From Takakia lepidozioides (Eukaryota; Plantae; Bryophyta): a stretch of DNA of 64,000 nucleotides. Made by a program: the position numbers and the translations under genes. Positions 1 through 64,000 of this stretch are shown in pieces (the first letter of the stretch is position 1; the number at the start of each line of letters is the position of its first letter). The notes beneath the pieces were generated by a model. The model saw nothing but the letters and a program-made list of their open reading frames with translations. It was not told the origin of the DNA and made no database searches. The DNA is taken from contig CM060731.1 in NCBI GenBank assembly GCA_030704615.1, forward strand, positions 92,256,001 to 92,320,000, in the 5' to 3' direction.

Positions 1-11
1 ACATTTTCTCT

Positions 12-450
12 TTGAGTGGACCGGCAGGCAAGAAGTACCGGCCACTGCGGGTCTTGTTGGACTCGGGAGCTCAGCCACTGATGTTGGGCAGAGCTGCTAT
101 TGCAGGTTTGGGCCTCATGGAGGGGGATATGGAGCCTTGTCCTTTCCAGATACAGACATCTCTGGGAGGATCAGAGCAGGCTCGGGGCATGACGCGGCAT
201 CAGTTGGCCATTAGACTGCAGCCGGATCATCCTATCGATGGCTCAATCATGCGAGCCAAGGCCATTGTGACAGACGCGGTCTCTTACGATGTCCTCGTTG
301 GTGGGGCAGTGTTATACCCCATGGGCTTCACCCTGGACTTTTGGGAGGAGTCAGCATTCTACAGGCCTGGATGGCAGTCAGGGGATGGTTGTCGTGCACA
401 GCTCCCTGTGACATTCATTGGGGGTATTGCGGCTGCCCAACGGGGCAAGA
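12..450 (+). pseudogene. Retroviral-type aspartic protease domain of the Gypsy polyprotein
   Basis: VLLDSGAQPLMLG active-site motif and YDVLVGGAVLYPMGFTLDF C-terminal motif; frameshifts into the next domain near 450. Confidence 0.88.
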
Positions 451-769
451 TGCCAACACTAGCCGCGCCTTTACAGCTGCAGTTAGTTGGCCTGGAGAGT
501 TGCTAGAAGGCAATGCCCATGCAGAAGATGTGCCACCTCCAGCAGAGCAGGATGACATGCATGGTATGGCGGAGTTGCCTGCCATGGTTGCTCACACTCC
601 ATTGTGGGGTACGAGCAAGGATTTGCAGCAGGTTGCTGATCGACGGGTGCAACAAGCCTGGGTAGAGGCTTTTGTACCGTCAAGAGAGGAGGAGAGTGCG
701 GGTATTGCACCAGGACCAACTCAGTTGTCACCATTGGATACCACACCTATTGTGTGGCAGTATCCGGAT

Positions 770-1730
770 GAAGGCATTTGCCTTCTGGACTTGTTTGGCG
801 GGATCAGCACCAGATTGGCTGCTGTGCTACAGGCAGGTGTGCGGGTAAGGCGTTACCTGTATGTGGAGAGGGATGAGACTACACGACGCGTCTCACTGCG
901 CCATGTTGCTCAGTTGGTACAGCAGTACCCTGCTTTGTTGCCAGTGTCTGCAGTTCGTGGATACCAACAAGCCTTGCCAGCAGACATTTCGATGCTGGGG
1001 GCGCCGGATTTGGAGCAGGTTGGCTCCATTGATCTGGTAGTGGCAGGTTGGCCCTGCCAAGGCATTCATCAGCCGGGCATGACAATGGATTGCGAGACTC
1101 GAGGACAGGTCTGTTTTGGGAGATGGTGCGGATTTTGCGCCACTTGCAGCTTCATCAAGCTGTATCACCAACATACATCTTGGAGAATGTGCCACTGATG
1201 GGCGATTCTCGGGCCAGGGTGATGGCCAGTGTGCATCAAGTCCAGTCGTGGCTTGGGTCAGCAGTGCTGCTGGATGCAGCTGCAGTGGGATCACGGGCTC
1301 ATCGTCCACGGCTATGGTGGATTAACTTGATGCCACCCGCACTGCTCAAGCGTGCATTTGATGGGGTGCCGCGGCCAACACACCTCATAGTGGACAGCAT
1401 TTTGGACACAGGGAGGCAGTCTCAACGTGTGAGACACGATGACCGTTCGCCTTTGGCAGTGGTCAACAGGGTGGGTCAACCACGAGCAGCATTACCTACA
1501 CTGCTCAGCTTCCCAGGATCCCATGCTTTTCGGGATGGTGGACCTGGCCTCCTGTAGGATGCTCAGATGCAACAGTTAGTGGAGCCTAATGCCGACGAGC
1601 GAGAGCGGGCTATGGGGTTTTCCACTGGGACCACGGCGGTGCCTTCTCTTTCTGAGGCATCACGTCGTCAGGTGTTGGGGCAAGCAATGGATCTCAATTG
1701 CTTGACCTGGATTATCAGCTTGGCTATGGC
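770..1730 (+). pseudogene. C5 cytosine DNA methyltransferase domain (DNMT3-like) inside the retrotransposon pol
   Basis: Motifs in canonical order: I LLDLFGGIS, II YLYVERD, III DIS, IV IDLVVAGWPCQG, V GLFWEMVRIL, VI YILENV, VIII LDAAAVGSRAHRPRLWW, IX ERERAMGF, X RRQVLGQAMD. One frameshift near 1063 and a TAG at 1555. Confidence 0.93.
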
Positions 1731-2181
1731 TGAGCAACGTAGAGTACGGAGTGCACTTCCCTTGACGGTCTCTCTGCCTACCAAGACGGTACAGGCAGCG
1801 AGTGGGGGCGAGCCGGTGAGGACCACGGGGTGTAGACATCCATGGCACACGTGGGAGGTACTCGAGGTTCAGAGGGAGTTGGCAGCCAAGGCAGTTGTGA
1901 TGGATGAGGTTGGGGATTCTTCTCGGGATGAGGAGGTTCTCAATGATGAGATGATGGGGCAGGATGAGGCCTTGTCATTGACTGAGCAGGAAGGGAGTAC
2001 TGCTCAAGAGGTTGCAGCATAGCAACCACGGGACGCGTCCTCTACCTCTAAGCCCACTGGACTTAAGGTTGCAGTTACGGAGGACAATTGGGAGCCTGAC
2101 ATTGGACCCATTGTCACCGGAGGAGAGAGACAACGTATATGGCGGTTCCTGAGGGCTTATAGGAATTGCTTTGCCTTCAGT

Positions 2182-3807
2182 TTGAAAGACTTGGGAGCAT
2201 TGAAGGGTCAAGAGATTCGCATTGAATTGGCCACTGACACGCCAATATTTCGGAGACCCTATAGATACAGTGACATGGAGAGGTCCTTGATTCAGATGAG
2301 AACTCAGGATCTTTGGGAGGCAGGTTTGGTGGAGCTCTCTGGTGGAGAGTATGCTTCAGCCACAGTGATGCCAGCCAAGAAGGATGTCTATGGCAATTGG
2401 ACGGAGAGACGTATGTGCGGTGATTACCGGCCTGTAAATCGTCAGACCAAGTCCGATAGGTATGCCATGCCGACACCAGAGGAGATCTTTGATGCCATTG
2501 GGCATTCCAAGGTCTTTAGCACGTTGGATTTACGATCCGGATATCACCAGTTGCCGATCAAGGAGGCGGATAAGCAAAAGACGACATTCTGGGGGATCAA
2601 TGAGCACGGGAAGGATTGCCTATACCAGTGGCGGTTCTTACCATTTGGGCTTAAAAACGCTCCCGCTGAGTTTCAAAGAGTCATGGACAGGATTCTAGCA
2701 GGGGTGGAGTTTGCTCGGTGCTACATAGATGATATCATCATCTTTAGTGCTACGGTGGAGGAGCATGAGAGACACCTTCAGGGGGTATTTGAGCGCTTGA
2801 GGATGCACGGATTGAAGTTACATCCGGGCAAGTGCAAGTTTTTCCACAACCAGATTGAGTATCTGGGTCACATGATATATCCTGGAGGATTGGGGGTACA
2901 GCAGACTAAGATAGAGTCCATTGCCCAGGTTCCACGCCCCATGGATGTGAGCCGAGTTCGAGCTTTCATGGGGTTAGCAAACTATTACAGACGGTTTGTT
3001 AAGGGATTTAGTGCCATTGCAAAGGCTCTAACCAAGCTGACCAAGGTGGACCAGGAGTGGCAGTGGGAAGATGAGCAAGAACAAGCTTTTCAAGAGCTCA
3101 AGGCGAGGTTGACCTCGGCACCCATCTTGAGACGACCTATCAGGGGGCGTCCTTTTCAGCTGCATACAGATTGGAGCATGCTGGGGCTTGGAGCGGTGCT
3201 CACACATGTGGATGATGAGGGAAGAGAGTTCGTAGTGGCTTATGCTAGCCGCTCGAACAATGCTGCAGAGTCTAAGTATAGCTCATATGAGGGAGAATGC
3301 TTAGCTGCAGTGTGGGCCGTGGCACACTTCAGGTGCTATCTATATGGCAATCTCTTCACCCTTGTCACGGATCACCAACCACTCAAGTGGTTGATGGAGT
3401 CAGACAAGCTTACGGGGAAGCTTGCACGGTGGGCACTCATCCTTCAAGAGTATGACTTTCAGGTGGTGCATCGACCGGGTTTGGTCAATCGCAATGCAGA
3501 TGGGTTGAGTCGCAATCCATGCACAAGCCAGCAGGATGACACTGGAGCTCGGTGGCATGGTGAGACGGACGAGGAGATGGTGCCCGGATGGCATGCATCT
3601 GCATTTCTGTGTATCTTGGCAGCGGAAGGCCAGGTTGGACCTGCAATAGGGATGACTGTAGATCAAGTGTCTGAGGACCCTGAGGCCAGCAATGAGCAAG
3701 GTGGCGCCAAAGATATACATGAGGATTCAGTTGTGTTGGACTACCTCCGCACTGGAGACACTGCAGCCACTATGACTGCCAAGGAGAGGGATCGGATCCT
3801 ACAATGA
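2182..3807 (+). CDS. Reverse transcriptase plus RNase H of the Gypsy element (open frame ending at a premature TGA)
   Basis: 541-aa ORF with RMCGDYRPVN, FSTLDLRSGYHQ, YIDD (2722), LHTDWS, VVAYASR, LARWALILQEYDF. Confidence 0.96.
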   Translation: MKDLGALKGQEIRIELATDTPIFRRPYRYSDMERSLIQMRTQDLWEAGLVELSGGEYASATVMPAKKDVYGNWTERRMCGDYRPVNRQTKSDRYAMPTPEEIFDAIGHSKVFSTLDLRSGYHQLPIKEADKQKTTFWGINEHGKDCLYQWRFLPFGLKNAPAEFQRVMDRILAGVEFARCYIDDIIIFSATVEEHERHLQGVFERLRMHGLKLHPGKCKFFHNQIEYLGHMIYPGGLGVQQTKIESIAQVPRPMDVSRVRAFMGLANYYRRFVKGFSAIAKALTKLTKVDQEWQWEDEQEQAFQELKARLTSAPILRRPIRGRPFQLHTDWSMLGLGAVLTHVDDEGREFVVAYASRSNNAAESKYSSYEGECLAAVWAVAHFRCYLYGNLFTLVTDHQPLKWLMESDKLTGKLARWALILQEYDFQVVHRPGLVNRNADGLSRNPCTSQQDDTGARWHGETDEEMVPGWHASAFLCILAAEGQVGPAIGMTVDQVSEDPEASNEQGGAKDIHEDSVVLDYLRTGDTAATMTAKERDRILQ

Positions 3808-5158
3808 GCCAAGAGGTTCAAGTGGGAGGGGACACACCTGCTCCGAGTGTGGGAGGATGGTCGAGTGAGGATTGTGCCTCACCCAACACAGTGGGCACGG
3901 TTACTGCGGCATGCCCATGAGGAGTTGGGGCATTTTGGGGTGCGATGCACTCATAGTCTACTGCAGGGGCAGTATTGGTGGCGTGGTATGCACACAGACG
4001 TGCAACAATTTGTGGCTAGGTGCATGGTGTGTGACAGGGTGCGTGCTTCATTCAACGCCCCTACTCCACAATTGCACCCTCTTCCGATCATGGGATTGGG
4101 CTACAGGTGGAGTCTTGACTTCGCAGGGCCATTGTCACTGACCATGCGCCACAACAAGTACATGTTGGTGATGGTGGAGCACTTCTCCAAAGTGGATTGA
4201 ATTGGTTCCATTGCCTGATAAGGCTAGTGAGGGAGCTGCGTATGCATTCTTGGATTGTGTGCTTAGCCGATTCGGTGCTCCAGCTGAGGTACTCACGGAC
4301 CAAGGGAGAGAGTTCTTGGGGGAGTTTCAGGCTTTGTGTCACAAGGCCTTGATAGACCACCGCACCACTTCTCGGGATCATCCTGAGGCCGATGGCTTGG
4401 CAGAGAGAGCTGTTCAGACAGTAAAGAGGGGTTTGCGCAAGTATGACTTGCAGAAGGGACACCTAGGAGATTGGGACCTTCAGTTATCCTGGTTAGCCAT
4501 GGGCTACAGGTTCAGCAAGCAAGCATCACTTGCCTTCTTCTCACCATACTTTCTTCTCTTTGGCCGAGAGCCGGATTTGCCTACATCCATTCACAGAGAA
4601 GCTGCTACAGTTCTTAACCTTGACGATCTGGACGTGTGGGCACGTGCATGTGAGCAACGTGCAGAGTTGTTCAAGAGAGTCATGCCCATGGCTTTCGAGA
4701 ACCTTGCCATTGCACAACACCGTGATACGTTGAGGTATGCTACCATACGTGGTGGGGGCTATCGTCCTGGGGTTCGGAGATTCAACCCTGGTGACTATGT
4801 CTATCTGCAGCAGACTGCTCCTACGACCCTGGATGTGACTGCAGGACGTGTTATTTTGAGGGTTCGAGAGGTCTTGCCTTCAGGCGTCTTGGTCTTGGAG
4901 GGTCGGGATGGCATAACTTGGAAGGACCATGTGCGTAATTGTGCGCCATGTCACCTTCCGAATGTCGATGGCAGGATAGACCCAAACTTGGCAGTGGTAT
5001 CTGCAGGTTTGAGGTGCATGTTGTGTGGGTCTGCTAGAGGGGCAGCCACCATGCTGGTGTGTGATCGATGCTCTAGAGGTTGGCATATGGGATGCTTGAC
5101 TCCACCTCTTGAGTTGGTTCCGGATGGGGATTGGTTATGTCCACATTGCATTGGATAG
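3808..5158 (+). pseudogene. Integrase (HHCC zinc finger and DDE core) with C-terminal PHD finger
   Basis: HAHEELGHFG...CMVC; WSLDF, VLTDQGREF, HPEADGLAER, SPYFLLFGR; frameshift near 4190; ends CMLC...CDRC...HMGC...WLCPHC (C4HC3, about 5015-5150). Confidence 0.94.
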
Positions 5159-5418
5159 TGGGAGTGGATACAACCATGGAAGGCTAACAAGAAATGCAAG
5201 GCCAAGCTACTAGGGGACCTTGAACACACGAGGTCTTGACTCAAGTTCATAGATTGCAAGACGGCGACTAACGATGGGGCTACTCTTGTACCCGGCCTCT
5301 TGGTCTATAGAGTTTGAGTACAACAGGGACAGTAATAGAGGACTTAGTACGGCTGTGGCTATTACATCTTGTAGCTATCTGGAGTTAGAGGGACCTATCC
5401 ACCAGCTAGGGGGGCGAT

Positions 5419-5944
5419 TGTGGTAGACTACTTTATTGTGCATATATGTGTGGTGTGGTTTGGACAGCGATGTAGTTGTGTAGCGATATGTATGCGCACG
5501 ACAGCTGTCAAGTTAATAAGCACAGTGTGAAAACAACTAGAATAAAGCTAGTTATTTGTATTTAACACTTGGATTTAGGTCAAGTGTTAAATCAGGTGTC
5601 AGGTTTAGTTTGACACCTGAACCGCCTTATCTTCACGAGAACGGCAGTCGCGTGGCTCATCTCTCTCGAGTTGAGCCTGCGCGACCGAGCTCCTTCATGC
5701 GTTTAGATTTGAGTGTGCTTATGATGGGAGTGTAGATTGTTGTGGGGTGGAGTCCCCATAGCTTGGGGTGCCCCTGGCTCGACTTCTGTTTTAACGAGTG
5801 ATGTTGAGGGATTTCATATTTCTTGTGTTGAGAGTGTGTGTCCTTTCAAGCTTTCTTATTGTGGCAGACTACTTTATTGTGCATATATGTGTGGTGTGGT
5901 TTGGACAGCGATGTAGTTGTGTAGCGATATGTATGCGCACGACA
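5419..5944 (+). repeat. 3' LTR (526 bp) preceded by a polypurine tract
   Basis: AGGGGGGCGAT at about 5408-5418, then TGTGG...CGACA. The first and last 85 bp (5419-5503, 5860-5944) are direct repeats with one mismatch. LINE-derived sequence follows. Confidence 0.8.
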
Positions 5945-6270
5945 AGGCTTCTACCTTTGGTTACTGCATCATAGTTTAGTAAAATGTCTGTGTCCGAGAG
6001 AACCCGTTGATCCCAACATCTGTAGAAGGATCTCACATATGGCCAGATCTTGGCTGGAGCTTGACATAGTTCTAAGGAGACAATGTTCTAAAGATTCCAA
6101 GACAGCAGTGGAACAACAAACACACATCACAGCTCCTTGAAACTGTAGCCATTCCCCAACTAGATTATGATCTCTCGTCTATAGCGGGGCTGCTTTATAG
6201 CAGCCTCGCGGCTTCCCTCTACGTCTTTCTCATGTCGTCCTCACTGTTGATTCAACAGATGGACGAGATG
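5945..6270 (-). mobile_element. L1-like LINE fragment (zf-RVT region) flanking the Gypsy LTR
   Basis: Clearly similar to 9270-9480 (GCTGGAGCTTGACAT...GACAATGTTCTAA...CACACATCAC), which on the minus strand encodes a Cys-rich C..C...ETLEHCL..C motif. Confidence 0.75.
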
Positions 6271-8012
6271 TATTCTAGTAGTATCTTCTTAAAAATAGTA
6301 ACACAATAGTTACACACCACTGACTTAGTTAAGATGCATGTACGCATCCATATCCAGATAATATTTAATTCATTGTTCTAGAGTGTCTAATATTTTACTA
6401 TAAAAGATACATTATTTTAATGCTTCAAATCTGCCCCTTCCATCTGAAGGGACCAGATCGAGTCACTTGTTTTCCATCCATCCATTGGGTTGGTCATCCA
6501 AAGTGTAATTTCATCCATCTATAATTACAGCCTATAATTTCATCCTTCCATGGATTTCATCCAGCTTGTATTCTTCATCCATCCGCTGATTTCATCCAGG
6601 GAATACATGACCAATTTAAGTTTGGTACATGACCAACTTAAGTTGGTACATGATACACTTGAAATTCAAGTGGATGATACTTCATCCATCGATATTCAAC
6701 CGGTGAGATCGCCACCCTCGATTGACTAGCATCCAACGGTCCATATTAACCCTTGCGCTCCCATTCAATTCCACTTCCATGCTACGTTGATGTCGGGGAG
6801 AGGCTCCCATGCTTGAAGCAGTGAGTTGTAGTGTTGTCTTGAGAGTCGTCTGTTGGTGAGATCCTCCATCAATATAGGCATATTTTCCTGCATTTGCTGA
6901 TCCAAAAAGACATCGATCCTGAATCATCTTTGGCGCTGAAGATTATTCGTTGGATTCTAGATCGTAGCCTCTAGAGCACTGTCCACGAACCAAAAGTTGC
7001 GTTCCTGTAACTCCTGGAACTTGTCGTTGTAGCCACTCCCCAAAGTCTTCTTGAAGAAGCCGTCATCCCATCTAGCTTGCTCGATAGCTACTCCGGCTCC
7101 GCCATTGCTAGAATTCCATTTTCTTTATGATTTTCTACTATGATTTTGTATTGCACCCAGTAAAATATATACTAATGTACAGAAAATACGTTATTTTAAA
7201 TTATGATCCGAAAAATTGATCGACAGTGCACAAGGTAAGAGAGTGCACGTTTCTTCATTGAATTACTCTTGATATTAAGGTTAGAAATACACCTGGTGTG
7301 CTTTAGATGTGCATATTGTGCCAGCAGTTCTTGAACAAGTTGGTTGGCTATGTCTTGGTGTGTCCTTGGCTGTGCTTCTAGTGATATTTATAAATTAAAG
7401 TCGGAGTACAGCCAACACAGAAAAATGTAGTTGTAAGCTTTGCATGCTCATGCTCAAAAGAAATGCCATTGAAAATATGAACATATTGTGCTCTATGGAC
7501 TGAAATCTGTTTCTGTGTATGAATTGGAGGTTGATGGTCACTAAAATGTAGTTCTTATTCCTTGCCCCATACCTTGCTTTCCACCCTTCCTCCACACTGA
7601 TCATAACTGACTACCTACTGACTATTATGCAATGGAATGGGCCGGGCCCTCCTCGAAAAGAAATCTCTCTTCCGCCATTTTCCTCGGCAGGCAGCTCACT
7701 AGGCTGAATGTCATCTGCTGGCCCATTCCATAGTATATATGTAGGTCTAGCACATATGACCCTCAGATGCAAGAGAATCTGTGTCTGCATTAGTCAAGTT
7801 TACATTTGGCTTTTAAGAAGTGTAAAGAGGGGTACATATGTACCTCTGTCTGCATTTGCATACGTACCTGGTGTCTGCATCTATAGCTCTTGTCAGTGAA
7901 CAGTTGCCATCACCATCTCATCTGCAATATTGAATCTTCCAAATAGACCAATACTGAACCATGCTGCTGTTGTCTTCATTTAGAGGGACAAAACAACTAC
8001 ACCAGCCACCAT

Positions 8013-8156
8013 GTGGATGGCCACAACATCGATGATCTGGTGACTATACTGCGGGAGGTTCAGAAGGCAACACACACAACTGGACCTATGCTGATACACA
8101 TTGTCACCTAGAAAGGGCGCGGGTACCCATGTGCTGAGAGAGCTACTGAATATCAT
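8013..8156 (+). pseudogene. DXS: 1-deoxy-D-xylulose-5-phosphate synthase gene fragment
   Basis: Translates [47 protein letters not shown], matching the plant [14 protein letters not shown]...GPVLIHVVTEKGRGY segment; in-frame stop; no other DXS exons recognised. Confidence 0.88.
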
Positions 8157-8409
8157 GTCGAGCTTATAGTGAAACTTGATAGTTGACAATACAAAGGGTG
8201 TGGCATAGTGATAACTTTTTCAGGCAAAGAAAGAAAAAAAGAAAGCAGCAAATTTATTAGAGCTGGGGATAAAATGTCATTATATTATTGGTGGCCGGGT
8301 TACAGAATCTATACACACAAAAAATTCAATGCCGAAGAAACATGGCATTTCTTTCCAGATCATAGGAGTCAAACTCTTGGCCAAAGCTCCTTTACACGCA
8401 AAAAATACG

Positions 8410-10866
8410 GATTACATTTTTTTATTTTTTTTATTTTTTTAATACCGGAACAGGGATTGTAACCCTGATTAATTTTATTATAAATTATTGGAAGGGGAAC
8501 TATAAGGCACACACACCGTATTCAGTGTATCACGATCCAACCATCTCCTGTTGGAGATTAAGTCCACAAGACAAAAAAACCCATGTCCCTACTAAAGACA
8601 CTTACACTGTGACCAGTGTTCCACGAGCCAAAACAACTCCGCCAAAGAACCGGGCACACTGCCCAAGACCTGAGACAAAAGAGACACTTAACCTATTTGT
8701 TGTTGGTGTTTTGAAGACCATCGAGGATGACACAGAGGAGAGAGGTGATTGAAGTCATTGACCAGTGTGGATCAAAGAGAACTCCCTATCTATAGTGTAG
8801 TTTGGAAGCTGTCGTGGAGGGCTTTTGATGCTTCCAGTTGACCTCCTTTTCAAATTCCGGGGAAAGAGTGGCCGAGTGGTGCACGGAGATCTCGCCAAGC
8901 CTGTGGGGGGAGCTCGTTCCAGTTGCACTGGTCTTGCGTTAGGGCTGTTGCATATGAGGCTCTATCTGCCCCATGTGTGTTGAAAGTTCCTATGGATCGC
9001 TGCTGCATTAATGGCGACTTGTTGAATGTCTGTACAGAGTTTGCCGAGGCTTTCCTCCCCTCAGTTTGCAAATCAATGAAGATCGAGGTAGGGGAGGCAG
9101 GAAATTGTTGTAGTTTGACCACTAAACGTGTTTTTACAACGTATTTTCCACAGGTACCAAATTGAAAAAGCTCTAAGTGTTTCGAATATCGGGCACTTGA
9201 GGGCTGTATTCTTAGAGATAGGGTCATAGTTTAGCAATAGATGTGTGTGAGAGAGATCTCTGTAATTCCAGCATCTGTAAAACAATTTAACATAGGGCTA
9301 GATCTTAGCTGGAGCTTGACATGTCAGTAGACAATGTTCTAAGGTTTCCAGGACCGCCGTTGAGCAACAAGCACACATCACTGCTCCCTGGAACTGAAGC
9401 CATTCACCCACTTTGAGAACCCTATTGACTATTTGCCATAGGAAGGCTGCAATCTTTGATGGACGAGTTTTAATCCAGACAGAACCCCAGATCGTTTTCT
9501 AGTTCTTGTCTCGGAAGTTGTACAAGCCCCATCTAGATTCCCATTTTTTGCACATAGGTTGGGTTACTGACAGGGCTCTATAGCCTTTTTTTGTAGTGTA
9601 TGCAAAGAAGGGTTCTGCTGAGTTTTTGAATTTCCAGGACCATTCCAGGGGGTCAATCTCCATTTCTGCCAGGGGCCTGCCGAGAATCCATACAAATGAG
9701 TTGGTTGCCAACCAAGCCCTAGTGGTAAAAGTGGGTGGAGGCTGGGGATTCATGGCTTTGTCTGGGGCTGTCCAGCAGCAAACTCTGACTGGAGTAAGAG
9801 CCATAGTTGGTAAGCTTACGGGTTCTGGAGAGGTAAGTGAGAGTCTAAGTGAAGTGGTATTGATGGTGAAGGTGTAAGCCGAGATATCGTTCGTGGTGAT
9901 GTCATCTACAAACAAAATAGTAAGTTGGTTTTGAAGTACAACGAGGGCCCAAGACTTTGGGGTTGGTTCCGGAGGGCCAGAGGAAAGGGTAGAGAGCCAT
10001 TGTGCCGAGATAGATTGAATGATCTGTTGATGGCCTTTGGATGCTCGTGCAACTCCAACATCTTGAGCTACAGATTCCTAAGTTCAGAGAGTGTTTCCTG
10101 TCCATAAGTTATGTATCTGTCTGATGCCCAGACAGTCCCACTTGGACCATCTCTTAGCCTGGTTTTTCTGGTAAGGGGACAGAGGGGTATTGTTTAAGAA
10201 CATATGTTGTCTTTTGATTTCATAGAAGTTGTTTGGCTGGACTTTGATGAGCAGCTTCCTTAGCTGCCCCCAAGCCTGCCAAATACTTGTCCAAAGAGCG
10301 GAACCTACTGACTTAAGGTTGAAACCTTGCGTGAGCCATCGAAGAGAAGGGCTTCACTGGGCTGTTTTAAGGGGGGATGAATTGACAATGTGGTCGTAAA
10401 CCAAGAACTTCCACCAACCCCCTTCAAGACCAAGAAATCAGGGAATCCATTTGCCTAGGAGTGCAACAATCTGGGTCTCGGGATCGAGAACCCCCAACCC
10501 CCCTTTTTTTTGGGCAAGCAGATTTGCGCCCAAGCTACCAAGGGCCTTTTGTTTTGGGTGCTGGCCTCTGCTCCCCAAACAAAGTTTATGAGAAGACGTT
10601 TTATCTCCTGCATCTGTTTGGAGTTCGATCGCCAAGAGGAAGCATAGTACCACAATCCAGAAGAATGAGTTTGAAGGGCTCTACCTACAATAGAAAGGTG
10701 TTTTGATCCCCAATATGTCAGTTTCCTCTTTAGTTTGGCCAGTGTAGAGGCAAATATTTGCTGATCCGTAAGGTTGATTCCGTATGTGTAACCCAGTAAG
10801 GTGGTTGTCTCACCAGGTTTGAGCCATTTCAGCCCTTGATCCACTCCCCAAGAGGGAGGTGTTCCC
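8410..10866 (-). mobile_element. L1-like LINE, 3' part of ORF2, 3' UTR and A-rich tail (decayed)
   Basis: Minus-strand peptides LLGYTYG, KLKRKLTYW..KHLS..GR, LVAWAQICLPKKKGG, zf-RVT region, LRAFSIWYLWKIRC; T-rich tract at about 8416-8440 is the tail. Confidence 0.88.
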
Positions 10867-12847
10867 ATGGTGGACGCTGTCAGGTCACCTACCAGCAGCC
10901 CCGAAGTTTTATTCCAGTTGATTTTACCAAGCTTTAAACAGGGTCTCCTGCAAGCTTGGACTCAAGCTGGAAACGATCACCTCGACCCAACACAACTCTT
11001 CCTAGCCAAACTGAAGGCTGTTAACATTGAAAGCCAAAGGATGAGCCATGAGCTAGCAAAAAATAGAAAGAAAAAGGTAGTGGCATTAAACAAGTGCCTC
11101 AAAATTTACAAGTCAAAACTAGAATCCACCCGCTGTGATGAAGACACCTACCGTACTTATGTTCAAGCCAGGAACAATTTGGATATCCACCATAAGATTC
11201 AAGAGAGAAAATGGAAATTGCAGGTAGGTGTTTACTCGTCTACAAAAGGGGAAAAAAATGAATAAATACTTCTTTGAAAAGACAAGGTTGCGACGCGCCT
11301 CCCAGATTATATCGGAACTTATAGAACAACCCTCTGGCGAAATACCTTAAATACCTTTTGTGCAGCCTTAAGGAGGAGGTTATTGATTTTGTAGAGGCCT
11401 CTGCCCCGTTTGTAAGAGTCAGGTAACACCTGAATCTTAGGGGGTGTTTGGCTTTGGAGATTATGGAAACCACAAAGGCTGCTTGTGTTACCCCATTGAT
11501 ATTCAGGAAGAGAAAACCTCCGGCCATTCTGATCACATCAGATGACTTCGAATGTGTTGACTCTTTATGGATAACTTCTGCAGATGTCAAGCATTATGTG
11601 CAATCCAACCCTCCCAACAGTAGCCCAGAGGTTTTATTTAGGGATAAGATTCAACAACTCTTACAGAAACACCAGAAGCACTACTCTCTTTCACCACTCA
11701 CAAAAATATCGTGGGGAGCATACCTGGAAGATCACCCCAAACCCTCAACCCACCTTCCGGCCCTTGTGGAGGATGCATAAATCTACGCATCCCCTCCACT
11801 AATACAAGCCATCTGGACTTACGAGGAGCCTGTTATCTGCACCAAGAGGAAGTCACAAACTACAAATTCGTTACCAGGACACTTTAGTGAATGGAGTTAC
11901 TGGGAGCCCACTTGGACTCAGAGGTGGATGGGAACAACTACAGAATGGAGGTCCAAAGGACCAGGGAATACATTAATGGTAACAAACAGATAGTACACTC
12001 GCCACTGAATCCTCGGAATCCCAAGTGGACTCCTCCACACAAGAAGGCAATATCAATCACTTCGACCAGGAGGTCAGAACTCTGCACACATCAACTATCC
12101 TGGACACAACCCACGCCAACTCGTAGGCTGCTTCCCAAGTGACTTCTCCACCCAGGGCTTTAACACCCTCTTCCCAACCTTCTCCTATCAAGGTGCCATC
12201 CTCTCCCTCTCCCTGTTTCATTTATCAAGTATTACCAGGAAGCTCCAATAGATGCTGGATGTTGTGCGGTAGAGGGAAACATTCTAGGGGGAAGCAGGAA
12301 AGGTACAGGCTGCCAGTTTTTGACTTGCCAGATAGCATACCCTCAGGGACTCTGCCCTCTAATGGCTCACTCTTGCAGAGATATCCTGGATTTCTTACCC
12401 TGTACTCAGCTGACTTCTTCCCTATTGGAGTATCCATTCTATCAGTTACCAATTATACGGTGTCTACAGAACAGTTCATATCCTCCCCAGAGAACCCCGT
12501 CTGGGCAAACCAAGAGCAGTTTTCATACTCATTCAAAAGAAGACCCGAAAACCCCCAGACAACTTCGTCTGGGTCAACTCTTTGCGACCAAGAGACCGTA
12601 GGGTCAAATTCATTTACCAAGTAACTAGGCCATCATATGAGACTATCAGTCTAAGCCTACCACTGCCAATCAATGATCTTTGACCTCCACTCGTGGAACA
12701 TCAGAGGGTTGGGTTCTGACCCGACTTCTCTAAAGAGATTGAAAATCAAAACTTGGCTGGCCTCCTTCCTGGCAAATCACTCCATCATTTTCTTTCAGGA
12801 ACACAAAATAGACCAAGGAAAAATTGATAGCCTGTCAGATTATCTAT
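10867..12847 (+). mobile_element. Inverted LINE segment: post-endonuclease coiled region, spacer, and start of the ORF2 APE endonuclease
   Basis: 10867-11265 resembles the helical region after the L1 endonuclease; 12673 onward reads SWNIRGLG...IIFFQEHK...SDYL and stops at a CACTA end. Confidence 0.75.
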
Positions 12848-13809
12848 CACTACAACAAATCCCGGCTTTTACGTCTGCTATTTTCCAGTCGTATCAGCCT
12901 TTTATGACTGCATGACTGCCCAGTCAGATAAACCCAGTCAGTTGTGACAAATGAGTTGTAAGCGCCATAGAGTCGTATCTGCCAGTTGTGGAGCTCACTG
13001 TTGATGTGGCAATGGGGACGCCTAATCATAGTCATTGATAAGACCGTAGTAAATGATTGCGAATCCATGTCAGCTTCAGGTGGAACGGAAGGGACATGCC
13101 ACGTATCACGTCAAAGGGAAGGCGACAGGGTCTTTACGACTGGCATATATGACTTCCACAGATTAACCCCAGGACAACACGTGGAGAAGACTGGACATGA
13201 CACGTGGAATCAAATTATGCAGGATGGGGGTGGTCATTATGACTGGAGCATATGACTTCCATGGCGCTCTAGATACTGCATGTGACATGAGTATGGGCGA
13301 ACACGAGGGGTGAAAGTGGCACATGGCGGAGGCTCTGTGGATGGGATGTAGTCGTGTACATGATTGTAGTCATGGGCCTAACTCTAGCAGCATTGAAACA
13401 TGAAAGCACCATTGAAAGCACACGAAAACACCATCGAAACATGAAAGCACATTTGAAATTGGAACATCGATTCAAATACAACGTGACTTAATGTTCAAAG
13501 ATCCGTTCCATAATCTAATCCGGTGCTGCTACAAAAATGCACAAAGCTGCAAAGTCTATGTAGACTTCCAAATGCCCGAGCAGGAGATGCATACACTGAC
13601 ATCTCTCGAACTTCAGCAATCCACTACCTTCATTAGCAGTGCCTGATTTTATCAATTGTGCCGCTGCTGCTGCTGCTTTCAGTTGACCATCTACCCATGC
13701 AGGTTTCTTCTAGCTATCCTTCCACAATGAATCATACGTAATCTGGAGCTTGAAAATCTGGCCCTCTTGGATGAATCTGCACCCACACTCTATCCCTGCT
13801 CCTTCAGCT

Positions 13810-14850
13810 ATCCATGCCCACGAGGGTATTGTTCAGAATCACATCTGGTACAATTCCAGCTTTGGTGATGCAACCATGTACCTCTTTGCATGTGCTTTCC
13901 AGGGCTGCCAGGCTTGCACACGCACTGCAAACGCACACAAACATGATGTGGTCGAGCTTCACCCCTTCCCCCATCATTTGCTTTTCAGGTCTCCAAAGCC
14001 TCATCCCGCGCTCTTGCTCTGCACGCCCTCACCACAAGGGCATATTTCAGAACGACATCAGTTCAATTCTAGCTTGGACGATGTCACCACGAACCCCGTC
14101 TTCACTCATTGCCTACTCTAGTTAAGTGCAATTATGGGTTAGGCTGATACCACATCTCATTCAGCCATATTATCAAACTGCATGCCATTTGTATCATTGT
14201 AGTTGTACCCAAACTTGGCATACATGTCCACTACGGCAACATTCAGAATCACATCAGATACAATACCAGGTTTGATGATATTACCATGGACCTCTGCACC
14301 ATTTTTCAGGGCTGCCAGGCTTGCATTTGACATACATATCCACCAAGGCAGTGTTTAGAGACATCTAGTGGTACAATTCCAGCTTTGACAATATCACCAT
14401 GGACCTTTGCGTCCTTTCCAGGCCTACCAGGCTCGCATTTGACATACATGTACACCAAGGGAATGTTCAGAATGACATCAGGTACAATTCCAGCTTTGAT
14501 GATGTCACCATGAACCTCTTGGCCCCTTCCCAGGGCTTCTAGGCTCGCAAATGCATATTACAAACACAAATGAACATGGCTTCGTCCTTTCCCACATCAT
14601 TTGCTCTTAGGTTTCCAAAGCCTTAATCCCACATCCATGCTGCACATACCTTGCAATCATGGCACTCCACAACACCACATCTCATTTAGCCATGTTGTCG
14701 AACTCTCCCTTCGCATCGGCTTGCTGCACCCACATTTAGCATACATGTCCACCAGGGCAGTGTTCAGAATGACAACTAGAACAATTTCAGCTTTGACGAT
14801 GGCACATGGCCAAGAGTTATCCCAATGTCCCGCTACCAATGAGTCCAATG
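13810..14850 (-). pseudogene. PLS-class pentatricopeptide repeat (PPR) gene fragments
   Basis: Repeated peptides such as FVCVCSACASLAALE..KEVHGCITKAGIVPDVILNNTLV, ASLAALKNGAEVHGNIIKPGIVSDVILNVAVVDMYAKFG and LNTALVDMYAKCG; three ~120-bp tandem units at about 14220-14560. Confidence 0.88.
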
Positions 14851-14899
14851 CATATCCTTGTCACATTGGCAGTATCATGTCAAAGTCACTCCCAACTAC

Positions 14900-16050
14900 A
14901 TTCACTCAACAGCTAACTTGCAGAATTCAACATGAAAATTGAGGGCCGATTCTGATAAGAGGGGAAAATAGGGTGAAATGTGTTGAAGAAGGTGCCTTCA
15001 TTAGCAGTGTCTGATTTTATCAATTGTGCCGTTGCTGCTGTGGCTTCTAGTTGACCATCTATCCATGCAGGTTTCTTGTATCTATCCTTCCAAAGGGAAT
15101 CATAGGTAATGTGGAGCTTGAAATCCGGCCCTCTTGGATGAATCTGGACACACACTCTATCACTGCTCCTTCAATTATCTATGCCTCTACACAAAATCAT
15201 GCATACATCTTTGCCTTTCTGCTAGCAGCTGACAATGACAGCCTAGAATTGTTCCAGCAAACACCCCCAACCCTACTTATCAACGAGCAACAAGCTAACT
15301 TACAACATTCAATATGCATCTCAGGGCCAAGTCTGGTGAGAGGGCAAAACAAGCTGAAATAGGTTGAAGAAGAAGGTGCCCAGGTTTCTTGTAGCTCTGA
15401 TCCACTAGGAATCATAGGTAATCTTGTGCTTGATATCCTGCCCTATTGGATGAATTTGGACCCACACTCTATCCCTGCTCCTTCAGCTATCCCAGCCTCT
15501 GCACACATCACGCATACATCCTCGCCTTGCTTCGAACGGCTGACAATGACGGCCTAGATTTGTTCTAGCAAACACCCCAACCCTACTTATAACACACTAG
15601 TTCCTATGCTGAATGGCATCTGCTTCTCTCTGTATTGTAACAGGCATTCACCTTTTTCCCTCGATCGTCCCACCATTGACTGGGGTCGGAAAAATATTCC
15701 TTCCACAGCTTCTCCTCATCCCTATGTGTTCTTGGATACTTTCCTGTTGCCACATTGGCAGTCACATGCCAAAAAAATTTAGACCACCATAGATCAACCC
15801 AACAAGCTAACTTGTAGAATTCAACATGGAAATCAGGGTCGACTCTGATAAGAGGGCAAAACAGGCTGAAATGTGTTGAAGAATGAGCCGTTACCACTTT
15901 GTCCTTGACCTCGTGTGATGGCAGCTAGCTTTTCTTTCAACCATGGAGGATTCAACCGACCACCTTGCAATTGCTTTTGTCCCACCATTGATGAAGATCT
16001 TTATAAAACTCGTGCCAGCTCTGCTCCATGCTCTACAGTAGACCTTTGTG
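14900..16050 (-). pseudogene. OSB-type PDF-motif gene fragments (several copies; another at about 13630-13800)
   Basis: EEKLWKEYFSDPSQWWDDRGKKVN, HPRGPDFKLHITYDSLWKDRYKKPAWIDGQL and MEQSWHEFYKDLHQWWDK...PPWLKEKL resemble the W..F..P..WWDNR..K.NP..PDFKH..T...LW...P.W motif of plant organellar ssDNA-binding proteins. Confidence 0.72.
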
Positions 16051-16712
16051 CCCAAAATTCGACAACATCAATATTTTGACAAATTCCTTTCTGTAGGAGG
16101 GGGATTGCTAAACCATGAGCAGAATTCTGCTCACGCTTCTGGATGTGCTCACCTATAACCGCGGACACCTATTCGGCTTAGAGGACCTATTACTGCGGGT
16201 AGTGTCCAGTATAACATGCATATCAATTCATCGTTATGGATGAATGACGGATGAATGATGGATGAATGGACGATGAATGTATGTTGGACGAATGGCACAT
16301 GGATGAATGTAGTTTGAGGTTGAATGCAAAATTAAAAAGCATTTTAGAGTAGTGGTTGTCAAATCCCCCGAGCTCCAGAGTGAATATCTGCCAACTGCAG
16401 AGGGTTGTGGTTGTCTTTTCACCAGGTATCCTAAGTCGAGAGAGATGCTGACACCCAATTGCAAAGAAGGTGGAGAGGCCGTTTGGTGCTTTAATAGAAA
16501 TTGTTTGAAAACAGCCGATTCATTCCGACGAAGAATATCCACTGCTACTGGAGTCGGAATCCAAAACGAAGGCAGAACTGTCTATGAAGACACTAGCCTT
16601 GCTCTGCACAAAATCCTCTGTGTCGTAAAGCACATGAGGGAGAGAAGAGAAGCGAAGAGACTAAATTTGCAAGCTGCAGCCTCCGCATAACATGACATCT
16701 GAAACGTCTTCT

Positions 16713-16873
16713 GGTGTGCTATTTGGGGTGAATGGCATCTACAAATTGTTCGGACCACATAACTTATGATTTGTTGTCATGTCCTTCTTCCATGTGACCA
16801 GAAATCCATGATGGGTAAACGCTAGGTCTTTTGCTTGCAAAGCAGGAGTTGGGTTCATTTGCAAGTTTTCCAA

Positions 16874-16904
<31 letters not shown>

Positions 16905-17997
16905 TTTCCCCAAATGTGCCAGATTAAGGTGTCGTTGACGACACCTTAATCTGACTGGTTTTTTGGTGTGTTATTTGGGGTGAATGGCATCTACAAATTG
17001 CTCAAACCACATAATTTATGATTCATAGTCATGTCTTTCTTCCATGTGACCAAAAATCCATGCTGGGTAAACGTTAGGTCTTTTGCTTGCAAAGCAGGGG
17101 TTGGGTTCATTTGCAAGTTTTCCAAAAAAAATAAAAATATGTATATTTATTATTTTATTATTTTATTTTTCCCCGAATGTGCCAGATAAAGGTGTCGTCA
17201 ACGACACCTTAATCTGGCTAGTCTTTTGGTGTGCTATTTGGGGTGAATGGCATCTACAAATTGTTCGGACCACATAACTTATGATTTGTTGTCATGTCCT
17301 TCTTCCATGTGACCAGAAATCCATGCTGGGTAAATGCCAGGTCTTTTGCTTGCAAAGCAGGGGTTGGGTTCATTTGCAGGTTTTCCAAAAAAATAAAAAT
17401 AAAAAATAAAAAATTTAAGTTTTTATTTATTTATTTATTTTATTTTTCCCCGAATGTGCCACTTAATCTGGCTTGTCTTTTGGTGTGCTATTTGGGGTGA
17501 ATGGCATCTACAAATTACTCGGCTTATGATTCGTTGTCATGTCATTCTTCTTGACCAGAAATCCATGCTGGGTAAACGCCAGGTCTTTTGTTGCAAAGCA
17601 AGGGGCTGGGTTCATTTGCAAGTTTTCACAAAATAATAATAAAATAAAATAAAATAAAATATTATTTATATTTTATTTTCCCCGAATGTGCCAGATTAAG
17701 GTGTCGTCAACGACACCTTAATCTTGTTGGTCTTCTGGTGTGCTATTTGGGATGAATGGCATCTACAAATTGCTCGGCTTACGATTCGTTGTCATGTCCT
17801 TCTTCCAGGTGACTAGAAGTCTATGCTGGGTAAACGCCGGGTCTCTTGCTTGCAAAGCAGGGGTTGGGTTCATTTGCAAGTTTTCCATAAAACAAATATA
17901 TATATGTGTTTTTTCCCTCTGAATGTGCCAGATGAAGGTGGCGTTGACGCCAGCTTGATCTGGCTGGTCTTTTGGGCGGAATTAAGCTTCCGCCAAA
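16713..17997. repeat. Tandem array of five ~255-bp units, most ending in a 34-bp palindrome
   Basis: Units start at about 16713, 16965, 17228, 17482 and 17737 (GGTGTGCTATTTGGGGTGAATGGCATCTACAAATT...); palindrome CAGATTAAGGTGTCGT-NN-ACGACACCTTAATCTG, e.g. 16920-16953. Confidence 0.95.
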
Positions 17998-20574
17998 TTA
18001 AAATACACTTATTTAAACTCAACAACACATGAATCCCTGCGCACGTGCTGATCGGTAAGGATACATGTTGTTGCAGCCATCCATGGTTCACTCATCTAGG
18101 CAATTTTTCATCCGACACTCATCCAATGTTCATCCATTCTTTTTAACATTCATCACAGATACATTCATCCGTCAGTTTTTCATCGCACATTCGTGCCACA
18201 TTGTCGTCATGGAGCCTGTCTGTCTTCGATCCGATGGAGAGAAGATTGCGTCGTTGCAGTGGAGTTTGTGTCCACGGCAATAGGCCCACTTATTCCCTTG
18301 CTTTTAGGGTCCGCATCAATAATCTGCTCACGCTTGGGGGAATCTGCTCACGGGTTCTGCTCATGCCTTTGCTGCCGTCCTGTAGGAGTCCTAGTGCTCT
18401 TTCAACAACATTCATTGCAAGTAACTTTGGGTTCCATTAGATTCTACACAATGAGGAACATTGGAACATGTCCAAACTTACACAATAAGCCTATGTCTGT
18501 AGTCTGGAGATCTTGGAGTGGTCTATGAAAACAACCAGGGAGCAGCTGAGGAGCTGCAGTCTCAAACCCTCCCAAGTACCTTGCAAACTCAAGGGAAAAC
18601 ACCTTGCGCATCCTACTTTCATGCCCTGCTCAGCAAGGACAACCTCGATACGGATAGTAAAAGCAGTTTTCCTAGAGCACAGCGAGATTCTGACTTCACT
18701 GACTTCACTCAACAACAGTACGATCCAGTCCACACCATACGACCATACCAGAGTTTCCTCAATCTCCCTTTCTCATCCTACATGAAGAAAGCTCACCTTG
18801 TCAAGGCTACTATTCCACCATTGTAAAGTATCATTGTTGACCTACACGCCAGATATACCAATTATCGGCCTTGCCTAACGACCCGTGCGTTTTCTTGCAT
18901 CTTTGCACTGAGTACATCCGTTTCTACTGAATTGCGCAAAAGACAATTCCGAGCCTGGATCCGACTGCGCATTCAAACACAAAAAAGAAACCGCGAAGTG
19001 TTTCGTGTAATCACCTAATTTGAATGGCATCCCTGAAGGCACCAGTGGGTTCAAAAGAAGAGACCATAGGATTTTTCTTGCAGAGAGCCAACAGAAAGGC
19101 AAATGTAACAATTCAATGTCACACAAATCAGCAACCCAACTCCTTTACTGAAACCAAGACAAGCAAACCTGCTTCCGACTTCAGTGAGAGAAAACAGGGG
19201 CAAACAAAGCAAAATTCACACATTTGCACAAGGCATACGCTCCTACACACCCACTCCATACGCAAGGCCCTGTCCTCTCGCTTGGCTCATACGAGAGGCC
19301 TCGCATCATGCCGAGCTGGAAATGATTTCGCACAGGACGGATTTCTTCATGCCCGATTCTAGGGTTTGAGTCCCTGTCTGCCCCCTATCCCACCGGCTCC
19401 GCTCGTCGTCTCTCATGATCAGACTCAACCCTAAAACGAAACAAACATAGCTCCGCCATGTTCGACGTCTCTCATGATCAGACTTGACACTAAAAGAAAG
19501 CAAACACAGCTCCTGTTTGTCGTCTCTCACGATCAAACTCAACACAAAGAAAACAAACAGATGGCAGGGGAGACAAAAAAATGCTAAGTCCCCTCTACTC
19601 ATGACTGGATGGATGAATGTAGCGATAGATGGATGGATTTTGGGTTTTCCATCAATACATCCATCCATTCATTTGTTTTTCCATTTTTTGGCCATTTTAA
19701 TTTCATCCATTCATCCAAAATAAATCTTTAAATGAGTTTCACTGTCAATTCATCCAATAACTGCCAGCTCAGCGTTTGCATTATCATTTGTTCCTACGTT
19801 CATCCAATAGTTGCTAGCAAGGCGTTTGTTGTATCATTCGTTCATATGTTCATCCAGTGCACAAAAGTTATGTTTGATACGTTCATCCAATAGTTGCCAG
19901 CAAGGCATTTGTGTATCATTCGTTGAGATAATACAGTTGTTTTGTTTCACTAACCTTAACCAGCAGTCGATTAGTTTTACTGTTAATCTGCTGGGTCAGT
20001 GAAACAGTAGTTAAATATTTTTACTACTTATTATCCTCATACTTAATACTGCGACCTAACAACCCTAAATTCGAGCACATTCATCCTAATTCATCCTAGT
20101 TCACTCATCCTAATTCATCCTAATCATTCATTCGTCCATTCATTCATTCATCCATCCATTCATTCATTCACAGGGTGTGGCTTAGTGCCCGCAAGCAATG
20201 ATATGTTGACACGTCGTCATTTGCAATCACATCATGTATATGTTTCATCCATTTATGTTTGCATTGTCCACATAGACACTCCTTGGGCAACCGGCAATCG
20301 CCACGTACAGTCGTGAATACTGGCAGTCATACATTCCCATGCCCACGTCATCCTGTTGTAGTTTTGGCCATGACTCCTAGTCATATCTACCATCTTCCCC
20401 TAATCTGGTCAAACGTGTTTGACCGCAGATCCTGACGTGGTGGAGGTACAAGGTGGCATATACGACTTCTGGTGGTCACAATTGGCAACCAGGACTGCCC
20501 CCTTGTATTTTGTAGACATATATGCTACGACTGGGCAAATGTGGCAGACGTTAAAGCTGGGATCTGTTGTAGTG

Positions 20575-20870
20575 TATGGCCATTGGCTAATTCTTTCTGG
20601 AAACCGACCTCCTCTGGCACCAAAGGAGGAACTGCAATTTTACTTTCTCCCTCCATAGTACCTATCTTTGGCCAGACCTCAAATGTCAAATTTACCTGGT
20701 CCAACAACAGATCTCTTGCAGACCTTAGCATGGCACATCTTGATAAGGCTTATCTCTCCCTCAACCTAGTGCAATATGCCAAAAGAACCCCTCAACAACC
20801 CATTCCCTTAAGCTTTGACCATGCCCCAATCACCCTCTCCATAGTACGGAATGAGCAAGTATGGAGACAG
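20575..20870 (+). mobile_element. Continuation of the LINE endonuclease after the CACTA insertion (internally deleted)
   Basis: WPLANSFWKPTSSGTKGGTAILLSP...FTWSNN...HLDKAYLS...FDHAPI (APE FTW, RLD and SDH motifs). Confidence 0.88.
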
Positions 20871-22340
20871 AAATTAGCGAAGCTGGAGTTACATGCAATC
20901 CCAGTAGTGATTTTGGGAAAGGAGTTACTGGTAGGAAGTGTCAGTCTGACCAGTCTTTGTGTTGAGCCTTCCCCCTGTTTTTCCTTTTGCGGTAGTGGCC
21001 TCCTGCTGTTCCGTCTATTTTCCTTTCCCTTGGAAACAACAGCCTCCCGTTGCTGGTGTGCCCTCTGCTCTTCCTGCATAGGATCTGTGTATGTTCTTTC
21101 CCTACCAGTAGTATGAAGCCGGGTTCTGAGTTGCAGTGGATCACTTGGTGCATTGTGCAGGGTTTGGCCTCTCCGCTGAATTGATGAAGGACCTGAATGT
21201 GGAGAAGGAGATTGTAAATCCTGCTGCTGATTAGAGCCTGCTGGTGGGTTCCCTCATTGATCTTGTAGATGAGAGATGGAGGATGGCTGGGAGAGTTTGC
21301 GTTTAGCCGTAGGGCAGTCCAGTTTAATGTGGCCCAATTGGCCAAAGTTGAAGCAGGCTGTGTATGTAGTGTCTTCTATGAGCTGGATTGTGAAGTAGTT
21401 GCCCTCCTCGTCTATTGGCAGTTTAACAAATTGTGGGAGAACATCCTCGTCCGGCATCATCAAAACAAATTTGGCACATCCTGTTTTGTGAAGGCGTGAA
21501 GCTATAGTCACTGATTTCCAAGCCGGGTCCTGCCTTAGGTTATGTGTACACATCTGAGGGTCAATAACAGCCAGACACCCACAGTATGAACCGAAGTGGT
21601 TTGCAATATCCGCCAAGTTTACCAAGTACTGATTTGGGATATATGGGACGGAGACAATGCGAGGGCCCCACAGTTTTCCATTCCTGTTGCCCATCCTTGG
21701 TGACCAAGGAAATATATTGACGTTGAAACCCTTTGTGTGTGGATTAAAAAAGTAATGCCTCGTTAGCTGTCTCTTGTGTTTCAAAGACAATTGAGAAAAA
21801 ACCGCGTCCTTTGGCATGGCAGAACTGCTGTCTCAGTTCCCCATGGCCTCCAAGATGTCTGATGGCCCAGTCCCTGACAAGAGCCCTATCCATTTTTTTC
21901 CCCGGAAAGTGAATGAGAATACCTGAGTCCTCCATCGTTGCTACTCTCTTCTGTAGTTCTGGGATGTTCATGTCGATCATGGGATAGTCCTTATCCAAGT
22001 CGTCTTGATTGAGTACTCTTTCTTCCTCCCAGTTCGTTGGCAGATTCTCTAGAATGGGGGGATTCGGAAGGTTCGGCAGAAAAGAGCTTAGCCTGGGAAT
22101 TTTAGGAAGTGGTTGGGGGGGAGAGAGAGGATTGGTGGGAATGAGAGGAGGGGGGGGGGGGGGGGGGGGGGGGGTACTAAACCGCTAGCAGAAGCCATCC
22201 TGGAGCGAGCTTGATGTGCCAGAAAAAAACCCGTTCCTGACGAGGGGTTGGATCTTCCGTGATTATTCTGCATTCCGCGATTGCCACCTCGAGTCTCCAT
22301 CTTATCGTTGTTCTGCCTCTGGTTATTTCCGTGAGTCATA
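20871..22340 (-). mobile_element. LINE ORF1 (DUF4283-like region plus CCHC-type knuckle), frameshifted
   Basis: HAKGRGFFSIVFETQETANEALL, VNIFPWSP, CFNFGQLGHIKLDCP. Confidence 0.8.
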
Positions 22341-23183
22341 ACGCCAGTAGTAGCTGAAATCGAGAAATGTAGTAGGAGGCTCGCTGGAGTTACAGAGAGG
22401 GAGGCCAGGGGGTCGATAGTGTGGAGAAGTGCAGAAAAAGAGGGAAAGAGAAGAAGCAGGAAACGTCTCTGTCGAAAGCGACTGCCTTAATAGTTAGAGA
22501 CGGCGGAGGCAGACAGATTAGGGATGATACTAGAGTCTGATATGGAGATGAAAGGAAGCTGGGCATTAGGATGAACAATGAAGATAATGTGCTTGGGGAA
22601 AAACGTAAGGAAAAGACATAATATGCATATCAAACGCAAGTTATGCTAAGACAATTATTTTTTATTAAGGATTACTCTAAAACCGTAATTTGGTATATCT
22701 TTCGACAAACTGTGTAAAACATTGAAACCAATTATCAATGTCAAGACAATTATTTTTTATCAACACGATCATTTTTTATGTAGACAATTATCTTTTATCA
22801 AGACCATCATCTTTTTTCAAGACAATAAAACTGAATGATGAATGACTAAAGGATGAGCGACGGAAGAGATATAAACAACCGACTTTTGATCCAAACGATC
22901 AAATGCTAAACGAAGGGAAAAATACTAAAAAAGGGGTTCAACTCCTCCTCATTTCTTGGGCATAGTTAGAGGTAGTTGCATCAAACAATGAAATGCAGAG
23001 ACCTAACATTATAGCTTCGGCAACACTCCGCCATTCTTCTTGCGCGATACAATGAAACACAAGATGTGTGTATGTAACCGTGGGGATGACCCCGCCCTTT
23101 TCCCGAAAATTGAACGTAGTTTTCAGAATTCGTCGCTAGTAATGCGGAGCAACGCAAAGCCCTAGTTATTATTAAAAGGCATC

Positions 23184-23370
23184 GGCTGGTAGCTCAGCTG
23201 GTAAGTGCACACTGTATCGCCTTGGTGGTTTGAGGTTCAAACCTGCTGCCCTGCCCCGTGTGTGGATTGTTCGTGACGTTCTGTGTGGATTTTATTGTCC
23301 TGTGTGCCTCCATGGCCCAAAATGAAAGGGGGTTATTTTATCCTCTCCTCAAGGGCCTGAATCATTCCCA
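23184..23370 (+). mobile_element. tRNA-derived SINE
   Basis: A box TAGCTCAGCTGG, B box GGTTCAAACC (23234-23243), no intact cloverleaf; tail shared with the neighbouring SINE. Confidence 0.7.
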
Positions 23371-23419
23371 GGTTTTCTTTTCTTAATTAATATATTATAT
23401 ATATAATATCTCTCTCTCT

Positions 23420-23640
23420 CCGGGAGCACCTGCTCACAAATCAGCCCCCTTAAATATAGCGAGAGGAGAAAATAACCTTTTTCATAGTAACCTTGCCATG
23501 AGGCGCCGAGCACAAGGCTCAAGGGACACTGCCCAAGGGAAGGGGGAGAAGATTATACCACACCCCACAAGGAAGAAGGATTTGAACCCAGAATCACCTG
23601 GGTGGCACTCAGTGCTCTATCCAACTGAGCTACCCACTAG
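23420..23640 (-). mobile_element. tRNA-derived SINE, convergent with the previous one
   Basis: Minus strand GGTAGCTCAGTTGGATAGAGC...GGTTCAAATCC, followed by tail ATGAAAAAGGTTATTTTCTCCTCTC. Confidence 0.7.
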
Positions 23641-24838
23641 TGGTTATTATTTTAAAAAGGGAACTTGGGAAGGACGGCTCACAATTCTTGAGGGGAAAAA
23701 CTAACCCCCTTCATGGAGCTCAAGATGGGGACAACGTCGGAAGATAATAGAAATGAGGTAAGAACTTAATGCACACGTGTAAACTTTGAGAGGATGGTGG
23801 GGATGTCAAATCTTCCCGCTCTCTGGTCTCGAAATTTGACTGAGTCCATATTCGGCTAAGTATAAAATGGACTATGAAGAGTTACACGAGATACCGGGGT
23901 AAAAGAGGGCTACACCAATTGGGATACTGGTACCCAGGTTACAGTATAATAGCCTCCCATCAAAAATCACACCCGAAATCTCGCTGCCTGCACTGCAATC
24001 ACCTTACCAACACGCTACCCACCACAGCATGGAACCCTCTTGGATTCTTAAATATTCAATAGTGAAACCGAGGTAAGAGGGGGTGGGGGGATTTGACAGG
24101 TTCCCTGCCGGAGGAGCCCAGGCTGCCGGAATCCGGCGAAAGTACCGTCAGATGGCACGAGTGCATTAAGTTTTTACAAAAAGGATTTTCGAGTATTTTC
24201 AGGATTTTCGAGTCCGCCCTCCACGAAAGTTCACGAGTAAGAAGTACACATCTTACACGTAAAGAATGCCCTGAATTTTCCTATATGATTCAAGGTCCCT
24301 CCCTGAGGGGAGGAACATTCTGCAGATTGGATGAAAATTCTGAGCCGTTCTTCACGTTCGGGAAGGCCCCTGCCCGAGGGCATTCCACGATTTAACGGCT
24401 GCCAGCCTAACGCCCGTACACAAAATTTAGTAAGGGGCACAGGTTGAGAAAAGCTCCGGGAGACCGGGTCCACGCATCTCACCCAGAAAAAAGCTCCGGC
24501 CGATGGAGGGCGGGCAAGAGGCACAAAAATAGAGCAGTAGCAGCGATAGGTACCTATATGGATAGGGCGGCATGTGTGCAGCAGGCTGTACATCATTTGG
24601 TGGACCAAAATCTGAGGGTAAGGGCCGGGCCGTTGCAGGGTGGCTGGGTGGGTGCCTGCGCAAACCCTAAGTCTGGAATGGGGGTGATGGCTCTCCAGCC
24701 TCTGCAGCGACAATGCGTCTCGTATCTCGTGGGACCATCACGATCCCGAGCTCGAAGCGAGACCGTGTCCTTGTCTCCACGTTAGGTATGGCGTCTTCTT
24801 GTTTCTGAGAGATACAGCGCTTGTGAGGCAGTCGTTGA

Positions 24839-27800
24839 ATGGTAGTTGAGATATATCACCGCATGCACAAAGAGAAGAAAGAAATGGAAAGGGAAAACGG
24901 GGAGCACCCTCTCGGTCATCGCCATTCGCCTCAGCAAGACAACCGACAACAAGGCCAAAATGAATTCGATGAGAAAATATCGACGTCAGGCACTCTCCAA
25001 AGTGCCTCTGTTCAATTGGACATGCCGAACGGAGAGCTGGCTTCTACCTTAACGACTCATGTTTCGCCTTCTATTGCGGCGGCAGCGTCAAGCCCGAACG
25101 ATTTTGTGGAAGTGGATGATGCTAAGAACACCATCAACTTGTCAAATAAAATCGATGGTTTCGAAAGAAGACACGAGGACATGAATACTCTATCTATAAA
25201 AGATTGTACCTCAGATCTCGACGAATCAGTTAGAATGGAGTCAGAGATCCTGAGAAACCCCAATTCAAGAAAAGACTCGTCAAAAGAAAACAGAGCCGAA
25301 GCTGGCCTGTTAAGACCACTCCTAAAACTAGGTTCGAAGTTATATGAGCTTGAAAACTTGCAAGACAGTTGTGATGATGACATAGACACAGATATGCAAG
25401 TTAAACAAGCCAGCCCACCCCACGATACCCAGTGCGCCACAGCTTATGCCCACATTCAAACCATGTCGGACGATACGCAAACAGAAAAAGTGCACTCCCC
25501 GAAAGCTGGACAAGAGACTTCTTCCCATGTTGAGCACAGGGAAACGGAGGAGGTCACCCAAGCTGCGGAGAAGATTGAAGATGCAATAGACAATGGCCAG
25601 GGAGCCATGCAGCTGCCGGGGACGAATAAAAGTCCAGACCAAACATTCCAACCTGCCGAGGCCGCACAAGAAGACAGCGCCCAAGCAGGTGTCAGCCCAG
25701 TGGGGAAGACTGAGCTTGAGCGAGAGATGGAACTGTATGAAGCGTCTGAAAGAGACGAGCAGGTACGCCTGCTCGCACCCATGCGGCCGGATCAACGGGA
25801 TTTGCAGATGGACGAACAGCTCGTGGTGAAGGATCCCCAGAATGACAAGAAGCGCGCCCTGGAGAGCCCGTTGCAAGATCGCCAGAAGAAACGAGGCAGG
25901 AGGATCCAAGCGCCTGACGAGAAAAAGAAAGAAGAAGAAGATGTGTGTTTCATTTGCTTTGATGGTGGCGACCTTGTGCTGTGTGATCGAAGGTATGAAT
26001 CTTCCGCAGGACATCTTAGAAATTGTGGACTCTGACGACGTCAGAAAGGCTGCTCTGCTTTGCCTAAGAACTATCAGGGATGATATTAAGCTGAAACTCC
26101 TGGATTCCTACAGTCAAATATGTCATGACATTGATGTAGCAGGCTTAGTGTTGTTACCTCTACTATCATTTTTTGACATTTCTGAACAGCTCAAATTTGT
26201 CACTTTTTATGGTTTTCTAATTTCTAGTTGGGGAGGAGAGTATGTGGTGGCTGTATCCAACTGATGTGACTTTGGTGGAACATGTTTGTGGCAGATCTTG
26301 TCCAAAGGCATATCATTTGAACTGCATTGGACGTGATTCAGCCTTTTTCAAGAAGAAGGGAGCTTGGCTATGTGGTATGTGATTCCAAATCTGACAGAAG
26401 CTCTTGTAGTGGTTAGGTGTATAAACCATACCTTGCTTCATGATCTCACTGCCTATCAGTCTGTGTGTTTTGAAAGAGCATCTTGTATAAGTTGAGGCTA
26501 GCAACAATAACCTTTCTTCTTGGTTCATGTGATGGGTACTATATTGTCCTTCCATTGATGTCATGATAAGTTGTTACAGCAGTCTTATCAGGATCTCGAA
26601 ATTGTCTTTGAGTTTTAATCTGTGGATCTGGTGGAGCAAGATTGTGGAAAATGTCGAAACTGGAGGAAACTGGGGCTTTCGTAGTCAAGTCTGTAGTAGC
26701 CATCAGAGAGAACTCTCTAGGGTTGACTGTACTGATTCCCTTCCATATTTCCCTTATATGTTGCTCTGATTGTCATTTGTAATTCTCTGGTATTCGGACT
26801 TGTTTATGTAGGCTGGCACTTTTGCTCGGTGTGCACAAAGCCAGGCAGTTTTCAATGTTACACCTGCCCCACTGCGTACTGTGGAAATTGTGTCAAAGAG
26901 GCTGATTTCCTGCTGTTGCGGAAAAGGAAAGGGTTATGTGAGGAATGTCTGCCAGTCGTGAGCATGATTGAGCACAATGAAACTGTAAATGCAGAAGGGG
27001 TATGCACTGCTCCTTTACTGCTATTGCTGATTGAAGGGGCAAGTTCCAGACAAAGGAGGTTTTGTCTAGCATAGGCAAATGTATTCCAAGTCCAATGTGT
27101 CATGGGCACAGTCAGTTAGGCTCTGGTGGGATATATTAAAGAGGTTAGCTTTTGATGTGTCTCATGGTCTCTTATTGCTTTGCACATGGTCCACTAGAAG
27201 TTTTTTCTTGACAACGCATCCCTGTAGCATTGATACAACTTCCAGTACAAATGGTAGCACTGTTATAGTGGTATGTTCCAGAAGCTTATGATTTGTTGTG
27301 TTCATGGAAGTTGCCAGGATGTTGCAGTGCATGTAAAGACATTCTCAGGTCAGTCTTGGTTTCCGGACTTGTTGTAGGGGAGTGCTAATTTTGCTGATGA
27401 CCACAGGTGGAAGTGGATTTCGAAGATCAGGAGACATATGAGTGTTTGTTCAAAGAGTATTGGGGGGATCTCAAGGGCAAGCTATCCTTGACATTGCCAG
27501 AGATAGATAAGGATGGGAAGGCTGTGGAAGGGATCGATATGGATGTAGGGGACGTTGGATCAGACACTGAAGATCACACCGACAATTATGACTCAGGTAC
27601 TGATTCAGAGAAAGCCCCGGAGGAGGCTGATCAGGATGAAAGTGAAGCTGAGGATGAGAGCGAAGGGAATAGGGAAGTAAACGAGGGTGTCCCTGTCTTG
27701 TCTCAGTATAGTGAACAAGACATGGAGCCAGATGAAGTTGATGGTAACAAAGAAGATAAGCATGAGGATGAGTTCCAACCCCCAAAGATCGAAAGTTGGG

Positions 27801-30800
27801 CATCGAAAGAGCTTTTAGAGTTTCTCGTGTTCATGAAAGAGGATCCAAAAAAACCTCTCACAAGGTTTGCTTTCACAAAATTGCTGTGGGCATACATCAA
27901 GCGCCAGAAACTCCAGGACCCTCGCAAGAAGAGCCAAATTGTTTGTGACGAACGACTACGCAACATATTTCGGAAAAAGATTGTGGGACATTTTGAAATG
28001 TTCAAGGATCTTCAAATGCATTTTCCTCCTAAAGGCTCTGTTGGTGCCACAAAGAGCGGAGGGGGTGCTAGCAACACTGATGAACGATTGGGTGCTAAAG
28101 ACGACACAGTGGTAGTAGATGGCATTGACGATAAGCTGAACCGAGGCTCAGGCAAGGATAAGCGTAAGGGACGCAGAAAGTTGGATGAGGAGAAGTTTGA
28201 GAGACCAGATAGCGATCAGTATGCGGCTATCACTCCCAAAAACATCAATCTCATATATTTGCGGAGGACACTAATGGAAGATTTATTGGACGATCCTGAG
28301 TTCCATAATAAGGTGGTAGATACATTTGTGAGGATTCGTGTCCCAGGAATGACCAGTAAGACGGAGATGTGCTACAGACTTGTACAAGTCACAGGTAATT
28401 CCAGGCTACAGGAGCAGGTCCTTGAATTCTTTGATGGTTTTGTGCTCTTACTGTGGTGATAAAGGTTTGGTGCTGTTGTTTCTCATGTCAGTCATCTTTT
28501 TTCCATCTTTTCACAATACAGGGACAAGATCACAGGCAGAGCGGTACAAGGTTGGGAGGAGAACAACGAATGTGGTTCTGGAGATCTTGAATCTTCAAAA
28601 GAAAGAGGATGCAACAATTGACCTAGTTTCAAATCAGGACTTCAACGAGGTCAATCTAACGTGATCTCAAATACTGGGCATTTGTTTACCATTACAATGC
28701 TTTATGTTTTGACAACAAACTCAGCGCATCTGCACCCTATGTTAGGAACTGAAGAAGTCAGTGGGGAGTTATTTATAACAGCTCATCTCTGATGTACATG
28801 ATGTAGTTGATTGTCTCATGCTCTTGGATTGACCCCCTAAGTGATGAGAGGCAGCATCTTCCCTTTTTTGTCTTTGTTTCTTCTCCTTGAGGTTTTTGTC
28901 TTGGGGTCTTTGTTTTCATGTCGTATGCTCTTCTTTACCTTGGATGTGGCTATCTTTTGAACTTCGGTTACCTCTCAAATGTGAGTTCAGAGTTTACTTG
29001 GCTCTCACATTGATTTATGTTGTGTGTGTTGATGATGCATTGGCACTTGTCCAGCTTAAGTCTTGTGGTAAGAGTTGTTGTAGATACAACATGAGGTTTC
29101 TATGAATCCCAGTCTTCCACCGTCTTGTTGGAATGCATATAATGCTTATGATACCTTGTAAAGCTAGCCATGTACAAAGTCAAACCTAAATTTATTTTCT
29201 CAAGCTCATTTTGAATCATTCTTTTGGTTGTTGAAAATAGTTGTCAGATTCATTTCAGCAATTGTGTTTGGTTGTCGTCACAAGTGTGATGAAGATGTAG
29301 GTTGTCTTAGTTTATCCGTGATTTATTTTCTTTGCATGTGAGAGTGCAGATTGTTAGGGACTTCAATGGGCCTGTTATGGTGGATGCAGGAGGAGTGCCA
29401 ACGGTTGCGCCAGAGCATCAAATGTGGGTTCATCAAGGCCATGACTGTGGTATGTACCACTTTCTGTTGTACGCAGCTCCCTTGGTACTGCTTATCTGAA
29501 CTTGTCTTTGCTTTCCAACATTTTGTTTTGTTAATCCTATAGGACAGATCAGTGCAAAAAGCATCATGGAACCAATTTAGGGTTACTTTCCATGTAAACC
29601 CATTCCCGTTACATGACGTCATCCAAAAATGGGTTTGACCACGGGTCACATCCACTCACACCCCTTTCCATGCACCACCATGGAACGGGACCCGTCCAGT
29701 GGTTTCCACCGGCACTTTTGCACGTGTGTGACCAAAAAAGTGTGTCGAGGAAATGTGTCGAGGAAATGTGTCGAGGAAGATGACCTATTTAGCAAGTCAT
29801 GGGAGGAAAAACACTGGCTAGTGTAGGTCAACCATGGAGAACGGGACCCGTACGCCCAACGCCTCACCAAAAGTGAGGGCTCCGCTGCATGGGACCCGGC
29901 CAGGCCCTGCACGGGTCTCGACATCGGGAAGTGCATGGAACGGGGTGCCTGGACCCATTCTCTCTTCGTGTGACATCAGCAGAACGGGAGAACGGGTCAC
30001 ATGGAAAGTAACCCTTAGTCCCACCTTTCTAGAAGTTCCCAGTATGTCAATATGAGTGTCCATGAATGGACCATGAAAGTCCTGATCCCATGTCCCTCCT
30101 TGGTAGACACATACATCATTATTCACTTTTTTTTCTCATAGTTGTATATATAATATTGGTTTGTCCTTTAAGACGGGTACTTGCAAATGTTAACTTGAGC
30201 TTCTACAGGGCCAACTGGAGGATAAGGCCATTGCTTTGCAGGAGGCAAAAGTCAATGATGTAAGCCATTACTTTGTTTCTTTTGACACAGAAAGGAATGG
30301 TGAAAATTTTGGCTGTTCCTGCACGACTCTTTCTTGGATCAAGCCTGCCTTCTTCGTGATTGTCTCAGTTGATGACTGCAAGTCAGTTGCTTGATGACCA
30401 TTGGTTGCTGCGCAGTTTGAACTGTTCACCTGAAATGGATCTGTTTTACAGCAGATGCTCACTAATACAAAGAATAGTGTCATTGTGCTATTCTCTTTTG
30501 CTTACAGTGCTGTGATACTTGTTGTGCTGGTTCAACCTTTTCTGCCTTTCACTGAAAGCAGCGGTTCGTGTATTTGTGCAGTGGTTTGAAAATGAGCGGC
30601 AGCGGCTGATCAACCTCAGAGATCGCGCAAGTGAGAAGGGTCGCAAGAAAGAATATCCTTCCTTTCCTAGTAGTTCATTTTGTTTGTGTTGGTCGGTGGT
30701 GTTGGGAGTTCTGCTTTGCGGCGGTCAGTACTTGCATTGTTGGAGTTGCATGGGGTTCCTTATGTGTTTTAGCAATCTTGTCCATATATCAGAGGACTGC

Positions 30801-32828
30801 TTTAGACTTTCCTGATAGAGTAGATTGTCTGTTGGGCGCTCCTGATTTTGGCTACTCAATACAGCTAAACTGAGGATGTCTGGTAGGGTAATGGTTATGA
30901 TATTGTGCTTTGAAATGGCCGGAGGTGTTTTCAGCATATGAAAAGGTAGTGCAATTGGTTTGATATGGTGATTAAGTGCTTGTCTGGTATCCTTGACCAG
31001 AATCCCTTTATTACATTGAGGGAGTGTGTGGAGAAGTTGCAGGAGCTTAGCAGCCCGGCGTTTCGGGCTGCAAAGCTGCAGGCAAGACCTGAAGTCAGTG
31101 CGGATCCACATATGGACCCTGCATATGAGTCTGACGTGAGTGATGGCAAGCCAGTTTCAGGTCTGCATCTGTCTCCCTTGTCTCTTGATGCTTTTGAATG
31201 AAGCTAAATGGAGTTTGAAATTTTCAAATTCACTACCACTTTGGTAGCAGAACCTTATTTCTGGTCTTTTCCTGGATGTCTCGGAAGTTTCTGGCTCATG
31301 AACACATCCTGATACTGCATATTATTGCGTACTGAATCCTGGAAGCATTCAATCTCAATCTTAGTGTACATGTACAACATGCAGCACCGTTCCCAGAACA
31401 ATGATGGAATAAGACATTCTGAACCTTGCATGTGGTTTGGCAAACACTTGGGTGGAAACTTTTCCAGGGAGCACTTGGGAAAAGGAGTCTGGAAGTGCAG
31501 ATGTCTCAGGAAGAGTCGGCTGGGAAGACACCAGTTTCTATGGAAAAAGAGGGGATTCTGATATCCATAGGTCTAAGCCTTCTGTTTGGGATGATAAACC
31601 TCGCAATAGAGATGTGGGTCGTGGCGGTTATGAATCAGGTCGATCTGGTGAGAAACAGTTATTGCGAAGTGATGCAAATTATGGTATGGATGATGAGAAG
31701 CCTCATGGCAGTAATGAGAAAGAAGGGACTAAGGTTTGGGACAAATACTGGGCCAGAGATCATCCACAAGAACAAGATCGTGATCGAGGGGATGGATATA
31801 GGTGGAAGGACAATGGTGGAGGGCACATTGAGCAGCGGGATGATGATGTGACCGACGCTAAGTTTGACTATCAAAGTGGGGTCACCCCAGTCTTTGATCA
31901 GCTCAATTCTGATTGGGGTGTAAAAGATGTAGTGGCCCCAGCTCCTTCCCTTCCAGCTGCATCTAATTTGGGATATGCCGCAGCCATGCCAAGTGTTTTG
32001 AGTCAGTCGGCCCTAGAGACCATGGAGAAGGAGAAACTGTGGCATTACCAGGACCCTAGTGGAACCATTCAGGGGCCCTTTTCAATGGAACAATTAAGGA
32101 AGTGGAATACCACAGGGTTTTTCCCTCTTGACTTGAAAATTTGGAAAATTGATCAGTCTCGCGCCACTTCCATTCTACTGACTGAGGCCTTGGAGGGAAG
32201 ACTTACGAAAAAGACAGATCCCTGGACAGTAAGTGCAATGGGTGGATTTGGTGGCAGTGGTAGGGAATTTGGGGGTGGCTCTTCATTACCCAGGCCCAGC
32301 AATGCCTGGCGTGACAACTGGGGGGGTACCACTCGGGAGAGTGGCCGAGAGGCAGGTGATATAGGAAAGTGGGGTGCAGAGAGTGGCGGGCGAGTTGAAC
32401 CAGGTCGTTCTATTCGCTCCGCTGACTGGGATGCACGTGACACTAGCGCCACTAATGATCGAGGCAGCGACTGGGGCCATGGTCGAAGCAGCTATGGTGC
32501 GTCTACCCCCACAACTGGCAGAGCAGAGGACTGGAGTGCTCCTCGGTCCTCTGGGGACAATAATGGCTGGGGTTCCCCCCACAAGGGAAGAGGAGAGAGT
32601 GGTAGTTGGGGTTTGCAGGACAACAGTGGCAAGGGTGCGGGGAGGTCCAGTTGGGCACGTAGCTCCAGTCGTGATTCCAGTGCTATTGGGTCCTGGAAGG
32701 ATGCCACTGGCCGGGATGGGTCTCGTCCTTCAAGGGGACCAAAAGGCTCTAAGAAAGACATTCCTTGCAGATTTCACCAGAAAGGATTTTGCCGAAGAGG
32801 TGAGACCTGTGAGTTCTGGCATGGGTAG
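24839..32828 (+). CDS. NERD: NERD-like zinc finger CCCH protein (PHD, SWIB, Plus3, GYF, WG/GW repeats, CCCH), 10 coding exons
   Basis: Exons 24839-25992, 26295-26374, 26812-26999, 27407-28394, 28522-28649, 29390-29449, 30209-30259, 30582-30652, 31015-31160, 31468-32828. Motifs EEDVCFICFDGGDLVLCDRR, WASKELLEFL, LWAYIKRQKLQDPRKKSQIVCDERL, INLIYLRR, WHYQDPSGTIQGPFSMEQLRKW, CRFHQKGFCRRGETCEFWH. The start codon could be a later ATG. Confidence 0.93.
29580..30014. mobile_element. PIF/Harbinger Tourist-like MITE in a NERD intron
   Basis: Perfect 16-bp TIR GGGTTACTTTCCATGT / ACATGGAAAGTAACCC, TTA duplicated on both sides, 435 bp, non-coding. Confidence 0.92.
30653..31014 (+). other. U12-type (minor spliceosome) AT-AC intron
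   Basis: 5' site ATATCCTT at 30653, branch point TCCTTGAC at 30990-30997, terminal AC at 31013-31014; splicing joins RASEKGRKKE to LRECVEKLQ in frame. Confidence 0.93.
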
Positions 32829-33414
32829 AGATAGATATTGCTAAGAAACTGAGATCTTAAAGGGATGTGGGACGCCTCGACTTTGGCATCTTTCCCCTGA
32901 AGTTAAGTCTATGGTCCTGTGACTCTCTTTGTGATTGCTGTTCTGGCAGGACAGATGAAAATTGTGTCGCTGCTCGGACCCTGTGCTCAGTGCACAATAT
33001 GACTATGAAGCTTCTATGTACAGCTGCCCAAGTTTTGTCTACTAGTCAACTAGTGAATGGACAGTGCCCTTCACCGTGGAGCACTGCCAGTTGCTGATAC
33101 AATGCTGGGCATGAGAGGAATCTATTGAGTCCTTGAATAGTATATGTATGGGTATCACTTACAACCGTTTATTGTGGTCAACTTTCTGGTCAGGTCACAA
33201 TATCTGCCAGAAAGTATCCTCTAATAATTCAAACAAACTTGTGAACGCATGAAACCCCAAATCAAGTATTTGATTTTCTGATATGGAATTTAGAGAAACA
33301 AGCATGCTTAAAATCATTCGGGCATTCAAAATTTCTTCAGTTAAGCAAATACTTGATAAAGCACAAAAGCTGTGTTTTATTGTGTTCGTGAGATTATTTT
33401 GTTTCTTGGGAGTT

Positions 33415-34380
33415 AGTTTTTTTTTCTTTTTATACAGAACAGGGGACAGAGGCCCTGGTTAAATTTTATTTAAAACTTATTAAGGAGAAAAAATTTAAAA
33501 CCCCGGTTACACCATAAGGCACACCGTAGTCAGTGCGGGTGACTTCAAAATGGTTGAATCCCCTGACGATAGAAGGGGTTCTACTCACCTTTCACAGGCC
33601 AATGACGACGCTAACCAATGTCTCTCTCTCTCTCAAAACCACAACATTGCTGAATCCTTCCCTCTGACCACCAGCTCCCCTACCTCCCCTTCCCCTCTTT
33701 GCACATGGTCAAACAACCGAGACTTGTATAATCTGCAAATGGCTAGACTCGACAGGGTTTATACCTCCCTTAACATTGCACAGTGGGTTAAGAGGAACCC
33801 TCAAGACCCCATCCTTCAGGGGTTCGACCGTGCACTTGTCTCTTGGAAGCAGATCTGCCTCCCAAAAAAAATGGGAGGCCTACTGGTTCAAATTCCACCT
33901 AAGCTTTACTCTTGGCAGCATCAGAGCCTCTTCAAGACTCTTCTGCACGGGTTTCTTCGTGATAATTTTAGAGCTAGGTGGATCGTAAGGGTCCTTGGTT
34001 TCTCTTCACCCTCGTGAAGGGGCATGACTAAAATCCAGCTATCAATGTAGTTAGATTCATGCATTTTGCCATCCAGGGTTGCCCAGAAATCAGCCCGTTC
34101 AGCAGGGTCATTTGGGGCATAGATGTTAACCAAGCCTAGGGAGCCTGCATTGTTTGAGATTAAGTGCACAGAACTGAAGACGTCCTGGGATCCAAAGCTG
34201 TTCATCAGAGATAAGAGGGAAGATTGAGGGGGACAGGAGAATGGCTGTCCCTCCTAACGATCCTTTTGAGGTAGGTTTCCAAAGGGTCTTGTCTTTGGGC
34301 TAGAGTTGGTCAGTGAGAGAGTGGATTTTGTGCAGATCGAGTTTGTGTTCCTGGATAAAGATGATGGCACTACAAGCATT
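33415..34380. mobile_element. Scrambled LINE remnant (3' tail on minus, endonuclease pieces on both strands)
   Basis: 33415-33540 is similar to the LINE tail at 8416-8530; plus strand CTWSNN...ARLDRVY and LVSWKQICLPKKMGGL; minus strand IFIQEHK and LVNIYAPNDPAERADFW. Confidence 0.8.
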
Positions 34381-34900
34381 CGTAGATTGGAAGAACAAGT
34401 CATCTACCAATATGGTACACCAAAGATTGTTCTGACAGACCAAGGAACAGAGTGGGGGAAAGAGTTTGAGGAGGTATGCATACAACACGACCGCTCGGCA
34501 CCCTATTGGCCACAAAGCAATGGAATGGTGGAGCGCATCATCAAGTCACTCAAGCAAAGCATTCGGGTTCTAAGTATACAAGGGAACAATGAGTGGGACT
34601 GAGACCTCTACAAAGCTTTGTTCAGGTACACAGTCAAGGTACAAACATCAACACGGTTCTCACCATACAAAGTGTTCATAGGAAGGACTTACTCATGGAT
34701 GTTGACAATCGCTGGGTACGAATCACCGAGCTAGTGAACTTGAACGACGGAGAAAAAGACATAAAACCAAATGATGAGAGAAAAGGTGGAGCTCTTAGCT
34801 CAAATCGACGTCGCACTCCATGAGAATGTACTCAAAGCGCAGAAGGAGCAGTAGGAGAGTTACGCAGCTCGTAGAACGAGCAACTCCACCCTGGAATCGC
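34381..34900 (+). mobile_element. LTR retrotransposon integrase core fragment
   Basis: VIYQYGTPKIVLTDQGTEWGKEF...APYWPQSNGMVERIIKSLKQ. Confidence 0.85.
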
Positions 34901-34905
34901 TAAGT

Positions 34906-35350
34906 CACTATTGCAAATAGGGGGGGTTAGCGACGCCAGCCGCGCCCCCACGCGCGGCGCGGCGCTTAGCGTGTGACGCCAGCCCGCGGCCCCGTTTTGC
35001 GACGCCTCGGCGTCGCCATACGACGCGGCGCGCCATCGTGCGATGCCCGCACATCGCAAGGCGGGTTGGACCCAGCTCCGAGGCCAGTCTGCGACGCCCG
35101 GGCGTCGCAAGGTACAATGAAGGGCAAAAAGGCAGCCCACCCTTGCGACGGGTTTTTTTTCTTGTGACGGATGTGGGTCGCTAGTGAATGCTGCTTTTTT
35201 GTTTGAGTGAAAGGGCCCAGCGCCGGGGCCAGTTTGCGACGCCCGGGCGTCGCAAGGTACAACGAAGGGCAAAAATGCAGCCCATCCTTGCGACGGGTTT
35301 TTTTTCTTGCGACGGATGGGGGTCGCTAGTCAACGCTGCCTTTTTGTTTG
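34906..35350. mobile_element. CACTA terminus with GCGACG-rich subterminal repeats
   Basis: CACTATTGCAAATAGGGGGGGTTAGCGACG at 34906, followed by many GCGACG/CGTCGC motifs and a duplicated ~140-bp unit; matching right TIR not found. Confidence 0.65.
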
Positions 35351-36590
35351 AACTTTAAAGGGCAGGGAGAGGGGGTGGGGACGGGGGATAGAACACTGGG
35401 GGTTTCCCCCACATTTTTTTTATTTTTTTTTGCCCCTCTGTCCCGCTCCCTCTTGTCCATTTCCCCTCTCTCTCCACCTCTCTCCCTTCCCGGTGGGGGC
35501 ACTAGGCCATCGAGCTTTGAAAAACCATCTTTAGGAAGAAATGAGACTTCTTCTTCAATATGCCCACATCCATTTCTTTCTTAATCAACTCTTGTAGATA
35601 ACTCGTGTTGCTCAAAGCTACTGGAAACGTTCGTTGGGAATGACTTCATCATGTTAGTTACTTTGTGTGGAACATTAGTATCTGGCTTCGACAGTGTTTT
35701 CAGGCCGGATTCAATCTCAACTGTGTACTTGCGCTTTGGCAAGCTTTTGGCCCGGCGGTGGATACGAATCCCAATCCTACGGAGCCGTGAATCCACCCCA
35801 GTATGGCTCCAAGGATACTCCCTAGGTGATGGAGTTGTTTGCCTTCATTTGCCAAACTTGTCAAACACTCGAACGGTAAAACGAGAGTGAATACAAGCTG
35901 GTCTCCGATTTTGAAGTCGTTGTCCCTCCAGCCTAGAACGCGGAACAACATTCGCTCTCATGTCAGATAACTTCTAGAGAACCTCGGTGAGTCTTATCGG
36001 TGAGTCTCGTCGGTGGGGCCGTCGGCGACGCCCAGCTGTCGCAATGTGGCATGAAGGGGAAGAGGGAGGTCCCAAGGGAGCCGGGATATGCGACGGTGGG
36101 GCGTCGCAGCGGGGGGGTTGCAAGTTGGACAAAGGAATCACCTTGAATCAATGCATATCCCATCAACAGGTTGATGACAGACAAAGACAAATTTTCCCAC
36201 CCAAACACTTGAACGGCCTTGGCAATGGCTTTGGCAACATTATCGTCTTTCACACCAATTTCGAGGATTCTTTCTTTTGCATCGAGATCATGGTTACCAA
36301 ATCGATTGAAGGGTTTCCAGGGATAAGTCTTGGTCAGCACTTGTAGAACAAGAACCATGTCTTCCAACATTCTTGCCCTCATACAAAAATTCAATAATCC
36401 TATAGTCACTTTTCGAGTTACAACTTCACTAGAATCATTCCAAGATCGCCACACCTCCAAAAGATTTTTTTCATGGAATATTTTTCATTGATCAATCGTA
36501 GAAATAAGCTACATGCATGTACATGTACAATCAATCGAAGGGATGGGTACAATTCTGTGCGAGAATTGTTATGTAGCTTTGATTACGTGT

Positions 36591-39500
36591 CTAATCAACT
36601 TGAACATCATCATCCGGAGCTTCTTCGTCCTCATCAAGCTGCAAGTCTTCTTGGTCATCGGAGTCATCGTCATAAATGGTCTGGTCAGCAAAAGGCACAT
36701 CTGAATCATTTTCCACCTTGTTTTCAATGACCATGTCTTTATCTTCTTCTCCAACATCCGCATTTGATGGAGCCTCATCGTATAGGGTCCGGGTTGCATT
36801 CTCCGGGGCATCATCATCATCTTGTACCCCCCCAACCTTGGCCAACATCAGCATCATCATGACCAGACTCTTTCTCCTCCGCATTTGCCTCGCCCCACGT
36901 AGATCCCTGACCATGATAGATACATCTTCCTCTTGGCTTAACATGCACAACCACCTTCCAATTTCCGCCTCTTGTTTTGTCTTCGGATAAGAAAACTTGC
37001 TCCAGGTCTGAAGGCCATGCAAAAGGCTCATCGGAGGGACGATGAGCACTCGTGAGCCTATCTGCATTGACGCGTAAGAAACCACACTCGTCTTTCACTA
37101 GTGTTGCGGAGGCCCCCTAACATGTGGCTGGAACCACCTTCCCTTGAAGATAAGAGGCTGGTACCTTGTATACTGAAGTTGGAGTATGCTCTCAAGCTCC
37201 CCAATGTAGTTGAGTGTGCTCATGATAGGTCGTGTATCTCCCTTGCCCCACACTGAGTCTTGCCAATATGTGGTACACAAGCCAGAATCAAACATTGTTT
37301 TGCGGTTCATGTCAAGAGCACGAATGCGGAAATGACGACCGTGCTCCCAAACCGCCATGTATGAGGTTGCGAATTGAGAGGGGCCCCTTGTAATGTCTTG
37401 CACCAAATCTGAAACCACCTCACCACGAGCAATGACGTCCTCAACTTCAGTAGAAGCCAATGGCGGAATGGACTTAGAGGCTGCAATTCCATGGGCAAAT
37501 CTTGTGAAGAAACATTCCCACGTCGGGCGCCCCTTCCTCGTGGCCAAGCGCGTCTAGTCTCTCTTGCATGGTTCCGCCTCCACGCAGCCGTCTTCTCCTA
37601 TCGTTGCTAAACAAGGTTATTGTATCTTGCCTCCCACTCATGTATGGATGGGGTGTTCTTCAGTATGAACTCATGCGCTTGCTCAATCACCATGATCGGA
37701 AATTTTACCCTCTTCAACTTTTTAGGCAAAACAATGTCTTTGGTTCGTGCATCCTCCTCTTCTTTCCACATCCGAGGGGCTTCCTCATCCACCCTTGCCA
37801 TATCGGATATTGCACATTTTGTGGATATATTTTGTGCAATATCGCATGCATGCATAATGATATTGATGGTGTTTAAAGTGAAATATGTACCGCCCAATAT
37901 GACAACTCGTAGAAGATTAAAAGTCGTTTCATGCCGGGCACCTCCACTTCACCGATCGTGTCCGCATGGGCCTCCTTCCATCGATCTTCCCAAAACTGCC
38001 CGGATGGTGTCACAGGGGAGGGACGTATCTTCTCTTTGCCATCAAACAAGTGTTTGTCTCTTCTTCTCCATGGATAGCTCGTAGGAAGAACAGGCATGTG
38101 TGGTACCCTTTGGTGCTCAGCCCCGAGCAAATAATTAGTCATGTACACATCTCGTCACATTAGCAAAGACAAAAAGTTGTCATGTGCATGGCCCATAGTG
38201 CCATCTACCCCACTAGGGTGCACAAGACTGTCGCCGTTACTTCAATCAATCCCAATCCTCATCGATATTATCCCTTGACAAGTAACTGTACGCGGGTTCT
38301 TCATGGGGAACATAATATACCTGGATAATCATGCACTGTCCAAAACAAGATGTCTCTCATCTGAAAAGATTGTCTGGCCATATGGTCAAGTGAAGCATCC
38401 AATGTCGAGACCCCTCTCCATAGCTCCTTAAGTTCATCAACTAGGGGTCACAAGTACGTGTCTATGTGTTTCACTTGTTTCTTCCCTATGAGACATTCAC
38501 ATCATTGTTTCAATGCTCCACCATGCTAATTATATTTCATGGGCAATAACACATCTTACTCCATGATTACATTGACCACTCATCAATCTTCCATCGGAAT
38601 TGCGCTAGAGGTCAGAAGATTAATGCAAAATCCAAGGGAATAATAAGCATGGATTAATGGGAACACTCACCTGGTACAATGGCAGCCAACATGATATGGC
38701 CTTTTCTTATTGAAAGATACGGAGGGATGTTGTAATTCATCATGGTCACCGGCCAAGTGGAATGACTACATGACTGGATAGAGTATGGGTTGACCCCATC
38801 CGTGGAGAAGCCGAGGTGGACATGTCATGGGTCGTGCAAGAGAAAATGCCATCTCTCTTTAGTATGCCTCCATGCTTGTGAATCTTGTGGCCCGCACACC
38901 TTTCCCCGGGGGCTCCGATGCGAGGCGTGTCATCTCATCAGTTTTGCCAATGAGGGGCTTCGGTAGTGTGCCTTCAATCGCGGGATGATCGGAAAGTAAT
39001 GCATTTTCTAGGATAAAATACCCCACGTTCCCCACATATAATCATCCCATTAGTACACATAATACAACACCCTTATGTCTTTCTTTTATGCGGTCTCTCC
39101 CTCATTAGGGCATGAATGGTCAAAACCGAACATCGCTAGTATTACTTACTCCTAGAGCCACAATCAGATCTTGCATGAGTACTACTCTATAAACCCTAAA
39201 CTTTGTGGAATATACTTTACATGCATTGAGAGAATTAAACAAAAAAAAAATCCATGCGAGGGGGAATGGCGCATACCTTGCGTGGTATTTTTTTTCCCTT
39301 GGACATCATCCCGATCGGTCTTTCTTGCACTTTGGGCACTTGGTGAGACGCAAATCCTCTCCGTAGTATAGGGTTTCGTCACAGGTACATGCATGAAAAA
39401 TCTTATAGCCCATCCCCACAGAGTCCAAGACTTCGCACGCCTCTTTCCGCGACCGTGGCATCTTGGGTTTCAAGTGTGGAGCAAGGATATAGTCCGTAAT

Positions 39501-39947
39501 AGTTTCCATTATGGCAGACATCCCAACATTACTTATGTCAAATCGAATTTGAAGATTGAGCAAAAGTAAGATTGTTGAAAGTCGACTCACTTTCGCCCCT
39601 TCGTACAAGAGAGTTCTTGCCTCCCTCTCCATGTCATTTGAGGGGGCAATTTCACGATCATCGATTGGCCGGCCAGTTTCTTCTCCATGGGATGCATCAG
39701 CACCCACATGATGTATTAAGAGATCCTCCATGGCTTGCACATCCTCCTGGTTAATTCCATCCTCATTATTGTTGTCACTGTCACTGTCATTGTCATCGTC
39801 ATCATTGTTCGGTACTTCATCAACGGTGGGGGCAGCTTCTCGCCCACGATTCCCACCTGATGTACTTGGGTTGTTTAATTCAGATAGGGTGCCAAGAGAA
39901 AGGACCGGTAGGGGAAGAACAAAGTCTTGATATGAAGAAATGAACAT
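36591..39947 (-). pseudogene. CACTA/En-Spm transposase (Tnp2-type), decayed and intron-containing
   Basis: LLYEGAKVSRLS...MGYKIFHACTCD...CPKC; YFPIIPRLK, LGFSTDGVNPY, STWPV, NIPP; IDTYL.PLVDELKELW; YIGELESIL, EPFAWPSDLEQVF; several stops and frameshifts. Confidence 0.9.
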
Positions 39948-40159
39948 ACGGGCATATATTATAATGTGTCATTGCAACAATACAACTTATTATAAGCGAA
40001 ATGCAAACAACAACCTTCAATGTGTGGGGGGATGCTAGAGTGTGAGCCTAGCCACGCGAGCCAAGGAAGCTTGTGAGCCCAAGAGCCTGGTGAGCCCAGT
40101 CGACGTGGCACGAGAATGGGGGAAGATGCAGGGTGTATTTCCGCGGATGAGCACCCATT

Positions 40160-40980
40160 ACCGCGGAAACACGGCAAATTGACAAACACAGCAAACACGA
40201 CAAACCCTAACCCTAACCTTTAGCGTACTGCCATGTTCGTGAAGGAAAACAGACTGGGAATTAAGCTGACGTCATTACCGCACAAACACGACAAGCACGG
40301 CAAACCGGGGAAACACTGCAAATCGGAACCTCAAACCCTAACCCTAACCCTTAGCGAACTGCCATGTTCGTGGAGGGAAACAGGGCCGGGAATTAAGCGG
40401 GCATTAGGCATATGATAATTTTTATTTTATTTTATTTATTTCCCCCCCCCCCTTTGGGCATTTGAGTAGATGTTGTCGACGATCATCGTGAATTCATGGT
40501 CATGAAGAAATTGAGTGCGTTGACACACTCAGTTTTGCGTTGGGGGGGAGGAAAAAAAAAAAAAATCCCCCTCCTCCCCCCGGAGAACTGTGTGCGTCAA
40601 AGCACTCAATTTCTTCATGATCATGATTTCAGGATGATCATCGACGACAGTGTTGTGCGTCCAGATTTTCACCCCACCCGGTGGGTTTTGGGGAAAAAAA
40701 AAAAAAAATAAAAAAATCCCCCCCCCCCCCCCCCCAGGCTGAGAACTGAGTGCGTCAACACACTCAATTTTTTTCATGATCATGATTTCAGTATGATCAT
40801 TGACGACATCGACGACAATGTTGTGCGGGTCCGGATTTTCACCCCGGGTACCCGGCGGGTTAGGGTCAGCATTTTTTTTATTGGTGATTTTTCGCCATTT
40901 GGCCGCCTGAAAATCCCCTTGGCGAATGAAACAAAGGGAAAAAGAGGTCCAAATAAGGCAGTTTTCGCCAAAAACTGGGG
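40160..40980. repeat. Subterminal repeat and fold-back region upstream of the CACTA transposase
   Basis: Duplicated ~130-bp unit containing AAACCCTAACCCTAACC (about 40203 and 40333); ~75-bp unit present inverted (40475-40545 vs 40575-40650) and again at 40735-40830, separated by A and C/G homopolymers. Confidence 0.7.
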
Positions 40981-42672
40981 GTCTCAAAAAGGTCCTCGTC
41001 TATGGACCCACGGGGCAGCACAGATGTAGCCATGGCGGGCCCCATGTAGGATGATCTGACAGGCTAGATGAGGAGTGGGTTTAGGATAGCCTCCTTCGTT
41101 TCTCAAGGAGATGCTCGTCGCCAGTCTTGCGAGAACTATACGGCTTTCAACTATTTCTGTACTTCACCTTCTATTGCTCATCAACATCCATTTGATTCGC
41201 AAAATATGGCAAGGGTGGAAATACATGTAGCCTACCAATTCGAGGAAAATTACCTAGAGTGGGCCACTACCCTACACCCAATATATATAGCCACTCCTAC
41301 CCCTTTTCAAAATCCTTAAAAAAACCCTGGTTAGGATCCGGGTTACCTATCCGGATCCGGACCCGTGCCATCACCAAAAACTTGGATCCTGACCCGGGTT
41401 CATTTTAAAATCGAACCCAGACCCGCCAGCTAGGTCCAGAACCCGTTAAACCCGCTACTCGCGGGCCATAGTTGTATAGCCATCTCTCCTAGTTCACTAG
41501 TTGACTTTCTAGAGAGTTCTACTTTCTAGATAGTTCTACTATTGTCGGTGGGTTGAAAAGCAACTCACTAGTGGGTGTGGCTGCTGCAGGAGTATACTTA
41601 TAGGAACAGTGACCACAAAAGGTTGGGCCTTGGTGAGAGTGGGGCCAGGTGGGATCGCGGCTTGGGGCTCGTCTTCAAGGTGGAGCGCTTGGGGCTGGTG
41701 GAGGTGGGACTAGCTGCGTGAAGTGCTTGGGGTAGGAGTGCTTGGGATTGATGAAGTAGGGCTGGGGGGAATTGGGTCGATCATCGTGCTTCTAAAAGGG
41801 ACTCAATATGTCGTATTTGCCGTGTTTGGAAGTTTTACTGTGTTCACCTTTTCTTCCAAAATATACGCTTCCACAATAATAGGACCCCATCTAAACCCTG
41901 TCCTCCGTTATAGGACTTGCTTCTCCCTCCTCTAAACCCTGGGCTCACGCTTAGAGGGCAAAGCGTGAGCCGAGCTCCTGGGCTCACGCCGTAGCTACGC
42001 TCCAATGTGTGCATGCATCAAATATGTCAATTAGTAATTACATGTATGTGCGCAACGTCACGCATGCAAAGTTTCAAACCTAATCAAAATAATTTGCCCC
42101 CCCCCCAAGGACGCGTTCACCCTGTCAACCATTTTGTTTATTGTGAAAGAAAATCCTCTCATGCCCATTGCACCCATCAAACGGATGTGGCTCAAGCTTC
42201 ACTTTTTCCCACATGTGGTTGAATATGTGTGCAACACATATGCAAAGATTCAACCACCCCCCCAAAAAAAAACAAAAAACATTTGCCTCCCCAATGACGC
42301 ACTCATCCTTGAACCAATTTTAAATTAAATGAATTTTAAATGAATTTTAAATGAATATTCCAGTGATGACAAAGTCGGAACTGGTTTTAGGTTAGGCGAG
42401 AATATGCTCTCTTTCTATCGTTCGTAGTTCGTTTCGTTAAGGCGCCAATTTCCGAGCTATGTATGTCAAATCCGCGCACTTGCATCATATGCGCGGCGGG
42501 TGTGTGGAATGGAGGGTTTGGGGATGTACATATACCATGTACTGTGTTGTGCATGTCCTAGTGCTGGGTCCGATGTCTTGGTAGCGATCAGATGTGTTGG
42601 CTTCAATGCTCCGCCATTAGAATGTTGGTGAGCTGGATATGCCTACCTTGATTTTTTATATATGGGGTGCAG

Positions 42673-45802
<3,130 letters not shown>

Positions 45803-46262
45803 GTATGTATAAAGAATATATTTTTCGCTTTGATATTTGTGCTACATGCTGCTGTGATAGCATACTTGGATTGGTTGAAAGACTAATTGCAAGATCAGTG
45901 CGTATCAAAGCCCATTTTGTCGAAATGCACTTCATTATTTCCATGGATCATCATGAATGGACGAAGGCCTGGGGGTATCATGCTGAATGGAGGAGAGAGA
46001 TAGAACGGAAGAGTTATAAACAAAAAAAGGACACACCACTGATGCTCTTCATATTTCATGGGTCAGTACGCACTTGACAGTAAAGAATCTGCTCTGCAGC
46101 TTCTAGGGATGTTCATAAATCCACAATTTTGTCTGTTGTATGCTGCTAGGTCTTAAAATGGCAGTCGAGCGGGATAAAATTTCATGTCCACAAAGACAGT
46201 GGACTTCACTGATTGATGCATCATAGTTGTTAAGAGACTGGATTGGTGTTGACCTTTTGCAG

Positions 46263-46357
46263 GATGGTGTATTGACAGTGTGGCTTGGGAGTTTAGGCAC
46301 ATATGTTATCAATAAGCAGACCCCAAACTGGCAGATCTGGTTTTCATCTCCTGTTAG
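46263..46357 (+). pseudogene. FXN: Isolated frataxin exon
   Basis: AG/GT-bounded exon encoding [31 protein letters not shown], the frataxin/CyaY signature; conserved R of PNRQIW is W; no other frataxin exons seen. Confidence 0.88.
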
Positions 46358-46726
46358 GTCTGTATTTCTATTGTGTTTGTTTGGTTACTGGCCCTGTGGG
46401 TGTGTGTGTGTGTGTGTGAGAGAGATACACATAGCATGTCAAAGCTAGACAAGGAAACACTCAGTGTGCCATGTTTGCCTCTTTTTATACCTCCCTTTAC
46501 ATATCCTTGCTGGAAGACCAGTTTTTAGGTGTACAAAGTGGCAATAAGATGCACACTAGGTAGGCCCTTCTCAGAAACAGATTTGCCTCCTCACTTTCAT
46601 ATTATAGGAAGCGATAGTAGAAGTAGGAAGACACAAGTGTCTCCTTAAAAGTAAATCCTTTCCATGTAGGTACAAGCTCATAGATCCATCAAACCAAATA
46701 GAGCAAAAACAACAATAGTATGTGTA

Positions 46727-46899
46727 CAATCAACACATACAAACAGATTTGAGGTTTGAGAGAGTTCAAAGCCTCACTCCCTTAGTCTCTTGCCCTTAGT
46801 AGCATTTCCTGCAATCAACACATACAAACAGATTTGAGGTTTGAGAGAGTTCAAAGCCTCACTCCCTTAGTCTCTTGCCCTTAGTAGCATTTCCTGCAA
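46727..46899. repeat. Perfect tandem duplication of an 85-bp unit
   Basis: CAATCAACACATACAAACAGATTTGAGG...CATTTCCTG starts at 46727 and again at 46812. Confidence 0.95.
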
Positions 46900-48639
46900 C
46901 AAAAAAGGTGAAGTGGCATCACCTGGATCCATCACAGCCAACCAACCAACCAACAGATTAGCGATCCCTGCGGAACCCCAGGCTTATACCCCTTCACATT
47001 TGTTATCAATGTCATCCCTGCAACAGGTCATACTAGCAAAGAGAGGAGAGGTAAAAGAGGTCATTTCAGCCATTCAACATAGGTACAGAACTTAGTAGCA
47101 CCTATTTCAGCCCATGCAACAGAGGGAGGGGGGGTGGTCTCATGCCTGTAAGCACCCATTCCCAAAAGGAAGACCAAGTACTCAAGCAAGGGCACATATA
47201 GAAGCCCTTGGTTTTGCAAAAGTATTCCTAGATTCAGAGTAGAGCTTAGTCAAGTCCATGTAAGTTCCTCATAGTGTCAACTCTCTTTGTGTTGCCATCC
47301 AAAGCAGCCCATCACATTGTTGAAGGAGTCTGAATGGATATCTTGCTTGTAGACATATGAGTAGTTGATTTTTGTTTATGTAAGACTACCCTCTCCATAT
47401 ACCTGGAGTTCTACAGAGAGAAACTCGGGTCTGAACTTCAAATATCCTAGACCATCTTAGATCTACACCAAGTTGGGGGAAACGACGTTGGAAATCTAGC
47501 AATCCGAAGCTACGGCCGAGTCGTTTGAAGAAGTCTCGTCTTGGTTGTTTGTTTTTATTCTTTTGAAAGGGGAAGTGATACCAGGATATGACTTAATGGT
47601 TTTTTTTTTTGGGTTGGCCAAGCACATAAGTATTATTGATTAAATTACTAACTTCAAGCTGAGACCTTAATTAGTGTCTGGATGATCTGGAAGAAGTGAT
47701 TATTGAGGTCCATAGAATGAAGAATGTTAATGGGAATATGACTAAAATTTAAGGAAAACAAGTGGTGAGTGCAGCATTAGGAATTTTTGAAAATGTCATT
47801 TCTTGATTGCAAGATAGTTTTGTTATTATTATGAGCAGGCACGATTTGATCTAAACACTTTTTATGGACCTTGGTTCACGAACTACTTCCAAGATATTGT
47901 AGAGTAAAGCTTGGGCTAAAGATTCTGTTTTTTTGAAAACATGGAATTCTAGCTGACAGGCCACGTTAAAGAATGAGATTTGACCATTGTGTTTAAATAA
48001 CTAAAAGAAACTTTCTTGTAACAACATCTTTATGTTAGTTTGATAGTTAGGATGTTAGTTAACACCTCCAAGGTTGGGGGTTCAACTCTTGCCGGCCGCA
48101 ACTTAGTTAGTTTTGCTTATCTGTTAAAATCCTTGTAATAGCCCTATAAGTAATTCTAGCGATGACCGAAGGTCGCAAGCTAGTTTACCGTAGAGTAGAT
48201 ATAGGGTGTCAAAGTGCCACGTCATCATCCTCACGTCATCGTTGCCACGTTTCATCGCCATGTTTCGTCGCCACGTTTCGTCATCAAATTTTTTGGAATC
48301 TGCCCGGACTGCTCGTCTGAGTAACGCCAATAGAGTTCGTCTCGCCAAGTTTTTCGAAACTGCCCACGCAACCCGTTTCTTGATCTTCTTGAACCGCAGG
48401 AGGGTTTTCACAGGCCGATCGTGACTTGCAGATGGAGATGTTCATAGATTATGAGTACACAGTAGGAGTTCTCACGATGGTGGGACAAGCGCAATCGCAA
48501 GGTCTCGCTTTTCTTAATGTACGATGTGAAGAAGTTGACAAGGTTCTTGGGGATTTAGCTTGGTCTTAGCAGGTCGTGTTTCAATCTCTGCCTGCTTAGC
48601 TGCACCGTGGTGGTTCTCACATACCAATTTGGCATTACT

Positions 48640-48830
48640 TGATTACAGACACAAGCAGCACACACAAAGGTCTTTTTGGGTTGATGGTCGACCAAATCCT
48701 CTATGGGTCATGACACAAGGTCAAGGACAATCTAGTGAGGGCACCTTCTTCTTCGACCTATTTCAGCCTGTTTTGTCCTCTCATCAGACTCGGCCCTGAG
48801 CTGCATATTGAATTCTGTAAGTTAGCTCGT
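48640..48830 (+). pseudogene. PDF-motif gene fragment homologous to Pack-CACTA cargo
   Basis: DYRHKQHTQRSFWVDGRPNPLWV, then GCACCTTCTTCTTC.ACCTATTTCAGC...GTAAGTTAGCT, matching the reverse complement of about 15290-15380 and 15800-15890. Confidence 0.7.
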
Positions 48831-49180
48831 TACCTGGAATGGATGAAATTACTGTTGAATTTTACAAAGCTCTGTGGCCTGAAATCTCGGGGGACTTTAC
48901 CGCAATGGTTAATAATCTGTTCCTCCAAGGTCACTTGCCCCCCTCTTATGTCACAAGGGGTTATCACCTTACTGTGCAAAAAAAGGGATAGGAAAAACAT
49001 ATCTAACTACCGGCCAATAATCTTTTTTAACCTGGCATACAAAATAGTAGCTAAGGCGCTGGCCCTCAGATTACAACCTCTCCTTCTTTCCATCATAAGG
49101 CCAAATCAAACAGGATTTATAAAGAGGAGGTATATTCTTGATAACTTGCTTCTGGCCCAAGAGATTCCAGCTCAAGGCTA
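48831..49180 (+). mobile_element. LINE reverse transcriptase N-terminal fragment
   Basis: PGMD..TVEFYK, ITLLCKK...NYRPI...AYKIVAKALALRL...NQTGFIKRRYILDN. Confidence 0.9.
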
Positions 49181-49771
49181 AGATCAGCAACCGATCTATT
49201 ATTGGACCAAGTAAAAGTGATGTCAAAGGCCTGGCCAAATAATGGTACCGCCTCTGCCAGGTTATGTGTTTGAGTGCAAGTAGACCACTAATCCATTTTT
49301 TATGGGTTGGAGGTAAACGACCCTACACCTCTCCTATCTTCTTGCATTTCCACCATGTTGAAATCGTCAGATATTATTCAGTTGTCAATGGTGTGTTGCT
49401 CCCGCATCTTGGTATTGAGCAGAGTCCAGAACTCTGCTCTTTCTGCAGAGGCATTAGGTGCATATATATCTACCAGTCCAATTGGACCACTAAAGTTGGG
49501 CATGGATAATGCACAAAATTGCAGTCTTCCAGGAAGCCAGCAGGCTTCTAATATGAGAAACGGTTGTATGGATGGGGAAAGCAGAATTGCAGTCCCTCCT
49601 TTTGTGCCAGAGGAAGTATTAGTTAATGGCCAGAGGTAATCGGAGAGGATATCTATTTTATGTTGGTCTAATTTATGTTCCTGCAGAAATACGATGGAGT
49701 GATCTGAAAAGAAGGGTGCCAACCAAGTTTTGACTTTCAATCTCTTCAGAGAAGCCGGATCCGTTCCCAGC
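49181..49771 (-). mobile_element. LINE APE endonuclease fragment, truncated by a CACTA end
   Basis: LGTDPASLKRLKVKTW...VFLQEHK...SDYLWP...GGTAILLSP...IYAPN; same family as 12673. Confidence 0.9.
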
Positions 49772-52700
49772 CACTACAACAAATGAGCGTTTTTATGACT
49801 GCACATATGACTATTTTTTCAATCCTACATGCGTTCATGACTACATCACTCTGTAGTGAAAAAAACGGCGTGATAGCGACTATTCTTTAGGACTACGTTT
49901 TACAAGTCATAGCCGTGACTGCGTGCATGGCACCTGGAGTCATGCATAAGAGAGTGATGAAGTCACAACTCTATGACTTACATATGATTAACTATATGAC
50001 TACATTGTCTGCTAAGCGTTGCCTACATGGAGAGGCTTTAGAGGAACACGTGCACCACTGCGCAAGCGACAAATCACGACACCTGTTGTACTTCAGATGT
50101 GACATGTGGCACTTAGACAGAATATATGACTAGCGTATATGACTACTCCTACACAGACGCCAGAGTTCTGGATTTGTCAATGGGCACAGGTTCGTCTCTT
50201 CAACATTCACATTTCATGAGGTTTGTTTGAGCTTGCACTTTCAGCACTTCCCACCGTTCCAAATGTGTTTTCAATATCTGTTTCCTTCATTCTATTCCGA
50301 GTCTTGGGACTCATCACGGTCCAATGGGGCCGTGGTGGGTGGGCCAAGACTCACCGCGATTCATCACCGGGAATCGAGGGTCTTCGTGGTGGTTCGCCAT
50401 AAAATGATGGTGTTGTTTGTGGAACCCCCGCGGACAGTCACAGAAGTATATATACGGCCCGGCGGCCAGTTTGGGAGTTAGGCGTGCGCATCAAAGCGAG
50501 TAACTATGACTTGAAGGGGAGTTTACCGAAGTGAGGTGCGCGACAAAAGCGGTCATAAAACAGGGATTGCAGGCAAATACAACAGTTTGGTCGTTTTGAA
50601 ACTCACAAAATTACTAATGATGGTGGCGCTTATGGGCCACAAAACTCCTCTAATGCCTGTGTATGTATTCTTCTTCATCTTGGTGTACATGTCAACCTGC
50701 GCGGTGTAAGGCTTCCTCATCGACTACAAACCATGTATCAAAAAAAAATTTATGTACTTCTCAAAGTTATCAAATGTAAAGACAGATCCTAGATACATAT
50801 AATAGCAATCAGCCAAATCACCAGTCTGAATTATCCTCAGTATAGACTTCAAGCTGCAATTGTGCCTCTGTAATAATGAGGGGTCAGAGGGTCATTAATA
50901 AAACAGGCAAGAAACTACATAGCCTTAATGTGGGGGGAAGATTCACCCAATTAACCCTTCATTATGCAATGGAAGCCTTAGTAATGTTCATGTGCTTTCA
51001 GTCTCGGAGTCGCTGCTCCATTGTCCTACTATCCTCTACAACTTTAGTAAAGCAGTTGTGTGCCTGGACAATCTCTTCCACTGTTAGGGCAACGGCACCT
51101 TCAAAACACGTTGGCTGTACCATATCCACCAAATTTCTTGGTTCCCTCAAACCCTCGAAGTCCGCATTCTTGCCAAGGTCTACCTCATTGACATCTGCTA
51201 CTACTCGTCTTGCTCTCGAGAGGATTCTTGTGGAGGACCACCTTCCACCCCGGTGCACGTCGCACATCTGAAAAGAACACTTGTTCTACTTGGGAAGGAA
51301 ATACGAATGGTTCTTCATGCTCGGTAGCAACCTTCACAAATCAACAAGCAGGAAACCGTATGCATCTCTTTTCATGGTGGCGTTTTTTCCCACCGTGTTG
51401 GATCTCACCCAAAAACACCGAAACACAATGGGTTCTACTTCATGGCCATAGTCTAGTTTTAGAATTTCTTTGACGACTCCCACATACTGCAAAAGGGATG
51501 TGACAAGATTCATATTTCTTGCAGTGCTCCTGCTCTCCTGTATAGAAACTGAAGCAACACTGCTATCAAAAGTGACAAGGATGCGGGAGTCTTCATCATC
51601 CACTCTGTAATGGTTCCCATAGGCTTTCATTGAGCGATATGAGGTGGCAGTCAATAGTGGGGGAATGAAAGATATATCATATCGTTGTCGTGTACCTCGT
51701 TCTCAAAGGCATATGTCCCAACCGCAGCCCTCACCCACTTTGCAAATGGCTCCAAGTCTACCATTGTTGACGGATATTCCACAGGGGATGTCCGTGTCCG
51801 CCGATCCCTCCGCCATGCTCTCGCAAATGTGGCACGTTTGGCTTTCTGACGCTCTGTCTCCTCTACATATTTCTTGGTTCATTGGTAAATAACATGTGAA
51901 CAACCAAACAAGCCAGGCCCATGAGTACATCACAAACCCAAATAAATATAACTAAAATAATACACGTCACCTTACAAGCCCAAATAAACGTAACTACAGT
52001 AATATATGTCACTTTGAAGTCGATGTCACAGTAACACAAGAACCACTTATAAGTGTTGTCAACAACTACGAAACATCTTCTAGTCATTTGGAGCATACAT
52101 GTAGTACATGATACCACTCCACTTAGTAATCAAAACGGCTTGTGATAGTATAGGTAATTCCATATGCCACAAAACTCAGCTGTCCCCTGCTAGGACACAA
52201 ATAGTCACCTACTCTTTATACATGGTATCATGGTTGTTGTGTTGTTTAACACATAAACATGCGCCGCATCACGAAGAAGATGGGACATCACCCTCTTTGT
52301 GCCACGACCTTCTAGAACCTCCCCCGGCCTCCACTCCTTCTTTGTCCCACACCCGGCCTCCACTCCTTTGTCATGAAGCCCATGGCCTCATCAACAACGT
52401 ATCCTTCTGCCATACTCCCCTTCGGCCTTGCCATATTCCGTACATAACCCTTTAAGTCTTTCATATACCTTCCATTGGGTACATCCACCGTGTGGCGACG
52501 GGGCCACACGTATATACCTCATCCACAAGATGCACTAGTAGATGTGTCATCACATCAAAGAATGAAGGAGGAAATTCCTTCTCCATCAAACAAAGTGTCA
52601 CGGCAACATCCTCGCGCAATAAGGTTGTCTCCCTCGGATTCCACATCTTTGCATAAATGCGACGGAACACTCGACATACGCGCATGATGGCAGTGCAAGG

Positions 52701-53200
52701 ACCCTCTGCCATGTTATCACGAATGCACATAGGTAAAATCTGTTGCAAGACCCTCGAACTATCGGGCTCAGTGGAAATTCCCTTTGGTTGTTGGCAGTCC
52801 GGAATAGCTCCCCACACCTTGGTCATTTTCCGGCTCGCTTGCTTACTTACTAGCTTTTGGTCACTTAACGGGCTTGCACCGTTCTTGGAGTTACTACTCC
52901 CTATATATACTTCTGTAGGTGTCGGCGGGGGTCTCACAAATAACCAAGTCCTTTTATGGTGAACCACCACCAAGACCCTTGATCCCCTATGATGAGTCGT
53001 AGTGAGTTTGGCCCATCCACCACGGCCCCAATGGTGAGCCCCAAGACTCCCCACGACTCCCACACAAGGCCTCAGCCCCGTGGTGAGTCCTATGCCACCC
53101 CCACTATGACTCCGTAAGCTACCACCACCCCACGTGGAGCCCCCCCCACCGCAACCCGGTTTGCGGGGCTCCACCTAGTGAGCACCTCCGCCTCCTTGAA
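49772..53200 (-). mobile_element. CACTA element with decayed transposase C-terminal region; right boundary uncertain
   Basis: CACTACAACAAAT at 49772 with TATGACT subterminal repeats; minus strand FPPSFFDVMTHLLVHLV...RWMYPME, YVRNMARPKGSMAEGY, YGNHYRV, YVGVVKEILKLDY, EPFVFPSQVEQVF. Confidence 0.85.
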
Positions 53201-53824
53201 GGGTGCTTCAGCCCTCTTTCCTACTGTTGCCGCTGCCCCCACCACAGGGGCAGCCCCTCTTGTGTCCCGACCCCCTCAAGGCAAAGGGCCATGACAACTA
53301 TGCAATCATCCACGGTGATATATCATACACCCAATCAAAAGAGCACTATCTGCTTGTTTTTCAGGTGGTTTGGTGCTGACCCCTAGCTTACATGAAATTG
53401 ACTTGTCCACTATACCCCAAACCAAAGAGTGCATTCCGGAGCAGCTTTGAGCCTGAAATAAGGACAGACATGACACATGTTTTGTTCAAGTTGGAGAACA
53501 AAAAATGACGGTCTGAAGGCGTTCGGTTTGAATTAGCAAGGGCACCACGTTGCAATCATCCATGGTTCGAATTATAACCCTCTCATGTGATATACCACTC
53601 TAACATAAGGTTCAACAAACATCACCTTGTAGTCTACGCGCTCCTTGAACAATGTACAGCTAACTTGCCTCATGAAGAGAGTCCTCGCAATTCAGTGTGT
53701 TGGTCTCGTTTTGGCCGCTTCAGGAGCGCAAGTCCGTCAATGAAGGCTTAAAGCGATTGCATGTCTAGTCTAATTTTATGATGTACAGGAGTTGGCTGGC
53801 ATGTGAAGCTGCTTTTGTAGAAAG

Positions 53825-54480
53825 CACAAGAACTCGAAGTTAAGGAGATTCTGAACATTGAGGAGACACGATGAAAGGCGCAGATGAACTCGATGAAAGC
53901 GGAAGAAATTGAAGTTGAGGAGATTTTGAACATCCCAATACAATAAGCAAGTGACAACCTATGGATGTTGGGATCATCAAGGCCTTTAAGGCGTATTGAT
54001 GTCACGATGAAAGCATAGGAACTCGAAGTTGAGGAGATTCTGAACGTTGATGAGCCACGATGAAAGCAGAAGAAATCGAAGTTGAGAAGATTCTGAACAT
54101 TGAGATGCTACGATGAAAGTAGAGGAACTCAAAGTTGAGGAGATTCTGAACGTTGATGAGCCACGATGAAAGCAGAAGAAATCAAAGTTGAAGAGATTTT
54201 GAACATTGAGAAGCCACGATGAAAGCAGAGGAACTCAAAGTTGAGGAGATTCTGAACATTGAGGAGCCACGACGAAAGCAGAAGAAAACAAAATTGAGGA
54301 GATTCTGAACATTGAGATGAAAGCAGAGAAACTCGAAGTTGAGGAGATTCTGAACATTGAAGAGCCATGTTGCAAGTAGAGGAACTCAAAGTTGAGGAGA
54401 TTCTGAACATTGAGGCGCCACGACGAAAGCTTCGGAACTCGAAGTTGAGGAGAATTTTAACATTGAGGAGTCACGATGAA
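53825..54480. repeat. 53-bp minisatellite, about 11 degenerate copies
   Basis: GAACTCGAAGTTGAGGAGATTCTGAACATTGAGGAGCCACGATGAAAGCAGA repeated at 53-bp spacing (e.g. 54031, 54084, 54137). Confidence 0.93.
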
Positions 54481-54789
54481 CCGCCTGCTCATTTTCATAT
54501 TTGATCATCGAGCTCTCCGCCATCGCGGATCTATTGCATTGCAGTGGTGGTTTTGTCAAACTGCAACTCTCAGTTCCTCATTCCTTCTTTAACACGATCA
54601 GGGGATAAAAGACAGTCTTTTAATCTATAGTCTTTTGACTTGTGTCATTGTAAATTGAAACAATGCATTGTGGATTACAAATAAAAAAATGCAATTATGT
54701 AGTCGCACCCGCAGTAGTTAAAACAACTCGCAATTTCAGTAATTTACCAATTATATTTTTCCCTATTGCCCGTCACCCACTTCTCCTCG

Positions 54790-55600
54790 GATTCTCTCAC
54801 GACCTGCCAACTTTGATCTGCTTAGGTCAAAGAAACTATGAAACATTTATTCGTTTCTTGTCCCTTTGTTTCCGTTGTCTGGAATAGAGTTGCTCTTTTT
54901 TATAGCACCTCGGGAAGGAATTTCCCTAGGCAAGCCTCTCTCATTCTTCTCAATTTCCATAATGATGCTGTTTGGTCCGGCTGCCCAATCTGGGCAGCAC
55001 TCCGTGCTCATGTCCTGTTGCATATCTGGAAAATTCGATGCTCCTCTCTATTTGAAGGCATGATGCCCAATGTTAGAGTGTTTCTATTTAGTGCTGACTC
55101 AGATTTGCAGTTTGAAGCTCAGAAAGCCTAGGAGATGGTGGTTGCAGCTTTTCACAGATGCACAGAAGACATGAGACGACAACTACTCGCTCGTTTTGAC
55201 TTGACTTGGGAAAAGGGAGGCATCTTCTGCACCAGAGTTGTCGAACTGTGAGTTACGTGGAGCAACACCTTCCCTGCATGCTGGGAGTTCGCATAGTGCA
55301 AAGTTTTTCCCTCTGATGGAGACGAGCTAGAGGTCAATTGGCGCCATAAACACGCAACTTTAGAAAAACTAGATCTAGGGTTCATCTCTTTCTCGAACCT
55401 TATAAGAGGAAGCGCGGGAGCTTCTAATTCCCTTCTCTTTCTTGTCTCATAGTTTCTTCAATAGGCCCTACTTTTATGAACTCTGGTTGCTGAGGAGTGT
55501 CTCATCTGTTGGTCTTGTATGGCTAATCCGCAAGGTTATTTTTTCCTGTACCAAATTACAGGGCCTTCTCGACCCTTTCAAGAAAAAATAAAAATAAGAC
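54790..55600 (+). mobile_element. 5'-truncated LINE 3' end (zf-RVT, 3' UTR, A-rich tail)
   Basis: ETMKHLFVSCPFVSVVW...LRAHVLLHIWKIRC; ends CAGGGCCTTCTCGACCCTTTC followed by an A-rich tract. Confidence 0.78.
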
Positions 55601-58600
55601 ATACATATAATATACATATAACGGCCTCTATAAGCACTGACTCTTGGTGGTTATGTTTTCCACCCTTTCTAAATATACAAGGTTTCTGTCCCTGCTTTTC
55701 CCCTGTTTAAAAAAAGTAAAAAAATAAAAAATAAAAAATGGATAATTGTCCACAAATACCTGCAACTACATGGCAAGTAACTTTCCATGTCAGCAACTAA
55801 CTTATTTCTTTCGCCCTCCAACCCTCCAAGCTGCCAGGTTAGTGGTTCACAAGCTCATGTCTTAAATTAATAGAGGTTATATAAAGTTAATTACTCCTTT
55901 GTGCTGTGAAAGTTCCCTGTTAAATTATATTTATTTTAATTACTAGATATATGTGTAGTTAATTTTCATCATTTCTCATCATTCCGTTTATTACAGTTTA
56001 CCCTTGCTGTCTCTCCATGTGGTGTGGACTAGGTGGGGCTAAATAAGAGAGATTATTTTACCTTGATGTATGAACACCTTATGGCTAGTGGTACAAATTT
56101 GCATTTAAGTGTGAAGTGTGAACCCTTGAAAAAATACAGCTAATTTATTTAACATAGCTGCGGCCAAGATAGCCACGGCAATGTTAGCCTCTTACCTCAT
56201 GTGTGAACAGGCCCTAAACCCAACTTTGTTCTTGACATATTGGCCAATGAGTAAATTTCTTTCAAAATGTGGATTGTTCGCGTAGTTCCCCAATAATGCA
56301 TACGGGCCAAGGCTGGAGTGACCAATTCTCAAATGAGAGTATTTTTATTACTATATCTATAACTGGCAAAGTCTAAAAAGTAATCAAGCGAACTGGGCGA
56401 ATGGGATGATTTTAGGGGATTCGTTGTGTCGAGCGTGATTGGCCCGTGGGAGACTAACACATGTCAATCGTGGAGCAATGGCCAAGTCAAAGTAGTGAGC
56501 GGAAGTGTCCACAAAATACTCTGCCAGTATTGGATGGTCCAGATTGCATGATTGAGGGAATGTTGAGCACCGGCAAATTACATATGTATGGGCATGGACT
56601 GATTTGAGAGTGAGATCCAGCACATTTGTGAGTATCTCACTCACCTTTGGAGAGCTGTACATATGTATGTGTCAATCCTGTAGCAACAAAATACCATTTC
56701 TCACACAAGGGCTACATGAAATGAAATGAGATTAGAGGTGTAAGGGTAGTAGCATTGTTCTCCGTGATGGCCACCTACAAGAGTTGCCTGGGCAGGCTGG
56801 TTGCCTGCCCAAAACAAAGAGACCCAAAAGCAGAGGTGCAGAGACAAGGGCGTCATAAAGTAGTCTACTTTACTTGGGGATTCTCTATATCCCCCTTTTT
56901 CTCCTTTCCTTCACCTTTGATGCGTGTCATATACTTGTTACCACATGAAATTCAGTAATTGACAGACCTCCAATTCCTGATGTATGGCCTATCAAGGTTG
57001 GAACAAATCTTGCACAGGGAGGGATAGCATAGTAATATTATTATTTTCTTACTTTTGGTAGCTTTGTAAAGAGCATGGTATGCCCTTTGAGGGACGTGCA
57101 TTTTGGCATTAATGTATCAGAGGAGGTTTAACTCCCTTACCCATCCTCTTTCCTGTTGTCTGACCTTCTTCGGGCAGTACGGTAGTTGATACTAGCGTAA
57201 TTTGATTTCCTTTTGTTGGCTCTCTTGTGGAGAGAGACTTTGGGGAGACATGCAAGTCAATGGAGAAAATGTGGTCAAAGTACCTTACATGTGCTGAATC
57301 ATGCTCCCTAGTCTTACCTTCCTCTTATGTTGTGCCCAAGCAAAGCAAGAGAGCCAATTGCCGTTTGAGGCTTGTTAGTATATCTAGCTCCATTATATTT
57401 TGTTTCTCCTCTTGGGTACATACTACAGTTTCACCCATTTGTAGCCTAGCAGGCGAAGACGGGTGCACGTGAAAGGTTGGAATGATTTGGGGGTCTCCTG
57501 TTAGGTTGTAGAGCGATGGCAAGGCAGGAAGTCCAGCCTAGGATTGTTGTTGCTGCAATCCGTGAGGACCCACCATGGTAAGGGACATGATAAGGGAGCG
57601 CACATACTTCGGAATACTTTCCATTATTGTTGTATTGTTCAAATTATAGCAATCGCTTACATGATTGGAACAACACCAAACTCTAACTGGTTCTGGGCTC
57701 GAATCTACAGATCCTAATGTTGGAGCCAATGTTGCAACTGCCTTATTCTGATTTTGCGTTGTATATGGAAGTCAACTTCATTCATTAGGGTAGAAACTAG
57801 GGTGCGCAGAGCAGAGCATTCAGCATGAGCAAGTGTGATGGCAGGGGGGCGATACAGAGCGAGCGGGAGAGACGCAAATGGAGAGAGCAACACGCTACCG
57901 GAAGGCAGAGACAGAAAGCTGGTCGGTAAAGTTGGTAACACGCGTCCGGTCAAAAACGGGCCACGACTTTACCACGGCTATTACACCGAGGTGGGGTCCG
58001 TCCCATGTGACCCGCCCCGCCTGCCTGCCCATGTGTGTGCGTCCTCCCTCGCTGCTAATCCGTTTTGCTCCTCTCTCCCCGCACCCTTTTTCCTGCACTC
58101 CTCTCCTGCCTAAGCCTTGTCTCCTTCCAAGACCTGCTGTGTCTCTCTGGTCGCTTCCCATCGGGCTGTTCCCGAACCGTCCTGTCCTACTGTGATCGTG
58201 GTTGTGTCTGTTCGTGGCATTCGTTGATCTTTGTCTAGACTATTACTTTCAAGAGTCTTAATTTCTGTTTTGTCTTTCATGTATCCATTCTGTTACTCCT
58301 CTTTTGTTCCATTTTCTCCTGACATTGCAGCGGCGTTCCTGTGCTCCCCGAAGTAGAGGTCTATAATTGATGAGGTAATTGAGGGAGGAGGGTAAAGTGA
58401 AGCTAACGCGTTTGGGTGATTGCACATCTGAAGGGGGGGAGAGGGGAAGCCTGATCTGGATCATCTATCGAGGAAAGGGTGAGTTCTATTTCTGTGTAAG
58501 GGAGGGGGAGTCCTTCACCGATAGAGGAGACATCGGGATGGATTAGACGTTGTTTGATCTATAACCAGTGCAGAGAGTTAACACTGTCTGCACACATCGT

Positions 58601-58717
58601 ACAAGACATCTACGCTTAACTAGATCTGTATGAGTTGTGTATAAGTGGGAGAAGTACTGCAGTCAGGGAAAGACGTACAGGTGCAGGGGAGGGGAAGGTG
58701 AGAGCGGTTTAGGAAAT

Positions 58718-60101
58718 ATGCCTGGAAAGAGGCCTCGTCCTCTCAGGCGCACGTCAAGCGTGTCTTTGTTAGGATCGGAATCGTTTGCCCTTGAATGCTC
58801 TCCGTTGCCTGAACATCCCAAGGAGAAATTGAAGCCTACTCATAAAGAACCAGTACCTTGTGCCCCCCGACTAGTCATTGGGTTCAATCCGAAGCCTAAC
58901 CCAGAGGCTCAAATCGCCTCACAGAATGTCATCTCTTCCAAAATCACTTTTCCAATACTTACTTCTCCGACCGGAAGCCATGAGAAGCAGGCTGGATCTC
59001 CCCGCTCAGGCCTTGAAAGCTTACTCTCCGTACCACGGCCATGGGAAAGAAAAGAGGTCGAAGGAGTGGGGCTTGGCATTGTGGCTGCCTTGCATGTTGC
59101 GACATCCGGTGTTGGGCAGGAGGAGAGGGTTACTGTGAAAGTTGTGACCAATCCAGAGGGAGACATCGCACATCCGTCTACGGAAGAGCGCGGTCATTCC
59201 TCGAAGAGTTGCCAACCAGTGTCCTCTCAACATCCTCGGAAGCAGAGCTATCCAATTCCCATTCAAGTGCGAGGCACGAGCCCTAGCTCTCGCACCCGAC
59301 TTACTCACCATCTGTCATCACATCAACCCTCTGGCATCCAACAGCCACCTTTGTTTGGGGATGAAGGGCAAGGAAGGACTCACCAGACTACTCGTCCAGT
59401 GCAGGCGTGGTTGCAGCAAACAGATTCTGAGGTGGACAGACATGACACTTTTTTGCTAGGGCCGTCACCAGTATCAAGAGAGATCGTTACGGCAATGACA
59501 GCGGCTGCGTCTTCAGCTGTCCATTTCCTCGATGCATGCTATTTCTGCAAGCGGCACCTTGGAGAAGGCAAGGACATTTACATGTACAGGTAGAAGACAC
59601 TTGCCAACCTATTTAAGGATCAACAATCTTGAAGTTGTTTCAGTGTGGACATTGGGTTTTGTAGAGAAGATAACAGTTTTGACGGGAGGTAGTTGCAGGC
59701 TCGATAGGGCTGTCAGAGTGCCGGAAAATCACTTACATGTAGTAATATGTATGTTTTCTGCATTTCTTGATTCTGATGCCAACACTGGTCTCCACATAAG
59801 CTATTGAACGTGAAGGATCTGACGTTGTACCGAGAAGGTGAACCAGGTTCCATGTGTTGCGGTTTCAGTGAACTAGTGTGGGTGTTCTGGACCAATGAGT
59901 GCTGCTAATGTATGGCCCATGACCTTCCGCAGAGGTGATAAGGCCTTCTGTAGTCCCGAATGCCGAGCTCAACAAATTTTGTTGGACGACCGGCGGGAGA
60001 ATTGTTCAGCAGCAGCGCTGAAGGCAGGCCCTGGTACACCTTCACGCCATGCCAGCCATCGTAGTCGTGTTGTACCAGCTGGCACAGTAGCGGCAGCGTG
60101 A
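58718..60101 (+). CDS. FLZ: FCS-like zinc finger (FLZ / DUF581) protein, 2 exons
   Basis: Exons 58718-59589 and 59933-60101 give [42 protein letters not shown]; N-terminal MPGKRPRPLRRTSS and GVGLGIVAAL motifs. Confidence 0.93.
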
Positions 60102-61557
60102 CATCAGGGATTGGAGCAGGAGATCGCGATGGGAGGTCTTAAGAGGAGGAAGTAGTGCGCGGTGGGGGGTCAGATGAGTCGTTGTTTTGTACAGAAGAAA
60201 AGAAGTGGATGCGGATGCGTCTGCTTCTCCCGCAGCCGAACTTGTCGGAGGAATCGGGGAGTGCCCTGTCCAGAGTTGTAAAGCAATCAAGCGGCTTTAC
60301 CGATGAAATCCGATGGAGAGCGACAGAGTGTGGGATCCTTTTGACACAGGATAGATACCCATAAGGTTGTAACATGGCGGTGTAGATTTGTAGGACCTTA
60401 TTTTTTTCTCTCATATTCGCAAGGGCCCTCCTGGAGAGACTCGCTGTACAGTGAGAATGCGCAGTCTTACCGATACCTCAGATCTTCAGCCGATGGGATA
60501 ACATAAACGCCGCTTAGGATCGGCTGCTTGCAACGGTTTTCCGCGAGTAACGATGTAGCACGTTATATATCAAGGGATACTGTGCCCTTACGGTGGGTGG
60601 TGTAGTGCAGTCATGTGTTTGATGCAAAGCTCCAGTTACCCTTGTTACCTGTGATTCTCAACTGGTTGTGTCATAGCATGCCAAATAGTTGGACAGTCCA
60701 ACCCTTTTGTACGTAGATAGTGGGAGGCGAGTTTGGCTCTCCTCGAGCGCCCACTCGCAGCCGCTGAATTTGCGAACGAAGTTGGAAGCACGAGGTGTAG
60801 GGAGATACATAGCGAAGCAAAAACTAATGTGTGTTCTGGAAAGTGGACTAATCTGTGTTATGGGGCTCTGAACATTTTTCTCCCCACCTATTTATATTAA
60901 TAAGTTGAATTTCTCAAATGAACGCTTCCAACCATAAGCTTTTGATTGCAAGGCAATAAATTGTTATTATATAGGAAACGATATAAGATAACATTTCCAC
61001 TGATGATATTTGCTGCCTATGTGCAGAAAGTATGTAAACCATTTATTCAGTGTGCATTTGTTATTTTTAGAAATTGGAAAAAGTGTGGTGAGATAATAAT
61101 ATGCAACATCAACTTGTAAAAAACATCTGCAATTACTCCACTCTTGGTAAAAGTTTTGCATAAAGGATAAAGTTTCTTTAACGTCTGATAAATTTTGCAT
61201 AGATAATTCCGAAGTTGGCATCACTTCTCACATACTCAACTAACCACTACATTCCTGCAACTGCATTTCATGTAATGTATACTCTCATCTACTATGATAC
61301 TGTTAAGTGTCAACAAGTGTAGAAACTTTTGGAACACCATCAAATAAGGCAAACTCACCTATTACCTAGAAATAGCTTAAATGTCCCACAACACAACTGG
61401 ACTGGTGGTAAGGATTTCTCTCATCTTCAGCTGTACTGATCACAAGCGTATCATGCTTTTCCTATCACGCTTGCCTCATACGCTACCATGAAAGAGCTGT
61501 GAAAACCTTGAGGAATTGAATAAATGAGACAAGTACCCTCATCAGTGTACTTGCTTC

Positions 61558-64000
61558 TTACAAGTGGGCCCCCCTCTCCAGCCCAGTGCCGCTACTATCA
61601 ACCAAAGCTGAATCAAGTGCTTGCTTCAGTTGCTCCACCAGTTCTGCCCGGCTCAACGGATCCACCTGTCACAATTCATCACACACTTTATAAGACTCAA
61701 AGTTATCTGTCTGTCTGCCCCATCCACATGGGGTGAGGCCCCCTATGCAAAAGAAAATTTCCCCGGAAGACTTAAATGGGTACTTTTCTATGCTCTCCAA
61801 CAGCCTTGAGGCTACAGCAACCAAGGACTTCATTATTTTCTGCTCTGTCTGTGTCCCCCTGAATACCCTCTGAACCAAAAACTTCTTTCCTCTCCATGCA
61901 TGTCATGGATGTCTTTGTCCTCTAACATGCTACAGGAGTCCCCCAGCCACCTATCCGCCACTTCCTTCCCCTCTCCCTTCTTTATCTCTCTCGCCCCTCT
62001 CTCCTTTCTGTCACCGCAGACAATTCGAGGGGAACTCACTGAACGGAGCAGAGCAAACAATCCCTGAGGCAGTGCTTTAATGCCGGCTACTGAGGATCCC
62101 ATAGCCACCAGCTGCTTAGCCAAACGATCTTGTCTGAGTCGCTGTAAGTGCTCCTCCAACCCCTGGGGGTTGTTAGCCCAAGCCAAGAATGTTATGTCGT
62201 CTTTCCAGTGCTGCCCCTGGTGAGCGACACCCCACTCTACCTTAGCTGATGAATACCAGTCCTTCACAAGGTCCAGTGCGGCGCTGTGAGAGAGCTCCTC
62301 ACCAGCAGCATCTTGGACTTCCTGGATGAGGCTTTCTTCTGCTAGCCTTCGCTTCAATCGCTGGTGGAAAAATGACCGGGACTTGCCCCAGTCAACCACC
62401 TGCAGAGAAGAGGCATATAGCACATGTTCATGAATTCGGCAAACAAACAACTTAATAATTGAATAGGCTAATACATATGAGCATCAGCCAAGGGTCATAT
62501 GTTTCATGATAAATAAGTATGCAACTTGAGAATACAGTTTAACGAACTGACCTCCTTAATCACACCCTTGGCTGCCATTCGACTAGAAGTGTCATGCAGT
62601 TCAGCAAAGCGGATAGCAATCTGCTTATAGATTGGAAGAAGCTGTTTCTCGCGTGCTTTGATTTGTTGCTGGATTGACTCTGTAACACCTAAGGCTGCCC
62701 CCCCTGCTACCGAACCTTGCAACTGCTGTCTCAACCTGCTTAACTCGGGGTCCAAGCGATGCATACACTCTAGGAGTTCACGCATCCGGAACTTGATTTC
62801 TATCATCCCCTCTGGTTCCAAGACCCCGCCTTTCGCAGTTCTCTCAGCATACATCTCCACTTTGTTAGCATTGATTTTGCTGTCCACTACCACCCAAGCC
62901 CCTCCACGAAGCTCCCCCATTTTGGGGATAAATACAAACACTGGTTGCAGGTATGTCCTCAGGTGTTCCACAATCATAGAGCCTGCCTGCAAGATCCCCT
63001 CAAAAAGGTCGCGTTGCCCTCCAGAAAATCCCCTCCAGTTTGCCAGTATGAAGAGAGGGAGTCCCTCCTTGTTGAAGTCGATCAATGCCTGCGCAGTTTT
63101 TTGTGCTGAGTCAGGGAACCAGACCTGGCCTGCTTGAGGAACCACCCTCTCATGGGAATCTGGCTGCCCAGGGTCTGCTGGAATCCTCTGTGTCACCGTC
63201 TGTGTCTCGACAGCCACTATTCCTACTGGAATACCTCCCAGTCTGGCACGTCCAGTCACCACAGTTTGGGCCCACCCCTCAAGAGTCTCCGTGAAGCTTC
63301 CCTTGTCAAATATACCCCCCAACCACTTGCCATTGCTGTTGAGTCCTCGTATGGCTGCTCTGGGGTCACATGCTGTCTCTGGATTGTACTCCACAGGCCT
63401 TTCTGGGGAATCTACTGGTTTTAGATATGGAAGTGGCCCACCCCCAAAAGATGGCACATAGCTCAGCCACTTCAATATGGCAGAAATCCCTTCAAGATCA
63501 TCTGCCACTGTGACATGAACAACACCATTCACTGCCATAACCTTTGGCCCACCTAGCTGCATGTGAGAACTATAAACCTCTCTCCCCAGCAACTTGTTCA
63601 GAGCTGAAAACCCAGTCAGTATGATAGGCTGATCTAATCTCTGAATGCATCTCATGCCCAGGCGAGCAAGATAAGCACCGATCCCAACCGTTCTTCCTGT
63701 CACATAGGTGAGCGTAAAGGTCTCCCGATAAGCTCGTGAGAATGCACCAGCAATTGCCCCACTCCCAGAAAGATTCTCAACCCCAAGTCCATCCTCCTTC
63801 CCCACAACATCATCAATAACCCACCTCACCTCACCAGAATCTAGCTTCAGCTCATGAGCGATGACTGAGGAAGATAGCTGCTGGTGGTCCTCTGGTGTCA
63901 GGTACAAATACTGGAACCCCCTGTCTGGCAAAGTCTCTTCCGACCATCCAACCCGGAAACAGGCCCGGACCTCTTCTGCGACCCCAATTCGAGCACCAGA
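61558..64000 (-). CDS. ACC1: Homomeric acetyl-CoA carboxylase, carboxyltransferase C-terminus (gene continues beyond the window)
   Basis: Exons 64000-62552, 62399-62040, 61665-61558; GLGVENLSGSGAIAG, GRTVGIGAYLARLG, AGQVWFPDSA, ANWRGFSGGQRD, GELRGGAWVV; last exon VDPLSRAELVEQLKQAL...HL*. Confidence 0.97.

Follow-up and report, generated by a model that had tools for sequence, protein, structure and literature searches.

The first 5.9 kb of the window (the whole stretch of 64,000 nucleotides of Takakia lepidozioides DNA that was analyzed) are the 3′ portion of a Gypsy retrotransposon whose family encodes a DNMT3-type cytosine methyltransferase (DNMT) ahead of a conserved stop codon, with the reverse transcriptase (RT) behind it. 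The assignment to this family and the DNMT3 identity of the enzyme are virtually certain. As an explanation of the whole, a leaky-stop Gypsy-DNMT3 family whose packed enzyme would methylate the element's own cDNA has, in our judgment, a slightly better than even chance of being right.

Domain Order and Decay of the Window Copy

The window element is a dead, decayed Gypsy copy. Along the forward strand Pfam recognizes, in this order, a weakly matching protease, a DNA_methylase domain that exceeds its cut-off, RT, RNase H, integrase and, at the C-terminus, a PHD finger (Table 1). Gag and the 5′ repeat lie outside the window, because the element begins before its first nucleotide; with Gag supplied by related loci, the order is that of Ty3/Gypsy elements, GAG-PROT-RT-RH-INT, with a DDE integrase. 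The Pfam order and the motifs at 785-1692 confirm that a C5 methyltransferase domain lies between protease and RT on the same strand, as an initial annotation of this DNA had described. That annotation had also held that the domain is interrupted by breaks like those in the other domains, which stands for the frameshift near 1060 and the stop at 1555-1557 and fails for the stop at 2020-2022, a conserved feature of the family and not decay. The remaining damage consists of frameshifts near 464 and 4189 and a stop at 3805, the integrase region of this copy being broken at 3805-3807 and near 4189. The placement of the methyltransferase "inside pol" has to be given up for this lineage: here the DNMT lies outside the RT frame and closes the Gag-protease frame before the conserved stop. 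From GQAMD to the end of that frame there are 114 residues in the window and 93-106 in eight relatives (P0001, P0007, P0010, P0011, P0014, P0017, P0021 and P0027), the other 31 of the 39 relatives being partial, lacking the GQAMD motif or ending elsewhere.

Table 1. Features of the Gypsy-DNMT3 element in the window (positions counted from the first nucleotide of the window)
Feature	Position	Strand	Basis
Aspartic protease domain, DSG at 60-68	3..419	+	Pfam gag-asp_proteas E 0.0097, under cut-off; 59% identity to Marchantia P0011 residues 619-758
DNMT3-type C5 cytosine methyltransferase, motifs I-X	776..1740	+	Pfam, PDB matches, relatives; frameshift near 1060, stop 1555-1557
Linker, poorly conserved, closes Gag-protease-DNMT frame	1741..2019	+	Ends of database relatives
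Conserved UAG followed by CAA CCA (TAG CAA CCA in the DNA), matching the type I readthrough motif UAG-CAR-YYA	2020..2028	+	Run variants; related loci; motif from the available part of PMC3542737
Reverse transcriptase including N-terminal region, YIDD 2722-2733, same frame as DNMT	2092..2880	+	Pfam RVT_1 E 4.5e-32
RNase H	3064..3453	+	Pfam RT_RNaseH E 2e-35, plus RT_RNaseH_2
DDE integrase, H2C2 zinc finger, D-35-E spacing at 4298/4403	3886..4560	+	Pfam Integrase_H2C2 E 1.2e-16, rve E 6e-7
PHD finger, C-terminal on integrase	5015..5149	+	Pfam PHD E 1.9e-10
Polypurine-tract-like stretch immediately before repeat B	5408..5417	+	Conserved in related loci
Repeat B, copy 1, 87 bp	5417..5503	+	Self-BLAST of the window; 98.9% identical to 5858-5944
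Palindromic B/A junction GACA-GC-TGTC	5500..5509	.	Shared with L039 and L003
Repeat A, 3′ copy (by position; 5′ copy outside window)	5506..5857	+	Layout A-coding-B-A-B of L039
Repeat B, copy 2, element 3′ end	5858..5944	+	Contig depth drops beyond about 6000

Elsewhere, the window holds exons with SWIB, Plus-3, GYF and CCCH domains at 27401-32825 (+), a domain set that we take to be that of the plant NERD protein; a FLZ zinc-finger gene at 58634-59590 (+), whose domain is, to our knowledge, land-plant-specific and which, like the nearest named proteins, speaks for a land-plant host, probably a bryophyte; and, at 62507-64000 (-), a long acetyl-CoA-carboxylase-like open reading frame that is cut by the window end and contains a carboxyl transferase domain (E 2e-130). 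Further repeats include an unrelated integrase-core remnant at 34336-34686 (+), with 29-33% identity to the Gypsy-DNMT3 family; RT-like remnants, probably LINE, at 48714-49178 (+, RVT_1 E 1.5e-6) and about 9200-11300 (by eye); a DUF4218 match at 52464-53174 (-), presumably typical of CACTA transposon remnants; and degenerate tandem arrays, found by self-BLAST, at 16697-17975 (unit about 250 bp) and 53816-54480 (about 105 bp).

The Methyltransferase Is of DNMT3 Type

Every motif that the initial annotation named was found in its place on the forward strand and in the unpermuted I-X order: LDLFGGIS (785-808), GWPCQG (1046-1063), ENV (1183-1191), HRPRLWW (1300-1320), ERERAMGF (1597-1620) and LGQAMD (1675-1692); the catalytic Cys, ENV and RxR are all represented. 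A check against the Pfam DNA_methylase model bears this out, the middle piece of the window sequence passing PF00145 at 27.1 bits against a cut-off of 22, and matches in the ESM Atlas are PF00145 clusters only. Two window pieces have DNMT3A as their top PDB match, weakly (E 0.026 and 0.17). Closeness to DNMT3 in profile and fold was established on P0004, an intact relative 71% identical to the window pieces, and on an alignment of relatives. P0004 matches DNMT3A at E 6e-12, in an alignment that pairs the ERVFGF and RQRLLG words and so upholds the DNMT3-like wording seen in the initial annotation, and a profile of 57 relatives ranks DNMT3A (E 1.5e-26) ahead of DRM (2.7e-16) and M.HhaI (3e-9). 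With the predicted structure of P0004 (pLDDT 93), 32/32 rows among the Foldseek matches listed are DNMT3 complexes, and a wide structural search (VIA-align) gave DNMT3B a Z of 28.8 (rmsd 2.6 over 278 residues), with lower scores for M.MpeI (Z 25.3), DNMT2 (Z 21-22) and DRM2 (Z 9.7). By profile and fold the domain is thus closer to DNMT3 than to DRM, DNMT1, DNMT2 or bacterial enzymes.

Catalytic and SAM-site residues are retained across the family. In 57 aligned relatives there is no variation at the catalytic Cys, at the Glu of motif VI or at one Arg of motif VIII, and across loci the SAM-site Phe is kept in 48/48 and the Glu in 48/51; a regular-expression count of the catalytic Cys across loci was too loose and was left unused. 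No host DNMT3 genes were returned among the homologue-search matches, and the DNMT tree described below was built without host DNMT3. A viral donor is not supported: two of four viral-contig scans were empty, and in each of the other two the single match was a weak one to a phage-type methyltransferase (32% in one scan and 41% in the other, limited to short stretches).

The Family Occurs in Several Bryophytes and Evolves Under Purifying Selection

Relatives of the window element support the proposed land-plant lineage of DNMT-carrying Gypsy elements. Among longer proteins there are 39 homologues, mostly 60-69% identical, and the named ones come from Marchantia polymorpha, Calypogeia fissa and Sphagnum. 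A metagenome scan yielded 59 loci, several of which are one insertion from different samples, and the longer ones are ordered Gag-protease-DNMT-RT-RH-integrase-PHD; the scan was seeded with the DNMT, so that copies lacking it could not appear. The organism from which the window comes has the family in great abundance: in run X1, 66,222 of 3,038,600 contigs map to the stretch, with DNMT bins covered like RT bins and coverage dropping past the element end, a contig depth that is a sign of abundance and not a copy number.

Selection on the enzyme resembles that on RT. Between the window and three related loci (L003, L004 and L014), dN/dS is 0.07-0.10 for DNMT and 0.07-0.09 for RT, rough values because dS is near saturation, and in the least saturated pair (L047-L057) it is 0.13 and 0.10. 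Close decayed copies show 0.4-0.7, as expected after insertion. The initial annotation had named neutral evolution and intron remnants as findings that would count against it; a DNMT dN/dS near 0.1, with RT alike, indicates purifying selection, and no intron remnants were found, the window DNMT being collinear with intact relatives.

Among the best 150 of 1.84 billion representative proteins, together with 7 added proteins, 62 display the DNMT alone, and the context-bearing matches are retrotransposon polyproteins of two layouts. The first, protease-DNMT-RT, has Closterium as its named member; the second, RT-RH-DNMT-integrase, is found in the chlorophytes Scenedesmus, Haematococcus and Cymbomonas. 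The DNMT tree places the two layouts on opposite sides (SH-aLRT 95, a quick tree, as is the DNMT tree wherever quoted here), with Closterium DNMTs on the same side as the leaky-stop family, and in the RT tree the second layout forms a single clade (99). Its separation on both trees suggests that the DNMT moved or was captured twice. Three Klebsormidium RTs, compared by RT alone, are about 50% identical and form a separate branch of the RT tree. The second layout is common among the matches; single-frame examples of RT-RNaseH-DNMT-integrase(-PHD) include L058:131-3898, P0210, P0386 and P0390, and the DNMT stands behind RNase H in 30/31 newly collected proteins.

A Conserved Stop Separates DNMT and RT

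No variant of the stop at 2020-2022 is listed in four sequencing runs. Over positions 1930-2110, runs X1, X5, X7 and X9 gave 22 variant rows (at least 3%), none of them at 2018-2028; 1,663 X1 contigs entered this comparison, and the contig of organism B differs at 11 other places and nowhere in 2018-2028. The contig of run X7 is gap-free over 1648-3820; as X7 is at most presumed to be RNA, this contig is given no weight on expression or splicing. Neighboring breaks, by contrast, are private to the window copy: 98% of X1 depth has other sequence in place of the stop at 3805 (among the substitution rows listed, 40 of 554), the three window frameshifts are absent from 23, 46 and 25 X1 contigs, and relatives are open at the stop site at 1555. 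The stop at 2020-2022 is therefore not a product of decay. Of the 42 loci in which both the end of the DNMT and the beginning of RT are present, 41 carry an in-frame stop 54-75 nt ahead of RT, and in L031 Gag through DNMT occupies a single frame of 1,297 codons that contains one stop.

The bases behind the stop are constrained as well. The window and 5/42 loci, these from three further subfamilies, have UAG-CAR-YYA in the frame of the ORF that follows. The hexamers are CAA CCA (window, L031), CAA CTA (L051, L052), CAG TTA (L047) and CAA TCA (L057, and also L059, which is without RT), so that across divergent subfamilies the amino acids after the stop vary and CAR-YYA is kept. Counted over all junctions, exact CAR-YYA occurs at 6/43 and CAA-YY not followed by A at 34/43 (32 of them CAA CCC), with TAR as the first triplet at 2. 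The largest subfamily, which is peat-moss-like, reads CAA CCC ATG, with the final A missing and an in-frame ATG right behind.

RT and integrase could also be reached by splicing across the stop, as in Ogre, or by a restart of translation behind it, as has been raised for Tca2, the TAG then being a splice acceptor or a plain terminator. A restart would find an ATG at codon 3 after the stop in the largest subfamily and at codon 5 in two others, and both routes gain from Tca2, whose junction alone did not direct readthrough according to the available part of PMC2194720. TAA replaces TAG in 7/31 copies, in line with the G-to-A decay that other TAG triplets undergo as background (0-35%), so that an acceptor role is still allowed. 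However, splicing requires neither the constraint of six post-stop bases as CAR-YY(A) nor the frame, which is kept in all six linker lengths (288, 330, 342, 351, 402 and 411 nt); the linker is out of frame in 8/43 copies, all from the decayed largest subfamily. The 60 nt upstream of the stop, only 20-33% T, also argue against an acceptor. A restart is harder to reconcile with the other subfamilies, where the first Met past the stop lies at codon 48, 85 or 117 (85 in the window) behind conserved coding sequence: 41/59 window codons ahead of the first Met are identical to L031, and the conservation of the codons between stop and Met implies that they are translated. We regard splicing or restart as unlikely; readthrough of the conserved stop is, from the pattern of these sequences, likely.

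The stop is not required in every lineage. On the DNMT tree the leaky-stop rows group together in a single clade (SH-aLRT 97); the RT tree does not unite them, with L047 apart across unresolved forks. Some forms are fused and have no stop (P0039, P0086, P0172 and P0313), and in P0086 (820 aa), where the DNMT is fused to RT, the RT groups as sister with those of Calypogeia P0061 and P0123. Land plants may thus hold both stop-separated and fused designs.

Split Terminal Repeats and Insertion

In place of two whole terminal LTRs, the family has split repeats, and L039 preserves the full layout, A-coding-B-A-B. Repeat B follows the purine tract and begins TTGTG, and repeat A ends CA. The internal B/A joint, GACA-GC-TGTC, repeats words of the outer ends, L039 beginning TGTCA and ending GACA. 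Exact 4-bp target duplications are present in 4/5 related loci and a TG start in 4/5; among these five loci L039 is complete and the other four are rearranged or end at the first B, and the window holds only the 3′ end. By eye, no tRNA-type primer site was evident beside repeat A in L039 and L003. These repeats and junctions fit a DDE integrase that would cut a circular copy at the internal palindrome.

Copies of the form A-coding-B with an intact 4-bp target duplication also occur (L020:5967-14606, L037 and L018). They are either inserted one-repeat circles or the result of later recombination between two B copies.

Proposed Mechanism and Alternative Roles of the Enzyme

We propose that reading frame 1, Gag-protease-DNMT3, would be the major product and would terminate at the conserved stop. 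Because the DNMT lies upstream of the stop and is joined to Gag-protease, it is likely made in bulk, and RT-RNaseH-integrase-PHD would come from occasional readthrough, perhaps a few percent. The DNMT would be packed into the particle in bulk, where the protease would free it and the other domains, and it would there methylate the element's own new cDNA before insertion. The integrase would open the circular copy at the internal B/A palindrome, and the PHD finger may read chromatin. That the enzyme is active and works mainly on the element's own cDNA seems to us somewhat likely, judging from its conserved residues and its place in the frame. A broader reading, possible and in our view doubtful, is that the gag-pol boundary has moved behind DNMT3, giving a capsid-level enzyme and a premethylated circular copy opened at the palindrome, and that part of the methylation of bryophyte transposons, perhaps also of the host, is written by such elements and not by MET1, CMT or DNMT3. 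In the window, the element has no extra CpG loss (CpG observed/expected 0.52 vs. 0.53 in the flank), and CpG/CHG depletion gave no signal.

The enzyme might instead do most of its work once the element has inserted, or in trans, with the target site, other copies or host DNA as substrate, guided by the integrase-PHD or by abundance. Enzyme made in bulk ahead of the stop would far exceed what a single cDNA calls for, a PHD finger sits on the integrase, and in moss the host enzyme DNMT3b has de novo activity on CG and CHH in heterochromatin (PMC6453930, available in part). Yet the DNMT is joined to Gag, hence in the particle with the cDNA, and not to the integrase side of the stop, and we give this role a small share of the probability. 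The fold could also have been kept for binding or RNA methylation and not for methylation of DNA at C5, a role compatible with the lack of extra CpG loss and with KnitGypsy-Dnmt3, which gave no methylation in yeast in a test that its authors deemed inconclusive (available text of PMC5890265); we think it improbable, since catalytic Cys, Glu and motif VIII Arg are invariant, the SAM-site Phe is kept in every locus counted and the Glu in nearly all, and the best folds are DNA enzymes, above the score for DNMT2. Finally, a host DNMT3 transcript might have been captured once and carried neutrally. The DNMT is broken in the window copy, the metagenome scan was DNMT-seeded and the tree is without host DNMT3, all of which leave room for such an event. 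Against it, the DNMT occupies the same position in liverwort, peat-moss and Closterium elements, its dN/dS is about 0.1, it is intronless and collinear with intact relatives, and its best far-reaching matches carry other retrotransposon domains; a one-off neutral capture is largely refuted and has a very low probability. Methylation of the element's own cDNA by a particle-borne enzyme is the role that we prefer.

Implications

Hosts fight retrotransposons mainly by cytosine methylation. Why retrotransposons should carry a methyltransferase of their own is a question that dates from 2018, in known hosts that are hard to work with. Marchantia polymorpha, a model species for genetics, harbors the family and has Gag-protease-DNMT gene models that look intact, among them Mp_4g09160, so that the question can be addressed in this liverwort. 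From the conserved stop one would predict a demand for much enzyme, which narrows the possible mechanisms in a way that the fused form of algae does not. Anyone surveying the methyltransferases of bryophytes has to reckon with additional DNMT3-like gene models from these elements, and readthrough, if true, would add a plant retrotransposon to the verified plant cases.

Comparison with Known Systems

Most relevant among other retroelements and host enzymes is KnitGypsy-Dnmt3 of Klebsormidium nitens, described by de Mendoza et al. in 2018 (PMC5890265) and termed streptophyte Gypsy-DNMT3 in bioRxiv 10.64898/2026.05.21.726589, both sources being available in part. SymbioDIRS-Dnmt3 of Symbiodinium likewise has a DNMT3-type domain in a retroelement polyprotein and split direct repeats, and its enzyme methylates CG de novo in yeast; unlike the window family it has a tyrosine recombinase in place of a DDE integrase, and it is described as an independent capture (available text of PMC5890265). 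Ogre differs in using an intron of about 274 bp, and the accessible part of PMC6317226 lists extra domains of Ogre without a DNMT. Plant host DNMT3, such as Physcomitrium DNMT3b (PMC6453930, in its available part), belongs to the same enzyme family and has the same unpermuted motif order, whereas the window-family DNMT has no introns and is embedded in a retroelement. DRM2, which is permuted, matches far worse.

The stop finds its counterpart in plant viruses. Tobamoviruses, benyviruses and pomoviruses use the type I readthrough motif UAG-CAR-YYA (PMC3542737, PMC2754532), readthrough in TMV is about 10% (PMC2754532), and as of 2009 the verified plant cases were all viral (PMC2754532), as far as the available parts of these papers go. 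The window family shares with them the stop, the six following bases and a plant host. It differs in that readthrough here would be predicted to set the ratio of Gag-protease-DNMT to RT-integrase, and in that the largest subfamily lacks the final A.

In openly accessible papers and the available text of PMC5890265, whose figures and main supplement may give the domain order, we found no description of a land-plant Gypsy-DNMT3 or of a leaky-stop version. The accessible part of PMC12344493 cites KnitGypsy-Dnmt3 as streptophyte, and its supplementary table has no Marchantia, Sphagnum or Anthoceros row. On the available text of PMC5890265, the window family agrees with KnitGypsy-Dnmt3 in its Gypsy domains, its intronless and unpermuted DNMT3-type domain, purifying selection and a DIRS-like A-coding-B-A-B structure. 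The DNMT of KnitGypsy-Dnmt3, however, shares one ORF with RT and RNase H, whereas that of the window family ends the Gag-protease frame before the stop, in a land-plant host in which the family is very abundant. The conserved stop between DNMT and RT makes the window family a variant of the KnitGypsy-Dnmt3 kind and not a plain member: the Gypsy-DNMT3 kind has been known since 2018, and the land-plant family with its DNMT before a conserved stop is new to the literature covered.
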